From NCBI RefSeq assembly GCF_963921235.1, contig NC_086097.1, positions 108,068,001-108,132,000 on the forward strand: DNA of 64,000 nucleotides, in the 5' to 3' direction. Below the pieces are notes generated by a model. It searched no databases and was not told where the DNA came from. It saw only the letters and a program-made list of their open reading frames with translations. This DNA comes from Mobula hypostoma (taxonomy: Eukaryota). Below, piece after piece: positions 1 to 64,000 of the stretch (positions are counted from its first letter, which is position 1; every line of letters starts with the position of its first letter). The position numbers and the translations under genes are program-made.

Positions 1-242
1 TTGAAGCTGTTTATTAAATTAAACACAGTACTTGTACTTTTCTCCTCAAATTTGCGTAAAGAGAACAGGTTGATCACACAGCTATTTTTAAAGGTTTGTG
101 GAGTTGCAAAGAATTTTCAATGCTGCCAGTAATAAGATAACCAATGAAAGTGCCATTTAAAAATTAATAATCTCAGATATGCTGAAAGGTTGTCAATGAA
201 GTTTGAGCTGATCTTACTGACTGATTTTTCCCCCCCATTTAG

Positions 243-2600
243 TTCCTGAAAGGTGGGAGCTTTGCCTCAGCAGCATTCCTTGGCTGCTGGTAAACCTCCT
301 GTGACTTGCTAAAGTGGCCGTAATTGATGCGTAAATCTAGGGTATGAATGCCGTCAAATCATTGAATGACACGGATGAAACATTTCATTTTTCAACTACA
401 CTTTTCATGAGTGCTCCTGGCTACAAAGATTATAGGATAACAATCAGCAGATGGTTGCTCTTCTATCTTGCCGACTGAATGTTTAATAGTATAACAATTA
501 AAAAAAAATTAAAATGTGAACAAATATTTAAGTTGTGCGAGTGGTAACGTCATGCCAACAAGTACTCAATTGCAGGCAATATGTTACATAGTTTTGTGAA
601 ACTACTGAAAATATAGTGCTTAGGGCACACATTTAATTTTCAATGTTATTTTCTATACATTTTAAGTGTACTTAAATTTGGACATGGAGTGCTTCTTTTA
701 TTGGGTGAACTTGTACTTGAAGTATTTGTAGGTTCTGTTGTCTAAATAGTGAAGTGTAATAATGTAAATATGCAAAGCACCTGGTTAAACAGGATTTATC
801 ATTATAATGATGGCAATATGGTCAGAACTGCCAGGCTTTGCTTCATTATTTAGAAATACAATCAACACAGAATCAGTGATTTGACAGGCAATGCTTTTGA
901 TTTAAGGGGGAAAAAAACTGTTATAGTTTGTTTGACTAGAAACAGCTGAGTTTTTAGTGTCAATCTATTTCATAGTTATTGGAGAACATCTCCCCAGTCT
1001 AGCTTGGAAAAAAATATCAACAGGTAGATGTTTTAAAATTGCAACTCATTTCTAAGTTTTGTATGCTACTTCAACAATTGTCTTTTATCCTGTATGCAGT
1101 GTACATTTTCAGTATAATAATTAAAGTGTGAATTCTAGTCTTTGCATTCCACTTCAGCTTTGGGATCTGGGAACTACTTAACATGGTCAGCTTAGCAACA
1201 TGCTTCATTTACAGTTTTTCTGGTCATCTTTCAGATAGAACCCTATTCCTAATCTACTCAAAATGACATTCAGGCCAATGGTTCTTTGAGTTTCTAATTT
1301 TATTTATTTGTACAAAGAACTTTTTGGAGGATAACTATGTTCAGTTAATTATGTTCAGTTAGTGTGCTTATCACCGATTCACATTTCTTGCTGAAATGAT
1401 TTTGTATTGGATAATTTTTACTACCACTTCTATGAACAGTCTTTTCGGTACTCAGTGTTAAAACTAGAGATTGAATTAACGAGCAAAAGAACCTATCTGA
1501 CTTATTTATTTATTTTAAAATTTATTTCTCTCATATATGAGCATGGCTTTTCACCTTTCTTTTTCAAAATTATTCAGTAGTATTAATTTTGCATCTCATG
1601 AATCAACAAGTTAGTGTGATGTTCGTTTTGAGCAAAGCAAATTTGAAGCCAGTTAAGCACATTATCAAGAAACTATTGAACATTTTGGTTTCCTTTAATA
1701 GACCTGACTCAGTTAATTAATTTTAAGTCATGGCAAAGTTGATACTGACACAGCAGTTGCCTAAGTTCAGGTTTAAATTATGTGGTGACATTGAGTAAGT
1801 GGAGCTTTAGTCTGCCTCCATCATGCCCTGTATTTGGAATAGGAATGATGTGTATTTGTGCTGAATGACAGAAGATTGAAAATGTCCAGTGAAATACAGT
1901 ATATACTTGAGAAGGAAGCCATTAACCTATTGTGTTCATACTGGTCAAAACCTGACTTTAAATTAACACAACTTCCCAACCATCAGTAAGTAAATTTAGG
2001 GCTCTTCAAAAGGCAAGTCAGGTATTTGATAAATCTGGTGAGGTTTACCGCAGTGATTCCTTCAAGAAGAAAGGCTAGACATGCTTCCACTTCAGGAAAG
2101 AGATTGTGAGTGCGCACAAAAGGTGGACTAAACTGCAAATGTATAGATGTCTCAGCAGGAAACATGGGAGAAACAAGACATTGTTCTTCAATAATAACCT
2201 GCTTCAATGTGAGAGGCCTGTGCTAAACACTGAATATGAAAAACTGTATGCAAATAAACACAGTGTCTGTGTGTTGTTAGCCATCTGACCATACTGTTTG
2301 CATGTTGGCCTTGCGTATGTGTGCACACGTTTGTGTGTGTGTGTGCATAGTGATGGAGGAACCGGTCTCCTTCTGTAGTAGGGCGCTGGTCTTGGCCAGC
2401 AGAATGCATGGAGGTCTTGCATCATGCAGAAGAATTTTTGACCTAGTGCATTATTGCTTTTTGAAACGGCTGTTGCTTATATTTAAAGTGTAATTGTATT
2501 GTAGAATACTCTTATTGACACTTTTTACTTTTAACCATGCACAATAACATTTTTACACAAGTGCATTACTGAACCATTTGTATATTATGTTGTGTAAATC
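243..2600 (+). other. Possible terminal exon plus long AT-rich 3' UTR of an unidentified host gene
   Basis: A branch-point-like ctgac and pyrimidine tract (ttttcccccccatttag) end at 242. Short reading frames then close quickly (FLKGGSFASAAFLGCW*, stop at 291-293). About 2.4 kb of TE-free AT-rich sequence follows, with AATAAA at 2253. Gene not recognised. Confidence 0.3.
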
Positions 2601-2615
2601 TAATGCAGGGATATC

Positions 2616-2905
2616 ATAGAACATGGAACAGTGCAGCACAGGAACAGGCCCTTCAGCCCACAACTAATCCCTCCTACCTACACAATGTCCATATCCCTCC
2701 ATTTCCCTCATATTCACGTATATATCTAAACATCCCTTAAAAGCCTCTATTATATTGGCCTCTACCACCACCCCAGGCATTGTAATCTAGGAATACACCG
2801 TTATGAGTTTTTTAAGAAAACTTATTCCTCACACCCCCTTTGAACCTACCCCCTCTCACCTTCAATGCATGTCCTCTGGTATTAGACATTACAACCCTGA
2901 GGGCA
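2616..2905 (-). mobile_element. CR1 LINE 3' end fragment
   Basis: Has the catagaacatggaacag...caggcccttcagcccaca tail shared with other CR1 3' ends in the window. Confidence 0.7.
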
Positions 2906-3050
2906 AAAATACTCCCTGAATTACATTTTCGTATATTACAATTTGACAGATGCATGTAAGTGCAATTTTTAAAAAGAATCCTCATTTGATTGCTTGAGAA
3001 AGGAAAGAGTAATGATTGGGGAAAAAAAGAGTTTGGAAGCTTGATACTGT

Positions 3051-3758
3051 TGTAGTGCCCCCCCCCACCCGGCCAGCCTCAGGGTCACTTGGCTCGCTGT
3101 CGTCGAGGGAAACAGCCCTCGGCCCCACCAAACTGGGTAATTCGTTTGTGTGGATGCTGTGTGATGTACCCCACCCCACCCAAATAACAGACAATACACC
3201 AGATACGATTAAATGATTTACAGTTTATAGATATTACTGGAACTATATAATTAATAGAGAATAAAATATAAAAGGAAAATAAAAGGCACCACACTTATCA
3301 AAGTTCAATCTTTTCGTGCACAAACAGTTGGAGCTCAGGACCCTTCTTCTTCAGCCTGCGACCCCTCGGACCACCTCGACCGGCCGCCTGGGACCAACAA
3401 CAGTGGTCAACCAGGTGCTCCACACAAGTCCGTCTTTGTCTCCTCTCCTCACTGAACGCCCTGCTTGGGGTCTGACCCCGTTAGCGGACATCACAGCACC
3501 TGGTCCATCCTCTGTCGCTCTCTCCTGCCTTTACCCCCAAAACCCTGCGCATAGAATATCTTCAGATACACCAAAAACATAACAACTATCCCAATTGGTT
3601 CGTAATATATTCTTATCCCACTCTAACCCAAAACAAGCTGCTAGCGCAAGAACTTTCTCAGTGTTTAACATAACAAAGAAGCATTCCCAAGTATAGCATA
3701 ACAAAGAAGCCATTTTAATTAGCCTACGCAGTAACATAAGAGACAAAACCCCCTTACA
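3051..3758 (-). repeat. 3' LTR of the Gypsy element
   Basis: TG...CA termini. Aligns end to end with 6582-7287 and sits next to the polypurine tract. Confidence 0.95.
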
Positions 3759-3770
3759 CTCTCCCCCGCC
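3759..3770 (-). promoter_or_regulatory. Polypurine tract (GGCGGGGGAGAG)
   Basis: Purine-rich run immediately 5' of the 3' LTR on the minus strand. Confidence 0.85.
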
Positions 3771-4247
3771 AAACAAAGTCATATCCTCATGACTTCTAAA
3801 TAACTCGCCAACCAGTCCTGCAGACACACAACAAACACATACACAGATACACACAGTGACAGTGCTCCCCAAACAGTGGACCTTACGGACACTACATAGG
3901 CCAACCTATCTGGGAGCTTCTTAATCCTCCGAGACCTCCGTACCCCCCCCCGCCCCACCTAAACCCTAAAGGCTCAGACACTACTAGGGATACCTCGGGC
4001 CTGCCTGCCAACTGCTCTGTCACTCAGGCCACCATTCCAACTCGGAGCCCCCAGTCCTGTGTCCGGGGCCACGCTTCTTTTCCTTCCTGGTCCTACTGCA
4101 ACTCAGACTGCCCACAGCTAACCCTCCCCACTACACCTGACTCAGTGGGAGAAGGGCCAAAGGTATCTTCCTCAATCACAGGGAAGTTAGCAAAAGGCAC
4201 TACATGTCCAGCACATCATCCTTCGAATTCGTATCCTTCCTCATTCC

Positions 4248-5000
4248 CTCGCTCGGTAGCTGCTGTTTGAGTTTCTCCAAACTGAAACATTTAGCCGGGG
4301 CTACCCCTTCAGCTTCCTGCAGTCGAGACGTCAGCTTCTTCGGGGACTCCTTCAACTCTCGTCACAGCCTCAGTAGTTCTGACTCAGGGTTCTGGGCCAT
4401 CTCAATCTGGGACGCAGTTACCCCACCAGCTTCTTCCACCCTGACCTGACAAGCAGCAGTTAAAGAATGTTCAGCCTCCGGTTGTTTCTTCCTGAGGACG
4501 TTTTCCAGGTCAACTTTCAGTTTTTCCACTTCATTTAAACTCGCGATAGTCATCTTCAGGTTCCTTTCAAGCGTCCGCCTCCCTTTTCTGAGATCTGTCC
4601 TCCATTTCTTCACCTCCTCGGGAGTGTAGTCAAACTCCCCTCCCTGGGCTCTCGGTTTTCTGTTGGCCTTAGTCAGAACACTTCCTTGATCTTCCCCAAC
4701 TTGTAAATCTTCCAATCTTTTCTGGATCGACGTCTTGAGTTTCTGCTGATCCCTTCGAAGGTGGGTCATTGTTTCTTCTCACTGGATTAATTCATCAGTA
4801 CTTGACCACAGTGTCGGCTCAGAATTCCATTGCTCCTTCTCCACAGCAACGAGTGTGAATTCCAAGTCTGCAATGGTCGTCCCACAAGTGCGGCACTCAG
4901 TCTCCGGCCGGCATTTCTGAGCACTCAGTTCAGCGGTGCAAATCCCCTCTCTTCCCTGTGTCTCATTCAGATTGACGACCTGGGTTTCCATCCCCAGGTC
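4248..5000 (-). pseudogene. Captured, intronless, internally deleted sarcomeric myosin heavy-chain rod (S2/LMM) fragment, MYH16-like
   Basis: Translates to DLGMETQVVNLNE...AELSAQKCRPETEC...IADLEFTLVAVEKE...QKRLEDLQVGEDQGSVLTKAN...NLKMTIASLNEVEKLKVDLENVLRKK...RVEEAGGVTASQIEM...ELLRL*RELKES...KKLTSRLQEAE...AKCFSLEKLKQQL. This is collinear with recalled class II myosin motifs (DLELTLAKVEKEK, LDDLQAEEDKVNTLTK, RLEEAGGATSAQIEM, KLAQRLQEAEE, AKCSSLEKTKQRL). Confidence 0.85.
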
Positions 5001-5950
5001 CACCACCGTCTGTTCCAACACCAGGAAGTTCAACTGGTATGTCGGGTCAATTTTCTCACATTGCACCAAACTCCTCCGGCCAAAAACTCCTCCACATTTG
5101 ACACTTTGCTTCTGTCGCCCGGGCTGAGCCACTCGCCTCGCTTCATAGTCCCCCCAGGCGAATCCAAGCTCCAGGCGGTCATCCACATACGCCAAAACTC
5201 CACACACCTTCATTTCCCCCATGGTCTTCCTCATGCCCCGCGGGAAGGATGCAGGGGCTCCGGATATGCCCTTGGGCATCTTTTTGGATCGGAAGAATCC
5301 TAGGGAACTATAGAGAACTGATAACGTCCGTCGTCAGCTCAACAGCTGCACTCCTCAGGATCTGGCAACATCCACTCCTCAGATCCAACACATTAAACCA
5401 CGTCGCATAATCCACACACACGCTGCCTTCATCTTCCACGCCGCCAGGGTCCAGTTGCTGCGACCTCTCTCTCACTGAGGTGTCTTCAGCGGTCAACTCC
5501 CCTCCCTCGTGGTAGTTCGGAGCATCTACTAAGAGGGTCTCACCCTCAGCTACTTTCCCCAAGCCATACCACCGCTGGGTCTCGTTTAAATTCGGTACCA
5601 GCTCAAGGCTACTACACACGTCCTCAGAAGCAACTCGACACACAGGGTGCCCAGACAATTCCCCCATGAACTCCAGGGTCATTAACATCGTCTTCTAGAT
5701 AACTACTGCCACTAGTACCCAAAGTCTCTGGTGCCCTTGCGGTTGTCAAGGGTAAATGCTTCAGACACTGGTTGTAAAACGAACTGTACAACAACTTGAC
5801 CTGCGCCCCGAAGTCAAGGATGGATTTCGCATCGCTTCCCTCTATCCGTAATGACACCCTGGGGCGTGGTCCCTCTAAACCTTCAGGAATAGGGTCTTTT
5901 CCTTTCGGAAGTTCATTGGTACATTGCTGGGAACGTGCTTCCCCAGAGAA
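5001..5950 (-). pseudogene. Deleted and degenerate Gypsy pol: aspartic protease, RT and RNase H remnants
   Basis: Protease: IPEGLEGP...[41 protein letters not shown] and LAYVDD. RNase H motif (SRSL..SEKNYP.HKLEFLALKWAVVD) seen as RRSLVQCEKIDPTYQLNFLVLEQTVVD. Confidence 0.85.
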
Positions 5951-6450
5951 CCCAAGCCGTTCCCCCACTGGGCCTCCACTAAGTTTCCCGACACCTCTCT
6001 GATCAGCTGAACAACTGGAGGAGGGGCTGATCCCCTGAAATGATCCCCCTGGCACTGCAAGCAATTTAGCCGCCCTCCTAGCCAGAGAAGACACACTGAA
6101 AACTTTCCCCCTTCTTTCAAATAACTGACAGCTGTCACTACGGTGTAAGTGAACCTGACAGCTCTAACACTGTCACCAGCCCGCCTACTTAAACTTTCAA
6201 CCAATCCCTGTCGCTCTCCCTCAACCGAGCACTGCCACTCATCTAACAACTGAGAGATCCGCTCCGCCCACGTCTCGCTAGTCTCCGCCCCTCTTGGGGT
6301 GGACACTATCCCAAACGCCAGGCGGAGCCTGCCGGAGCTGGAACATTTATTCACAGTCCCTACCTCCAAATCAGACCACTCTTTCCTCTCTCTCCCAACA
6401 GCATGGACAGCCCCAATTTCCACCTCCAACTCGTCAATGCTAGTCTGAAC
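5950..6450 (-). pseudogene. PNMA/Ma-like gag remnant
   Basis: [47 protein letters not shown] resembles the PNMA-type Gypsy capsid region. Confidence 0.8.
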
Positions 6451-6560
6451 TCGAACAAAGACCGCACCCACCACGCATACAGCAATAACCAGCAAATAAC
6501 CCACAGAGACACATATTACTGATTTAAACAGGGCACCCACACAGCATACCAGTAGATCCA

Positions 6561-6581
6561 ATCCCGGACAAAAGCCCACAA
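6561..6581 (-). promoter_or_regulatory. Primer-binding site, degenerate tRNA-Pro type
   Basis: The minus strand reads TTGTGGGCTTTTGTCCGGGAT directly after the 5' LTR, compared with canonical TGGGGGCTCGTCCGGGAT. Confidence 0.75.
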
Positions 6582-7287
6582 TGTAGTCCCCCACCCCCCA
6601 CCCGGCCAGCCTCAGGGTCGCTCGGCTCGCTGTTGTCTAGGGAAACAGCCCTCGGCCCCGCCAAACTGGGTAATTAGTTTGTGTCGATGCCGTGTGATGT
6701 ACCCCACCCCACCCAAATAACAGACAATACACCAGATACCATTAAATGATTTACAGTTTATAGATATTACTGGAACTATATAATTAATAGAGAATAAAAT
6801 GTAAAGGAAAATAAAAGGCGCCACACTTATCAAAGTTCAATCTCTTTGTGCACAAACAGTTGGAGCTCAGGACCCTTCTTCACCCTGCGACCCCTTGGAC
6901 CACCTCGACCGGCTGCCTGGGACCAACGACGGTGGTCAACCAGACGCTCCACACAAGTCCGTCTCCGTCTCCTCTCCTCGCTGACCCCCCTGCTCAGGGT
7001 CTGACCCTCTTAGCAGACATCACAGCACCTGGTCCATCCTCTGTCTCTCTGTCCCGCCTTCTCCCCCAAAACCCCGCGCATACAATATCTTCAGATACAC
7101 CAAAAACATAACAACTATCCCAATTGGTTCGTAACATATTCTTATCACGCTCTAACCCAAAACAAGCTGCTAGCGCAAGAACTTCCTCAGCGTTTAACAT
7201 AACAAAGAAGCATTCCCAAGTATAACATAACAAAGAAGCCATTTTAATTAGCTTGCGCAGTAACATAAAAGACGAAACCCCCTTACA
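6582..7287 (-). repeat. 5' LTR of the Gypsy element
   Basis: Direct repeat of 3051-3758, roughly 5-10% diverged by eye, with many CpG transitions. Confidence 0.95.
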
Positions 7288-7649
7288 CTGTGAATGTAGG
7301 GTCTTTAGTAATGAGACTTGAAAATTTATGCCAAAATTGTCTGCATTGTTCTTGGTGAGGAAGGGAGTCTTCAGCTGCAGGAAGGTTTTGTTGGACAGAA
7401 TGCAGTAGGGACAAATGGAATTCAATCAAGAATAGTAAGGGAATATGTTTGGGAAGAGTGTGATGAGGTAAGGTACTGAAAAGTAGAGAATTAAGGGGAC
7501 CCAGGACTAGATATACACACATCTGCTTCTGAGAGAAGCAGAATAGGTGTTTACGGCATACAGTATGGGGAAAGTTGGCTTGATTGATGTGACCTACTGC
7601 AGAAGAACAACTAAGTATTTTTCTGTTCGGTAAACACAAAAGAAAATCC

Positions 7650-7990
7650 CTCTTTCCTCTATTCACCACTCTGACCTTTTACCTCTTCTCACCTGCCTAT
7701 TACTTCACCCTGGGCCCCCTCCTCCTATGGTGCACTCTCCTCTCCTATCAGATTCTTTTCCCAGCCCTTGACCTTTCTCACCCACTTGGCTTCACCTATC
7801 ACCTTTTAGCTTGCCTCCTTCCCCTCCCCCTCACCTTTTTATTTTGGCATCTTCACCCTTCCTTCTCAGGGGGAAGAAGGGTCTCGGCCTGAAATATCAC
7901 CTGTTTATTTACTTCCATTGATGCTGCTGAGTTCCTCCAGCATTTTCTGTGTGTTGCTTTTGATTTCCAGCATCTGCAGAATTTCTTATG
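7650..7990 (+). mobile_element. Penelope-like pLTR/3' end, decayed
   Basis: Pyrimidine-rich tract followed by gaagggtctcggcctgaaa...gagttcctccagcattt...ccagcatctgcag, as in the GIY-YIG-linked copy near 52360. Confidence 0.7.
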
Positions 7991-9559
7991 TTAGCAACTA
8001 AGCTGTATTTCATTACTGAAAACACCAGGGAAGCCACAGGTTGAAAGCTGTGTACAGTTCACCAAAGTAACAAAAAGCTCTGAAAGCATTGGAGAGGAGG
8101 CAGGGCCGAATTGAGAATTACAGTGATAAGAGAAGATGGTCTCTGCTGCAATTATTTTGTTTGCAGGAATGGAGATGTGAGTTTTAATTGGTGTGTGTAC
8201 ACAGGGGGTGAATAGAAAAGAACGCATGCTGAAAAATAAGTCAGCAATTTTGTGGAATTGAGAATGGACTTAACCTCAATCAAGCAAAGTTCACCTGCAA
8301 GCACCCAGCAGGAACTGTGACTTCTGAAATTCCAGTTGTGAAATCTGGAAATGTGATTCTAGATTTGAAGTTCTGTGACGCGATTCTGGAAATTTTCCCC
8401 CAAATGTGCATAATGCACCAGTTTGCAACTGGAGTGCAATTCTTACTGCATTTTCCCAGAATGTGGCAATACTTGTGCACTCGGTCTCCAGTCACTTGTC
8501 ATTACTAACCCTGTTTTCTATGAAGCTCTCACTTAACAAGTTAGTGCTCAAATTGTATTCTTGTCTTCACTGAGATCTGTGACTTCATGTGACCTCAAAA
8601 TGCAACCTCAGAGATTTGCTGAACTCTGGGTCACTCTTGGGTTCCCAGTTTAGGGATCATTCCAATCTCCTGCGGAATCTGCCACATTGTGGTTTGCTTC
8701 TCACCACGTGTGTACTCCACAAGCGCATTCCATAGTCACAAAGCAGAGACTTCCTCTCCTTTACATGTAGCTCAGCGGAGGAGTGTGCATCCAGGCCCTC
8801 GTGAAGGTGTGACTGGGAACCTCCTGGCAGGGGTGCATTTGAAGTTTTCCCTGCCACCCCCCCCCTCAGGTGCATAAGGAAACTGCCTCTTGTGGGTTCT
8901 TCACCACCCTTTCTGGGACCCTCTGATCCCTGTTAGAAGTGTCAGAATTAATCTTGGAAAACCCAAAACAATTGCTCTATGGACTGTGCAATGAAGGTTT
9001 TGCTTCAAATGCAAACGATGTTATGGTGACTCACGATTCTATTTTGAAATGAATGCAATGGGACTAAGGAGTAAGAGAGCAGAATGTTCTCTGAAGTAAT
9101 CCTAATGATGTCACGACTCTGACTTTTCTTTTTGAATGAAATACTCAATACAACTCACTTCCAGATAGTTGCAGGGGTTGGAGTTGAAGGTGTACAAGCT
9201 CATCCCAAGGTAGTCTAATCAGGTTAGCTATGCACTACTTCTGACCAATAACAAATTATATGGATCATATTCCACCTAAAACGTAACAAAGCTTTAATTT
9301 GTATTGCTCCAAAAATCCTCATTTGTTTATGTTTGTGGCATTTGTTGTGGCTTTAGCCACAAATCCACAATTTCATTATTCACATCTAGTAAGGTGGAGA
9401 TGTTCCAGGGGCATGGCCTTATAGTGATCACACGAAGGGAGTTACGTTGACTGTAGTAACCATGGAGGGGCACCTCTGTTGTCTGCCACAGCCATAACCA
9501 GGGTTCTTCTTAACTGCCTCCAGCTCGTGTTGGAAGAACTGCTCGCAGAATGACAGAGC

Positions 9560-10590
9560 AGATTCATCAATCCAAAAGCACAGGGAATGTGATTGTCACT
9601 GTACAATAACGCCATGGAAATGTAAGAAATAGCATCATGTTTTTCAGCTTCACAAAAGCCTTTGACTTCATTCATTAGAATAGACCATGGAGCACTTTTT
9701 CAGCACATTTTTCTCCCTATAGTAATTCATCTCCATTTTGTTCTGTGCCATTCATCTACCTGATAGGCTCACAACAGAACTAATCTCAGTGAAGACTGGT
9801 GCAAAACAAGCTGTCATTACTCCAAAGTATTTCTCAATCTTTCTTGCCTTGGGGTTATGCTTCACCTCTAACAAGTTCATGTAGAAACGGAGCTAATCTT
9901 CACAACTGACAGCAATCTGTTCAAGCTATGACAACCACCCTGCAGAAACTGAAGTTGTCTGAACCTCAGTAACCCAAACTGCATTATGCAGATGACGCTT
10001 GTGTTTGCCCTTGCTAGGTCACAAACATGAGAATAGATTGCGTACTCAACATCCATGGGACCAAGGTCCTCCTTCAACCTGGCCTTGTTACATCACACCA
10101 CCTTCCAACAGTAAAGGTACATCGCAAGTCCCAGGAAAGCGACTTGTGCTACCTTGGGAGCCACCTCTCAGCATGGGCAGGTATCAGTAATGAAAGTTAC
10201 CTCTGTCTTCAATGCACTAGTACAGTCTTTGGTCACTGGAGGAAAAAGTATTTGAGGACTGGAGCTTTTTACCCAAAACTCCATGGCCTAATGTGTCACA
10301 GTGATCTCAGCTGTCCTCGTGTGATTCTGAAACCTGCAGAAAGCTCATCACAGAGAAGGCACCATCACTGCTGTTTCCTCAAAATTTTCCACATTCTCTG
10401 AAAGGATACATGAATCAGCGTGAGTCACCTCTCCCGGTCAATGCCCAGCACTGAATCCTGACTTACACTCAGTCAATGATGTTGGGCAGACTATGTCATT
10501 CTTGTTTGATACTACCAAATTCTTGACACACTTCCTATGTCAGAATTTGAAGCATATATTACCAGGAAGACTGGAAAAGATTCAAGGCTA
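9560..10590 (+). mobile_element. Old degenerate non-LTR retrotransposon RT region (RTE-like)
   Basis: Remnants of KAFD (aaagcctttgac), YADD (tatgcagatgac), LNI..TKV and YLGS motifs, with many indels. Confidence 0.55.
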
Positions 10591-11011
10591 ACACAAAATT
10601 CTGGAGGAGCAGGGTTGATAGCATCTGAGTTGATATTTCAGGCTAAGACCTTTCATCAGGACTAGAAAAGGTTTGTATTTCCCACATTGGCTTATTAATC
10701 ATTTTGGAGCTCTCAAAACTGGAGAGAAAATGTGTTATTCTCCCTTTCAAGGGTTTGTCTAAAGAGAATCTGCCTCTGAAGTTTGTCTCCATTGACATAC
10801 TATACAAATAAAATCATTTATAACAGTTATCCTGCAGAGTAAGTCAAAAGCCTAAAAATTTATTGACCAAAAATTTTAATCCTCAGAAATCGCATTAGAA
10901 ACTATATCATGAATAAAATGTTGGTGATTATTTTTCTGTTTGGGTCTCCTGATGACTTGTTATTTCAGTGTTAGATTTTGTTCAAATCCATTGGTCTACA
11001 TGGGTTTAAGG

Positions 11012-11090
11012 CAAAGGTTCTCAAAATTCTTTATGCCATGGACAATACCATTAAGCAAGGGGTCCATGGAACCCAAGTGGGGAACCCCTG
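11012..11090. mobile_element. ~80-bp hAT-like MITE
   Basis: Termini caaaggttctcaa and gggaacccctg, with a near-perfect 8-bp TSD (gtttaagg / gtttaaag). Confidence 0.6.
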
Positions 11091-11976
11091 GTTTAAAGGA
11101 TACCATTTTGCTCCAAGTTTTAATGAAAATAAAACAAATTGCTGGAGGGTTGGCAGCAACTGTGGAGGCAAAGGGACATTTTTGGGTGGAGACCCTGCTT
11201 CACCTTTGATGAACTCTCACTGCTCCCTCTGAATTCTACTGCTTTCCTGCACTCTGACCAGTCTTCACCTGAAACGTTGACAATTCCTTTTCCCCGCAGA
11301 AAGTCCTTTTCTCCCACAATCTGCTGGAGGAACTCTGTGGCAGCTCAATCTGCTGACTTCCTTGGGTAGATTATTATTATTTTAAATTCAACGCTGAAGT
11401 CTGGTTGATCCTCTAATTGTACCAACAATATTCTGTGTTGTGAAATGGAAACCACTTCTGCTGTTCAACTAAATCCAATGATACAATCCATCAATTAATT
11501 AATAATCATTTCCTTTAAAATGTGGTAACTGTTGGCAGCTGAACATGCAAGACCATGGAAATGTTCCTTCTTTGTCACAAATGTATATTCCTTTCTCCTG
11601 AGCAAAATATATTTACACAACCAGTTGACAGGACCTGCCATGATCACTTGAATTCTCAGGTCAATGAAGAATTTACCAAAACAAATGAAACCAAAGTCTC
11701 AAAATAGTCAGACCTTTTATGAGAGGAGAATATAGAGGGGGAAGAGAGGGGAAAAATTGGAGAGGACAATTCAAACATAAAACTGGCAATGTCAGAGTAT
11801 TTGCAGATTGTCTGTTAATGACACATCATAAGTCAAAAGGTCTGGTCATAGTACCAAGCAAATCAGGCAGCATCCATGCAGAGAAAAGCAGGAACATTGA
11901 CATGAACATAATTAATTATGGTTGACCTGGATGAAGGAATGTCACAAGAGGTGGATGAATGGGGGTAGCTGTAGAG

Positions 11977-12055
11977 CAAGAGTTCCCAATCTGGGGTCCA
12001 CGGACTCCTTGTTTAAGAGTATTGGCCCATGGCATGAAAAAGGTTGAGAACCCTG
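11977..12055. mobile_element. ~80-bp hAT-like MITE, inverted sister of 11012-11090
   Basis: Termini caagagttcccaa and ggttgagaaccctg; internal sequence is the reverse complement of the first copy. Confidence 0.55.
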
Positions 12056-12129
12056 CCATAGAAGGGAAAATGTTGTAACTGAGATGTGGAACACAGCTGT
12101 TACACAGTATTTTTTATTGTTAAAATTCA

Positions 12130-12728
12130 TACCAAAAAGGCAAAACAGCGCCTTTATTTCCTGCGGAGATCAAGAAAGCTCATCTCTGTCCTAGGATACT
12201 GACAGACTTTTACCGCTGTACCATTGAGAGCATACTCACCAACTGCATCTCAGTGTGGTATGGCAATTGTCCTGTATCGGACCGCAAAGCACTCCAGCGT
12301 GTGGTAAAAACTACCAGCAGATTATTGGCACCCAATTGCCCACCATTGAGAACATCTACCATGAACACTGCCTGGGCAGAATGAAAAGCATTATCAAGGA
12401 TGCATCTCACTCAAACCATGGACTTTTTACTCTCCTCCCATCCAGTAGGCACTACAGGAGCCTCCGCTCCCGCACCAGCAGGTACAGGAAGAGCTTCTTC
12501 CCTGAGGTTGTGACCCTGCTGAACCTCACATCACTGCGTTAAGCAGTATTGCTCCCATATTGTACTGTCTCAGTACTTTGATATTTGTGTGCTGTAGCAC
12601 TTACTTTTTATTCACAGTTATTTTGTAAATAACACTATTCTTTGCATTTCTGGTTAGATGCTAACTGCATTTCATTGGCTTTGTATCTGTACTTGGCACA
12701 ATGGCAATAAAGTTGAATCTAATCTAAT
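12130..12728 (+). mobile_element. Rex1/Babar LINE 3' fragment
   Basis: KQRLYFLR...FYRCTIESILTNCISVWYG and LLPS.RHYRSLR.RTSR..KSFFP, then AATAAA and an (AATCT)n tail. Confidence 0.85.
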
Positions 12729-12871
12729 ATTGAGGAAAGAAAATCCCAAGTTAAGATTCAAGATTCAAAGATTCAAAAAACTTTATTGTCATTCTAACCG
12801 TACATCGGCTCTGCAGGGCAGAATGAGACAGCGTTCCTCAGGAGCAGTGCAATCATAACATAACAAATGCA

Positions 12872-14740
12872 TTGAAACCAAATGCGCAAAGCATATTTAA
12901 CTATCGGGTTAGAGACCTGCTTAAGACGTTTCGAATCAAAAGGGAGAGAGGAGCCTAAAATAGAACCCAGTGTATAACCCTGAACCGATTGTAATTCCAA
13001 TGCTACCCATTTAGGAATAGATAGTATGTCCTGGTCAAGTAACCAAAATTTCATATGTCGAATATTAATAGCCCAATAATAGAATCTAAAGTTAGGTAAT
13101 GCTAAACCTCCATCTCTCTTAGCTTTCTGTAAATGTATTTTACCCAGTCTCGGATTCTTATTCTGCCAAATAAGTGAAGAAATTTTAGAGTCAACTTTAT
13201 CAAAAAAAGATTTAGGAACGAAAATTGGTAATGCCTGAAACACATATAAAAATTTTGGCAAAAAAAACATCTTAACCGCATTAATACGACCAATCAAAGT
13301 TAAATATAAAGGAAACCATTTAGATGAAAGTTGAGTAATATGGTCTATTAATGGTAAAAAGTTAGTCTTAAATAAATCTTTGTATTTACAAGTAATTTTA
13401 ATCCCAAGATATGAAAAGTAATTATTAATCAATTTAAATGGAAATTTATAATATAAGGGAAGATGTTTATTAATCGGAAAAAGTTCACTCTTACTAAGAT
13501 TTAATTTATAACCTGAGAAAAGACCAAATTGTGCTAATAACTCTAAAACAGCAGGAATAGATCTCTCAGGATTAGAGATATATAAAAGTAAATCATCAGC
13601 ATAGAGTGATAATTTATGGGACTTTAATCCCCGAGTTATCCCAGTAATATTTGAAGATTCTCGAATAGCAATTGCAAGAGGTTCTAATGCAATATCAAAT
13701 AATAGGGGACTAAGAGGACAGCCTTGTCGAGTACCACGAAAGAGAGGAAAAAAAGGTGAGTTTAAAGAGTTAGTGCGAACCGAGGCTACAGGGGAGTGAT
13801 ATAACAGTTTAATCCAGGATATAAATCTCAAGCTAAAATTAAACATTTCAAGCACCTTAAATAAATAAGGCCATTCTACTCTATCAAAAGCTTTCTCGGC
13901 ATCTAAAGAAATAACACACTCAGGAACATTTTGTGAGGGAGTATAAACGATATTTAACAATGTACGAATATTATAAAAAGAGTAACGACCTTTAATAAAA
14001 CCCGTTTGGTCCTCCGAAATAATAGAAGGAAGTACTTTTTCTAGTCTATTTGCTAATAACTTAGAAAAAACTTTAGAATCAACATTTAATAAAGATATTG
14101 GTCTATAAGATGCACATTGAGCAGGGTCTTTATCCTTCTTTAGTATTAGAGAAATTGATGCTCTATTAAAAGATTCAGGAAGTTTACCAAGTTTCAAAGA
14201 AGCCTCAAAAACCCTACCGAGCCAAGGAATCAATAAAGAAGCAAAACATTTATAAAATTCAACGGTAAACCCATCAGGGTCAGGAGCTTTCCCCAGATTC
14301 ATAGAAAAAATAACATTCTTAATCTCATCCATTGTAATGGAAGTATCTAATAAGGAAGACATATCCTGTGAAATCTGAGGGAAGTCTAACTTATCTAAAA
14401 AATCATTCATATATTTAGAATCTCGAGGAGACTCTGATTGATATAAAGAAGAATAAAAATCACAAAAGGTTTGATTAATCCCCACATGATCCAGTATCAA
14501 TCGATCATTTTGGTTATAAATCTGATTGATTTGAGATTTAACATAATTAGATTTCAATTGATTAGCCAGCAGCTTGCCAATTTTGTCACTGTGAACATAA
14601 AAGTCACTTCTTGTTTTCTTTAATTGGTTTACAATCGAGGACGAGAGTAGTAAACTGTGTTCCATTTGAAGTTCAGTTCTTTGTTTATATAACTCCTCAG
14701 AAGGAGCCATAACATATTTCTTATCAATTTCTTTAATCAA
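12872..14740 (-). CDS. L1 ORF2 reverse transcriptase region (inverted segment, uninterrupted frame)
   Basis: KAPDPDGF, SYRPISLLNVDSK, SLDAEKAFDRVEW, GTRQGCPLSPLLF, YADD and YLGI motifs. Homology ends at WFQ (12872). Confidence 0.9.
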
Positions 14741-14745
14741 TTTCT

Positions 14746-15705
14746 TTTCAATTCAGAAAATTTTTTGATCTTAATCAATTCGGGTTAGCGATTCCTATTT
14801 TAGGTAACATATTTTTTCCTCCCTCTTTTACGGATCGCGCTTTTCAAACTTGGAAGACTAAGGGTATTTTACGGTTTTTGGATTTATTTTTAGATGGTTC
14901 CCTTATGTCTTTTGAACAATTATCTAATAAATATAACTTATCAAGAATACATTTTTTTAGATATTTACAAGTTAGAAATTTCCTAAGTACTATACTTTCT
15001 TCCTTTCCAATGCTTCCTCCTACATATATTTTAGATTCGATAATTAACCTTAATCCATGTCAGAAAGGTGCATCGGCTATGATTTATAATATTATTATGA
15101 AACTTAGGAAAGCTCCATTTGATAAGATTAGGGTAGATTGGGAACAGGAATTGGGGCTTACCATTTCTGTGGATGATTGGGGGCAGATTTTACAATTAGT
15201 TAATACTTCCTCTATTTGTGCTAAACATTCCCTAATTCAATTTAAAGTGGTTCATAGAGCACATATGTCCAAAGATAAGTTAGCGCGTTTTTACTCGCAT
15301 ATTAATCCTTTCTGTGATAGATGTTCGGGGCAGATAGCCTCTTTAACTCATATGTTTTGGTCTTGCCCTGCTTTGGAAACTTTTTGGAGAGATATTTTCA
15401 ATATTATTTCTAAGGTATTAAATATAGATATCTCTCCTCACCCTATTACTGCTATCTTTGGACTACCTAAAATTTCTAGTAATCTTTCCCCTTCAGCCCG
15501 TAGAATGATTGCATTTCTTACTTTAATGGCGAAAAGATGTATTTTACAACATTGGAAAGAGCTTAATGCTCCAACTACCTTTTTTTGGTTTTCTCAGACG
15601 ATTTTATGTTTGAATTTGGAGAAAATTAGAAGTAACCTTTATGATTCTTCATTTAAATTTGAACAGATTTGGGGACCTTTTATTCGATATTTTCATTTAA
15701 TGTAA
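14746..15705 (+). CDS. L1 ORF2 C-terminal region with CCHC zinc knuckle
   Basis: The frame resumes at FQFRKFF, includes CDRCSGQIASLTHMFWSC, and stops at 15705. Confidence 0.9.
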   Translation, partial: FQFRKFFDLNQFGLAIPILGNIFFPPSFTDRAFQTWKTKGILRFLDLFLDGSLMSFEQLSNKYNLSRIHFFRYLQVRNFLSTILSSFPMLPPTYILDSIINLNPCQKGASAMIYNIIMKLRKAPFDKIRVDWEQELGLTISVDDWGQILQLVNTSSICAKHSLIQFKVVHRAHMSKDKLARFYSHINPFCDRCSGQIASLTHMFWSCPALETFWRDIFNIISKVLNIDISPHPITAIFGLPKISSNLSPSARRMIAFLTLMAKRCILQHWKELNAPTTFFWFSQTILCLNLEKIRSNLYDSSFKFEQIWGPFIRYFHLM

Positions 15706-17449
15706 TATTTACCCTTCTTGTTTTTTTTTCACTGTTTTTAATGGAGGTCGGGATTGAGGACGTGATTTTAAGTTTAACTCTGTTTGGTTTCAAGTTAGCC
15801 CATTGCTTTGCTTTGCTTTTAGTTAGCTGCACGGTGGGTTTTTTTTGGGGTTTTTTTTTTTCTTTTTTTTCCATTGATATATATAAAATTTAGTATACTA
15901 TTATGTTATCTTGGTTTCTTATGTTTAAATTACATTGTTTGTAGTAATTTCTTTTTGGTATTGATATCTTTTGGAATTTTATTATACTTTAACATTGTAT
16001 TAATGTTTATATGGCTTACCTTTTTTGTATACTTACTCAATAAAAAGATTTAAAAAGAAAGAAAAGACAAATGCAACACTAAATAATAAACATAACAGTA
16101 AATAGTAAAACACAACAGCCACATGCCAGTTAAATCAGTTATAAGTGTCCAATGCAAGTTAGAAGTGTCCAAAGCAGAGTCAGGTGGAGCAGCTATTTAG
16201 CAGTCTGACTGCCTGTGGGAGGAAGTTGTTTAGTAGCCTTGTGGTTTTAGTTTTGATGCTCCTGTAACGTTTGCCTGATGGCAGAAGAACAAACAGTTCA
16301 TGGAGAGGGTGTGAGGGGTCTAATGATGTACCGTGTCTTCTGGAGGCATCGACTCTGAAAGAGGTCTTGGACAGAAGGTAGGGAGACCCCAATAACCTTC
16401 TCTGCTCCCCTAACCACCCTCTGCAAGGCTTTTTTGTCGACAGCACTGCAGCTGGAGTACCAGGTTGTGATGCAAAAGGTCAGCACACTCTCAACCACAC
16501 CTCTGTAGAATGTAGTTAAGATGTTAGTGGGGAGTGATGCTTGTTTAAGCTTCCTCAGAAAATGCAATCTCTGCTGGGCCCATTTCACAATCCCAGTGGT
16601 GTTCCTGGACCAGGTGAGATTGTCTGAGATCTGCACCCCAAGGAACTTGATGTTTTCCACTCTCTCCACTGTGGAGCCGCTGATGCTGAGGGGTGTGTGC
16701 TCAGGCTGAGACCGTCTGAAATCGACGATCATCTCCTTGGTTTTGGTGACATTAAGCATCAAGTTGTTATCCCTGCACCAGCTCCTAGGTGTTTGACCTC
16801 CTCCCTGTACATAGTTTCATCATTTTTGCTGATGAGCCCCACCACTGTGGTATCATCTGCAAATTTAATGATCAGGTTCTCCTTGAATCTGGCTGCACAG
16901 TCATCTGTTAGCAGTGTAAACAGCAATGGGCTAAGCACACAGCCTTGCGGGGATCCAGTGCTCAGTGTGATGGAGTCAGAGATGTCAGATGTTACTGATA
17001 CCTTGCATCAGAGCTGACCTGTTCCGAAACAAACCAAAGGCTCTGGTGATCAGAATTTGTTGAGTTCAGTATTGAATCCAATGTGCTAATCAAAAGATGA
17101 AGTGCTGCTTAACAAGGTTGTGTTGGACTTTGAACAGTTCAAGTTGTGAAAGACTAAGAAGTCAGAGTGGGAGTACACTGACAGGCAGCTAGAACTTAAG
17201 GTCACTCTGGTGGGTCATTACACAATGAATTGGGTCATTGTCCTCTGTACGGCAAATAGTTTAAAGTGCAGTGCAAGTAGAGCTTGTAGCATAAGCTAAA
17301 ACAAATTCTACTAATGAGAAGGAGAATAATTTCTCCAGGAAAGTGGAATGAGTGAAAATTGGTTGATAACAAATGCTGTACAAAATCATTCAATGTCAGT
17401 TACTGCACTGTGATTGCCAGAAGATTGATAGCAATTAGAGTGGAACTCC

Positions 17450-18200
17450 ATGGCAATGGTGGGAGAAGCCTCACTTTCTGGGGGGAGAAAGGGGGCATCT
17501 CAGTCCTGGAATGGAGTGCATCATCATGGGAACAGATGCAGTGGAGACTGTAGAACTGAGAGAAGACAGTAATGCCATTGCAAGTGACATGGTGGGAAGA
17601 GGTATAGTCAAAGTAACTAGGAGTCAGTAGGTTTCTAAAAGATAATCTGTCTCCAGAGATGGAGACACAGATGTCAAGAACAGGGAGAGAGATGTCGAGA
17701 TGGATCAAGTGAATTTGTGGACGGAGCAGAAGTTGGCGGATTAACGAGTGCCGTACTGGTGTAGGAGGCAGCACCAATATCGTCGTCAATGTAGTGGAGA
17801 AAGAGCTGGGGATTGTTGCCATTGTAGGTTTGGAACATGGATTGTTCTATGTAGCCAGCTGAAAAGGCAGGCATAGATTGGGACCATGTGAGTGCCCATG
17901 GGTTCTCAAGAGAAAATGGGAACAACTGAAAGAAAAGTTGCAGTTCTGTCAGGTGGAGGAGGATGGTGGTGGTGGGGAACTGTTTGGGTCCATTATCAAG
18001 AAAGTGGAGAAACTTGAGACCTTCCTGATGGCGGTGGAAGTGTATAGGGAGTCGATGAAAATGGTGAAAATGAAGTGGTCAGGGCCGGGAGACTGAGTTT
18101 TTTGAAGTGATGGAGTCCATTTGAAGTGTCACGGATGTAGGTGGGGAGGGACTGAATCAAGGGGAAGAATATAGAGCTGAGGTAACAAGGACAGGATTTT
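17450..18200 (-). mobile_element. Penelope-like element RT remnant
   Basis: MGT.M.P.YACLF.GYIEQ, FLHYIDD, PVLDICVSISGDRL and YFDYTSSH motifs. Confidence 0.75.
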
Positions 18201-18949
18201 TTTTTGACACTATCAACAGAAAAAGACTTTTTCGTGTCAAATGTAAAATACAAAATAATTGATTGCGTATGTATTCACTTCCTTCAAGTCAGTAGTTAGT
18301 AGAAGCACCTTTCACAACAATTACAGCCCTGAGTCTGTGTAGGTAGGTCTCTATCAGCTTTGCACATCTGGACACTGCAATTTTTCCCCATTCTTTTTTA
18401 AAAAACTGCTCAAGCTCTGTCAGATTGCATGGGGATCGTGAGTGAACAGCCCTTTTTAAGTCCAGCCACAAATTCTCAATTTGATTGAGGTCTGGACTCT
18501 GACTTGGCCAGGACAAGAACTTTGTTGCTTTTAAGCCATTCCTGTGTTTCAGAGTCTCCCACATGCCTTCTGACAAACTCTAGGCAAGATATCATGTGAA
18601 TGTTTTTTCAACAGTGACCTTTCCTTTGCCAATCTCTTATACAGCTGTGATTGGTGAAGCCACCCGGGCGGCAGTTGTTGTATGCTGTCTCTCCCACTGA
18701 AGCTTGTATCTCCTCCAATGTTGTCATAGGTCTCTTGGTGACTTCCCTTACTAGTCCCCTCCTTGCATGGTCACTCAGTTTTTGACAGCTGTGCCATATT
18801 CTTCCAATTTTTTGATGATTCACTTAACTATACTCCAAGGGATATTCAGTGACTTGAAAATTTTCTTGTATCCCTCTCCGGACTTGTGCTTTTCAATAAT
18901 CTTTTTGTGCAGTTGCTTGAGAGTGTTCTTTGGTTTCTTGGTGTAGCTT

Positions 18950-21015
18950 TTAAGACCATTTGGCCCATCGAGTCTACTCTGCCATTCAATCATGGCTGAT
19001 CCCTTTTTATTCCTCCTCAACCCCGGTTCCTGGCCTTCTCCCTGCACCCTTTGATGCCATGTCCAATCAAGCACCTATCAATCTCTGCCTCAAATGCACC
19101 CAACATCCTGGCCTCCACAGCTGCATGTGGCAACAAATTCCATAAAATTCATCACCCTTTGGCTAAAGAAATTTCTCAACATCTGTTTTGAAAGGGCACC
19201 CATCTATCCTGAGGCTGTGCCCTCTTGTCCTAGACTCTCCCACCATGGGAAACGTCCTTTCCACATCTACTCTGTCTAGGCCTTTCAACATTCGAAAGGT
19301 TTCAATGAGATCCCCCCACTCATCCTTTTGAATTTCAGCGAGTACATTCCCAGAGCTATCAAAGCTTCGTTTCATTCATGGAATCATCCTTGTGAACCTT
19401 CTCTGGACCCTCTCCAATGCCAGCACATCTTTTCTAAGGTGAGGCCTCACCAGTGCCTTATGAAGCCTCAGCATCACATCTTTACTCTTGTATTCTAGAC
19501 CACTTGAACTGAATGATAATATGGCATTTGCCTTCCTCACCACCAGCTCAACCTGCAAGTTAACTTTCATGGTGTTCTGCACAAGGACCCCCAAGTCGCT
19601 CTGCATCTCAGATTCCTGGAATTTCTCCCCGTCTAGAAAATAGTCCGCACGTTTATTTCTACTAACAAAGTGCATGACCATGTATTTTCCAACATTGTAT
19701 TTCATTTGCCACTTTCTTGCTCATTCTCCTAATCTGTCTATGTCCTTCTGCATTCTACCTGTTTCCTCAACACTACTTGCCCCTCCACCAATCTTCGTAT
19801 CATCTGCAAACTTGGCAACAAAGCCATCTATTCCATCATCAAAATCATTTATATACAGCATTAAAAGAAGCGGCCCCAACACCGACCCCTATGGAACACC
19901 ACTAGTCACTGGCAGCCAACCAGAAAAGCATCCTTTTCCATTCTGATATGTCCCATTCTCATTCTGATATGTCTATCCACGGCCTCCTCTACTTTAAAGT
20001 TGAAGCCACACTCAGGTTGGAGGAACAACACCTTATATTCCATCTGGGTAGCCTCCAACCTGATGGCATGAACATTGAGTTCTCTCATTTCCGCTACTGC
20101 CTCACCTCCCTTTTTGTACCCCATCCGTTATTTATTTATATACACATATTTTCTTTCTTTCTTTCTTTCTCTCTCTCTCTCTCTCTCTCTCCTTTTTCTC
20201 CCTCTGGCCGTCTCACTGTACCCCTTGCCCATCCTCTGGGTTCCCCCCCCCTTTTCTTTCTCCCTGGGCCCCCTGTCCCACGATCCTCTCATATCCCTTT
20301 ACCAATCACCTGTCCAGCTCTTGGCTCCATCCCTCCCCCTCCTGTCTTCTCCTATCATTTTGGATCTCCCCCTCCCCCTCCCACTTTCAAATCCCTTACT
20401 AGCTCTTCTTTCAGTTAGTCCTGACGAAGGGTCTCGGCCCAAAACGACGACTGTACCTCTTCTTATAGATGCTGCCTGGCCTGCTGTGTTCACCAGCAAA
20501 TTTTATGTGTGTTGCTTGAAGGATCCTTTCATTCCCACTTGCTGCCTCCTATCAATCAGCCAATGCTCTAACCAGGTTAGTAACTTCCCTGTAATACCAT
20601 GGGCTCTTAACTTGCTAAGCAGCCTCATGTGTCACACCTTCTGGAAGTCCAAATATACAACATCCACTACATCCCCTTTATCTATGTTACTTGTAATCTC
20701 CTCAAAGAATTCCCACCAGTTCGTCAGGCAGGATTTTCCCTGAAGGAAACCATGCTGACTTTGTACTATCTTGTCCTGTGTCACCAAGTACTCCAACACC
20801 TCGTCCTTAACAATTGACTCTAACGTCTTCCTAACCACTGAGGTCAGGCTAACTGGTCCACAATTTCCTTTCAGCTGCCTTTCTCCTTTCTTAAAAATTT
20901 TCAGTTTTCTAGTCCTCTGGCACCATGCCAGAGTCCAATGATTTTTGGAAGATCATTTCTAATGCCACCACAATCTCTAACACTATCTCTTTCAGAGCCC
21001 TAGGGCGCAGTTCAT
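18950..21015 (-). mobile_element. CR1 LINE, RT plus 3' UTR, decayed
   Basis: SQHGFLQGKSCLTN, DVVYLDFQK, KFADD and LERVQRRFTRMIP motifs. Confidence 0.9.
19938..20518 (+). mobile_element. Penelope 3' fragment (GIY-YIG C-terminus plus pLTR) nested in CR1
   Basis: SHSHSDMSIHGLLY...RLEEQHLIFHLGSLQPDGMNIEFS, with a mutated hammerhead at 20417-20452. Confidence 0.85.
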
Positions 21016-21019
21016 CTGG

Positions 21020-21780
21020 ACCATTACCTAGAGGCTCACACCTTCCGGTCCCCTGGGTCACAGACTGACCATTGTCTTGAGATTATAACTGTCGCGTTCC
21101 CTAGGTCACTGAGTGACCATTACCTTGAGATGCTTGCTGTCTGGACCCCTGGGTCACAGACTGGCAATTACCTTGAGACGCACACTGTCCGGTTCCCTGG
21201 GTCACAGACTGAATATTGTCTTGAGATGCACACTGATCGGTTCCCTGGGTCACAGACTGAATATTGTCTTGAGATGCACACTGTCCGGTTCCCTGGGTCA
21301 CAGATGGAATATTGTCTTGAGTTGCATACTGTACGGTCCACTGGGTCTCAGACTGACAATTGCCTTGAGACACACACTTTCCAGTTCCCTGGATCACTGA
21401 CTGACCATTGCCTTGAGACACACACCGTTCGGTCCTGTGGATCACAGACTGACCATTGCCTTGAGATGCAGACTGTTCTGTCCCTTGGGACACAGACTGA
21501 TCATTGTCTTGAGACATACACTGTCCGGTTCCCTAGGTCACAGACTGGCCAATACCTTGAGACACACTCTGTCTGGTCCCATGGATCACAAACAGACCAT
21601 TGCCTTGTGATATACTCTTTCTGGTCCCCTGGATCACTGACTGACCATTATCTCGAGACGCACACTGTCCAGTCCCCTGGGTCACAGACTGACCATTACT
21701 GGGAGACGGATACTGTCTGGTCCCCTGGGTCGCAGATTGACCATTACCTTGTGATCTATACTGCCCTGATCCCTGGATCC
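21020..21780. repeat. 48-bp minisatellite, ~16 diverged units
   Basis: Unit is approximately ccctgggtcacagactgaccattgtcttgagatgcacactgtccggtt, head to tail with no spacers. Confidence 0.9.
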
Positions 21781-21809
21781 CATCCCATCCCATAGACGAT
21801 GAGTGACAT

Positions 21810-22315
21810 GTAACAACTATTCAAGTCATTGGCAAAGTCTCACTTAGAGAGTTTTGTGTGCAGTTCTAATTGCTAATCTATAGGAAGGACATGATTAAGC
21901 TGTAAAGAGTGTAGAGGAGAATGACGAGTATGTTACTGTTGGGTTTTGTGTTATATGGATAGACTAGGACAGTTTGCCCTGTACATAAAATAATAGGGTG
22001 TAGATGGGGGTTGATGGTCACAGTCATTTTCCCTGGGTAGGGGAATCTCAGAGCCGAGGGCAGACATTTAAAAGGGACCGAAGGTGCATTTTTTCACATG
22101 GAAGGTGATGGTTATAAATTTCATGCAGTCTGAGGAGGCTGCAAACACAAATAAAATTACAAAGTTGAGAAGATTTGTGCTGGAGAAAGGATAGAAGTCG
22201 TCTATGAGGGAAGTTTGGGAAAGCTGCAGGGAAATGGGGCAAGCTCAAAGACCTTCAGATCAGCATGAATTAGTTGGGCCAAAGGCCCTGTTACCAGGCT
22301 GTAATGTACTGGTTT
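21810..22315 (+). mobile_element. Old CR1 3' fragment
   Basis: Degenerate coding remnants of RPHLEYCVQFW and LERVQRR, followed by 3' UTR. Confidence 0.6.
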
Positions 22316-22624
22316 ATTCCACCAAGAATCACATAGTTAATCACAATCACAATGCCCACAGAGACAGAGATTGTTGGTCAATGGTTAGACCATAAGATAT
22401 AGGAGCAGAATTTTTACAGTCATCCCCACTCCCCTGCCTTCTCCCCATACCCTTTGATGCCCTGGCTAATCAAGAACTTATCTATCTCTGTCAATGACTT
22501 GGCCTCCACAGCCACTCCTGGCAACAAATTCCACAGATTTACCACCCTCTGACTAAAGTAATTTCTCCGCATCTCTGTTCTAAATGGATGTCCTTCAATC
22601 CTGAAGTTTTGTCCTCCTTGTCCT

Positions 22625-23419
22625 TGTTACAAACCCACAGGTTTCGTTTACTGAGGCTGTTTCTTTAAGAGCGCCTGAGTGAGGTGAGACTATGATGTCA
22701 GTCACAGGCTGAAGGAGTTTGCTTCAGACTTTTACACGGACAGAGAGGGAGAGACTTTCAGTCATGGGAGAGGGAGAGGAAGAGGGAGAACGAACGAGAA
22801 CCAGCTGTCGGGATTTCGGCTGGTCACTGCGATGGTTTGGGACTCTTTTAAGCCCAAAAGATTGGGTTAAACATCAGCACACAATGCACAACGAATGTGT
22901 GACTGTCACTTTATATAATCCATAGGAGTGGATTTTGGGATATCTTGTGGGACCACTTGTGTAGCCCTTGCCTGGGTATGTTGTGTGGTAACCACTGGAA
23001 GACGATATTCCTGTGACAGGTCACTTTTGGTGATAATTAGTACGTGGATTTGGAACATCATGGCGGACCAGATCTACGGCGACTGTTGTCTCGTTTTACC
23101 AGCGTGGAACCTGTGGAATACTTTGTACTTGCCTTTCCTCTGTTTCACCCTGGATTACAAATATCTCTCTCCCATCATTTATTCCGTGGATTATTGAACT
23201 TTCCTACTTTACCATCTTAAGACTTCAAGCCTTATTCCCCAAAGCTCGGTAGTTTGGGAGTTATATTTATACACATATATGCACATAACACTGTTAACTT
23301 TTGTTTATCTTGGTTTGAGTTACTATATTATAAGTAGATGCTAATAAAAAGTGTTTTTATCGTTAAAACCTGACTCAGTGTGAAATCTCTTGCTGCTACT
23401 TTGTTTCTAAAAGATTACA
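22625..23419 (+). mobile_element. Solo LTR (795 bp)
   Basis: TGTTAC...ATTACA termini. 5-bp TSD GTCCT at 22620-22624 and 23420-23424 interrupts a CR1. AATAAA near 23343. Confidence 0.85.
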
Positions 23420-24117
23420 GTCCTAGACTCCCCTACCATGGGAAATAACTTCACCATATTTAAACTGTTCAGGCCTTTTAACATTTGGAATGATTCTATG
23501 AGATCCCTCCTCATTCTCCTGAACTCCAGGGAATGTAATTTCCCTCCAGGGAGCTGTAATTTCCTCAAAAAAAATTGCAGGAAACCATGCTGGCTTTGAC
23601 CTATCTTGCCATCTGCCTCCAGGTACACTGTAATCTCATCCCTAACAATCGATTCCAACAACTTTCCAACCACTGATGTCAGGCTAACAGGTCTATAGTT
23701 TCCTTTCTGCTGCTTCCCACCCTTCTTAAATAGCGGAATAATATTTGCAATTTTCCAGTCATCCGGTACAATGCCAGAATCTATCGACTCTTGAAAGATC
23801 ATTATTAAAGCTTCTGCAATCTCTCCAGCTACTTCTTTCAGAACCTGAGGGTGCATTCCATCAGGTCCAGGAGATTTATCCACCTTCAGACCATTAAGCT
23901 TCCTGAGCACCTTCTCAGTCGTGATTTTCACTGCACATACTTCACTTCCCTGACACTCTTGAATGTCTGGTATACTGCAGATGTCTTCCACTGTGAAGAC
24001 TGATGCAAAACACGCATTCAGTTCACCTGCCGTCACTGCGTCTCTCATTACAATATCTCCAGCATCATTTTCTATTCGTCCTATATCTACCCTCTACTCT
24101 TTTACCCTTTATATACC

Positions 24118-24482
24118 CTTTCGAATGTTGAAAGGCATGGACAGAGTGGATGTGGCAAAGTTGTTTCCCATGATGGGGGAGTTTAGTACAAGAGGGCATG
24201 ACTTAAGGATTGAAGGACGCCCATTCAGAACAGAAATGCGAAAACATTTTTTTAGCCAGAGGGTGGTGAATCTATGGAATTTGTTGCCACGGGCAGCAGT
24301 GGAGGCCAAGTCATTATTTAAGGCAGAGATTGATAGGTATCTGAGTAGCCAGGGCATCAAAGGTTATGGTGAAAAGTTGGGGGAGTGGGACTAAATGGAA
24401 GAATGGATCAGCTCATGATAAAATGGCAGAGCAGACTCGATGGGCCGAATGGCTGACTTCTGCTCCTTTGTCTTATGGTCTT
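24118..24482 (+). mobile_element. CR1 3' fragment nested antisense inside another CR1
   Basis: FRMLKGMDRVDV..LFP..STRGH..FFSQRVVNLWN, with a tcttatggtctt tail. Confidence 0.85.
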
Positions 24483-25038
24483 AAAAGCTTTTAGTATCTT
24501 CTTTAATATTAGTTGCCAGCTTCCTTTGATAATTCATCTTTTCCTTCCTAATGACCTTCTTAGTTTCCTTCTGCAAGTTTTTAAAAGCTTCCCAATCCTC
24601 TATCTTGCCACTGGCTTTGACTTCCTTGTATGCCCTCTCTTTTGCTTTTACTTTGGCTCTGTCTTTACTTGTTAGCCATGGTAGTGTCCTTCCATTCAAA
24701 AATATCTTCTTATTTGGAATATATCTGTCTTGCACTTCCCTCATTTTTCGCAGAAACTACAGCCATTGCTGCTTAACTGCCCTTCCTGTAAATGTTCCTT
24801 TCCAGTCAACCTTGGCCAGTTCCCCTCTCATGCCATTGTAATTTTCTTTATTCCATTGTAATTTTCTTTATTCCACTGAAATACCAGCACATTGGAATTT
24901 AGTTTCTCCTTCTCAAATTTCAAAGTGAACTTGATCATATTGTAAACATGAGGAATTCTGCGGATGCTGAAAATTCAAGCAACCCACATCGTTGCTAGTG
25001 AACGCAGCAGGCCAGGCAGCATCTATAGGAAGAGGTAC

Positions 25039-25074
25039 AGTCAACGTTTCGGGCCGAGACCCTTCGTCGGGACT
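25039..25074 (-). ncRNA. Minimal type I hammerhead ribozyme motif (core variant CCGACGA)
   Basis: The minus strand reads AGTC-CCGACGA-AGGGTCTCGGCCC-GAAACGTT-GACT. Confidence 0.6.
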
Positions 25075-25340
25075 AACTGAAGGAAGAGCTAGTAAGAGAT
25101 TTGAAAGTGGGAGGGAGAGGGGGAGATCCAAAATGATAGGAGAAGACAGGAGGGGGAGGGATGGAGCCAAGAGCAGCTAGTAAGAGATTCTTTCTCTCGC
25201 TCTCTCCTTTTTCTGAAAGAATCTCTTACTAGCTGCTCTTGGCTCCATCCCTCCCCCACCTGTCTTCTCCTATCATTTTGGATCTTCCCCCTCCCCTCCC
25301 CCTCCCACTTTCAAATCTCTTACTAGCTCTTCCTTCAGTT

Positions 25341-25376
25341 AGTCCTGACGAAGGGTCTCGGCCCGAAACGTCAACT
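25341..25376 (+). ncRNA. Minimal type I hammerhead ribozyme motif
   Basis: AGTC-CTGACGA-AGGGTCTCGGCCC-GAAACGTC-AACT. Confidence 0.75.
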
Positions 25377-26639
25377 GTATCTCTTCCTAGAGATGCTGCC
25401 TGGCCTGCTGCGTTCACCAGCAACTTTGATGTGTGTTGATCATATTGCGGTCACTGTTCCCTAAGGGTTCCTTAACCTTAAGCTCTCTTATCGCCTCCGG
25501 ATCATTGCACACACCCAATCCAGCACAGCTGATCCCCTAGTGGGCTCAACAACAAGCCATCCCTTAGACATTCTACAAATTCTCTCTCTTGAGGTCCAGT
25601 ACTGACCTGGTTTTTCAAATCCACTTACATGTTAAAATCCCCAACGATTATCAGGACATTTCCGTTCTGACACACCTTTTCTATCTCCAGCTGTAATTTG
25701 TAATCCACATCCTGACTGCTGTTTGGAGGCCTGTATACAACTGCCACTAGGGTCTTTTTACCCTTGCCATTTCTTAACTCAACCCATAGAGACTCTGCAC
25801 CCTCCGATCCTATGTCATCCCTTTCTAATAATTTAATATTATGTCTTATACACCGGGCCATGCCCCCCCCCACCTACTGACCTATCTTTCTGATACTCTG
25901 TATATCCTTGGACGTTCAGCTCCCAGTGGCAACCATCCTTTAGCCAAATTTCAGAGATGGACACAATGTCATACTTGCCAGTCTGAACTTCAAGGTTGTC
26001 CATTTTATTTCTTGGGCTGTGTGCATTCAAATATAACAGTTTCAGTCCAGTATTTGTTGCTTTTTCCAGGATACTGACTCACCAGCAATTGTACCTTCCA
26101 GATACAGGTGTATTTTTACTACAATCAATTGAAACACCTTGACTGCACACAGGTCTCCAAAAACAGATCTCCATTTGACTAATTATGTGATTTGTAAAAC
26201 CAATTGGCTGCACTAGTGATGATTTGGTGTGTCATATTAAAGGGGGTGAATATTCATACAATCATTTTATATTTGTAATTAATTTAGATCACTTTGTAGA
26301 ATGATCTAAAATCTGTTTTCATTTTGACATGAAAGAGTCTTTTTGTGCTTATCAGTGTCAAAAAAGCCAAATTAAATCCACTGTGATTCAATGTTGTAAA
26401 ACAATAAAACATGAAAACTTCCAAGGGAGGGGTGAATAATTTATATAGGCACTGTATATAAACTTTAATTCACCTTTTATTTTTCCCATTATCATGTTGC
26501 ATGAAGCATTGTACTGCTTCTACAAAGGCAACAAGTTTCATGACATGCCGTTGATATTAAATCTGATTCTGGTCCCTGCTCTTAAAGCTGAAGAGCTGAG
26601 GCCTCTGTACCTCTCTGTGCATCTGGAACCTTGAGTTCC

Positions 26640-27655
26640 GAAGTGGAAGACCACATCTATGCAGATTGGAAAAAACACCTTCACCTCAGTGACACCTAAC
26701 ACTGGCGCTCCACAGGAATGTGTGCTTAGACCACTGATCTACTCTCTCCCTCTACACCCATGACTGTGTAGCTCAAACAGCATCTATAAATTTGCTGATG
26801 ATAATTTGAGATGGTGACGAAAGGGCGTACAGGAGCGAGATACACCAGTTAGTTGAGTGGCGTCACAGCAACAATCTTGCACTCAATGTCAGCAAGACCA
26901 AAGAGCTGATTGTGGACTTCAGGAAGGGTAATATGAGGGAATATAAACCAATCCTCACAGAGGGTTCAGAAGTAGAAAGTGAGCAATTTCAAATTCATGT
27001 TGACAACCAGGAATTTCAAATTCCTGGTTGTCAGTACCTCTGCGGTCCTAACCTGGACACAATATATTGATAAACCTATAAAGAAGGCAAGACAGCAACT
27101 ATATATCAATGAGAGTTTGAGGAGATTTGGTTATCAACTAAACATCTACAAATGTACCATGGAGAGCATTCTGACTGGCTACATCACTGTCTGGTATTGT
27201 GGGGGGGGGGGAGGGCTACTGCACAGGATCAAAATAAGTTGCAGAAACTTGAAAAATTAGTCAGCTCCATCATGGGCACTAGCCTCCATAGTATCCAGGA
27301 CATCTTCAAGGAGCAGTGCCTTAGGAGGTTGGTGTCCGTCATTAAGGATCCCCACCACCCAGGACATACCATGTTCTATTTGTTACCATCAGGATCATGG
27401 TACACACTCATTGATTCAGGAACAGCTTCTTCCCCTCTGCCATCTGATTTCTGAATGGATATTGAACTCATTAACACCACTTCACTTTTTTATTTCTGTT
27501 ATTTTGTACTACTTATTTCAACTGAACTATTTAATAGACATGGATATACCTAATGTAATTCAGTTTTTCCTCTATATTTATTTATCACGTAGTTCATTGT
27601 ACTGCTGCTGTAAAGTTAACGAACTTCACAACATATGCCAGTGTTTCTGATTATG
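26640..27655 (+). mobile_element. Rex1/Babar LINE RT and 3' end
   Basis: TGAPQECVL, KFADD, LNVSKTKELIVDFRK and YKCTMESILTG remnants. Confidence 0.8.
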
Positions 27656-28189
27656 AAATAAATGACCCTTATTCTGACATGATGATTCCTGGGTCTAGAT
27701 TCTTTAACAAATCAGAACTAATCACAATGTTTACATTGTCAATCCCTTTCCAATTGTTTTCCCTTGGTGAGGTTGCCTGTCACTTATCTAAACTTTAGTG
27801 AATATTGTCCGGTCTGGCACAGTCTCTCATCCAAATACACCGTCCTACATCTTAGAAAATGGGATACCACCTCCAAGGGAAGTAAATATGGAGATTGCAC
27901 CTGAAGTTCCATGTTCAGTTTTAATCTCACTAATGCCATGTTCAACTATTTCTTATTTTGAGGAAGTTTCAAGGAGCATTCAAATTTATTGGTAACCAAA
28001 TGCATAATAGCTGTTGCAAAATATTACAGTTTGGAGAATTATGGGTCGTTTTTGTCCAATAACTGCAATGACTGCTAGACATTTTCAGAGTTCAGAATTG
28101 CTTTAGCTTTCAAAATGTACAGTATATTCCTTTAAGGAAAAAAAATGGACAAAATAATTCACCCACAACTGACAAAATAAGTTAAAGGT

Positions 28190-29860
28190 TATGTTAAATC
28201 CAAGAGAGAGGAAAATAAAGATGCCAGAAACAACGGTAGGTCTGAGATTTGGAAGTGTTTTAGAGTTTGGTAAAGGAGGAACAATAGGTCAATTAAAAGG
28301 CAGCAGGATAGAATGACTAGAAACCTGGCAAAATACATGGCAACAGACCGTAGGAGTTTTTGGAGAAAGGAACAAACTAGTGTTGGTAATTGTGGGTCCT
28401 TTACAAAGACTTTTTTTAAAACAGAGAATTAGGAAATGAAAAAGGAATTAAGCTATTACTTGATATTTATCTTCATGGAAGAAGGTGCACAAAACCTGCT
28501 CCAGAAATTAAAGAAAAAGAAGAGGAACTGATGGAGATGAGTTTTATTTTAAAAATTGTAACATTAGAGAAGATAATGAGTTTGAGAGTGTTTTGTATTT
28601 TAACTCCAGAAACTAATCTAGAGAAAAACATGGGAACCGGGAAATGGGTCCACTTGTTTACTGAGGCACTCAAATATGACATGGTGGTGTAGTTACAATA
28701 GACAATAGACAATAGGTGCAGGAGTAGCCATTCGGCCCTTCGAGGCAGCACCGCCATTCACTGTGATCATGGCTGATCATCCACAATCAGTATCCAGTTC
28801 CTGCCTTATCCCCATAATATATCATTCATTTACATATCACTCATCCGTATATCATTCATTTACATATAATCCATAATGAATTGTGTAAACAGACAAAGAA
28901 TGCTTAATCAAACAATATATTTACAATATTACTCACATTTTACGGGAATAATAAAAGCACTACGTGGAGTTGAGGTTATCAAAAGTTATATTTACAAGTT
29001 TGATACTAAGCTAGGTAAATGCAGGGTAGGATGTAAAAATGAACTTCAAAGGGACTTGGACAAGATGAGTGTGCAGGTGAGAACGTGGCTTGTGAAATAA
29101 GTGGAAATCTTTGAGGTTATCTATTCCAGTGTAAACTGAAGAATTTGTTAAACGATGACAGGGTGGATAAGTATGGTGTTCATGGGGACCTGGGTGTGCT
29201 TGTACCCAAATCACTAAAGGCCAAATTACAGGTGAGCAATTAAGGCAGTAGATGATATGTAGGCATGGTAAACTGTGAATACTGGAAATCAGGAGCAATG
29301 CACACTAAACACTGGAGAAACCCAAATGATCAAGCAGAGTCTATAGAGGGAAATGAACAGCTGACATTTCAGGCTGAGAACCTTCATCAGGGCACTTGCA
29401 TACTTGATTAGTTTTCCTTTTAGTCTTCTTGCATAGAAAGGAAACCACTGAAGGAATGCAGCAAAGATCACAAGACTGGTTCCATATATAGTGGGTTAGA
29501 TGCATAGGAAGAGATTGAATAGACTGGTACTATATTCTTTGGAAATTAGAAGGAATTGGAAAAAATTTCATTTAAACATGCACATTTTCTAAATGAATTG
29601 ATGGTTTAAATGCAGGGAGGATATATCCCTTGTCGAAGAACTTAGAACCAGGGGCACAGTTTCAGAATAAATAATAGGTCACATTGGACAGAAATGGCAA
29701 AAAATTTCTTCACTCAAAAGAAGGTAACCATTCAGAATGTTTTATTCATGAGCATGTAAAGGCTTCGTTGTATTTATTAAAAATAGATGAATAGAATTCT
29801 GGATGAAAAGTGAACCGTGGGATACAGGGTTACTGCTCGAAAATGGCATTTCAGTGGAAA
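28190..29860 (+). mobile_element. Highly decayed CR1 ORF2 with small nested repeats
   Basis: Scattered CR1-like remnants. A CR1 3' tail lies at 28697-28820 (minus) and a Penelope pLTR at 29290-29392 (minus). Confidence 0.5.
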
Positions 29861-31577
29861 GGTGGAGCAGACTTAATTAACCTAATATATGACTGCTGCT
29901 CCAATTAATGATATTACGTAAATTTTCCTTTCTCATTTCTCTAGGTTGCATGTAATTAACAATTTTGTAATTGCACCTCGCCACTTCAGGTTCTGTTCTT
30001 GGGTGGGATAATGACCTGATCGAAATGTATCTTTTGAGTTTCATATGTTCAATTAGACTTCTATTGACTGAATATGTAAAATATTCCAAATTTTCCTCAC
30101 TTGGTAGTGTTCTCACATTTGATCAGAAGGGTGTGTACTCGCCAAAGAGTTGAGCAGAAAACCTCAAGCTGGTTCCATCATGTGTTACTCACTATCCTTT
30201 GGCTGAGGTATTAAACTGAATTCCTATCTCCTCTGCCAAACTGCTGTAAGGGATGTTGTGGCTTTCTTTGAATGGAAACAGAGTTTTCCCTCGTGGATAA
30301 TATATATTCTTGCTTTAAACAACAACACAAGTCAGAACATATGGCTATTGTTACAACTTTGACGCAGTTTGATGTGAACAGGTTTTGAATGTTATTAAAT
30401 CTCAGAACTTTATTATCTAATTGGACATTATGAGTTAGCAAAATATTGTTTTGCAAAAATCTATGGTGTTTGTGGGATATAAATAAAAAAAAATTAGTTG
30501 TGGAACCCCTGTAAACCTCATGGACTGGGGTGACTGTCCATATGTCGGTAGTTACACACAGCTCTCTATCCTGTAATTGCATCTCATGGACAAAACAAAC
30601 TACTGATGTAGTCAACTAGAACATTCAGATTGGTTAAATGAAGTGTTGCAGTGGTGCTAGAAGGTTTCTGAACTCTTGAGAATTTTCTCTATTTCTGCAT
30701 AAATATGACCTAAAATGTGATCAGATCTTCCTTCCATTAAGTCCTAAAACTAGATAGAGAACCCAATTAAATAAATAACACAAAAAATTATACTTTTTTC
30801 ATTAACTTATTGGGAAAAATGATCCAATATTACATGTATTTGGTTTTTTAAAAAAAGTATGTGAACCTTTGCTTTCAGTAACTAGTGAGACCTCTGGGTA
30901 CAACAATAACTTCAACCAAACATTTCTGGTAACTATTGATCAGTCCTGCACATTGGCTTGGAGGAATTTTTCGCCATTGCTCCTTACAAAACTGCTTCAA
31001 CTCTGAGATGATTGTGGGCTTCCTTGCATGAACTGCTTGCTTCAGGTCCTTCCACAACATTTTTATGGGATGAAGTTCAGGACTTTGACTCGGCCATTCA
31101 AAAACGTGAAATTTCTTCTGCTTGAACCATTCCTTGGTAGACTGACTTGTGTGTTTAGGGTCATTGTCTTGTTGCGTGACCCACTTTCTCTTGAGCTTCA
31201 GTTCACGGGCAGATACCCTGAGATTATCTTGTAAAATTTGCTGCTACAATTCAGAACTTGTAGTTCCATCAATGATGGCAAACTGTCCTGGTCCCAAAGC
31301 AGCATGACACTGCCACCACCGTGTTTCACAGACAGGATGAGGTGGAATGCAGTGTCTGCTTTTGGCCAAACATAATGCTTCTCATTAAAGCCAAAAAGTT
31401 CTATTTTGAACTCCTCTGGCCACAAAACATTCTTCCAGTAGCCTTCTAGCTTATCCACATGGTCTTTAGCAAACTTTAGATGGGCAGCAATGTTCTTCTT
31501 GGAGAATAGTGACATTCCCCTTGCAATCCTGCCATGAACACCATTGTTGTTCAGTGTTTGCCTGATGGTAGATTCCC

Positions 31578-32088
31578 ACAGACTGCATCACTGGTGGCGG
31601 GGGCGGGCGGTGTCTACTGCACAGGACCAAAAGAAGCTGCAGAGGGTTGTAAATCTAGTCAGCTCCACCTTGGGTACTAGCCTACAAAGTACCCAGGACA
31701 TCTTCAAGGAGTGGTACCTCAGAAAAACAGCATCCATCATTAAGGACCTCCAGTACCCAGGGCATGCCCTTTTCTCACTTTTACCATCAGGTAGAAGGTA
31801 TCGAAGCCTGAAGGCACACATTCAGCAATTCAGGAACAGCTTCTTCCCCTCTGCCATATGATTCCTAAATGGACATTGAACCTTTGAATACTACCTAACT
31901 TTTTAAAAAATACATAGCATTTCTGTTTTTTGCACGATTTTTAATCTATTCAATATACACATACTGTATAAAGTATACTGAATAAGATTTACTTATTTTT
32001 TTCTATATTATGTATTGCATTGAATTGCTGCTGCTAAGTTAACAAATTTCATGTCACATGCCAGTGATCATAAACCTGATTCTGATTA
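31578..32088 (+). mobile_element. Rex1 3' fragment nested in Tc1
   Basis: DQKKLQRVV...LLPSGRRYRSLK...FRNSFFPSAI, with a cctgattctgatt tail. Confidence 0.85.
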
Positions 32089-32132
32089 CTGACATTAGCC
32101 AGTGCAAAAGAGGCCCTATAGCTCCTAACAGA

Positions 32133-32290
32133 AGCAAGAGAAAAACTGCAAATACTGGAAATCCAAGCAACACACACAAGATGCTGTCACCAGTCCTGAT
32201 GAAGGGTCTTGGCCTGAAATGTTGACTGTACTCTTTTCCATAGATGCTGCCTGGCCTGTTTAGTTCCTCCAGCATTTAGTGTGTGTTGCC
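32133..32290. mobile_element. Short inverted Penelope pLTR insertion in Tc1, with a hammerhead-like motif at 32192-32227
   Basis: Inverted ends gcaacacacacaagatgctg and cagcatttagtgtgtgttgc flank agtcctgatgaagggtcttggcctgaaatgttgact. Confidence 0.7.
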
Positions 32291-33489
32291 TGTAGCTCCT
32301 TAGATGTTACCCAGGGGTTCTTTGTAACCTCCTGAAATATTACACACCTTACTCTGGGAGTGATTTTTGTTGGTTGACCACACCTGGAGAGAGTAACAAT
32401 GGTATTGAATTTCCTCCATTTGTACACCATCTGTCTGACTGTGGATTGGTGGAGCCCGAACTCCTTAGAAATGTTTTTGTATCCTTTTCCAACTTTTTTT
32501 TCCCTCCTGAGGTCCATCTGAAATCTCCTTTGATTGAGGCATGGCATACTTCCAAAAACCTGTGTGGTGAAGATCAGACTTTCATAGTGAAGACCCAGGT
32601 TTATGTTCTTCAAATAGGGCAGGGCCTCCCACACTCACACCTGATTCTCATCCCATTGATTGAAACAGCTGACTCTAATTTCCCCTTTAAATGAACTGAT
32701 AATCCTGGAGGTTCACGTAACTCTTTCCAACAGATATGTGTATTATTGGATCATTTTTCTCAATAAATAAATGAACAAGTATAATGTTTTTTGTTTTATT
32801 AATTTAATTGGGTTCTCTTTATCTAGTTTTAGGACTTGCTTGAAGATCTGATCACATTTTAGGTCATACTTTTACAGAAATAGAGAAAATCCTAAAGGGT
32901 TCACAAACTTTCTAGCACCACTGTATATGTTCTGTTCTGACTACAGAAGATTGCTACTTTACTGAGGCATTACAATGGGAGAAGCCTGCAGTGTATTTGG
33001 CAAGTAAGGGTAAACTAATTGGCAGATCACCTTGTGTTTTTTATATGGGTTTGACTCTTGTTTATTTTTTGTCACTGATATCTTCTCCAAGAGGGTCTCA
33101 CATTACTTGCATTCTGTGCAATATCCAATTATTCATTGGCTGATCTGACAGTGCTTGGGGTTGTGGTGTGGTGGATTAATGAGTCTTCCTCATTACACAA
33201 GTTGGATATCATGTTCTTTGCTGAGCTACTTCATGGGCCAGTTTATAGTTAACCATATCGGACTTGACTGGGACTAGAACCATACCTAACATGGGCAAGG
33301 TCAACCCAACAGATAACTATTTCTGTGGAAGACGAGTGAACCAGCATCATTTTTATGATATAAAAACCATATATTCTTTGCTTGAAATCTGTAAGTGAAA
33401 ATACTTAACAGTAACATTTGTAGAAAGAGAATCAGTTAATAAGGAAGAACAAAAGGATGTGGAAGAATAGTTGCAATTTGAGTGTGATT

Positions 33490-33985
33490 TCAAATAAGTT
33501 GTAAACAAGATTGAAACAATACAGAGGAAATTTACAAGGATGTTGCTGGGTCTGGAGGTCTTTAGTTATAAGGGAAGATTGCATAAGTTAGGACTAATTC
33601 TTTTGTACACAGAAGATTGAGAGAAGATTTGATAGAGGTATACAAAATTGAGGGATATAGATAGGGTAAATGCATGCAGGCTTTTTCCACTGAGGTTGGG
33701 TGGGACTACAACCAGACATCATGGTTAAAGGTAAAAAGTTTAAGGTAACATGAAGCGAAATTTTTTCACTCAAAGGGTCATGAGAAAGTGGAACAAGCAA
33801 ATGGTGCATGTGAGCTCGATTTCAATGTTTGAGAGAAGTTTGGATAGGTACGTAGATGGAAGGGGTATGGAGGGCTTATGGTCCTGGGGCAGGTTGATGA
33901 GAGTAGACAGTTTTAATGGCTCAGCACCAACTGGATTGGCTGAATGCCCTCTTTCTATGTTGTATTTTCCTATGACTCTGTGATT
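33490..33985 (+). mobile_element. CR1 3' fragment
   Basis: IETIQRKFTRML and NFFTQRVMR.WN motifs. Confidence 0.75.
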
Positions 33986-34739
33986 TTGGAAAAAAATATT
34001 GAAGGTCAAAAAAGATGTTGTGGTAGTTCATGAGAAGAAGATGCTTTTATTCAACAACACTTGGGACAGTATCTTCCAGGTCCTGTCACTGGCTACTCTT
34101 GGTGTTGATATTGAAGGTTGAAGGTCAAAGTTGGTGAGTCCAGAAGGTGAGGCCCTAGGTCTGTGAGTCCACTAGGGAAGTCAGAGGCCCAATATCTGTG
34201 GGTCTGCTGGAAGTCTGTAGGCGGCTCACCTTGGGGCTGTCTATGTGCCTGAGTGTGTGGGAGGATGACAAAAGGGCTTGTTTTGCAGTTGTTGTGGTGT
34301 TGTCTGTGTTGTTTCTGCTGAACATGCTGCATTGGTGTTGGAATGTATTTGCATGCTGCCCCCAGCACTTCCTTGGGGTGTGCTGGTTGTTAAGACAAAC
34401 AATGCACAATGCACAATGCATTTCACTCTTTGTTTTGAAGTAAATGAGATAAATAAATGAATCTGAATCAAAAACCTTTCAGCAGTTCTATGACACTGAG
34501 CAATCCACCAAACCCTTTATTGAAATCAGCACAGAAGTATCAAGTAAAACTTGTATACTCCTGACCATCACTTTATAGTGTGAGGCTTCTCTTGGCCCGC
34601 TAATTTCTTTCCCTCAATCTTTTTTAGATGCCGACTCAGCAAGAGGAGATGGAGCATCAGAAACTGGCTTGGACAAGTAAACTTGATGAATCTGTATTAG
34701 TAGGTAGTATTAACAAAAAAAAGATTAATGTCCTCTCAC

Positions 34740-36270
34740 AGATGGTTGAATGCTCCTCTTGTGGGATGAGGGAAGGCAGGGGACCTCCAGTGTCCCTGAC
34801 AACTACAACTGTGAGAAGTGCATCCAGCTGCAGCTTTTGGAGCTGGAACTAGATGAACTCCAGATCATTTGGGAGGCTGAAGGGGGTGATAGATAAGATA
34901 TTTGGAGAGGTAGTTACACACTAGGTACAGGACACTGGGTAACAGTCAGGAAGGGGAAAGAGGTTAAGGAGCTAGTGCAAAGTACCCCTGTGGACATCCC
35001 CCTCAACTACAGGTGTATCACTTTGGATACTGGGGTTTGACCTAACAGAGTAAAGACACAGTGGTGGGATCGCTGGCACTAAGTCTGACTCTGTGATTCA
35101 GAAGGAAAGGTGGGATGGGGGCGGGGGAGGGGCAGAGAAGAGACACACTGTGGTGATAGGAGATTTGTTAGTTAGGAGAACAGACAGTTGGTTCTGTGGG
35201 TGAGAACGAGATTCCCGGATGGTATATTGCCTCCTGGGTGCCAGGATCCAGGACATTGATTGAGACCTAGCGTTCTTAAGTGGGAGGTTTAACAGCTAGA
35301 GTATGTGACCCATGTAGGTACCAATGATGTGGGTAGGATGAGTGATGAGGTTCTGCATAGGGAGTTAGGTGCTAAGTTAAAGGGCAGGATATCCAGGTCT
35401 GTGATCTCAGGATTGCCACCCGTGCCATGTGCTAGTGAGGCCAGATCTAGTAGGATTATACAGTTTAATATGTGGCTAAGTAGTTGGTGTAGGAGGAATA
35501 TTTTTGGATCATTGGGCTCCCTTCCAGGGAAAATGGGACCTGTACAAAAGGGACGGTTTGCAATTGATCTGCAGGGGGACTAATACTGTATCCCAGCAGG
35601 AAGGTTTGTTAATGTTGCACAGTGGGGTTTAAACTAGAGTTGCCGGGGAATGGGAACCAGAATACCAGAACAGTTAGTGGAGAGGCTGTGGAGGTAGATG
35701 TTGGTAAGACCTCAGACAAGGTCAGGAATTGAAAGGTCCAGAATGGTGGGAATAGTGTCCTGAGCTGCATATATTTCGATGCAATAGGTATCGTAGAAAA
35801 GGCAGATGAGCTCAGGGCATGGATCAACACCTGGAATTATAACATTGTAGCCATGAATGAGACTTGGTCGCAGGAGGGGCAGGACTGGCAGCTCAGTCTT
35901 CCACGGTCCTGTTTTAGATGTGACAGAGTGGGAGGGATTAAAGGAGGAGGGGAGGAGTTACTAGTCAGGGAAAATGTCACAGCAGTGCTCCGTCACGACA
36001 GACTGGAGAACTTGTCTAGTGAGGTGTTATGGGTGGAAATGAGAAATAAGAAAGGTATGACCACATTAATGGGGCTAAATTACAGACCACCCAATAGTCC
36101 TAGGGATTTAAAGGAACAAATTTGTGACGAGGTTGCTGACAGTTGCAAGAAACATAAGGTTATTATAGTAGGTGATTTTAACTTTCCACATCGTGACTGG
36201 GGATCCCATAAAGGACTAGATGGATGGAGTTTGTCAAATGTGTTCAGGAAAGTTTCCTTCATCGGTGCAT
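34740..36270 (+). mobile_element. CR1 LINE 5' part: ORF1 (zinc finger and SGNH esterase) and ORF2 endonuclease, decayed
   Basis: VECSSCGM, HVGTNDVG, ETW, LWVEMRNKKG..YRPPN and VGDFNFP motifs. Confidence 0.8.
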
Positions 36271-36444
36271 AGAATTTTACAATTGACTGATTTTACAAGT
36301 TTCTTCAATGTATTTCAATCTTGTTCAGTAGCACCCCATTTCCCCCCACCCCAAACATACCAGATGGTGATGCAGCCAGTCAGAATGCTCTCTATGGTAC
36401 ATTTGTAGAAGTTTTCAAGTGTTTTAGTTGACAAACCAAATATC

Positions 36445-37586
36445 CTCTGTCCAAACCGCCTGTTTTTCTGCTTCAGCTTCAAGCTGTTTTTGTCGTAACT
36501 CAATCTTGAGCTGTTTTCCTCTTAACTCAGCCTCAAGTTGTTTTTGTTTTAACTCAGCCTCAAACTTTAGTTTTTCCAACTTGAACTGGAGCTTAAGATC
36601 ACTGGGTTTACTTTTGGGAAACCTTTCTAACACCACTTCTTCAAACTTCCTCAAAGAAATATAGTGCTCAGCTATTTTCCGCTGAATCTGTTCCTTTTTC
36701 ATTTCCCGTTTTACCGCAGTAAGTCCCAGCTCCTTAGCAATGGCCAACAAGTCGTCCTTTCTGGCCTCCCCGAATGCCTTAGGGTCTGGCGATACAGCAT
36801 CCATTGCTGCTGGTTTCCCCACACAAGTCAATCAAAAGTGTAGTCGCCAATGAGATCGATAATCAATCAATAAGTTCCAATTCTGTTCATTTTGCGGACG
36901 AGCCCCCAATTTTGTCACGATTTCGTAACGTACCAGCAGCAAGAGATGACAAATTAAGTTGGGTTTTAATATCAAAACCACTATATTTATTTACATCTAC
37001 TCAAAAGTATAAAATATCAAATAAACTACTTTCTTAAACGGAAGTTAACAGTGTTATGCGTCTATAACTCCCTTACAGTCAAACTTAGAACCCAGTCTTA
37101 ACAAATCTTACTCAAGCACAGTCATAAAGTGGCAGTTCAGAGAGTCAGTAATTCACGAAATAGGTGAGAGGAGAGACTTATGGATTCACAATGCAGCGAC
37201 GAGGCGATCACGATGAATTCCAAAGATTCCACGGCTAGCGAACAAAGAAACGGTTACTGAAGATCTCAGCCGAGGAATACTGTTCCGAAGTCCACGAAGA
37301 GCGATTTCACAAAGTGACTGTCATGAAATCCACACCCATGAATCATACGAAGGACAGACACATCTGCACAATGCAAAGTGTGCTGCTGATTAACTCAATC
37401 CTTTGGGTTTGAGTAAGCATTAGACTTTACCCTTTTTGATCATGAGCTGTTCCCGGATAGATCGAAGTCTGCAATCTTCACTCCCTCCCTCCTTCCTTCG
37501 ACTCCCTTCTCAGCAAAATGCCCACATTTCTTTTATACCATCGGCATACGTAACGCTCACAGAAATTAAATTGTGGACACGCAACA
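36445..37586 (-). mobile_element. Truncated Gypsy element: 5' LTR, tRNA-Pro PBS and gag N-terminus
   Basis: The minus strand has TGGGGGCTCGTCCG at 36895-36908, next to an LTR end at 36913 (tgtcac). ORF reads ARKDDLLAIAKELGL...coiled coil. The far LTR boundary is approximate. Confidence 0.75.
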
Positions 37587-37634
37587 CCTCAAGCTCCTAT
37601 TGGAACATAGCCACTGTCTTGCTTTCTTTATAGT

Positions 37635-38430
37635 TAGAAACATAGAAATCCTACAGCACAATACAGGCCCTTCGGCCCACAATGCTGTGCCAAACGTGTA
37701 TGTACTTTAGAAATTACCTAGGATTACCCATAGCCCTCTATTTTTCTAAGCTCCATGTACCTATCCAGGAGCCTCTTAAAAGACCCTATCGTGTCTGCCT
37801 CCACCACCATCGCTGGCAGCCCGTTCCACGCATCAATATGTTGCCTCCAGATTAGGTCCTCAGTGATACTGACAGTCAGGAACTCAAAATTGCTCACTCT
37901 CTCCACTTCTATTCCCTCTGTAAGGATTGGTTTTTGTTCCCTCATCTTACCCTTCCTAAAGTCCACAATCAGCTCTTTGGTCTTGCTGATGTTGAGTGCA
38001 AGGATGTTGCTGTGACACGACTCAGCTAACTGGTGTGTCTCATTCCTGTATGCCCTTTTGCCACCATCTGAAATCCTGCCAACAATGGTAATATCATCAG
38101 CAAATTGATACATAGCACTTGAGCTCTGCTGAGCCACACATGAGTGCTGGGAGAGTTGAGTAGTGGGCTAAGCACTCATCCCTGTGGAGTGCTAGTGTTA
38201 GTTGTCAATGTGGTGAAGATGTTATTTCCAATGCACACATTGTGGCCTTCCGGTCAGGAAGTCGAGGATCCAGTTACAGAGGGATGTACAGAGGCCAAGG
38301 TTCTGTAGCTTTTTGGTCAGGACTGTTGGAATGATGGTGTTAATTGTTAAGCCATAGTCAATAAACAGTATCTTGACATGGGTATTTGCATTGTCTAGAT
38401 GATCCAAGGCAGTGTGGAGAACCATTGAGA
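37635..38430 (-). mobile_element. CR1 3' end (37635-37830) abutting a Rex1 RT fragment (37830-38430)
   Basis: AWNGLP..VVEADTIGSFKRLLDRYM (CR1); QFADD..ISKTKELIVDFRK and [14 protein letters not shown] (Rex1). Confidence 0.8.
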
Positions 38431-38439
38431 GCCATTGTG

Positions 38440-40350
38440 TAGGGGAACACTTTGCATCCAGTGACCATATGCTATTAGTTTTAAAGTAAATATGCAAAAA
38501 GATGGGTATGGTCTATAGGTAGAGATTTTAAATTCGAGAGAGGCCAATTTTGATGGTATCAGAAATGATTTGGCAAGTGTGGATTGGGACAGGCTATTTT
38601 CTGGCAAAGGTGTACTTGGTAAGTGGGAGGCCTTCAAAAGTGAAATTTTGAGAGTACCAAGATTACATGTGCCTGTCGGAATAAAAGGTAAAGATAACAA
38701 AAGCAGGGACCAAGAGAAAATCTGCAGATGCTGGAAGTCCAAGTAATACACGCAAAATGCTGGAGGAACTCAACAGCCCAGGCTTCATCTATGGAAAAAA
38801 GGTCCAGTTGCTGTTTCGGACTGAGACCCTATGGCAGAGTTCTGCCGAAGGGTCTTGGCCTAAAACATCAAGAGTAGAGAACCTTGGTTTTTAAGAGATA
38901 TCGAGGACCTGGTTAAGAGTAAAAATAGCCTGTATAGGCAAGTAAGAACTAATGAGGTGCTTATGGAGTATAAGAACTGCAAGCGAACTCTTAAGAAAGA
39001 AATCAGGAGGGCTATAAGAAGGCATCAGGTTGCTCTAGCAGACAAGGTGAGGGAGAATCCTAAGGGATTCTATAGATATGTTAAGAGCAAAACAATTGCA
39101 AGGGACAAAATTGGTCTACTGGAAGACCGGAATGGTAATCAATGTATGAGGTCAAAACAGATGGCAGAGATCTTAAATACATTCTTTGCATCTGTATTTA
39201 CTCGGGAGATGGATACAGAGTCTATAGAAGTGAGGCAAAGCAACATTAACTTTATGGATCCTGTAGAGATTACAGAGGAGGAGGTCTTTGCTGCCCTGAG
39301 GCAATTCAGGGTGAATAAATCCCCAGGGCCTGACAAGGTGTTCCCTCGGACCTGACGGGAGGCAAGCACAGAAATTGCTGGGGCCCTAGCAAAGATATTT
39401 AAAACATCCTTAGCAACAGGAGAGGATAGCTATTGTTGTTCTGCTGTTTTAGAATAGGCTGGTGTGTCTGACATCAGTTGTGGGAAAGTTATTGAAAAGT
39501 GTTCTAAGGGACTGGATGTGTAAGTATTTGGATAGACATAGACTGATTAAGGATAGTCAGCATGGCCTTGTGCACGGTAGGGCATTCTAACCAATCTTAT
39601 AGAGTTTTTCGAGGAAGTTACCGGGAAAGTGGATGAAGGCAAGGCAGTGGATGTTGGCTGCATGGACTTTAGCAAGGCATTTGACAAGGTCCTGCATGGG
39701 AGGCTGGTCAAGAAGGGTCACTCTCTCAGCATTCATGATAAGGTAGTAAATTAGATTAGATATTGGCTTTGTGGGAAAAGTTAGAGAGTGGTAGTAGAGG
39801 GTTGCCTCTTTGACTAGAGGTCTGTGACTAGTGGTATGCCATAGGAATCGGTTCTGTTTGTCATCTAATCAGTTATCTGCATGATAATGTGGGGGTTAAC
39901 TGAATCAGCATATTTATGGATGACACCAAGATTGGGGGTGTAGTGGACAGTGAGGAAGGCTATCATGGCTTGCAGAGGGATCTGCATCAGCTGGATAAAT
40001 GAGCTGAAAAATGGCAGATGGATTTAATGCAGACATGTGTGAGCTTTTGCACCTCAGTTGGACCAATCAGGGTAGGTCTTACATAATGAAAGTGGCATCA
40101 CAGTAGATAGGGTTGTAAAGAAAGCTTTTAGCTCATTATCGTTCATATATCAATGCATTGAGTGCAGGAGAAGGGATGTTATGTTAAAGTTATATGTCAT
40201 TGGTGAGTTCTAATTTGGAGTATTGTGTGCAGTTTTGGTCACCTACCAACAGGAAAGAGGTAAACAAGGTTGAAACAGTACAGAGAAAATCTACAATCAT
40301 GTTGTTGGGTCTGGAGGACCTGAGTTGTAAGGAAAGCTTGAATAGCTTAG
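38440..40350 (+). mobile_element. CR1 ORF2, decayed, with a Penelope pLTR insertion at ~38710-38870
   Basis: ENPKGFYRYVKSK, KSPGPDKVFPR, MDFSKAFDKV and LEYCVQFWSP motifs. Confidence 0.85.
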
Positions 40351-43300
40351 GACTGGACCAAGCACATTTCCTTGTCCTGATGCAGACAGGGCGCTATTGA
40401 GAGGAGCACCAGAAGACGTATAAATACAAAGGCAGATGGTTCAATACGGAGTGCAGGTGGTATCTGGAAGGATGGGAAAGGCTTCAGTACCTTCTCCATG
40501 AACTGCATGCTGATTCTTCCTGAGGTCATGCTCTGGGCAACATGCTTCTCCTATTGCATAGTGTCTCCCTTCCAGACTGTTCTGAAAGGCACTCTCCTTT
40601 TTGATGTTGCACTGGGATTTGCTTGCAATGAACCTGGAGAGTGTTCATTGACATATCAACAATTGGTCTGTCATCAGAGAATGAGAGTGTGTGCCCGCTT
40701 GTGCCGGTGGATTGTCTGTGCATTTCCAGGTCTCATTAGGTGTGTTTATAGAATAAGAGAGAGATAAACAGGCCCCTTTTTGGTACTGAGAGACACTGAC
40801 CATCAACCAGCCATTTACACCAATCCTACTTAATCCTATTTTTTCAATTCTTATTATGTTCTCTTCATCTCCCCTCAGCTTTTATCTCTGACTTTGAATA
40901 AGTATTCAGCATAGACTGGATGGGATGAAGGGCCTTTTGCTGTGCTGTAATGCTCTGACTTACACAAAAGGGACCATTTACAGTGGCAAATTAATTTCCA
41001 AACCACAAATCTTTGGGATATGGGAGGAAACCAGAGCATGTGGGGGAGGAAATGCACAGGATCACAGGGAGCATGTGCCAACACCCACAGTCAGGATCAA
41101 GCCCAAGTCTCTGTGCACAGAGGCTGTGGCTCTGCTAGATGTGCCACTGTGTCTGAAATATAACTTGTATTCTCTCTAAATGATACTCTTATTTGCCAGA
41201 ATGTTCCTGGTTTGTTATAAATCAAAATTTCCAGATACATTAATCATTTGAATTTTCTTCTGCCGTAAGAACAACAGCCTCTGTCTCACTGGGACCTTGA
41301 CCATACTTGCCTCCCATATGCTTCATCACCCACTGAGTTCTTCCAGCCATTTGTTTTATGTCGCACATTTTGTTAGACATTGCCCGTTTTAAACATTTGA
41401 TGTTCACACTCGACATAACTGCCTTCTCTGCCTTCTGACCTCTGCTGTCAGTTGCGTTTGAATGTATTTTATTGAGTGTTTTCCTGGCTCTCACTGGAAG
41501 ATGAGGAATCGGACCTGGGATGCTGGAGAGCATGCAGTTTTGGATGGAGATTATGTAGGAAGAGGCAGACAAAACATAACAATGAAGAAAACATTATCCA
41601 TCCTGAACCATCAGGGTTTACAAGAAGTCATTCTCCTAAATGTATCTTTCTAGGGTGTAATATCTCAGCAGGCCAAGATGGTCATCATCGAGATCTTCAA
41701 TCTTCTAACCCCTCAGCTGTAATTCAACTGCTTTGACAGTGACTTTCATTATCAGATTCCCATCTCCGTGATCATTCCAAGTGGTGCTGCTGATCATTGC
41801 CGTATTTTACATTTTTACTCAGCTCAGCTTTAGGGAGATTACTAATTCTGCAAACCCTGAGAGGCAGCTTCTGCTACTTTAGCTAGAGCATGGGGCAGAG
41901 CAGGCAGATGCCAGCACTTTCCCCAAAATATAATGGCTACGTTTAGGTTGCAATTCAAGCTTCACTTCAGAACCTGAAACTCTTAATGAATTGAGAGAGA
42001 TTCCATTCAGTCATTGTTTATGTTGTGACTGAGCATCAGGAGAGTTTGCTCCTGCTCATGTCACTGGTGGATATCCTGGGAGAGGATGACTCATTCACTT
42101 CAAAGCACAGCTGCCTGTCAACATCCAGGGGGCACAGAATAGAAATAAAGATTTTGGCCTTTTTTTAAAAAAAAATCTTCTTCTGACATCTCCTACACAA
42201 CTTGACCCTTTTTTTTTTACTTACATCTATGTGCCCGAATCTCTTAAGTGTCACTATTGTATCTCCATCTATCACCCCTGGCAGTGCATTCTGAGCACCT
42301 ACCACTCTCCATGTTTTTTTCAAAACAAAGACTCTTTCTGACTTCTTCAAATGTTCCTCCACTCACCTTCTCCATAATCAATGCTTTGTAGCAAAGCATT
42401 GCTAAAATGAAAGCCACATCAGCACAAGCTCAGAGGGGATTGGATCACTTATTTGTGAGTCGTGTGAATGCAGGGTGGCTGAGGAAATGTGTCACTTGCT
42501 GTTTTAATGGAGGGATCACTATTAGCTGACTGAAAATGAGATTCTTATGACTTCTTCAACTGCAGCCACTTACGGCTCAGGCTCCTCCCCTCTTCGATTC
42601 CCCACCTTCAACCAACTGTGGACTCACTTTTGGAGACTACCGTCTGACGTTTAATGTTTTGTATGGCATTTGTTCGCTTTTTGCTGTTGGCGTGATTTGT
42701 TCTTTTTTCTCTCACATCTGATAGTCTCTAAATGGTGGTGTTTTTGTGGCTGTCTGCAAGAAGAGGAATCTCAAGGTTGTATATTGTGTGCATGCAGTGC
42801 TTTGAACTTTGACCGGTGCAGTGATGTGTGCAGTTCTAAGATACCCAAAGATGGCACCTGAGAGGGGTGGCCCCTTGCAAGCAGCTAACAGTCTCTGTAA
42901 CGACCCTACTGTGAGCAATATTTAAATAAACCGCATGATGAAGTGAAATATGTACATATGACCTTTGTGTAAAGTGCAAACACAGTTTTAATAATGAGGC
43001 ATGATTTCAACTCTTGAATTATTTATCATTGATTAATTCCACTGTTATGGAGCCTAATTGGTCTCCGGTGTAAGTCTTACCTCAGTTTGAACTTACCAGC
43101 TTCTGATCAGCTTTGGTTTACAGTGCCTCAACCTCTGGTGTAAGAGTGATTTAGACATGTGCTGGCCATGTGCCTCTAGCATCCTTTGAAACTGTCTCCC
43201 AATACCCAAGGAGTTAGTGGGTTAAAAGAAGCCACTCTGTGTCTGTTAGTCTTTTCAAAAGAGGAAACTGCTGGGTGAACTCTGTATCAGTGAAGGCAAA

Positions 43301-43782
43301 GGGATTGCTGACATTTTAGATCAAGAACTTGTATCCGGACTGAGAGGGGAGATTGTCGATGTAAAGAGGGGTGGATGAGGCAGCAGCTAGCTTTGCCCAC
43401 ACCTTCCTGAAGTCAATGACCAGTTCTTTTGTTTAGTTGACATTGAGAGAATGTCTGAGGGAACCATTACCATCAGATTCGCTGTCCCTATCCTGCACTC
43501 TGATTCATCTTTATTTGAGATGTTGCTCATTACAATGGTATCGTCTGCAAACTGTGGCCTCTAATGATTTTATAAGCCTCTATAAGGCCACTCCTCAGTT
43601 TCCTAGGGGGAAAAAGGCCCAGCCTATCCAGCTTCTCCCTTGTAACTTAAATCCTCCATTCCCTGTAAATCCATTTTATGCCCTCTCCGATTTATGACAT
43701 CCATCCTATAGCACTGTGATCAAAACTGTATGTAATACTCCAAATGTGATATTACCAAGGTCTTGTGCAGAGATAACATGAC

Positions 43783-44360
43783 TGTCCCAGAAATTTTGAT
43801 GTACTTGTTTGTTATAAGTTTGAATGCCTCTGTGATGGGATCCTGAATTATCCCTTATGAACTGTGCTTTTAAAAAGAGAGAGAGAGCTGTACAGCACAA
43901 ACACCTTGTTATTAAGAGAGAGAGAGGCAAAGACTGCTCACAGTTTGTTTGGAATTTCTGCAAGGACACTGCCAGCTTCTGAGTTCCTACTGGGAGAGAA
44001 GGGAGGAGCTACTTGCACATTTTGTTAGACATTGCCCGGTTTAAACGTTTGGTGTTCAGCATGCTGAGATAAATACAAGGTCAGCTGGTTGTTAGACACA
44101 CATGATTTTGGACACTGGATGAGCTTTGTTGTGCCCACATAAAGGTGGGTTTTTAGAGGATCGATCAGTGGCTCTCGCAGTGTGGAAAAGGGGTGACCGG
44201 TGGGAAGTTATTAGTGTGTCCAACCCTCGCCTGGGTTGATAACTCCACCACAGAAAACTGTCCCGTTGTTGTGGTCACATTCGGTGACTTCTAAAGGATT
44301 TAGGAGGACAACGGGAAGAATCGACGGCATCGGCTTACTCGAACAACCACAATGCGCGCG

Positions 44361-44395
<35 letters not shown>

Positions 44396-44683
44396 GTCTC
44401 TCTGTCTCTGTCTCCCTCTGTCTCGCTCTGTCTCTCTCCATCACTACTGAACTAAATACCACAAACTGAATTGAACTTTACTCATCACCATAAGACTGTA
44501 TCCGTTTACCCCTAGGCTTGAAGAAGTTTGGTTTATATAATCATTGCTAACCTATTGGATATATCTGAATTTTATTACTGTATTGCGCAATTACTAATAA
44601 ATAGCATTAGTTAACAGCAATACCAGACTCCAAGGTGTTTTCCATTTCTGCTGGTTCTTTAACCCGTCACAGGGTACGTGACA
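43783..44683 (+). mobile_element. Probable solo LTR (~900 bp)
   Basis: TGTC...GTGACA ends, an internal (TC)n tract and AATAAA near 44596. The 3' end has the same style as 22625-23419. No clear TSD. Confidence 0.6.
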
Positions 44684-44719
44684 CCTCATTGACTGCATCA
44701 CTCAGACCACCTTCCTCCT

Positions 44720-44822
44720 TCAAGCAACACACATAAAAGTTGCTGGTGAACGCAGCAGGTCAGGCAGCATCTCTAGGAAGAGGTACTGTCGATGTTTTGG
44801 GCTGAGACCCTTCGTCAGGACT
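44720..44822 (-). mobile_element. Penelope pLTR fragment with a mutated hammerhead
   Basis: Reverse complement of the 52362-52458 segment. Confidence 0.75.
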
Positions 44823-45406
44823 ATCCTTCCTCCTTCACCTGCAGCTGCTGTGAAAGAGACCATCACTCTGGAGTGGGGCTGTACAGCCACTGGAAAACGT
44901 GCAAGTAACCCCAAGTCTACTGCTCCAAGAACCCATCAGAAAAAGTGTCACACCATTGTCTCTCGACGTACATTACTGAATGCAGTCAGTGGTAGCGGTG
45001 GCAGCATTCGTATGTCGAGAGACGATGGTAGGACACTTTTTCAGATGGCTCTTGGGGTTGTAGACGGGACTATTTTCACCCTTGGTAATACACCCTCATT
45101 ACTTTTCTACTTTTCCAGTTGTATCTCTGCACCCTCTATAACCTGGGGCTTTTTGCAAGGTTATGCATAAGATCCTACATGTTGTGTACTGCTGTATACT
45201 TTCAGTTCCTTGACAACACTTTGGGAACCTCTTTTCTCTCTGATTTGATATAAGGCTTGCACTAATTTCAATATTTCTCTCCACCATTCTAACCTTCCGG
45301 TAGAGTGGGAGGGCGGCTACTGCACAGGATCAAAGGAAGCTGCGGAGTGTTGTAAGTTTAGTCAGCTCCATCATGGGTACTAGCCTCCGTAGTATCCAAG
45401 ACATCT

Positions 45407-45444
45407 GTGAGTGTGTGTGTGTGAGTGTGTGTGTGTGAGTGTGT

Positions 45445-45477
<33 letters not shown>

Positions 45478-45479
45478 TC

Positions 45480-45547
<68 letters not shown>

Positions 45548-45668
45548 TGTGTGTGAGTGTGTGAGTGTGTGTGTGTGTGTGAGTGTGTGTGTGTGTGTGT
45601 GTGTGAGTGTGTGAGTGTGTGTGTGTGTGTGTGTGAGTGTGTGTGTGTGTGTGAGTGTGTGTGTGAGT

Positions 45669-45702
<34 letters not shown>

Positions 45703-45734
45703 GTGTGTGTGTGTGTGTGAGTGTGTGTGTGAGT

Positions 45735-45768
<34 letters not shown>

Positions 45769-45820
45769 GTGTGTGTGTGTGAGTGTGTGAGTGTGTGTGT
45801 GAGTGTGTGTGTGTGTGTGT
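45407..45820. repeat. Compound (GT)n/(GAGT) microsatellite, ~410 bp, at the 3' tail of an RTE element
   Basis: Directly visible in the sequence. Confidence 0.97.
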
Positions 45821-48770
45821 CGTCCGACTGTCATGGTTGACCATGGGTACTGCGCCTCTGATAGTCACTGGTTTGTCGAGCAGCGTCAACTGTGGCTATT
45901 GAGGCTGATTCGGGAACGGCAGGCTCTGCCACAGTTGCTGCATGTGTAGGACGCCGTGGAATTGTTGTCCGCTGTGCTCTCCATTTAACTCTCCTCTCCT
46001 CAAACTGACTCAGGATCACTCTTTCGCCTTGCTCTGAAGAGTACCTTGCCATTTGTTGTGGTCATCTGCTGTATCCTCCCAGCACTCTGTGTTGATTTTT
46101 AAGGCTTTCATGTTGTGCTTACAGAGGCCCATGAAGTGAAGCTGGGGTCTACCAATATTCCTCCTGCCTGTTGCTAGTTCTCTGCAGAGGATGTCCTTTG
46201 GCAGTCTACCATCCTTCATACAACAGATGTGGCCTGGCCAGCGCAGTCTGCGTGGTCTTAAAAACGTGAACATTGTGGGAAGTCCAGTGCAGGAGAGAAC
46301 CTCAGAGTCTGGGACTTTGTCTCTCCAGGTGAAGGGTTCTGATGAGCTGCCATCGTACTGAACAGTAGCCCTCATGTCGTCACGGAATGACTTGATGATA
46401 CTTTGGAGTTTCAGGGGACAGCCAATCTTGAGGAGAATCTGAAACAGCCCATCCCTGCTGACAAGGTTGAATGCCTTGGTCAAGTTGATGAAAGCAACAT
46501 AGAGGGGTTTCTGTTGTTCCCTGCACTTCTCCTGGAGTTGACGGAGTGAGAAAATCACGTCAACAGTTGACTTCCTTGCGTGAAAACCACATTGGGACTC
46601 AGGGTAGACCCGTTCTTCCAGAGTTTGTAGACATGCCAGAGTTACACAAGCAAAGACTTTGCTGACAATACTCAGGAGGGAGATAGAAACAAGGAAAATA
46701 GGTGCAGGAGTAGGCCATTCGGCCCTTCGAGCCTGCACCGCCATTTAGTATGATCATGGCTGATCATCCAACTCAGAACTCTGTACCTGCTTTTTCTCCA
46801 TACGCCCTGATCCCTTTAGCCACAAGGGCCGTATCTAACTCCCTCTTAAATATAGCCAATGAACTGGCCTCAACTGTTTCCTGTGGCAGAGAATTCCATA
46901 GATTTACCACTCTCTATGTGAAGAAGTTTTTCCTCATCTCGGTCCCAAAAGGCTTCCCCTTTATCCTGAAACTGTGACCCCTCGTTCTGGACTTCCCCAA
47001 CATCAGGAACAATCTTCCTGCATCTAGCCTGTCCAATCCCTTTAGAATGTTGTACATTTCAATAAGATACCCCTGTAGTTGTTGCAGTCGCTCCTATCTC
47101 CCTTGTTCTTGTATAGAGTGATGATTTTGGAGTCGTGCATATCTTGTGGTACGGCTCCTTCCTTCCAGCACTGACGGAGGACCTCATGTAAAGGTTAGAG
47201 GAGTGGGCTCTTGCAGTGTTTGATCAGGTCTGGAGGAATCCCATCATTACCAGGAGCTTTCCCTGGGGCCAGACTGTCAGTTGCCTTGCTGAGGTCCTCA
47301 GTGGTTGGTTCGGAATCGAGTTCATCCATGACTGGTAGACAATCGATGGCATCAATGGCTGAGCTAACAACAACATTTTCCCTCGAGTAGAGCGTTCCAT
47401 CTGCTTGCTTTTATTGGTGATTATTTCACCACTGGATGTCTTCAGGGGTGCTGTCTTGCTCTGCAATGGGCTAAGGGCCTTCTTGATACCATCATACATC
47501 GATCTGATGTTGCCTGTCACAGCTGCTGTCTGAATGTCCTCACTGAGCTGGAGCCAGTACTCGTTTGTGCACTGCCTTGCTGTCTGTTGCAATTTGCTTC
47601 GAAGTGGCTGGAATGTTTGGTCGGATGGTGAACGCTTGTACTCTGTGGGAGCTGCACGCTTGGTTTTGATGGACTTTGCCTCAAACCACTCACAGTCCTA
47701 AGGTGGTAATTTAATAATTCCAAATGATTCTTGAAATATTCGAGAGGAAAGATTTCCCAAATCAGCTTTGGACCAGTCCATGCAGTATAGACATCACTGC
47801 TGCCGCAGCTCCCAGCCGAAATGCCTTATCCGTAGTTATGACGCAAAATACGATTTCTCAAAGTAAATGACCTTTCAACAAAGTGGTCATCACACAATAC
47901 CCAAACCGTGTAAGGGTTAACAAAACTTGTGTGCCACGTATGGACGGTTCCAAATGTCAGTCACACCTGTAATGCGAAATGCTGCTGGTTAACCCCAATC
48001 CTTCTGGGGTTCGTTCGGAGCTGCTGATTCTCCACTCTCACTCTCTTCTTCTCCGATGGCATAACTATCAACGGTGAATTCCCACCAAAACTAACTACGC
48101 AACAACTGTGGTTTCCCCTTATATACCAGTTGGAACATGCCATCACATGACATCACACCACCCCACTAACACAAGACAATTACATCATTCCAATGGCACA
48201 AGACAATTACATCATATTCACGAGATACTCACGGGACAGGTAACAAGCCAATGAGGAAGACTGACAGCACCTTATTGGCTGGGGGCTGTCCAGCTTGAGG
48301 CCGGCAGTAACTCTCCAGCGAAATGTGATGGTCTCTCCCACCATTAGAAGCAACCCCTGGCGCCATGCTCTACGCCAATCAAGCATTATGACTTATAACT
48401 GGTAACTGCTGCTTCCCACGTTTGTCTGACGCTATAAAGTGAAGCTGGAGTGGCCTCTCCAGGGCGCAAGCCAGGGCAGTGTTGATATGGAGATCCATCT
48501 GTTGCCCATGCAGTGGGACCCCCTTCTCCATGCAGATGACAGGTCCAAAGGAACGACAAAAGTCGATACAGTTTGGTGCCAGCAGCATCGCAGGAGTTGC
48601 CGTGCTGGTGCTGGGTACAGCAGTCAGGACTCCGACTCCAGGTTTTTCCTCGGGGTTTACTCCCAAAGGCTTTCCTGTAAGGGGTATAGCCGCAAGGCAG
48701 CGGAGGTTTGAAATTGGAGTTTTCCCTCTCCTAGATGAGCTACCATCCGTGGTTAGTGTGATCTGGGCCG
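45821..48770 (-). mobile_element. RTE (BovB-like clade) LINE, internally deleted, inserted in a Rex1 3' end
   Basis: VYPESQCGF..STVDVIFSLRQLQEKCREQQKPLYVAF..LTKAF and RRLRW.GH..MKDGRLPKDIL motifs. Rex1 flanks lie at 45310-45406 and 48932-49245. A CR1 tail is nested at 46685-47072. Confidence 0.85.
47695..48245. mobile_element. Possible LTR fragment nested in the RTE
   Basis: A CpG-retaining block unrelated to the RTE, ending in GTAACA. Left boundary unclear. Confidence 0.35.
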
Positions 48771-51666
48771 ACATTTACATGCCGGGCGGCACCTAATTAG
48801 CTTGTTTATTTCAGCTTTTTTCTTAAAGATGTGCTGGGTGTGTTCTGACTACCGCTGCACCGCTGCATTCTTCATGGCAATGTATCGGTCTGCGGCCTGG
48901 AGGTTGGGTACCACTGCCTTAAAACCAGTTTAAGGAGCGGTACCTCAGAAATGCAGTATCCTCCACCATCCAGGACATGACCTCTTCTCATTGTTACCAT
49001 CAGAAAGGAAGTACAGAAGCCTGAAAGCACATACTCAGTGATTCAGGAACAGCTTCTTCCTCTCTGCCATCTGAACACTACCTCACTACTTTTTTTAATT
49101 TCTGTTTTTGCACTACTTGTTTAATTTAACTAGTTAATATACATGCTGTAATTCAGTTTTTTCTCTATATTTATCATGTATTGTACTTCTGCCATGAATT
49201 TAACAAATTTCACGACAAATGCCAGTGATAATAAACCTGATTCTGGTTCTTCTGTCCCTGTTCTGTTTTATATCAATGCCATATGTATAGCATGTAGTTG
49301 GGTGCCTCTGGGATGCACTGTTACTGGTGGCCCTTCCATTGAGCATGAAGAATTGCTGACTTCATTTCCTGTATGAGCCCTTCTCTTGTGTGCTGTACAT
49401 TCTGATAGGTAAAATTCTGCCATTTTACTGTTCTCCGTCCCAACTAAATGAACTGCAGGTTAATGATGGTTGCATACCTATACAAGAAACAGATTAGATT
49501 TTCTCTTCATTCTCCATGTACTGTTTGCAGACATTTTTATTTCATCCTCATCTGTGTTGTTTCCTGAGCACTACACTAAAGGTTGTTATTTATTTCTTGA
49601 GCCTCTCGTCTATCGCAGTAGTTGTGATCGTGACTGCAGCACTCCCTCCTTTTGTATATGTCCATTTATTTGAGCTAATACTGAATGTTAACTTTGAATT
49701 CTGCAGTTGTCCTAACTCTCCTTGTTCTATTTGGTTCAGGCCCCCTCATCAGCAGTGTACCTAAGAGGGTCACACATGTCAACAGGATTTTGGCAGTCTT
49801 GCATTTCAAGTACTTGATGTGGTATAGAGAAACGAACCTGGTCAGGTGTCAGATCTCTTCGTGGGAGAGCATTTTGGAGATAGTGATCGCAATGCTACCT
49901 TCTTTACCATAGCATTGGAGAGGGATAGGAACAGACAAGTTAGGAAAGCATTTAAGTGGAGGAAGGGGAAAGATGAAGCTATCAGGCAGGAACTTCGAAG
50001 CATAAATTGGGAACAGATGTTCTCAGGGAAATATACAGCAGAAATGTGGCTAATGTTCAGGGATATTTGCATGGAGTCCTGCACAGGTACATTCCAATGA
50101 GTTGGAAAGGATGGTAGAGTACTGGAACCGTGGTGTACAAAGGCTGTTGTAAATCTAGTCAAGAAGAAAAGAAGAGCTTACGAAAAGTTAAAAAAAAACT
50201 AGGTTATGATAGGGATCTAGAAAATTATAAGGCTAGCAGGAAGGAGCTTAAGAATGAAATTAGGAGAGCCAGAAGGGGCCATGAGAAAGCCTTGGTGAGT
50301 AGGATTAAGGAAAATCCCAAGGCATTCTACAGGTATGTGAAGAACAAGAGGATAAGATATGACAGAATAGGACCAATCAAGTGTGACAGTGGAAAAGTGT
50401 CTATGGAACCAGAGGAGGTGGCAGAGGTACTTAGTGAATACTGAAGCAAAGTATTCACTACAGAAAAGGACTTTGGTGATTGTGGGGATGACTTACAGCG
50501 GACTGAAAAGCTTGAACATATAGTCATTAAAAAAGAGCATGTGCTGGAGCTTTTGGAAAGCATCAAGTTGGATAAGTCACTGGGACTGGTCGATATATAC
50601 CCCAAGCTACTGTAGGAAGCGAGGGAGGAGATTGCAATAATTTTTGCATCATCAATGGGAATGGGAGAGGTTGCAGAGGATTGGAGGGTTGCAGTTGTTG
50701 TTCCCTTATTCAAGAAAGGGAGTAGAGATAGCCCAGGAAATTATAGACCAGTGAGTCTTACGTCAATGGTTGGTAAGTTGATGGAGAAGATCTTGAGAGG
50801 CAGGATTTATAAAAATTTGGAGAGGCATAATATGATTAGGAATAGTCAGCATGGCTTTGTTAGAGGTAGGTCGTGCCTTACGAGCCTGATTGAATTTTTT
50901 GAGGATGTGATTAAACACATTGATGAAGGTAGAGCAGTAGATGTAGTGTATATGGACTTCAGCAAGGCATTTGATAAGATACGCCATGCAAGGCTTATTG
51001 AGAAAGTAAGGAGGCATGGGATCCAAGGGGACCTTGCTTTGTGGATCCAGAATTGGCTCACCCACAGGAGGCAAAGAGTGGTTGTAGACGGGTCATATTC
51101 TGCATGGAGGTTGGTGACCAGTGGTGTGCCTCAGGTATCTGTTCTGGGACCCCTTCTCTTCATGATTTTTATGAATGACCCGAGTGAGGAAGTGGAGGGA
51201 TGGGTTAGTAAATTTGCGGATGACACAAAGGTTGGAGGTGTTGTGGATAGTGTGGAGGACTGTTACAGCGGGATATCAATAGGATGCAAAACTGGGCTGA
51301 GAAGTGGCAGATGGAGTTCAACCCAGATAAGTGTGAGGTGGTTCATTTTGGTAGGTCAAATATGATGGCAGAATATAGTGTTAATGGTAAGACTCTTGGG
51401 AGTGTGGAGGATCAGAGGGATCATGGGGTCCGAGTTCATAGGGCACTCAAAGCTGCTGCATGGGATGACTGTGTGGTTAAGAAGGCATACGGTGTATTGG
51501 CCTTCATCAATCGTGGGATTGAATTTAAGAGCTGAGAGGTAATGTTACACCTATATAGGACCCTGGTCAGACCCCACTTGGAGTACTGTGCTCATTTCTG
51601 GTCCCCTCACTACAGGAAGGATGTGAAAACTATAGAAAGAGTTCAGAGGAGATTTACAAGGACGTT

Positions 51667-52458
51667 AACAACAGGAATTCTGCAGATGCTGGAAATTCAA
51701 GCAACACACATCAAAGTTGCTGGTGAACTTTGCCGGTCAAAGTTGAGGCAACACTTCACCTGTGAGTCGGCTGGGGTGATATACTGCGTCCGGTACTCCC
51801 GATGTGGCCTTCTATATATTGGCGAGACCCGATGCAGACTGGGAGACCGCTTTGCTGAACATCTACGCTCTGTCCGCCAGAGAAAGCAGGATCTCCCAGT
51901 GGCCACACATTTTAATTCCACATCCCATTCCCATTCTGACATGTCTATCCACGGCCTCTTCTACTGTAAAGATGAAGCCACACTCAGGTTGGAGGAACAA
52001 TACCTTATATTCCGTCTGGGTAGCCTCCAACCTGATGGCATGAACATCGACTTCTCTAACTTCCGCTAAGGCCCCACCTCCCCCTCGTACCCCATCTGTT
52101 ACTTATTTTTATACACACATTCTTTCTCTCATTCTCCTTTTTCTCCCTCTGTCCCTCTGACTATACCCCTTGCCCATCCTCTGTTCCCCCTCCCCTTGTC
52201 TTTCTCCCCGGACCTCCTGTCCCATGATCCTCTCATATCCCCTTTGCCAATCACCTGTGCAGCTCTTGGTTCCATCCCTCCCCCTCCTGTCTTCTCCTAT
52301 CATTTTGGATCTCCCCCTCCCCCTCCAACTTTCAAATCTCTTACTAACTCTTCCTTCAGTTAGTCCTGACGAAGGGTCTCGGCCTGAAACGTCGACTGTA
52401 CCTCTTCCTAGAGATGCTGCCTGGCCTGCTGCGTTCACCAGCAACTTTGATGTGTGTT
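51667..52458 (+). mobile_element. Penelope-like element: inverted pLTR piece, GIY-YIG endonuclease domain and pLTR
   Basis: FTCESAGVIYCVRYSRCGLLYIGET..RLGDRFAEH. TSD ACAAGGACGTT at 51656-51666 and 52459-52469. Confidence 0.92.
52362..52397 (+). ncRNA. Minimal type I hammerhead ribozyme (best copy in the window)
   Basis: Stem I AGTC/GACT, CUGACGA box, stem II (A)GGGUC-UC-GGCCU, GAAA box and a GUC cleavage triplet with palindromic ACGU stem III. Confidence 0.8.
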
Positions 52459-53417
52459 ACAAGGACGTTGCCTAGATTGGCAAGCATGCCTTATGAAAAT
52501 AGGTTGAGTGAACCTGGCCTTTTTACCTTGGAGCGATGGAGGATGAGAGGTAACCTGATAGAGGAGTATAAGATAATGAGAGGCATTGATCATGTGGATA
52601 GCCAGAGGCTTTTTCCCAGGGCTGAAATAGCTAACACGAGAGGACACAGTTTTAAGATGCTTGGAAGTAGGTACAGAGCAGGTGTCAGGGGTAAGTTTTT
52701 TACACAGAGTGTTGAATGCGTGGAATGGGCTGCCAGTGATGGTGGTGGAAGTGGATACAATAGGGTCTTTTAAGAGACTCCTGGATAGGTACATGGAGCT
52801 CAGAAAAACGGAGGGCTATGGGTAACCCTAGGTAATTTCTAAAGTAAGTACACGTTTGGCACAGCATTGTGGGCTGAATTGTATTGTGCTGTAGGTTTTC
52901 TATGTCCCATATTTGATAAGTGAAGGTTTTTTTGTTCACTCTTGGCTTCATTGCAGAACCTGCGTGTATTTTTGTCTGTGACGTGTGTCAGAGTTTTGGG
53001 TAATCAGCAGTTCATTGTGTACTTGAATATAGATGAGGCTGCTACTGCCTGAGTATTTCTCTCATCAAAAGACTGTGCATGTGATTAGTTATTGCTAAAA
53101 TCCACCCTGGCACACTTTGCAATATTGTACCTCTTCCAAATCCATTCGATGTTCCTCAGAACGTTACTCTTCCCTGACAGCTCCTATGCCACTTTTTGCC
53201 CAGTGCATCCAACTGTTCTCCTACATGGCCTTTCTTGTTCTCTTACACACAGGACCTCTCCATTCTATGGGGGATCTCCTCTACTGAAACCACCAGTTCC
53301 CCACAAGTGAAGCTGGGTGTGTATCTCCTGTCCTCTCCTCACACTACACATGGCATTGGTTGTTCAAATGTATTGTCATTCAACCATATACATCTATACC
53401 ATCAAATGAAATGTGAA

Positions 53418-53781
53418 TACATCTGATGGTGGGAGGATGCTGTCCAAGTTGCATGCCATCTTGGTCAGTGTCTCCCATCCACTACATAATGTACTGGGTG
53501 GGCACAGGAGTACATTCAGCCAGAGACTCATTCCACCGAGATGCAGCACAGAGCGTCATAGGAAGTCATTCCTGCCTGTGGCCATCAAACTTTACAACTC
53601 CTCCCTTGGAGGGTCAGACACCCTGAGCCAATAGGCTGGTCCTGGACTTATTTCCTGGCATAATTTACATATTACTATTTAATTATGTATGATTTTATTA
53701 CTATTTAATTGTTTATGGTGCAACTGTAAGGAAAACCAGTTTCCCTCGGGATCAATAAAGTATGACTATGACTATGACTAT
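53418..53781 (+). mobile_element. Rex1-type LINE 3' end with (ATGACT)n tail
   Basis: SHPLH...STFSQRLIPPRCSTERHRKSFLPVAIKLYN. A sister copy lies at 62587-62800. Confidence 0.8.
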
Positions 53782-54671
53782 ACCACCAAACAAAACAGTG
53801 TTCCTCTGAACCAAGGTACATGATGGAGAGACCCTTTTGAAGGTTTCAGTCCGAGAGAATAGCTGCATTCCTGTGGATTTCTTTAACTGTATGCGCTGAT
53901 TGCCAAATGAGGTAGTATTTGAACAACACAGTTGTGCAGGTCCACAAGATTCTTGAAAACTGCAATCCTCTTGCAAGTTCTGGAGCATACTAGTGCAAAC
54001 ACCAAAGCTATTTCAGTCATCACACGTTGGCCCAGAAGAATTTTCAAGTCACATTGTTTTGTACAGCTGGCCCTTACTGTTTGTATAAGTTTTCTTTCCC
54101 TATCTGTTGCTAAAATCGTGGAAGTTCTTGTTGCTTTCAATTCTAATGTCTCAGTGTTTTCAACATAGTCAACTGAGTGTGAACTGCTTCTCCCTTTCAG
54201 CTTTTTACTCGGCTGTGGTCACCAGTGCCACATAAAGATGTTTTGATCCATGCCAACACCTTTCACCTTGAGGCATACGGCTTCCTTATAAAGTTAAGGG
54301 TTCTGCAAGTTCTGCTTACCAGATCATTGCTTAAATCCATCAGTACATCTTAAACCTATTTAAGAGTATTTCTAAATGCGATCTAATGATAGGTTTAACA
54401 TATCTCTTGGAATTGAGCACCAATTATACACCATTTTATGTACTGAGGGAGTTCACTATAATTGTATTGGTAGCTGTATATATTTCCCTCCCCACCCTCC
54501 CCCCCCCCCCCCCGCTAATATCAATGAGGCTCTGCAGGAGCTGTACTGCACTATCAGTGACTTTCAAACCAAATGCCCTGATATACCTCAAAATAGTCCT
54601 GGCTAAATTCCACCAGCATGTTAGATTTGCCTCCAGAAATGAAAATATACTCGACCTGGTTTATGCTAACA

Positions 54672-54796
54672 TGTTGTTCGTCCATCGTTGACGTCGATGA
54701 GGACCTCGACACCATAATGATGGTGTCGAGACTAGCGCGTGATTTGGATTTAAGTGAGGGAGAGTTGCGCAGCGTCAGCCTCACTCTCTCTTCCCA
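54672..54796 (-). mobile_element. Short CpG-rich RTE-type 3' end
   Basis: Perfect 11-bp hairpin CTCGACACCAT-aatg-ATGGTGTCGAG, and a short (CAA)-like tail on the minus strand. Confidence 0.5.
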
Positions 54797-55533
54797 TACA
54801 TACTAGGTGCATAGAAATCAGTTCCTTGACTCCTCTTTGGGCTCTCAGATCATTTATCTATTATGCTAATTCCAGCATACACCGATCAGACAGGCCAAAC
54901 CAGCTCTCATAGTGCCTCCTGAAGAAGGGTGTCTGCCCAAAACAACATCAACTGTTTACTCTTTTCCATAGATGCTGCCTGACCTGCTGAGTTCCTCCAG
55001 CATTTTGTGTATGTTGCTTTAGATCTCCAGCATCTGTAGATTTTCTCATGTTTGCAGCTCCGAAGGTGGTGTAAACCAAGCCTGAAGGCAATCTGCACTG
55101 TAGGACTGCTTTGAAAGCACGAACTGGAGAACGTTCAGGGAGACACATTAACCGAGGAATATGTGGATTCTGTGACTGGCTACAGAGAGAAGTGTACTGA
55201 GGATGTCACCACATGAAACTCCTCCATGTGGGGGCAAATCAGAAGTCATGGCTTACTGCAGAGATCCGTGTACAGCTGAGGTACCGTGATGCTGTCTTTA
55301 GATTGGGGGATGTGAAAGCTCTCAGGGAAGCAAGGACAGGAAGGCAAAATTGGAACACTGTCAGAGAATATACAGCCACTTCTGTGATACAAAAGACACT
55401 AGGTGCACGTGGCAGGGAATTCAGAGGATTCCAGACTACAAGTCTACCCTGTGCGACAGTGACCAGGATGCTTCACTCTCTGAGAGGCTAAATGCCTTTC
55501 ACTCTGTTTGATGCACAGAACAAAGTACTGGTG

Positions 55534-56207
55534 GAGAGATATTTTTAATATTATTTCTAAGGTATTAAATATAGATATCTCTCCTCACCCTATTACTGCT
55601 ATCTTTGGACTACCTAAAATTTCTAGTAATCTTTCCCCTTCAGCCCGTAGAATGATTGCATTTCTTACTTTAATGGCGAAAAGATGTATTTTACAACATT
55701 GGAAAGAGCTTAATGCTCCAACTACCTTTTTTTGGTTCTCTCAGACGATATTATGTTTGAATCTGGAGAAAATTAGAAGTAACCTTTATGATTCTTCATT
55801 TAAATTTGAACAGATTTGGGGACCTTTTATTCGATATTTTCATTTAATGTAATATATACCCTTCTTGTTTTTTCTCACTGTTTTTAATGGAGGTTGGGAT
55901 TGAGGACGTGATTTTAAGTTTAACTCTGTTTGGTTTCAAGTTAGCCCATTGCTTTGCTTTGCTTTTAGTTAGTTGCACGGTGGGTTTTTTTGGGGTTTTT
56001 TTTTTTCTTTTTTTCTATTGATATATATATAAAATTTAGTATACTATTATGTTAGCTTGGTTTCTTATGTTTAAATTACATTGTTTGTAGTATTTTTTTT
56101 GGTATTGATACCTTCTGGAATTTTATTATACTTTAACATTGTATTAATGTTTATATGGCTTACCTTTTTGTATACTTATTCAATAAAAAGATTTAAAAAG
56201 AAAAGAA
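55534..56207 (+). mobile_element. 5'-truncated L1, near-identical to 15388-16066
   Basis: Same C-terminal peptide RDIFNIISKVLN...RYFHLM. TSD AGAACAAAGTACTGGTG at 55517-55533 and 56208-56224. Confidence 0.93.
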
Positions 56208-57374
56208 AGAACAAAGTACTGGTGAGGAAGGCACCGTTTCCCCCCAGAGGAGCAGACACTGCTTCTGGCTGAAGTGGAGGTGAGGTCAACCCACCCAAAG
56301 CTTCAGGGCCTGATGATATACCAGGACGGGTTCTGAAAGACTACACAGTCCAGCTACCTGAGGTGCTGATGGATGTATTCAACATCTCTCTGGAACAGTC
56401 CATTAGCCCCTCGGTTTTCAAGGCGGCAACCATCATTCTAGTGTCAAAGAAGGCAACAGTAATCTGCATAAATGACTATCACCTGGTAGCACTAACATCA
56501 ACCATTATGAAATGCATTGAGCAAGCGCTGGTCATGGAGCACATGAAAGACTTTCTCTCAGCTACATTAGACCCTTTCCAGTTTGCTTATCATTTGAATC
56601 GATCCATTGACGACGCCGTCGCCTCTGCCCTCCACCCTGTCCTGTCCCACCTGGACAATGGGGCCTCATAATCCAGGCTACTGTTTTTAGACTTCAGTTC
56701 AGAGTTTAACATCAACTCAGAAACTGGTGGGGAAACTTTCCTTGCTGGATCTTAATGCTTCCCTCTGTAACTGGATCTTGGAGTTCTTAACTGAAAGACC
56801 ATAGTCAGTCCGTGTGGGCAGCAATGTCTCTAGTCCCGTTACCCTGGGTACATGACTGCATCGTAGGATTCAGATCAAACCATGTCATCAAGTTTGCAGA
56901 TGACACAGCAGTGGTTGGCCTTCTCAAGAATGATGACAAGATGGAGTACAGAGAGGAAGTGGAGCAGTTGGTGGATTGGTGTGATAAGAACAACCTAAGC
57001 CTGAACATGAAGAAGACCAAGGAAATGATTGTGACTTCAGGAAGGGGCAGATGAACCATCCCCTCTGCGCATATATGGCTTCTTCATAGCGAGAGTTAAG
57101 TGCACCAAGTTCCTGAATGTTCATGTCATGGATAACCTCACCTGGTCCCTCAATATCACCTCCCTGAATAAGAAGACACAGTGGTGCCTCCACTTCCTGA
57201 AGAGACTGAGGGAAGCGAGGCTTCCCCATCTTAACTGACTTTTACAGGAACACCATTCTGCTCACGTATGACTGCATATCCAAACACCCGAGTAACCACA
57301 TTTGTCAGCCTCACTGATGACACTACAGTGGTGGTGCTCATCACCAAGATGATGTGATAGTCCACAGAGAGCTT

Positions 57375-57843
57375 GAGGTTACCATATGAGAAACGTCTGG
57401 CAGCTCTTGGGCTATATTCCCTGGAGTTCAGGAGAATGGGGGGGGGGGGCGGATCTCATAGAAATATTCTGAATGTTAAAAGGCCTGAACAGATTAGATA
57501 TGGCAAAGGTATTTCCCATGGTAGGGGAGTCTAGGATGAGAGGGTACAACTGCAGGATTGAAGGATGTCTATTTAGAACAGATGCAGAGAAATTATTTTA
57601 GTCAGAGGGTGGTAAATCTGTGGAATTTGTTGCTATGAGTGGGTGTGGAGGCCAAGTCATTGGGTGTATTTAAGGCAGAGATAGATAGGTTCTTGATTAG
57701 CCAGGGCATCAAAGGGTATGGGGAGAAGGCAGGGGAGTGGGAATGACTGTAAGAATTGCATCAATCCATGATTGAATTGTGGAGTAGACTTGATGGGCCA
57801 AATGGCCAACTTTTGCTCCTGTATCTTATGGTCTTATGGTCTT
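57375..57843 (+). mobile_element. CR1 3' fragment
   Basis: YEKRLAALGLYSLEFRRM, with a (tcttatgg)n tail. Confidence 0.8.
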
Positions 57844-58274
57844 CAGTGCCAGACAACTTCTTCCTCAAAGTCAATAAGAAAGTCCGGGGAACTCTCACCA
57901 CTCACACCCTGTATGCATCGGTGACACAGCAGTGGAAACTGCAAGCAGTTTCAAACTCCTGGGAGTGCACATCACACACAACCTCTCATGGTCCTAGAAC
58001 ACATCCTCCACAGTCAAAAAAGCTCACCAATGCCTCTGCTTTGTAAGAAGGCTGAAGAGAGCTGGACTATACACAGTATCTGTCTGCAACCATCGGACAA
58101 AACTCCTTCACAGGGCCACTGTGATTCATCTTGTCTCTGAACTGTGCAGCAAAAATGGGAGCTTTGCGGGCAGTCCCCAGATTAAACTAGGGTTCTGTTC
58201 CTGAGCATGGTTTAGACCTGAATTGTTTGTGTCAGAAATGAACAAAACTCTATTGTGGAGAATCTCAGAAATAG

Positions 58275-58940
58275 TTAAAAGTTCAACGTAAGTTTATTAT
58301 CAAAGTACATTTATGTCACTATATCTTACCCTAAGTCTGATTTTCTTACAGGCATTCACGGTAGAACAAAGAAATATAATAGAATCAATGAAAAACTACC
58401 CACAAAGACTGACAAACAATGATGTGCAAATAGTAAACTGTAAATACAAAAATGAAACCAATAATAATAAATAAAAAATACTGAGAACATGAGTTGTGGA
58501 GTCCTTGAAAGTGAGTCCATAGGTTATCAAATCAGTTCAGTGAGGTGAGTGAAGTTATCCACACTGGTTCAGGAGCCTGATGGTTGTAGGGTAATAACTG
58601 TTTCTGAACCTTGTGATGTGGAGACGTAAGCTCCTGTACACCTCTGATGGAAACAGTGGGAAGAGAGCATGGCCTGGGTGGTGTGGGTCCTTTATGATGG
58701 ATGCTGCCTTCCTGTGGCAGCGCTCCTTATTGATGTCTTAATGGCAGGGAGGGCTTTGCCTGTGATGGACTGGGCTGAGTCTGCCACTTTTGTAGGCTCT
58801 TCCATTCTTCAGCATTAGTGTTTACGTGGCAGGCCGTGATGCAACCAGTCACTATACTCTCCATTGTGCATCGATAGAAGTTTGTCAAAGTTTTAGTTGA
58901 CATTCCAAATCACACAAACTTCTAAGGAAGCAGAGGTACT
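58275..58940 (-). mobile_element. Rex1 3' fragment
   Basis: Antisense FYRCTMESIVTGCITA and IIKDPHHPGHALF remnants. Confidence 0.7.
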
Positions 58941-59175
58941 TGAACATTTGAGCTGCCAGAGATGGTTGCAACAGCAGAGCAAGCAGACACGGAAGAGCAG
59001 CTGCCAGCTGGCTTCATTTGCTCAGTAAATAAGTGAGTGTGTTCAGTGTTTCCAGATCTGCTTGGCTCGGCCCAGCACCTGAATGTTGTGCATTGTGGGG
59101 TGGGGGAGAAGGGAGAGAACGTGTGCTCAAATGCCTACATGCCTGCAGTTCTGCAGCAGCAATCTAGATCCATCT

Positions 59176-59700
59176 CACCAGTCTACCAAATGCTCACCTG
59201 TATGCAGAGAGTCCCACCAGTCTACCAAATTCTCACCTGTAAGCAGAGTCCCACCAGTCTACCAAATCCTCACCTGTATGCAGAGAGTCCCACCAGTCTA
59301 CCAAATTCTCACCTGTAAGCAGAGTCCCACCAGTCTACCAAATGCTCACCTGTATGCAGAGAGTCCCACCAGTCTACCAAATCCTCACCTGTATGCATAG
59401 AGTCCCACCAGTCTACCAAATCCTCACCTGAATGCAGACAGTCCCACCAGTCTACCAAATCCTCACCTGTAAGCAGAGTCCCACCAGTCTACCAAATGCT
59501 CACCTTTATGCATAGAGTCCCACCAGTCTACCAAATCCTCACCTGAATGCAGACAGTCCCACCAGTCTACCAAATCCTCACCTGTATGCAGAGTGCCCAC
59601 CAGTCTACCAAATCCTCACCTGAATGCAGACAGTCCCACCAGTCTACCAAATCCTCACCTGTATGCATAGAGTCCCACCAGTCTACCAAATCCTCACCAG
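59176..59700. repeat. 37/39-bp minisatellite, ~14 highly similar units
   Basis: Unit caccagtctaccaaat(c/g/t)ctcacctgtatgcagagagtcc, plus a 37-bp variant. Confidence 0.93.
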
Positions 59701-59705
59701 AATTT

Positions 59706-62700
59706 ATAGAACATAGAACATAGAATAGCACAGCACATTACATTACACGCCCTTCGGCCCACAATGTTGTGCTGACCCTCAAACACTGCCTCCCATATAA
59801 CCCTCCACCTTAAATTCCTCCATATACCTGTCTAGTAGTCTCTTAAATTTCACTAGTGTATCTGCCTCCACCACTGACTCAGGCAGTGCATACCACACAC
59901 CAACCACTTTCTGAGTAAAAAACCTTCCTCTAATATCCCCCTTGAACTTTCCACCCCTTACCTTAAAGCCATGTCCTCTTGTATTGAGCAGTGATGCCCT
60001 GGGAAAGAGGCGGTAGCTATCCACTCTAACTATTCCTCTTAATATTTTGTATACCTCTATCATGTCTCCTCTCATTTTCCTTCTCTCCAAAGAGTAAAGC
60101 CCTAGCTCCCTTAATCTCTGATCATAATGCATACTCTCTAAACCAGGCAGCATCTTGGTAAATCTCCTCTGTACCCTTTCCAATGCTTCCATATCCTTCC
60201 TATAGTGAGGTGACCAGAAATGGACACAGTACTCCAAGTGTGGCCTAACCAGAGTTTTATAGAGCTGCATCATTACATCGCGACTCTTAAACTCTATCCC
60301 TCAACTTATGAAAGCTAACACCCCATAAGCTTTCTTAACTACCCTATCTACCTGTGAGGCAACTTTGAGGGATCTGTGGACACGTACCCCCAGATCCCTC
60401 TGCTCCTCCACACTACCAAGTATCCTGCCATTTACTTTGTACTCTGCCTTGGAGTTTGTCCTTCCAAAGTGTACCACCTCACACTTCTCCGGGTTGAACT
60501 CCATCTGCCACTTCTCAGCCCACTTCTGCATCCTATCAATGTCTCTCTGCAATCTCCGACAATCCTCTACACTATCTACAACACCACCAACCTTTGTGTC
60601 GTCTGCAAACTTGACAAACCACCCTTCTACCCCCACATCCAGGTCATTAATAAAAATCACAAAAAGTAGAGGTCCCAAAACAGATCCTTGTGGAACACCA
60701 CTCGTCACAATCCTCCAATCTGAAAGTACTTCCTCCACCACCACCCTCTGCCTTCTGCAGGCAAGCCAATTCTGAATCCACCTGGCCAAACTTCCCTGGA
60801 TCCCATGCCTTCTGACTTTCTGAATAAGCTTACCGTGTGGAACCTTGTCAAATGCCTTACTAAAATCCATATAGATCACATCCACAGCACTACCCTCATC
60901 TATATGCCTGGTCACCTCCTCAAAGAACTCTATCAGGCTTGTTAGACACAATCTGCCCTTCAGAAACCCATGCTGACTGTCCCTGATCAGACCATGATTC
61001 TCTAAATGCCCATAGATCCTATCTCTAAGAATCTTTTCCAACAGCTTTCCCACCACAGACATAAAGCTCACTGGTCTATAATTACCCGGAATATCCCTAC
61101 TACCTTTTCTGAACAAGGGGACAACATTCGTCTCCCTCCAATCCTCCAGTACCATTCCCGTGGACAACGAGGACATAAAGGTCCTAGCCAGAGGCTCAGC
61201 AATCTCTTCCCTCGCCTCGTGGAGCAGCCTGGGGAATATTCCGTCAGGCCCCGGGGACTTATCCATCCTAATGTATTTTAACAACTCCAACACCTTCTCT
61301 CTCTTAATATCAACATGCTCCAGAACATCAACCTCACTCATATTGTCCTCACCATCATCAAGTTCCCTCTCATTGGTGAATACCGAAGAGAAGTATTCAT
61401 TGAGGACCTCGCTCACTTCCACAGCCTCCAGGCACATCTTCCCACCTTTATCTCTAATCGGTCCTACCTTCACTCCTGTCATCCTTTTTTTTTCTTCACA
61501 TAATTGAAGAATGCCTTGGGGTTTTCCTTTACCCTACTCGCCAAGGCCTTCTCATGCCCCCTTCTTGCTCTTCTCATCCCCTTCTTAAGCTCCTTTCTTG
61601 CTTCCCTATATTGCTCAATGGACCCTTCTGATCCTTGCTTTCTAAACCTCATGTATGCTGCCTTCTTCCACCTGACTAGATTTTCCACCTCACTTGTCAC
61701 CCATGGTTCCTTCACCCTACCATTCTTTATCTTCCTCACCGGGACAAATTTATCCCTAACGTCCTGCAAGAGATCTCTAAACATCTACCACATGTTCATA
61801 GTACACTTCCCTGCAAAAACATCATCCCAATTCACACCCACAAGTTCTAGCCTTATAGCCTCATAATTTGCCCTTCCCCAATTAAAAATTTTCCTGTCCT
61901 CTCTGATTCTATCCTTTTCCATGACAATGCTACAGGCTAGGGAGTAGTGGTCACTGTCCCCCAGATGCTCACCCACTGAGAGATCTGTGACCTGACCCGG
62001 TTCATTACCTTGTACTTGATCTAGTATGGCATTCCCCCTGGTCGGCCTGTCCACATACTGTGACAGGAATCTGTCCTGGACACACTTAATAAACTCTGCC
62101 CCATCGAAACCCTTGGAACTAATCAGGTGCCAATCAATATTAGGGAAGTTAAAGTCACCCATGATAACAGCCCTGTTATTTTTGCACCTTTCCAAAATCT
62201 GCCTCCCAATTTGCTCCTCTGTATCTCTGCTGCTACCAGGGGGCCTATAGAATACTTCCAATAGAGTAACTGCTCCCTTCCTGTTCCTGACTTCCACCCA
62301 TACTGACTCAAAAAAGGATCCTGCTACATTACCCACCCTTTCTGTAGCTGTAATAGTATCCCTGACCAGTAATGCCACCCCTGCTCCCCTTTTTCCACCC
62401 TCTCTATCCCTTTTAAAGCACTGAAATCCAGGAATATTGAGAATCCATTCCTGCCCTGGTGCCAACCAAGTCTCTGAAATGGCCACCACATCATAATTGC
62501 ATGTATGTATCCAAGCCCTCAGTTCATCATCATTGTTCCTGATGCTTCTTGCATTGAGGTACACACACATCAGCCCTTCTACCTTATAGTCATAGTCATA
62601 GTCATACTTTATTGATCCCGGGGGAAATTGTTTTTTGTTACAATTGCACCATAAATAACAAATAGTAATAAAACCATAAATAGTTAAATAGTAATATGTA

Positions 62701-63245
62701 AATTATGCCAGTAAATTATGAAATAAGTCCAGGACCAGCCTATTGGCTCAGTGTGTCTGACCCTCCAAGGGAGGAGTTGTAAAGTTTGATGGCCACAGGC
62801 CACCTTACTAGCTTTACACCGTTTATTCTGCTTCTCTTTCCTCAAAGCCTCTCTATATGTTTGATCTGGCTTTACTCCATGCACTTCTTTCACTGCTCTG
62901 TCACTCCGGGTCCCATCCCCCTTACAAATTAGTTTAAACCCTCCCAAACCATGCTAGCAAATCTACCTGCAAGGATATTGCTCCCCCTCGAGTTCAGGTG
63001 CAACCCATCCAATCTGTACAGGTCCCACCTTCGCTAGAATGATCCAAAAATCTAAAACCCTGCCCCCTGCACCAACTCCTCAGCCATACATTCAACTGCC
63101 ATCTCCTCCAATTCTTACCATCTCACTGTCACGTAGCACTGGCAGCAATCCTGAGAACGCCACCCTTGAGGTCCTGTTCTTCAGACTTCTGCCTAGTTCC
63201 CAAAACTCACACTTCAGGACCTCATCCATCTTCCTGCCTATGTCC
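59706..63245 (-). mobile_element. Near-complete CR1 LINE: ORF1 esterase end, ORF2 endonuclease and RT, 3' UTR; few disablements
   Basis: ORFs 61785-62570 (APE), 61479-61784, 60301-61482 (RT) and 59779-60273, with an (ttctatg)n tail. Confidence 0.95.
62587..62800 (-). mobile_element. Rex1-type 3' end nested in CR1
   Basis: Reverse complement of 53570-53781. Apparent TSD ACCTTA at 62581-62586 and 62802-62807. Confidence 0.8.
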
Positions 63246-63449
63246 CTCATCCCTCTTCCTGCCTTTGCCTGGTAGGTAAGAAATTCCATGTTTTTCATTT
63301 ATAAGAATTATAATTAGTTAATTAATGCCCCTTGCCCATTTATTTGAGGACAGATGAAATCTGTGACTATTAGTTCAAATCCATTCATTCCACAGATAAG
63401 TCGACATTTTTTTATCATTCCTGTCGTACAAGACACTGGCGAAGTTCAG

Positions 63450-63965
63450 CTGGTGAAGTTTATGTATTAAGTTCAGCTTTGGTCATTCTACTATAAGAAA
63501 TATATTATTAAACTAGAAAAAATGCTAAAAGAATTCCAGACTCAAGATTGAGTTACAGAGAGAAGTTGGGCAGGCTAGGATTTTTTCTCCCCCTTTGGTG
63601 CATAGGGAACTTGGAGATGATCTTGTGGATGTGTACAATATCATGAGTCTTTTTCCCATGGTTGTGGAATCAAGAACTAGAGGTCATAGGTTTAAGGTGA
63701 GAGGGGAATGATCTAATAAACTCTTGAGTGGCAACCTTTCTACACAGAGGATGGTTTGTATATGGACTGAGCTGCCAGAGCAAGTGGTTGATTCAGGTAT
63801 ACGTAATAACTTTAAGAGGACAGCTGCAGAGTACTTGGATAGCTAAGGTTTAGTAGGATATTGGCCACTGCAGGCAAATGGAACCCGCTTGAATGGTAAT
63901 CCTGGCCTACGTGGACCAGATGTGCCAAAGGGACTGTTTCCATATTGTGTGACTTTGACTCTGAC
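63450..63965 (+). mobile_element. Old CR1 3' fragment
   Basis: ESRTRGHRFKVRG and FYTE..V.IW.ELP remnants, with a tgactttgactctga tail. Confidence 0.7.
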
Positions 63966-64000
63966 CTGCCACAGTGCAATGTCTCACACTTGTTCTGCCA

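What the first reader, a model, noticed from the sequence alone, without database searches (positions are those of the whole stretch)
3051..7287. Myosin-bearing element probably belongs to a mobile non-autonomous family, not a one-off
Seen: all cis signals are intact (TG..CA LTRs, PBS, PPT, perfect 4-bp TSD), but the internal region is only ~2.8 kb, with no integrase and a shredded RT. The LTRs differ by only about 5-10% by eye, whereas the myosin, gag and pol remnants look far more diverged from their relatives. Inference: the capture long predates this insertion, so the chimera was replicated in trans by an autonomous PNMA-gag Gypsy and myosin pseudo-fragments should be scattered genome-wide. 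These could be a source of small RNAs or of spurious 'myosin-like' gene annotations.
Basis: inference. Interest (0 to 1): 0.75.

Follow-up and report, generated by a model that had tools for sequence, protein, structure and literature searches.

The report
Ray retrotransposon family carrying myosin fragment
This is one decayed copy of an abundant, crippled jumping-gene family in stingrays and devil rays that long ago swapped its copying enzymes for an intron-free piece of a muscle myosin gene and spread it around the genome, oddly keeping the reading frame open while the protein sequence decayed.

Summary
Confirmed. The window holds a 4237-bp minus-strand Gypsy element: LTRs of 708/706 bp that differ by 6.8%, TG..CA ends, a CTGT target-site duplication, a PPT and a degenerate PBS. 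Decayed gag, protease and RT remnants run in frame into an intron-free, internally deleted myosin rod piece; there is no RNase H or integrase. It is a family, not a one-off. Summed contig depth over the myosin piece is about 2,500x and 5,400x the unique flank in two runs (inflated; hundreds to low thousands of copies), four coded organisms hold it, and 16 RefSeq models of four ray species carry the piece, 5 named as myosins. This scan noted the family before at 9 other places of this genome. The kind is known (LTR-mediated retrocopies, maize Bs1). Two additions: (1) the donor is of the MYH16 lineage but perhaps not the annotated ray MYH16 (unresolved); (2) the frame seems to have stayed open in the copying lineage while the protein decayed (no inherited stop against 3-10 expected; P 0.05 to <0.001). 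This suggests selection for translation in cis, as in mouse IAP 1-delta-1. The helper element and small RNAs were not found or tested.

The parts
3047..3050 (.). target-site duplication, left copy (CTGT)
3051..3758 (-). 3' LTR (708 bp, TG..CA)
   Evidence: 93.2% identical to the 5' LTR
3759..3770 (-). polypurine tract
3771..4199 (-). 3' internal region after the end of the RT-myosin frame; shared with other family copies
   Evidence: depth; RefSeq models P0054, P0061 and P0072 align into it
4248..4343 (-). myosin piece 3 (about residues 1380-1412 of ray MYH16)
4344..4442 (-). myosin piece 2 (about residues 1140-1171 of ray MYH16); holds a stop at 4362-4364 that the RefSeq family models lack
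4446..5072 (-). myosin piece 1 (the part from 4988 down matches about residues 907-1093 of ray MYH16), intron-free; holds a stop at 4779-4781 that the RefSeq family models lack; a subfamily lacks 120 bp at 4813-4932
5080..5430 (-). reverse-transcriptase remnant (truncated after the YxDD-like motif), fused in frame to the myosin piece
   Evidence: RVT_1 E 0.018; sister models P0061 E 1.3e-6, P0069 E 1.8e-4
5430..5690 (-). protease-RT linker remnant
   Evidence: aligns to the N-terminus of P0056, P0064 and P0065
5691..5989 (-). aspartic-protease remnant, in the -1 frame relative to gag; GGGAAAC slippery-type heptamer at 5989-5983
   Evidence: (lead, 0.88); the frameshift role of the heptamer is recalled, not tested
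5878..6582 (-). internally deleted PNMA-type gag remnant; frame open but no ATG before its residue 223
6561..6581 (-). degenerate primer-binding site (tRNA-Pro-like; motif recalled)
6582..7287 (-). 5' LTR (706 bp, TG..CA)
7288..7291 (.). target-site duplication, right copy (CTGT)

Best explanation
One dead copy of a non-autonomous Ty3/Gypsy (PNMA-gag) LTR retrotransposon family of myliobatiform rays. Steps: (1, inferred) RT switched template onto a co-packaged, spliced mRNA of an MYH16-lineage myosin, replacing the RT C-terminus, RNase H and integrase. (2, shown as structure; mechanism inferred) Further internal deletions shrank gag and the cargo, two of them at repeated peptide motifs of the rod (R-x-E-E, E-L-E-E), as homology-guided template switching would give. 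(3, shown) The chimera multiplied to hundreds or low thousands of copies in several sublineages across Mobulidae and Dasyatidae. (4, inferred from the missing integrase together with the perfect TSD) It was copied in trans by an autonomous relative. (5, shown) This copy inserted, then decayed neutrally. The myosin no longer works as a myosin. The frame that carries it probably stayed open in the copying lineage because translating the element RNA helps it to be copied in cis; this last step is the least certain (about 0.4).
For: Structure, TSD and LTR distance. No RNase H or integrase. Median summed depth over six myosin bins is 2,486x the unique flank in run X1 and 5,408x in X3. In small runs X15 and X17 the unique flank has no contig, while single contigs on the myosin piece reach depth 145 and 52. 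20 of 23 listed runs, from 4 coded organisms and 7 studies, hold 20-51% of the internal words. 16 RefSeq models from 4 ray species carry the piece on at least 13 different contigs, none of them the contig of that species' full-length myosin-16-like gene; 6 of the 16 also carry the RT remnant in front. The 120-bp subfamily deletion shows both in contigs and in 5 RefSeq models. Intron-free: the frame runs through positions where unnamed genomic MYH16-type ORFs P0077 and P0078 begin and end their myosin match. Loss of myosin function: 53 of 126 strongly conserved positions changed, prolines 3.3% against 0% in host MYH16. The 2 stops in this copy fit the 1.3-1.6 expected after insertion.
Against: No genome was held, so no other copy was read with its LTRs and TSD. 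Summed contig depth is not a copy number (tool warning) and is inflated by overlapping short contigs. The helper was not found. Microhomology at the RT/myosin junction could not be tested without both parent DNAs; the 120-bp deletion has only 1 base of microhomology. The open-frame signal falls to P about 0.045 on the shortest branch with the spectrum estimated from the data.
Confidence: 0.9

Rival explanations
1. Same family, but the myosin piece is purely neutral cargo: its open frame reflects homology-guided in-frame deletions, a mutation spectrum poor in stop-making changes, and the fact that only open frames become gene models.
For: Two large deletions join repeated rod motifs, so they are in frame by construction (alignment). 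The observed spectrum is poor in G>T and A>T, which lowers the expected stops to 3.1-6.0. RefSeq models are chosen for open frames. The amino-acid sequence is unconstrained.
Against: No inherited stop in 241 columns against 3.1-10.3 expected over the models tried (P 0.05 to 3e-5). A second lineage (P0058/P0059, stem 0.40) is also open (2.9 expected, P 0.057). Only 2 stops in 793 codons of the homologous frames against about 6% in the other frames. The 120-bp subfamily deletion is in frame with only 1 base of microhomology.
Confidence: 0.5
2. The chimeric protein (protease/RT remnant-myosin coiled coil) has a function for the element or the host, e.g. a domesticated copy or a coiled-coil tether in the particle.
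For: Open frames up to 450 aa in natural gene models (P0065). Unchecked scan notes report sibling families whose cargo is also coiled-coil (RABEP1, SH3KBP1).
Against: 42% of the strongly conserved rod positions changed and prolines entered. Lineages lost different parts of the cargo. RT remnants of different lineages are only 39-64% identical to this copy. No single conserved orthologous copy was seen among the 16 models.
Confidence: 0.1
3. A one-off: capture or decay happened only at this locus.
For: No second copy in the window; no relative in the viral or metagenome contigs.
Against:: thousands-fold depth, four organisms, 16 gene models on many contigs.
Confidence: 0.01

Closest known systems
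LTR-mediated retrocopies / pseudo-LTR retrotransposons of animals (Tan et al. 2016, PMC5131818; abstract, section 6 and Discussion read)
   Same: Partial spliced host mRNA inside LTR-retrotransposon sequence, sense strand, in frame; the paper states such chimeras can act as non-autonomous elements and be copied again.
   Different: In the sections read, the cases are young retrocopies with at most a few secondary copies; here hundreds or more, several sublineages, two ray families, and a heavily decayed cargo. Rays are not among the species named in the sections read; supplements not seen.
Maize Bs1 (as described in the Discussion of PMC5131818)
   Same: Gene-capturing LTR element with secondary retropositions that share switch points; part of its cargo is in frame.
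   Different: 1-5 copies, three donor genes, reported to give a hybrid protein; here one donor and far more copies, with no sign of protein constraint.
Mouse IAP 1-delta-1 subtype (passages in PMC6466679 and PMC7411935; the primary paper, Saito et al. 2008, was not held and not read)
   Same: Non-autonomous, internally deleted, keeps an open fusion frame whose product is reported to help retrotransposition in cis while Gag/Pol come in trans.
   Different: An ERV with a gag-pol fusion and no host cargo; the cis effect was shown by experiment there and is only inferred here.
Crocodilian ERVs with captured KIT-ligand or nectin3 mRNA (PMC4299795, passages read)
   Same: Vertebrate germ-line retroelement lineage that amplified with a captured host mRNA across species.
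   Different: ERVs, few copies, cargo under purifying selection; here a Gypsy element whose cargo is unconstrained in amino-acid sequence.
Vertebrate MYH16 (masticatory myosin) (PMC6402096 and PMC11050549, passages read)
   Same: The cargo groups with MYH16 (100/98).
   Different: It falls outside the clade of annotated gnathostome MYH16 in the best tree, together with the Narcine model XP_069785580; not settled by AU tests.

Membership tests
Ty3/Gypsy LTR retrotransposon (non-autonomous) | two LTRs with TG..CA ends and a short TSD | tested here: met
Ty3/Gypsy LTR retrotransposon (non-autonomous) | PBS and PPT | tested here: inconclusive
   PPT clear; PBS degenerate against a recalled tRNA-Pro motif
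Ty3/Gypsy LTR retrotransposon (non-autonomous) | gag-PR-RT order with PR before RT (not the Copia order) | tested here: met
   PNMA gag, protease-like region, RVT_1 remnant in that order; the protease call is a lead only
Ty3/Gypsy LTR retrotransposon (non-autonomous) | lacks intact RT/RNase H/integrase yet has many copies | tested here: met
Ty3/Gypsy LTR retrotransposon (non-autonomous) | an autonomous partner sharing LTR ends and PBS | not testable with these tools
   no genome; higher depth on part of the LTR is only a hint
LTR-mediated retrocopy (Tan et al. 2016) | host sequence is intron-free and partial, flanked by LTR-element sequence | tested here: met
LTR-mediated retrocopy (Tan et al. 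2016) | no poly(A) tail or TSD around the cargo itself | tested here: met
   no A-run at the cargo's 3' end in the sequence read; no direct repeat flanks the cargo among repeats of 20 bases or more; shorter TSDs not tested
LTR-mediated retrocopy (Tan et al. 2016) | microsimilarity at the element/mRNA switch points | not testable with these tools
   DNA of neither parent was available
LTR-mediated retrocopy (Tan et al. 2016) | co-transcribed from the LTR | not tested
   no RNA run was laid
MYH16 lineage (donor) | groups with MYH16 rather than MYH7/fast myosins | tested here: met
   100/98, 98/97; grouping with MYH7/fast types rejected, AU p 0.033
annotated ray MYH16 orthologue (donor) | nests with batoid MYH16 | tested here: inconclusive
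   not in the best trees; AU p 0.080, 0.067 with all chondrichthyan MYH16, 0.024 for the Narcine model alone; long branches

The most novel reading that the evidence does not exclude
The family's copying lineage was selected to keep one long frame translatable, whatever it encodes: captured myosin mRNA serves as stop-free filler that lets a helper-dependent element be translated (and so stabilised or packaged in cis). In-frame capture of host coding sequence would then be an advantage to defective elements, which could explain repeated high-copy gene capture in ray genomes. The cargo may also preserve a fossil of an MYH16-sister myosin gene that is unannotated or lost in rays.
Probability: 0.3. 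Interest if true: 0.72.

Novelty: new member of a known kind. Interest (0 to 1): 0.5.

Why it matters
It is a vertebrate germ-line case of host-gene capture that amplified far beyond the few copies described for Bs1 or the animal retrocopies in the sections of Tan et al. read here. It contaminates ray annotations: 5 of 16 models are named as myosins and one as a glutathione S-transferase isoform. With hundreds of dated copies, it makes a general question testable: whether defective LTR elements are selected to stay translatable in cis, independent of the protein. It may also flag a second MYH16-lineage gene in batoids.

Tried and rejected
No whole genome was held, so the genome-wide BLASTN and the TSD count could not be run. 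No relative of the 450-aa model in metagenome contigs (0 of 61 pattern matches) or viral contigs (0 of 3). No tRNA gene in the window; no Rfam match in 2400-8000 at E<=1. Sequence look-ups of earlier scan notes found nothing, and a word look-up for open-frame selection found 0 notes. The first MAFFT alignment misplaced the third myosin block and was redone block by block. P0063 (54 aa, same 90% cluster as P0056) does not match the window and was dropped before counting 16 models. Literature: the search myosin + LTR retrotransposon + captured + shark gave 4 papers, 3 listed, none on this family by listing; manta ray + LTR/Gypsy terms showed nothing on rays among the 15 listed of 5,584; MYH16 searches and the passages read named no second MYH16-lineage gene in rays. 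The library lacks most subscription papers and repeat databases, so this does not show that the family is undescribed. Absolute dating was rejected: no ray substitution rate was measured or read. Depth peaks on the LTR were not used as copy numbers.
Full report
Observation. The stretch 3051-7287 is an LTR element on the minus strand. Its LTRs are 3051-3758 and 6582-7287, with TG..CA ends, 48 differences in 706 aligned sites (6.8%, K2P 7.2%; 20 of the 48 are CpG transitions) and a perfect CTGT duplication on both sides. A polypurine tract abuts the 3' LTR; the PBS is degenerate against the tRNA-Pro motif as I recall it. The 2823-bp interior holds a PNMA-type gag remnant (E 7.5e-6) and an RT remnant (E 0.018); none of the 8 ORFs scanned hit RNase H or integrase. 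The region between them looks like a retroviral-type aspartic protease by language-model features (0.88, a lead only). A GGGAAAC heptamer stands at 5989, where the frame changes from gag to protease. The RT remnant runs in frame into about 275 codons of sarcomeric myosin rod. The rest of the window is mostly LINE fragments and has no second copy.

Is it a family? Yes. No genome was held, so I used public runs and proteins. 20 of 23 listed runs, from 4 coded organisms and 7 studies, hold 20-51% of the sampled words of the interior. I laid 4 of those runs on 2082-6581 (flank, one LTR, interior). Summed contig depth on the unique flank is 9.3-9.7 in X1 and 28-32 in X3 (two of the three flank bins; the third reads 102 and 75); over the six myosin bins it is 12,800-30,500 and 42,000-194,000, median ratios 2,486 and 5,408. 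The tool warns that this sum is no copy number, and overlapping short contigs inflate it. A more careful floor comes from the small runs X15 and X17: their unique flank has no contig at all, yet single contigs on the myosin piece have depth 145 and 52, and at 3% divergence only 39% of copies share a given 31-mer. I read this as hundreds to low thousands of copies. X1 also holds the flank without differences and a contig across the flank/LTR junction, so this insertion exists in that sample; it may be the window's own source and is no independent support.

Protein searches agree. 9 of 749 candidates hit the myosin piece at E<=0.001, all ray gene models. Cluster members and the full HMMER search (16 hits) bring the total to 16 RefSeq proteins: Mobula birostris 6, M. 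hypostoma 6, Hemitrygon akajei 2, Hypanus sabinus 2 (P0063 dropped as unrelated). They lie on at least 13 contigs of different length, none of them the contig of the species' full-length myosin-16-like gene. Six also carry the RT remnant before the myosin. Five are named as myosins. One (XP_072103657) is named glutathione S-transferase theta-2 isoform X1, although residues 1-448 of 450 align to this element and no Pfam family hits it. Unchecked notes of this scan report the same family at 9 other places of this genome and sibling families with SUDS3, RABEP1 or SH3KBP1 cargo; these are leads, not support.

Order of events. The window copy differs by 3.0% from the highest-depth contigs of organisms C and D (25 in 825 bases), close to half the LTR-LTR distance, so it left a master much like the family majority and then decayed. 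Its LTRs differ by 3.2% at non-CpG sites, the same as the flank differs between the window and organism B (19 in 594), so the insertion is about as old as that split or older. The cargo is only 43-44% identical to ray MYH16 and is shared by Mobulidae and Dasyatidae, whose split I recall as Late Cretaceous (recalled, not checked). The capture is thus much older than this insertion. The cargo is three pieces of rod (about residues 907-1093, 1140-1171 and 1380-1412 of ray MYH16). It runs through positions where unnamed genomic MYH16-type ORFs start and stop matching (P0077, P0078), so it is intron-free. The two large deletions join repeated motifs of the rod, as homology-guided template switching would. 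A subfamily lacks a further 120 bp, seen in contigs of X1 and X3 and in 5 models.

Donor. In a 281-column tree of 34 rows, the element pieces and a 225-aa Narcine model (XP_069785580) form one clade (100/100), sister to all 13 MYH16 rows (joint 100/98; MYH16 alone 95/99). In the core block the window piece matches the Narcine model at 32 of 45 positions and ray MYH16 at 24 of 42. Grouping with MYH7/fast myosins is rejected (AU p 0.033). Grouping with batoid MYH16 is not (p 0.080; all chondrichthyan MYH16 p 0.067), though it is for the Narcine model alone (p 0.024), where MYH16 monophyly itself is unsupported. No full-length protein of that type was among the 198 long myosins fetched; that search covered 488-2000 residues and listed the best 120 of 2397 hits. 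So the donor is of the MYH16 lineage and may be a second, unannotated or lost paralogue; long branches leave this open. Whether the Narcine model is that gene or an early copy of the element is unknown.

How it works. With no integrase but a perfect TSD and many copies, the family must have been copied in trans (inference); the helper was not found. Part of the LTR (3132-3431) has 5-10 times the depth of another part and of the interior, a hint that it is shared with other families. The cargo does not act as myosin: 53 of 126 positions conserved in both MYH16 and MYH7/fast myosins changed, and prolines rose from 0 to 3.3%. Yet the frames are open: 2 stops in 793 codons of the homologous frames, against about 6% in the other frames. 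Both stops are absent from the family models and fit the 1.3-1.6 expected after insertion. Along the copying lineage (0.31-0.60 changes per site), neutral change would have given 4.9-10.3 stops under generic spectra (P(0) 0.007 to 3e-5; 2.9-5.7 and P 0.05-0.003 with a strong A>G/T>C bias), or 3.1-6.0 under the spectrum estimated from 32 unambiguous changes (P 0.045-0.002). The longest path may include host-gene history. A dasyatid lineage is open too (2.9 expected, P 0.057), but gene models are chosen for open frames. The signal is suggestive, not proven. A precedent exists: the non-autonomous mouse IAP 1-delta-1 subtype keeps an open gag-pol fusion that is reported to aid retrotransposition in cis (passages of PMC6466679 and PMC7411935; primary paper not seen). 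Against a simple version of this, the window's gag frame has no ATG before residue 223.

Comparison and verdict. The kind is known: LTR-mediated retrocopies that can go on as non-autonomous elements (Tan et al. 2016, PMC5131818; abstract, section 6 and Discussion read, supplements not seen), maize Bs1 (as described there), and crocodilian ERVs with captured mRNAs (PMC4299795, passages). My searches listed no paper on this ray family, but the library is partial and repeat databases were not searchable. The open-frame signal and the uncertain donor are the parts worth following up. Interest 0.5.

Noticed in passing
RefSeq XP_072103657.1 (P0065): Named 'glutathione S-transferase theta-2 isoform X1' in Mobula birostris, but 448 of 450 residues align to this element and no Pfam family hits it; perhaps an element copy inside or merged with the GSTT2 model.
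   Followed up: partly
RefSeq XP_069785580.1 (P0070, Narcine bancroftii): A 225-aa 'myosin-6-like isoform X4' that is the closest non-myliobatiform relative of the cargo, has internal deletions, and lies on another contig than Narcine myosin-16-like; a candidate second MYH16-lineage gene or an early element copy.
   Followed up: partly
window 3132-3431: This part of the LTR has 5-10 times the summed depth of 3432-3581 and of the interior in run X1, suggesting that it is shared with other LTR families or solo LTRs.
   Followed up: no
RefSeq XP_072921390.1 (P0062, Hemitrygon): Gene model in which a short myosin-element piece sits between unrelated sequence; possible exonisation or a mis-merged model.
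   Followed up: no
window 21019-21776: 48-bp tandem array (15.3 copies, 77% matches) that stays open as a 263-aa frame on the + strand; only weak Pfam hits below the cut-off.
   Followed up: partly
window 12794-15705 (-/+): Long non-LTR retrotransposon remnant: a 652-aa RT frame on the minus strand (RVT_1 E 7e-39) next to a 322-aa frame on the plus strand at 14737-15705, which may be an inverted piece of a similar element.
   Followed up: partly
window 59176-59698: 39/76-bp tandem array (about 13.6 copies of 39 bp, 90% matches) beside LINE fragments.
   Followed up: no
window 2615-2900: High-copy repeat fragment just left of the element, with depth of tens of thousands in the laid runs; looks like a LINE or SINE end (recalled, not tested).
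   Followed up: no
same genome, scan notes e1-7814349, e1-7791549, e1-7808223: Unchecked notes describe sibling Gypsy families with SUDS3, RABEP1 or SH3KBP1 cargo in place of pol; repeated capture in one genome would be a pattern worth a joint study.
   Followed up: no

What the first reader, a model, noticed from the sequence alone, without database searches (positions are those of the whole stretch)
4200..5688. The chimeric pol-myosin reading frame appears to have been kept open through multiple deletions
Seen: RT remnant, RNase H remnant, four non-contiguous myosin blocks and the start of the pol tail all lie in one frame from about 5300 to 4200. That frame has only two internal stops, both TGA (4779-4781 and 4362-4364). 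Both fall where myosin appears to have Arg (LRL*RE vs LKLRRE), consistent with CGA>TGA CpG decay. The upstream frameshift is explained by a 10-bp tandem duplication (tagggaacta/tagagaactg, 5301-5320); removing it joins the 5308-5688 ORF in frame. Inference: several large deletions that all preserve frame suggest the progenitor encoded one long (Gag-)PR-remnant-myosin coiled-coil protein. This could reflect selection for translatability (NMD avoidance or packaging) or a new function.
Basis: partly seen in the sequence, partly recalled or inferred. Interest (0 to 1): 0.8.

Follow-up and report, generated by a model that had tools for sequence, protein, structure and literature searches.

The report
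Ray retrotransposon keeps junk frame open
A jumping gene with hundreds of copies in a ray genome swapped its integrase for a spliced piece of a muscle myosin gene, and its active ancestors kept that reading frame free of stops while the protein sequence drifted, which suggests the RNA must stay translatable in order to keep jumping.

Summary
Window 3051-7287 (minus strand) is one decayed copy of a non-autonomous Gypsy-type LTR retrotransposon; at least 468 copies share one myosin junction. Spliced mRNA of a divergent MYH16-sister myosin (G000:C68, not MYH16 itself) replaced integrase, in frame at both ends.

In-frame is the commonest state at 22 of 22 shared junctions, and no stop is shared by most copies (0 of 636 codons; about 9 expected). 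But dN/dS is about 1 and nine prolines are fixed in the coil, so a new coiled-coil function is not supported.

Gag is a separate frame, joined by the parental -1 slippery site, so this is not one ORF. Best reading (0.6): selection acts on translatability of the RNA (decay escape or translation-coupled packaging). Expression was not shown.

The parts
3047..3050 (.). left target-site duplication (4 bp)
   Evidence: same 4 letters flank both ends
3051..3758 (-). 3' LTR, TG...CA termini
   Evidence: direct repeat with 6582-7287; 48 of 702 sites differ
3759..3767 (-). polypurine tract
   Evidence: sequence; similar tract before the LTR of autonomous relatives
4024..4244 (-). pol C-terminal tail remnant; the long frame ends at 4024-4026 in most copies
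   Evidence: frame-aware alignment to autonomous pol; stop shared by 36 of 38 copies
4197..4203 (-). private 7-nt loss that ends the frame early in this copy
   Evidence: 36 of 40 other copies differ by 7 nt, 3 by 6 nt
4248..4304 (-). myosin block 5 (donor codons 571-589)
   Evidence: 75% nt identity to donor
4305..4352 (-). myosin block 4 (codons 552-567), after a 208-codon deletion
   Evidence: 85%
4353..4445 (-). myosin block 3 (codons 313-343), crosses an exon-exon junction; private stop at 4362-4364
   Evidence: 85%
4446..4475 (-). myosin block 2 (codons 261-270)
   Evidence: 83%
4476..5003 (-). myosin block 1 (codons 76-251), crosses four exon-exon junctions; stop at 4779-4781
   Evidence: 80%; donor exons located
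4995..5084 (-). RNase H remnant
   Evidence: 66% nt to autonomous copy; tblastn to P0294
5109..5430 (-). reverse transcriptase remnant
   Evidence: RVT_1 E=0.018, below cut-off; 62-66% nt to autonomous copy
5301..5320 (-). private imperfect 10-nt tandem duplication (frame break in this copy)
5431..5688 (-). PR-RT linker remnants between in-frame deletions
5683..5690 (-). private 5-nt loss (frame break in this copy)
   Evidence: 37 of 40 other copies differ
5690..5962 (-). protease remnant
   Evidence: 48% aa to P0294, E=1e-20
5983..5989 (-). -1 slippery heptamer GGGAAAC, as in the autonomous family
   Evidence: 7 of 7 autonomous copies and 31 of 47 element copies (hand count)
5875..6516 (-). 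gag remnant frame (PNMA-type capsid piece; zinc knuckles deleted); start codon lost in this copy
   Evidence: PF14893 E=8.5e-6
6561..6580 (-). primer-binding-site-like sequence
   Evidence: position next to the 5' LTR; likeness to a tRNA-Pro 3' end is recalled, not tested
6582..7287 (-). 5' LTR
7288..7291 (.). right target-site duplication

Best explanation
A Ty3/Gypsy element with a PNMA-type gag captured spliced mRNA of a MYH16-sister myosin in place of its integrase. It became a non-autonomous parasite, inferred to be mobilised by the related autonomous family in the same genome. For a long time and in several subfamilies it kept shrinking, but only lineages that kept gag open, kept the -1 junction and kept the pol-myosin frame open almost to the 3' LTR went on to amplify. 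The amino acids do not matter; the passage of ribosomes does.

Most likely an early stop leaves a long untranslated tail on the unspliced genomic RNA, which is then degraded by UPF1-dependent decay before packaging. Occasional -1 frameshifting into a long open frame protects it. Translation-coupled entry into particles is the second candidate.

Shown: capture of spliced mRNA, the donor, the frame bias, the lack of shared stops and neutral amino-acid change. Inferred: helper use, translation, frameshifting and the decay or packaging link.
For: Junctions: in-frame is the commonest state at 22 of 22 shared junctions of the pol-myosin frame, pooled over subfamilies, with an aligner that charges nothing for a frame change at long gaps. 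With 20 counted as independent, P is 1e-6 at p=0.5, 1.3e-4 at p=0.64 and 1.8e-3 at p=0.73. The null values come from private indels of 9 nt or more (7 of 11 in frame) and from microhomology pairs (0.40-0.73). Shared indels outside coding parts: 6 of 42 are multiples of three (hand count).

Stops: no codon has a stop in half of the copies (0 of 636 long-frame codons in 40 copies, 0 of 175 gag codons in 37). Expected on the stem: 3.5-4.5 for myosin alone (P 0.03-0.01), and about 9 for the whole long frame if the myosin stem length of 0.18 per site applies (my arithmetic). Of 125 stop-adjacent donor codons, 43 changed residue in most subfamily-B copies and none became a stop.

Amino acids: myosin stem dN/dS 1.22 (bootstrap 0.86-2.13) against 0.96 within copies. 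Pol parts between subfamilies 0.70-0.92 against 0.60-0.66 within, uncorrected.

Literature, read as passages: early stops in RSV gag cut genomic RNA to about 10% before packaging (PMC9143442); low-level readthrough or -1 frameshifting protects transcripts from decay (PMC6277124).
Against: No expression, translation or frameshifting was shown. The frameshift region does not fold better than shuffles (z=0.6). The heptamer is altered in 16 of 47 copies, and two copies share one altered form, so a lineage with a changed site probably spread. One linker junction is in frame in only 5 of 13 A and 7 of 14 C copies (poly-G length variation). One junction seen only in the single oldest copy scored is out of frame. 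Short frameshifts recur in 3-6 of 40 copies at homopolymers, and stops recur in up to 10 of 38 copies at CpG codons; they are scattered on a weakly resolved tree (8 and 7 changes). Junction anchors were chosen after seeing the blocks, and several deletions are nested. About 90 of several hundred or more copies were sampled, by similarity or by long open frames. The stop test for the myosin part alone is only moderately significant.
Confidence: 0.6

Rival explanations
1. The Gag or Gag-Pol-myosin fusion polypeptide itself acts in cis in a sequence-tolerant way, for example as a nascent chain that tethers its RNA to assembling helper particles or to membranes.
For: Gag and the -1 junction are kept. 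The region at the slippery site and protease start is among the most similar to the parent (80-83% against 54-80% further on). The gag frame begins with a hydrophobic stretch.
Against: dN/dS is about 1 throughout. Zinc knuckles, most of capsid, most of RT and all of integrase are gone. Different subfamilies keep different pieces.
Confidence: 0.18
2. No selection: template switching at microhomologies favours in-frame deletions in coding and heptad-periodic sequence, and the lack of shared stops is chance.
For: Private deletions of 9 nt or more are already 7 of 11 in frame. Microhomology pairs in the donor are 48-73% in frame. Exact repeats of 5-11 nt lie near 8 of 12 myosin deletions. The myosin-only stop test gives P of only 0.01-0.03.
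Against: Even p=0.73 gives 1.8e-3 for 20 junctions. The bias cannot explain the missing shared stops, nor the missing shared short frameshifts: 40 of 55 private indels shift the frame, so about 5 are expected on the stem and none was seen as a net shift.
Confidence: 0.14
3. The myosin coiled coil gives the element or the host a new function (domesticated or accessory protein).
For: The capture is in frame and in sense. RefSeq predicts proteins of 269-450 aa from copies in Mobula. The element is also in Hypanus.
Against: dN/dS of 1 or more on the stem; 9 prolines fixed where the donor has none; 2 of 12 deletions keep heptad register. Copies radiate as a star with neutral terminal branches.
Confidence: 0.05

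Closest known systems
LTR-mediated retrocopies in animals (Tan et al. 2016, PMC5131818; passages read)
   Same: Part of the internal ORFs is replaced by an intronless mRNA piece, in sense, between LTRs; in-frame products are common in young cases.
   Different: Those are few and young; 14 of 21 older ones carry loss-of-function changes. Here there are hundreds of copies in several subfamilies, and a frame kept open over about 0.18 substitutions per site with neutral amino-acid change.
Maize Bs1 (seen only through passages of PMC5131818 and PMC7264820; the primary paper was not held)
   Same: An LTR element whose pol region is replaced by transduced host exons in a hybrid ORF, with secondary retroposition.
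   Different: Bs1 has three donors and 1-5 copies, with one piece out of frame. This element has one donor, high copy number, a kept -1 gag-pol junction and about 20 serial in-frame deletions.
Retroviral genomic RNA under nonsense-mediated decay (RSV gag stops; protection by readthrough or frameshifting; PMC9143442 and PMC6277124, passages)
   Same: Unspliced RNA with a gag stop, a recoding site and a long downstream frame.
   Different: Shown there by experiment in autonomous viruses whose proteins are needed. Here the proteins look dispensable, so the RNA-level constraint would stand alone.
Defective interfering RNAs of picorna-, corona- and plant viruses that keep in-frame deletions (recalled; two searches gave listings only)
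   Same: A helper-dependent parasite shrinking by in-frame deletions.
   Different: Those are cytoplasmic RNA viruses over a few passages. This is a germline retrotransposon over evolutionary time.

Membership tests
Ty3/Gypsy LTR retrotransposon, PNMA-gag clade | two LTRs with TG...CA ends, short target-site duplication, PBS and PPT | tested here: met
   the tRNA identity of the PBS is recalled only
Ty3/Gypsy LTR retrotransposon, PNMA-gag clade | gag, then PR-RT-RNase H, then integrase, homologous to Gypsy polyproteins | tested here: met
   order and homology to P0294 and to autonomous copies in the genome; myosin lies where integrase was
Autonomous Gypsy element | complete PR, RT, RNase H and integrase | tested here: not met
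   large deletions, no integrase
Non-autonomous element mobilised in trans | a related autonomous family in the same genome with shared cis signals | tested here: inconclusive
   a family is present (150 scored matches) but only 60-80% alike in patches, LTRs included; helper use not shown
LTR-mediated retrocopy | captured piece lacks the donor's introns | tested here: met
   donor exons with GT/AG borders over about 180 kb are contiguous in the element
LTR-mediated retrocopy | microsimilarity at the switch points | tested here: inconclusive
LTR-mediated retrocopy | co-transcription with the LTR element | tested here: inconclusive
   no listed run is on record as RNA
Bs1-like chimeric gene | several donors, few copies | tested here: not met
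   one donor; at least 468 copies
Bs1-like chimeric gene | translated product | not testable with these tools
   needs ribosome profiling or proteomics
Functional myosin-like coiled coil or domesticated gene | purifying selection, heptad register, no helix breakers | tested here: not met
-1 programmed frameshift signal | slippery heptamer at the gag/pol overlap plus a downstream structure | tested here: inconclusive
   heptamer present in the window and in 31 of 47 copies; fold not above shuffles; efficiency untested
MYH16 orthologue as donor | captured piece closest to the genome's MYH16 gene | tested here: not met
   48-76% nt to the C36 MYH16 exons against 75-85% to the C68 gene for the window's blocks; AU test p=0.033 against grouping with C36 MYH16

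The most novel reading that the evidence does not exclude
A germline retrotransposon family under long-term selection purely for being translatable. It keeps a gag frame, a -1 frameshift site and a junk frame of about 650 codons (partly host myosin) as an RNA-protection or packaging device. This would be a natural, million-year-scale demonstration that decay or translation-coupled packaging filters which LTR elements can amplify, with hundreds of natural variants available to test it.
Probability: 0.5. Interest if true: 0.75.

Novelty: new variant of a known kind. Interest (0 to 1): 0.6.

Why it matters
An open frame that survives many deletions is usually read as protein function. Here frame and protein come apart: the frame is kept and the amino acids are neutral. 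If confirmed, this gives a clean evolutionary test of whether nonsense-mediated decay or translation-coupled packaging limits LTR retrotransposon spread in vertebrate germlines. It also warns that long ORFs in non-autonomous elements are not evidence of domestication.

Two practical points follow. Copies are annotated as myosin-like or uncharacterised genes in ray genomes. And the donor is a deep sister paralogue of MYH16 that had no close match among the bony-vertebrate myosins I compared.

Tried and rejected
- First donor guess, the C36 MYH16 gene: rejected. Other sarcomeric myosin loci on C40, C2 and the C68 fast cluster fit worse.
- Horizontal origin from a bony vertebrate: no MYH16 in hand was clearly closer than the ray's own, and a 93-94% identical donor lies in the genome.
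- Single gag-to-tail ORF: two natural copies have stop-free runs of 812 and 836 codons, but through scattered homopolymer indels in the overlap, not as the family state.
- Expression: no RNA holder listed. Contigs of four runs of guessed or unknown kind, from three organisms, cover the element and some bridge the RNase H-myosin junction. This is not counted for or against.
- Frameshift-stimulator fold: not above shuffles.
- Rfam and tRNA scans of the window: nothing.
- Atlas search of a donor exon gave only generic myosin-tail clusters.
- One search used wrong coordinates (gag-protease part) and was not used.
- Literature searches found no report of this element or of frame-only selection in a non-autonomous LTR element. 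The library lacks most subscription papers; repeat libraries such as Repbase and Dfam and supplements were not seen.

Full report
WHAT IS THERE. Window 3051-7287, minus strand, is a 4.2-kb LTR element. It has LTRs at 6582-7287 and 3051-3758 with TG...CA ends, a 4-bp target duplication, a PBS-like site and a PPT; the LTRs differ at 48 of 702 sites. Inside are remnants of a PNMA-type gag, protease, RT, RNase H and the pol tail, homologous to a Gypsy polyprotein (P0294) and to an autonomous family in the same genome. Myosin rod sequence lies where integrase was. The family is abundant: 842 and 1,399 first-look candidates, and 468 matches to one myosin deletion junction with 0 control matches. RefSeq models in Mobula and Hypanus are copies, and one copy here matches a Mobula model at 100%.

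THE OBSERVATION. The frame, the two TGA stops and the 10-nt repeat are as described. Against 40 other copies of the same subfamily (two interrupted copies left out), the repeat is private (39 of 40), as are a 5-nt loss near 5687, a 7-nt loss near 4200 and loss of a start codon at 6514-6516. The first stop sits at a CpG codon that decays recurrently (31 of 38 keep it, 3 are stops); the second does not (0 of 40 have a CpG codon). In most copies the long frame has no stop from 6163 to 4026, and the gag frame none from the PBS to 5877. The two overlap in the -1 relation in 46 of 47 copies from four subfamilies. The heptamer GGGAAAC lies at the same place as in 7 of 7 autonomous copies and is intact in 31 of 47 element copies (hand count). 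So the layout is gag plus a -1 pol-myosin frame, not one ORF.

THE DONOR. Named hits pointed to MYH16, but the window's blocks are only 48-76% identical to the genome's MYH16 gene on C36, and a tree rejected that pairing (p-AU 0.033). A second gene on C68 carries the element's diagnostic residues. Its exons were found by patterns that end in GT or begin after AG. Ten exons with canonical borders and no stop were read; two exons inside the large deletion were not fetched. The window's five blocks are 75-85% identical to it, and the oldest copies 85-94%. The element crosses the exon junctions without intron sequence, so spliced mRNA was captured. The donor falls as a long-branch sister to all MYH16 in hand.

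IS THE FRAME BIAS REAL? Ninety de-duplicated copies (from 125 segments; 5 loci skipped) plus one more fall into subfamilies A (17), B (43, with the window), C (20), D (2) and 9 others, each with its own deletions. I scored junction phase in 59 copies (17 A, 21 B, 20 C, 1 D) with an aligner that allows any frame after a long gap at no cost. At 22 of 22 junctions of the pol-myosin frame seen in three or more copies, in-frame is the commonest state when groups are pooled. This includes the junctions from RNase H into myosin (B 21 of 21, C 18 of 19, A 16 of 16) and from myosin into the tail (50 of 51).

Against this: the linker junction is mixed in A (5 of 13) and C (7 of 14) because of a variable poly-G run; one C junction is 5 of 9; and the single D copy is out of frame at three pol junctions. 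The null is not one third: private indels of 9 nt or more are 7 of 11 in frame and microhomology pairs 0.40-0.73. For 20 independent events P runs from 1e-6 to 1.8e-3. Shared indels in LTRs, leader and tail are multiples of three in 6 of 42 cases (hand count).

Stops give an independent test. Terminal branches turn 2.6% of substitutions into stops, yet no codon is a stop in half of the copies (0 of 636 and 0 of 175). The most shared stops (10 and 7 copies) need 8 and 7 changes on a weakly resolved tree. Expected on the B stem: 3.5-4.5 in myosin alone, and about 9 over the long frame if the same stem length applies (my arithmetic). Private indels shift the frame in 40 of 55 cases, about one per copy; about five would be expected on the stem and no net shift is seen. 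Sampling favoured copies with few lesions, which lowers these expectations, but it could also miss subfamilies with shared lesions.

IS THE PROTEIN UNDER SELECTION? No sign of it. From pairwise distances, myosin dN/dS on the B stem is 1.22 (0.86-2.13) against 0.96 among copies with transition correction, and 0.65 against 0.57 without. A and C stems give 1.06 and 1.38. Pol remnants between subfamilies give 0.70-0.92 against 0.60-0.66 within, uncorrected. Nine positions read proline in most B copies where the donor has none, and 2 of 12 deletions are heptad multiples. Values above 1 depend on the correction and are not taken as positive selection.

MECHANISM. The frame is kept and the residues are free, which points to selection on the RNA's translation. 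In RSV, early stops in gag cut unspliced RNA to about a tenth before packaging (PMC9143442, passages). Low-level readthrough or -1 frameshifting protects transcripts from decay, and stops soon after the recoding site probably undo it (PMC6277124, passages). An element that keeps gag, the slippery site and a long frame ending about 270 nt before the 3' LTR fits this. I give it 0.6, counting translation-coupled packaging with it; a sequence-tolerant cis role of the nascent chain 0.18; mutational bias and chance 0.14; a new protein function 0.05. Nothing here shows transcription, translation, frameshifting or helper use. The fold downstream of the heptamer is not above shuffles, and some copies share an altered heptamer.

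COMPARISON AND NOVELTY. LTR-mediated capture of mRNA is known in animals and plants (PMC5131818, PMC7264820; passages), usually in one to a few copies that then decay. Bs1 is the nearest named case, seen only through these papers. In-frame defective interfering RNAs are a recalled analogy. Searches found no report of this family or of frame-only selection in a non-autonomous LTR element; repeat databases, subscription papers and supplements were not seen. The scan had noted the capture on another piece of this genome and on this stretch; those notes agree, and were read after my own reading was set. Verdict: a new variant of a known kind, interest 0.6.

Noticed in passing
G000:C68 about 14.52-14.71 Mb (L166-L169, L173-L178): The donor is an open-frame, very large-introned sarcomeric myosin gene, only 59% identical to the genome's MYH16 over 459 rod residues. 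It is placed as sister to all gnathostome MYH16 in hand (starred, but on a long branch) and lies about 0.6 Mb from the fast-myosin cluster. Possibly an undescribed paralogue.
   Followed up: partly
L110, L179 (oldest copies): Retroelement sequence runs up to the first base of a donor exon, so the 5' capture point may be a splice junction (read-through and splice capture) rather than a template switch. Two copies only.
   Followed up: partly
P0007 (RefSeq, Mobula birostris): A model named glutathione S-transferase theta-2 isoform X1 is entirely element sequence. P0255 (aggrecan-like) also matches an element piece over 50 residues. These look like annotation artefacts or exonisation.
   Followed up: no
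P0145 (RefSeq, Hypanus sabinus): Carries the subfamily-A junction pattern plus further myosin deletions, so the family spans at least two ray genera. The DNA frame was not checked.
   Followed up: partly
window 5500-5530 and homologous sites in subfamily A and C copies: A poly-G run in the linker is length-unstable in some older lineages and interrupted in the most abundant subfamily.
   Followed up: partly
window 6440-6516: The start codon shared by subfamily B is not at the parent's gag start and opens a hydrophobic stretch derived from TG-rich leader sequence; possibly a compensating new start.
   Followed up: no
L117-L126: The autonomous family carries an expandable tandem repeat of about 42 nt in the pol tail, reaching kilobases in some copies.
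   Followed up: no
window 12797-15702, 16301-16816, 23410-24093, 35733-36269, 46019-46744, 50616-52066, 59782-62702: Long frames that look like L1-, CR1- and other LINE remnants by recalled motifs; not searched.
   Followed up: no
window 21004-21792: A 263-codon frame made of a tandem repeat of about 17 residues.
   Followed up: no

Follow-up and report, generated by a model that had tools for sequence, protein, structure and literature searches.

Acutely transforming retroviruses depend on a helper, and carry a v-onc sequence, derived from a spliced host mRNA, that replaces replication genes, often in frame. The maize Bs1 element, a plant element of low copy number, is non-autonomous and holds coding fragments from several host genes between its LTRs, which are transcribed and moved as a unit. 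LTR-mediated retrocopies ('pseudo-LTR retrotransposons') were described by Tan et al. (2016, Genome Res 26:1663; PMC5131818); the accessible part of that paper reports them from fly, mosquito, zebrafish (5/7 retrocopies), chicken (4/10), mouse and human, and names both Bs1, as an LTR retrotransposon with captured host gene pieces, and the HERV-K capture of FAM8A1 in human. In the retrocopies presented there, as in the ray element described here, a partial, intron-free copy of a host mRNA replaces part of the internal ORFs, is flanked by LTRs and can undergo further retroposition. The cases in that part of the paper are young, of single or low copy number, and show microsimilarity at the joints, whereas the ray chimera is old, numbers about a thousand copies, comprises subfamilies and is found in several genera.

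The other systems differ from it in their own ways. Bs1 shares the host coding fragments between LTRs, but the ray family carries a piece of one animal gene, at very high copy number, fused in frame to pol. HERV-K/FAM8A1 is likewise a vertebrate LTR element with a host mRNA, but it is a single locus of retrovirus type without amplification. The v-onc retroviruses are infectious and selected for a cellular phenotype, whereas the ray element is a germ-line element with no sign that its insert acts. Fish Ty3/Gypsy proteins with a PNMA-type gag (P0044, P0049, P0037) are collinear with the ray element in gag, protease (PR), reverse transcriptase (RT), RNase H and C-terminal tail; they possess Integrase_H2C2 and rve domains, whereas the ray element has a myosin rod in that place and large RT/RNase H deletions.

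The element lies in a window of 64,000 nucleotides from Mobula hypostoma (NC_086097.1, positions 108,068,001 to 108,132,000). Sequence comparison supports the conclusion that a sense-oriented, intron-free piece of a sarcomeric myosin rod takes the place of the integrase in a Ty3/Gypsy element, flanked by RNase H and the C-terminal tail of pol. An earlier note on this DNA knew of no vertebrate Gypsy-myosin case. LTR capture of vertebrate host mRNA is already covered in the accessible part of PMC5131818, so the novelty is lower than that note supposed; the literature searched on myosin heavy chain, MYH16 or Mobula transposable elements yielded no paper on a myosin-carrying Gypsy family. What is new is an unusually successful chimera, and what is known is the capture mechanism, published for animals including vertebrates.

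Boundaries and gag-pol remnants of the element

A direct-repeat search, followed by reading of the exact ends, delimited a minus-strand LTR element of 4,237 bp (3051-7287; Table 1). Its LTRs have TG..CA ends (TGT...ACA) and differ at 48 of 704 aligned positions, a divergence of 6.8%. With LTRs of 706 and 708 bp and the 4-bp duplication ACAG at both ends, the element is indeed fully delimited, as had been claimed. The polypurine tract and the LTR start are common to the window copy, an older relative (L062) and an integrase-bearing relative (L075). The PBS-like stretch is a candidate priming site; a scan of the window with ARAGORN was negative for tRNA genes.

Table 1. Features of the myosin-carrying element (window coordinates)
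Feature	Position	Strand	Basis
Upstream target-site duplication ACAG	7288-7291	-	5' flank ...tcacag, then TGTAAGG of LTR
5' LTR, 706 bp, TGTAAGG...ACTACA	6582-7287	-	Direct repeats; 93.2% identity to 3' LTR
PBS-like stretch TGGGCTTTTGTCCGGGAT, starting with TGG, a few bases past 5' LTR	6561-6579	-	Read from sequence
gag ORF, 253 aa, PNMA-type capsid domain	5875-6636	-	Pfam PNMA, E 8.5e-6, 25.7 bits (cut-off 25)
Protease remnant	5690-6028	-	P0044 residues 367-481, 43% identity, E 1.4e-17
Reverse transcriptase remnant, internal deletions	5040-5433	-	P0044 residues 818-939, E 7e-17
RNase H remnant FGRRSLVQCEKIDPTYQLNFLVLEQTVVD, 29 residues	4998-5084	-	Alignment with three fish Gypsy pols (RNase H part)
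Myosin-rod-derived segment, ~248 codons, mosaic	4257-4997	-	phmmer, lungfish rod match, host exon identity
pol C-terminal tail remnant, downstream of integrase (RRSRRIKKLPDRLAY at 3896-3940)	3896-4256	-	L062/L075 comparison
Polypurine tract GGCGGGGGAGAG, abutting 3' LTR	3759-3770	-	Kept in window, L062 and L075
3' LTR, 708 bp	3051-3758	-	Direct repeats and exact ends
Downstream target-site duplication ACAG	3047-3050	-	...ACTACA, then acagtatc

Within the gag ORF, window positions 6354-6046 align with residues 144-278 of the fish Gypsy gag-pol P0044 (E 8e-12); against longer proteins the ORF gave no match. The protease remnant reads ILDFGAQV where the active-site D-T/S-G motif is expected. The RT remnant retains YVDD at 5178-5189, stays under the Pfam RVT_1 cut-off (E 0.018) and contains a 10-nt insertion (5311-5320) that is missing from 26 of 29 other copies. 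The PR, RT and RNase H remnants are ordered collinearly with Gypsy gag-pol.

Both pol boundaries of the insert agree with the earlier description. On the left, the proposed RNase H motif aligns with the RNase H of three Gypsy pols (P0044 1089-1117, E 0.053; P0049 792-821, E 0.003; P0037 668-696, E 0.008). The string FLVLEQTVVD was considered as myosin and rejected, its alignment to Gypsy pols being RNase H. The domain is kept in L062 (Pfam RT_RNaseH, E 1.5e-11), where it is 61-73% identical to 37 long proteins; 26 of these combine RVT_1, RT_RNaseH, Integrase_H2C2 and rve, three of the 37 have PNMA as well, and the name 'Gypsy retrotransposon integrase-like protein 1' or 'transposon opus' is attached to several. 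On the right, a return to a Gypsy pol-type tail had been proposed from RRSRRIKKLPDRLAY; L062 stretches that match the window tail align with P0044 1707-1739 (E 0.016) and with P0037 1427-1474, its C-terminus (E 0.002), and window positions 4244-3754 share 69% identity with the tail of L075, the relative that has integrase. The window element is not autonomous, as integrase is absent and RT and RNase H persist only as remnants with stops and frame breaks. Judged by its sequence, the window copy is an old, dead member of a non-autonomous Ty3/Gypsy family.

The myosin segment and its host counterpart

A single reading frame, barring point stops, extends from 5345 to 4203 through the RT/RNase H remnant, the myosin segment and the start of the pol tail, passing from RNase H to myosin at 4998/4997. 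The stops inside the myosin segment, a TGA at 4779-4781 and another at ~4362, are private, and neither is fixed in the family. We compared the 138-aa ORF at 4362-4778 (minus strand) with PDB sequences using phmmer. Eleven of the 12 matches with E<=1 were myosin heavy chains; the best of these (E 6.3e-7) is collinear with residues 989-1091, the myosin matches as a group lie at 987-1091, and a second myosin alignment, on RLEEAGGATSAQIEM, covers residues ~1107-1175. A 251-aa stretch of the rod from a lungfish myosin-7-like protein, compared with the 3.5-Gb genome, matched window positions 4473-4997 (E 1.3e-18). The insert spans residues ~925-1097, 1105-1114, 1160-1190 and 1397-1430 of the lungfish protein, and the gaps between these blocks are secondary deletions, situated away from both mapped host exon borders. 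In L062, the myosin part has 44% identity to myosin over 254 aa (E 6e-59). The earlier estimate of about 250 codons of coiled coil is thus close to the ~248 codons found, with myosin-rod similarity well past chance. The claim of rod motifs in order agrees with a match that is collinear and position-specific, but the insert is a mosaic with secondary gaps.

The Pfam profile Myosin_tail_1 (PF01576), which the earlier note had put forward as a check, did not serve as one: no element ORF, from the window or the family, attains its cut-off. The best element score (E 0.067) comes from a piece of another relative, L063, at the correct profile position (78-173). What keeps the scores low is the shortness of the pieces and the divergence of the source gene, not a want of homology; a Narcine myosin-6-like fragment (P0019), which we read as derived from a host gene, gives 28.9 bits against a cut-off of 38.1.

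Two exons represent the host MYH gene here (contig C68, 14.61 Mb); they have canonical AG/GT borders and share a codon split over a 2,996-nt intron. These exons stand contiguous in the elements, and the intron is absent. Of the 13 elements compared, 7 span all 237 nt of the spliced exons, with identities of 90.7-95.8%; for the window copy the figure is 80.7%, over 187 nt, and older relatives reach up to 96%. Since the myosin homology also continues unbroken beyond both outer exon borders, the reported lack of introns holds. Host exons at the capture joints (rod residues ~907 and ~1433) were not found in a search swamped by element copies, and a tblastn comparison of the family ORFs with an initial set of 30 MYH loci returned nothing useful, these loci being other paralogs. 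The element-versus-host dN/dS of 0.13-0.86 carries no information, since purifying selection acts on the host branch. Some element ORFs bear the automatic NCBI names 'putative uncharacterized protein MYH16' or 'myosin-16-like', and others are named after skeletal, cardiac or striated myosins. Going by the former names, the source gene may be MYH16-like.

Integrase region, copy number and distribution

Comparison of L075 with L062 revealed what the myosin replaced. Their RNase H sequences are 83.5% identical. In L075 these are followed by ~1,550 bp that encode integrase (P0037 849-1274) and are without counterpart in L062; past the integrase, the two elements are again alike, at 79% in the tail and 70% in the LTR. 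The ~1,550 bp of integrase thus correspond to ~740 bp of myosin between a common RNase H and a common tail, and the myosin stands where the integrase was, as had been proposed. The LTR of L075, only 70% like that of L062, makes L075 a weak partner candidate for the window subfamily, and by blastn it does not match the window LTR past the first bases. In L063, RNase H, myosin and pol tail share one frame, with both joints in frame. Measured against older copies, a later internal deletion of 280 nt made the 4998/4997 joint of the window subfamily, in which the original left junction is gone; a later internal deletion sits at GTGGA(T/C)/GTGAAC.

First-look searches of the genome gave 874, 837, 1,155 and 2,255 candidates, the last count including true MYH exons; copy numbers given here are such candidate counts and not a census. 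All 40 scored candidates (of 874) matched, the 39 non-self ones at 94-96% identity, and the 30 fetched copies, on many contigs, have the same internal structure (30/30), 19 of them in one alignment of at least 3.4 kb. The chimera was thus retroposed secondarily. Short contigs of two other studies (X1 record 6, X9 record 21) bridge 4998/4997 with more than 31 letters per side. Pairwise identity among the 30 copies has a median of 93.5% (range 91.4-97.5), close to the LTR-LTR divergence of the window copy, which points to one old burst. Two of the 30 are free of stops and frameshifting deletions over 361 codons, and most are decayed. Capture at the window locus itself, as the earlier note implied, is therefore not what happened: the copy seen here is a single decayed member of an amplified family, which predictions place in other ray genera too.

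Older subfamilies retain longer parts of RNase H and of the myosin piece, and different subfamilies have dropped different parts of the rod. Predicted proteins that join an RT or RNase H remnant to myosin occur in Mobula birostris, M. hypostoma and Hypanus sabinus, and further related ORFs in these three species and Hemitrygon akajei. The genome also contains intron-free myosin-tail pieces outside LTR elements (e.g. C18:48745314-48746731), and ORFs for LINE-type RT and endonuclease are common in it, several lying inside the window.

Origin of the chimera and alternative explanations

We consider it probable, at about 80%, that a spliced MYH mRNA was captured by template switching, that integrase was lost in the event, that the resulting family was mobilised in trans and that the myosin is a passenger. 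The capture would have occurred in a Gypsy ancestor, during reverse transcription in a virus-like particle: the polymerase would have jumped from the element RNA to a co-packaged spliced mRNA, and then back. The template would be the mRNA of a divergent sarcomeric myosin heavy-chain gene, whose present-day copy lies on C68 at 14.61 Mb, and the product LTR-gag-PR-RT-RNase H-[myosin rod ~907 to ~1433]-pol C-tail-LTR. About 1.55 kb of integrase would have been lost in this step and the insert set in frame at both joints, as seen in L063. Without integrase, the chimera kept only the cis signals, namely the LTR ends, the PBS-like site and the polypurine tract, and would therefore be copied by proteins that related autonomous Gypsy elements supply in trans. 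The family grew to the order of a thousand copies and diverged into subfamilies through internal deletions, one or more of which lie at a short sequence similarity. In the window subfamily most of RT and RNase H also disappeared, along with parts of the myosin piece, before a single amplification burst and then decay.

The same origin might have had a different sequel, in which the element held on to the captured coiled coil for the benefit it brought. A Gag-Pol-myosin fusion would be translated, with the rod aiding multimerisation, entry into partner particles or interference with that partner, which would explain the success of the family. We consider this unlikely. It would fit the single frame across RNase H, myosin and pol tail in L063, and the corresponding frame in the window, interrupted by only two non-fixed point stops. 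At most 6 of the 30 copies share any one stop position, which makes it probable that the burst began from a founder whose frame was open for 361 codons or more; predicted proteins from other copies stay open for 227-432 aa. Within the myosin part, the large indels are mostly of a length divisible by three, the clean ones measuring 60, 72, 84, 27 and 21 nt, and in 5 of 7 elements the 1130/1405 joint differs in length by a multiple of three; this tally against L063 is usable inside the myosin part only, given alignment noise upstream, and it comes from a partly messy alignment of events that are not independent. Against the idea, the myosin part, at a pooled pN/pS of 0.62, ranks no lower than the clearly dead remnant of RT/RNase H (0.70), dN/dS between subfamilies (0.27-1.0) shows no separation from that baseline, and the subfamilies discarded different parts of the rod. 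An open frame may moreover be favoured for reasons other than the myosin sequence, such as RNA stability. The retained frame is thus a suggestive hint, and only that, of protein-level selection on the myosin part, and a passenger without a function of its own is the most likely reading of the piece. The in-frame joints of L063 and the multiple-of-three indels fit less well with a wholly passive passenger. A bolder version, which we find decidedly doubtful, is that the rod of the founder's Gag-PR-RT-RNase H-coiled-coil fusion took over from integrase in Pol multimerisation or particle entry, making the defective element an unusually efficient parasite of an autonomous Gypsy partner across myliobatiform rays. 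If true, this would be the first case in which a vertebrate retrotransposon recruited a domain of a host structural protein to help it spread.

Template-switch capture has also to be weighed against a nested origin, in which a processed myosin pseudogene made by LINE machinery landed in a Gypsy element and later deletions removed both the integrase and the pseudogene ends. The frequent LINE ORFs and the intron-free myosin pieces outside LTR elements would make this conceivable. The insert, however, holds an internal part of the mRNA only, is sense-oriented and in frame at both ends, and has no A-run at its right joint, where myosin codons pass directly into pol-tail codons; ~1.55 kb was lost against at most ~1.6 kb gained, and these features form the pattern given for template-switch chimeras in the accessible part of PMC5131818. 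We regard a nested pseudogene as very improbable. Chance coiled-coil likeness or an assembly artefact, for which one could cite the sub-threshold Myosin_tail_1 scores and weak matches to unrelated coiled-coil families, is refuted and retains a negligible probability: the elements are 81-96% identical in nucleotides to spliced host MYH exons, the myosin alignment is collinear and position-specific, one joint recurs in 30/30 independent genomic copies, and contigs of two studies bridge 4998/4997.

The family is a clear vertebrate case of the uptake of a spliced host mRNA by an LTR retrotransposon, and shows that an LTR/host-mRNA chimera can become a large, long-lived repeat family, beyond a one-off locus. 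Given the retained frame, a fusion protein with a function has a small probability. The shared chimera and its shared derived deletion might serve as rare-genomic-change markers for ray phylogeny, if their distribution is mapped. In Mobula hypostoma and Hypanus sabinus, RefSeq models named 'myosin-16-like', 'putative uncharacterized protein MYH16' and 'myosin heavy chain, cardiac/skeletal/striated muscle-like' are in fact ORFs of this family, and element ORFs so named inflate ray myosin gene counts. One isoform model of Hypanus SDHAF3 also includes element sequence.

Anatomy of the element and identity of its coiled coil

The window contains a 4,237-bp LTR element at 3051-7287 on the minus strand. 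Its LTRs are 93.2% identical to each other (48 mismatches over 704 aligned positions), and both flanks of the element carry ACAG, a 4-bp duplication. The purine run GGCGGGGGAGAG lies immediately upstream of the 3' LTR, and a PBS-like stretch with a TGG start is found downstream of the 5' LTR. The backbone parts between the LTRs were placed by tblastn, using full-length fish Gypsy gag-pol proteins such as P0044 as queries. The gag ORF additionally matches Pfam PNMA (E 8.5e-6). A 10-nt insertion at 5311-5320, absent from 26 of the 29 other sampled copies, breaks the RT frame, which is unbroken in the other copies. The earlier note had described a coiled-coil insert between an RNase H motif and a Gypsy pol tail inside an LTR element, and tblastn and frame reading bear this out: the motif is true RNase H, aligned by three Gypsy pols, and past the coiled coil the frame enters a match to the C-terminal tail of Gypsy pol, i.e. 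the region downstream of integrase.

Features of the window element and exons recognised in the host MYH gene
Feature	Position	Strand	Description
5' LTR	7287-6582	-	706 bp, starts TGTAAGG, ends ACTACA
PNMA-type gag	6354-6046	-	P0044 144-278, E 8e-12 (tblastn)
Protease	6028-5690	-	P0044 367-481, 43% identity, E 1.4e-17 (tblastn)
RT remnant with YVDD	5433-5040	-	P0044 818-939, E 7e-17 (tblastn)
RNase H remnant, 29 residues	5084-4998	-	three Gypsy pols, E 0.003-0.053 (tblastn)
Coiled-coil (myosin rod) segment, ~248 codons	4257-4997	-	in frame with RNase H across 4998/4997
3' LTR	3758-3051	-	708 bp, starts TGTAAGG, ends ACTACA
Host MYH exons	C68:14612358-14612503 and 14615500-14615590		canonical AG/GT borders

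Comparison of the 138-aa ORF at 4362-4778 (minus strand) with PDB sequences gave 12 matches at E<=1, 11 of them myosin heavy chains. The best match (E 6.3e-7) is collinear with myosin residues 989-1091, and a second aligned stretch falls on the RLEEAGGATSAQIEM region. When the whole 3.5-Gb genome was searched with a 251-aa rod piece of the lungfish myosin-7-like protein P0018, window positions 4473-4997 were matched at E 1.3e-18. The collinear myosin homology that had been proposed thus holds; the suggested check against Pfam Myosin_tail_1 stayed below cut-off for every ORF of the element family. The myosin identity of the coiled coil rests on direct homology, not on family-model membership.

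The window is rich in repeats. Long open frames with RVT_1 (E 7e-39 to 3e-10) occur at 60301-62702 (-), 12794-14752 (-), 14737-15705 (+), 46016-46744 (-) and 50616-51365 (+), with an Exo_endo_phos endonuclease at 61785-62702 adjoining an RT and a zf-RVT at 14737-15705. These frames look like LINE-type elements.

Source of the insert and replacement of integrase

A genome search with P0019, a Narcine 'myosin-6-like' protein, returned a single short open match, 87% identical, on contig C68, amid hundreds of element copies. Two exons were recognised in the 18 kb of C68 around it; one codon is split across the 2,996-nt intron between them. Spliced, they amount to 237 nt, and 7 of the 13 elements under comparison carry all of it without interruption (90.7-95.8% identity); another 5 cover 214-234 nt (86.4-92.9%), and the window copy reaches 187 nt, at 80.7% identity. 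In older copies myosin homology runs unbroken past both outer exon borders, and in the MYH paralogues of this genome the counterpart of lungfish residues 901-1097 (the numbering used below for the rod pieces) is interrupted at ~986 and ~1045. Exon contiguity, homology across the outer borders and the split paralogues together indicate an insert derived from spliced mRNA of the C68 gene or of its ancestor, in line with the intron-free capture first suspected. The sole pointer to the label 'MYH16' for the source gene is the automatic NCBI naming of some element ORFs.

A tandem cluster of at least 8 sarcomeric MYH genes occupies C68:15.30-15.90 Mb and is ~0.7 Mb away from the divergent gene behind the insert (example positions 15308879, 15386708, 15461996, 15535164, 15616306, 15709750, 15830560 and 15895518); its exons are 77-87% identical to lungfish myosin-7-like. 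Intron-free, stop-containing runs matching long Myosin_tail_1 stretches (e.g. profile positions 514-993) were seen at C18:48745314-48746731 (L031), C50:30689110-30689772, C184:304888-305403, C157:172388-172903 and C21:138691427-138692201. They look like processed myosin pseudogenes, separate from the Gypsy chimera.

Through P0019, 12 loci were located with the same backbone and ~66-90% DNA identity to the window copy. L062 and L063, older myosin-bearing relatives, still have a genuine RNase H domain (Pfam RT_RNaseH, E 1.5e-11). In L062 this domain matches 37 long proteins at 61-73% identity, several of them named as Gypsy or 'opus' pols; 26 of the 37 combine RVT_1, RT_RNaseH, Integrase_H2C2 and rve, and 3 also have PNMA. 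RNase H DNA of this type gave 1,901 first-look candidates in the same genome: 5 copies, L062 included, lie at 85-100% identity, and a large group comes next at 81-83%. L075, which belongs to this large group and whose RNase H matches that of L062 at 83.5% identity, carries between RNase H and tail ~1,550 bp of integrase-coding sequence, 48-66% identical to residues 849-1274 of the fish gag-pol P0037, that is missing in L062; pol tails and LTRs of the two are 79% and 70% identical, respectively. At the left joint of the chimera, pol runs ~11 codons beyond the NIDADALSR motif and myosin follows from ~residue 907; at the right joint, myosin ends after KTKQQLQ and the pol tail picks up at (E)EK.NT.S.DD..VWY. 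RNase H, myosin and pol tail share one frame in L063, and L062 has frameshifts of its own. The core of the earlier note, a Gypsy element in which a spliced myosin piece replaces integrase, is supported by the L075 comparison and by exon contiguity.

Following RNase H, L062 and L063 carry myosin ~907-1130 in one piece and then jump to ~1405-1433; L062 aligns with the lungfish myosin over 254 aa at 44% identity (E 6e-59). Another locus, L069, covers ~1031-1190 before jumping to ~1397-1433, with LEE(A/S) read on both sides of the jump. The rod of the window subfamily comprises ~925-1097, 1105-1114 and 1160-1190, separated by gaps of 9 and 42 codons, followed by 1397-1430. All of these have the right-hand joint into the pol tail in common. 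Placeable deletion end points lie off the two mapped host exon borders, except for the 9-codon gap, which begins directly after the exon-exon joint and is absent from older copies. The RNase H-myosin joint of the window copy arose through loss of 280 nt that L062 retains, at a GTGGA(T/C)/GTGAAC similarity. This arrangement fits one capture followed by nested deletions.

Amplification, selection and mechanism

A DNA search with window positions 4200-5100 gave 874 first-look candidates, and three others gave 837, 1,155 and 2,255, the last taking in true MYH exons; all four counts are lower bounds or approximations rather than a census. All 40 scored candidates of the first search matched, the 39 non-self ones nearly full length at 94-96% identity. 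Internal structure and 3' LTR are common to all 30 copies fetched, 19 of which align in one piece over at least 3.4 kb. The capture belongs to a family, not to an event at the window's locus. Pairwise identity among the 30 copies over 1.1 kb has a median of 93.5% (range 91.4-97.5), which about equals the LTR-LTR divergence of the window copy and fits one old amplification burst. Two of the 30 are free of stops and frameshifting deletions in 361 codons (insertions left uncounted), and the most widely shared stop position occurs in at most 6, which makes an open frame in the founder of the burst probable. The window copy has two point stops in its myosin part, neither fixed in the family.

L064 (C198:463965-467333) and L065 (C116:4525368-4528685), on small contigs, are ~2-3% apart in the myosin part (dS 0.027) and far more similar to one another than to any further copy in the comparison, which points to a segmental duplication or to contigs duplicated in the assembly.

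The myosin part was most likely carried along as a passenger. Pooled over the 30 copies, its pN/pS is 0.62 versus 0.70 for the dead RT/RNase H remnant, dN/dS between subfamilies is 0.27-1.0, and it does not separate from a neutral baseline measured the same way. Against pure passivity, both capture joints are in frame, clean indels within the myosin part measure 60, 72, 84, 27 and 21 nt, and 5 of 7 elements differ in length at the 1130/1405 joint by multiples of three, in a rough tally of events that are not independent. At most, this speaks for an open frame selected in master copies; it is not evidence of rod function, and we consider it improbable that the fusion protein contributed to the family's success.

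Template switching between element RNA and host mRNA would have created the chimera. Mobilisation in trans is then suggested by the lack of integrase, by the copy number and by the fact that the window copy and its integrase-bearing relative have PPT and LTR start in common. The anatomy agrees with LTR-mediated retroposition as set out by Tan et al. 2016 (PMC5131818), where template switches put partial intron-free mRNA in place of part of the element ORFs and the resulting LTR chimera is able to retropose again. The claim of novelty stands in part: the literature searched contained nothing on this family, but the mechanism is already described in that paper. The chimera is a new, unusually prolific case within a kind already in print rather than a kind of its own, and makes a neat vertebrate example of an LTR element with captured host mRNA.

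Occurrence in other rays and mis-annotated proteins

With the family ORF P0002 as query, 1.84 billion representative proteins were searched without a profile, yielding 29 matches at E<=1e-3. Counting 20 of these, four matches of an earlier search and one cluster member, element-type ORFs number 4 in Mobula birostris, 8 in Mobula hypostoma, 3 in Hypanus sabinus and 2 in Hemitrygon akajei. Six predicted proteins (P0001, P0003, P0008, P0009, P0010 and P0016, the last from Hypanus) have an RT or RNase H remnant fused to myosin. Since the ORFs from stingrays and the lineage of the window copy have the derived ...TAAFQ|V.VEEA.G... deletion in common, chimera and deletion are older than the mobulid/dasyatid split, or have moved between the two groups. 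The chimera is a possible phylogenetic marker.

The family also gives rise to wrongly annotated 'myosin' genes in the genomes of rays. P0004, P0008, P0010, P0011, P0014 and P0033 of Mobula hypostoma and P0007 of Hypanus sabinus are short ORFs of this retrotransposon family with RefSeq names of myosin heavy chain-like, myosin-16-like or 'putative uncharacterized protein MYH16'; P0008 and P0010 have N-terminal RT remnants. In the Hypanus sabinus gene model P0012, named 'succinate dehydrogenase assembly factor 3, mitochondrial isoform X1', element sequence makes up the C-terminal two thirds, namely myosin-derived VGVEEAVGVTASQIEM... and then pol tail; either an element copy has been exonised here or the annotation is wrong.
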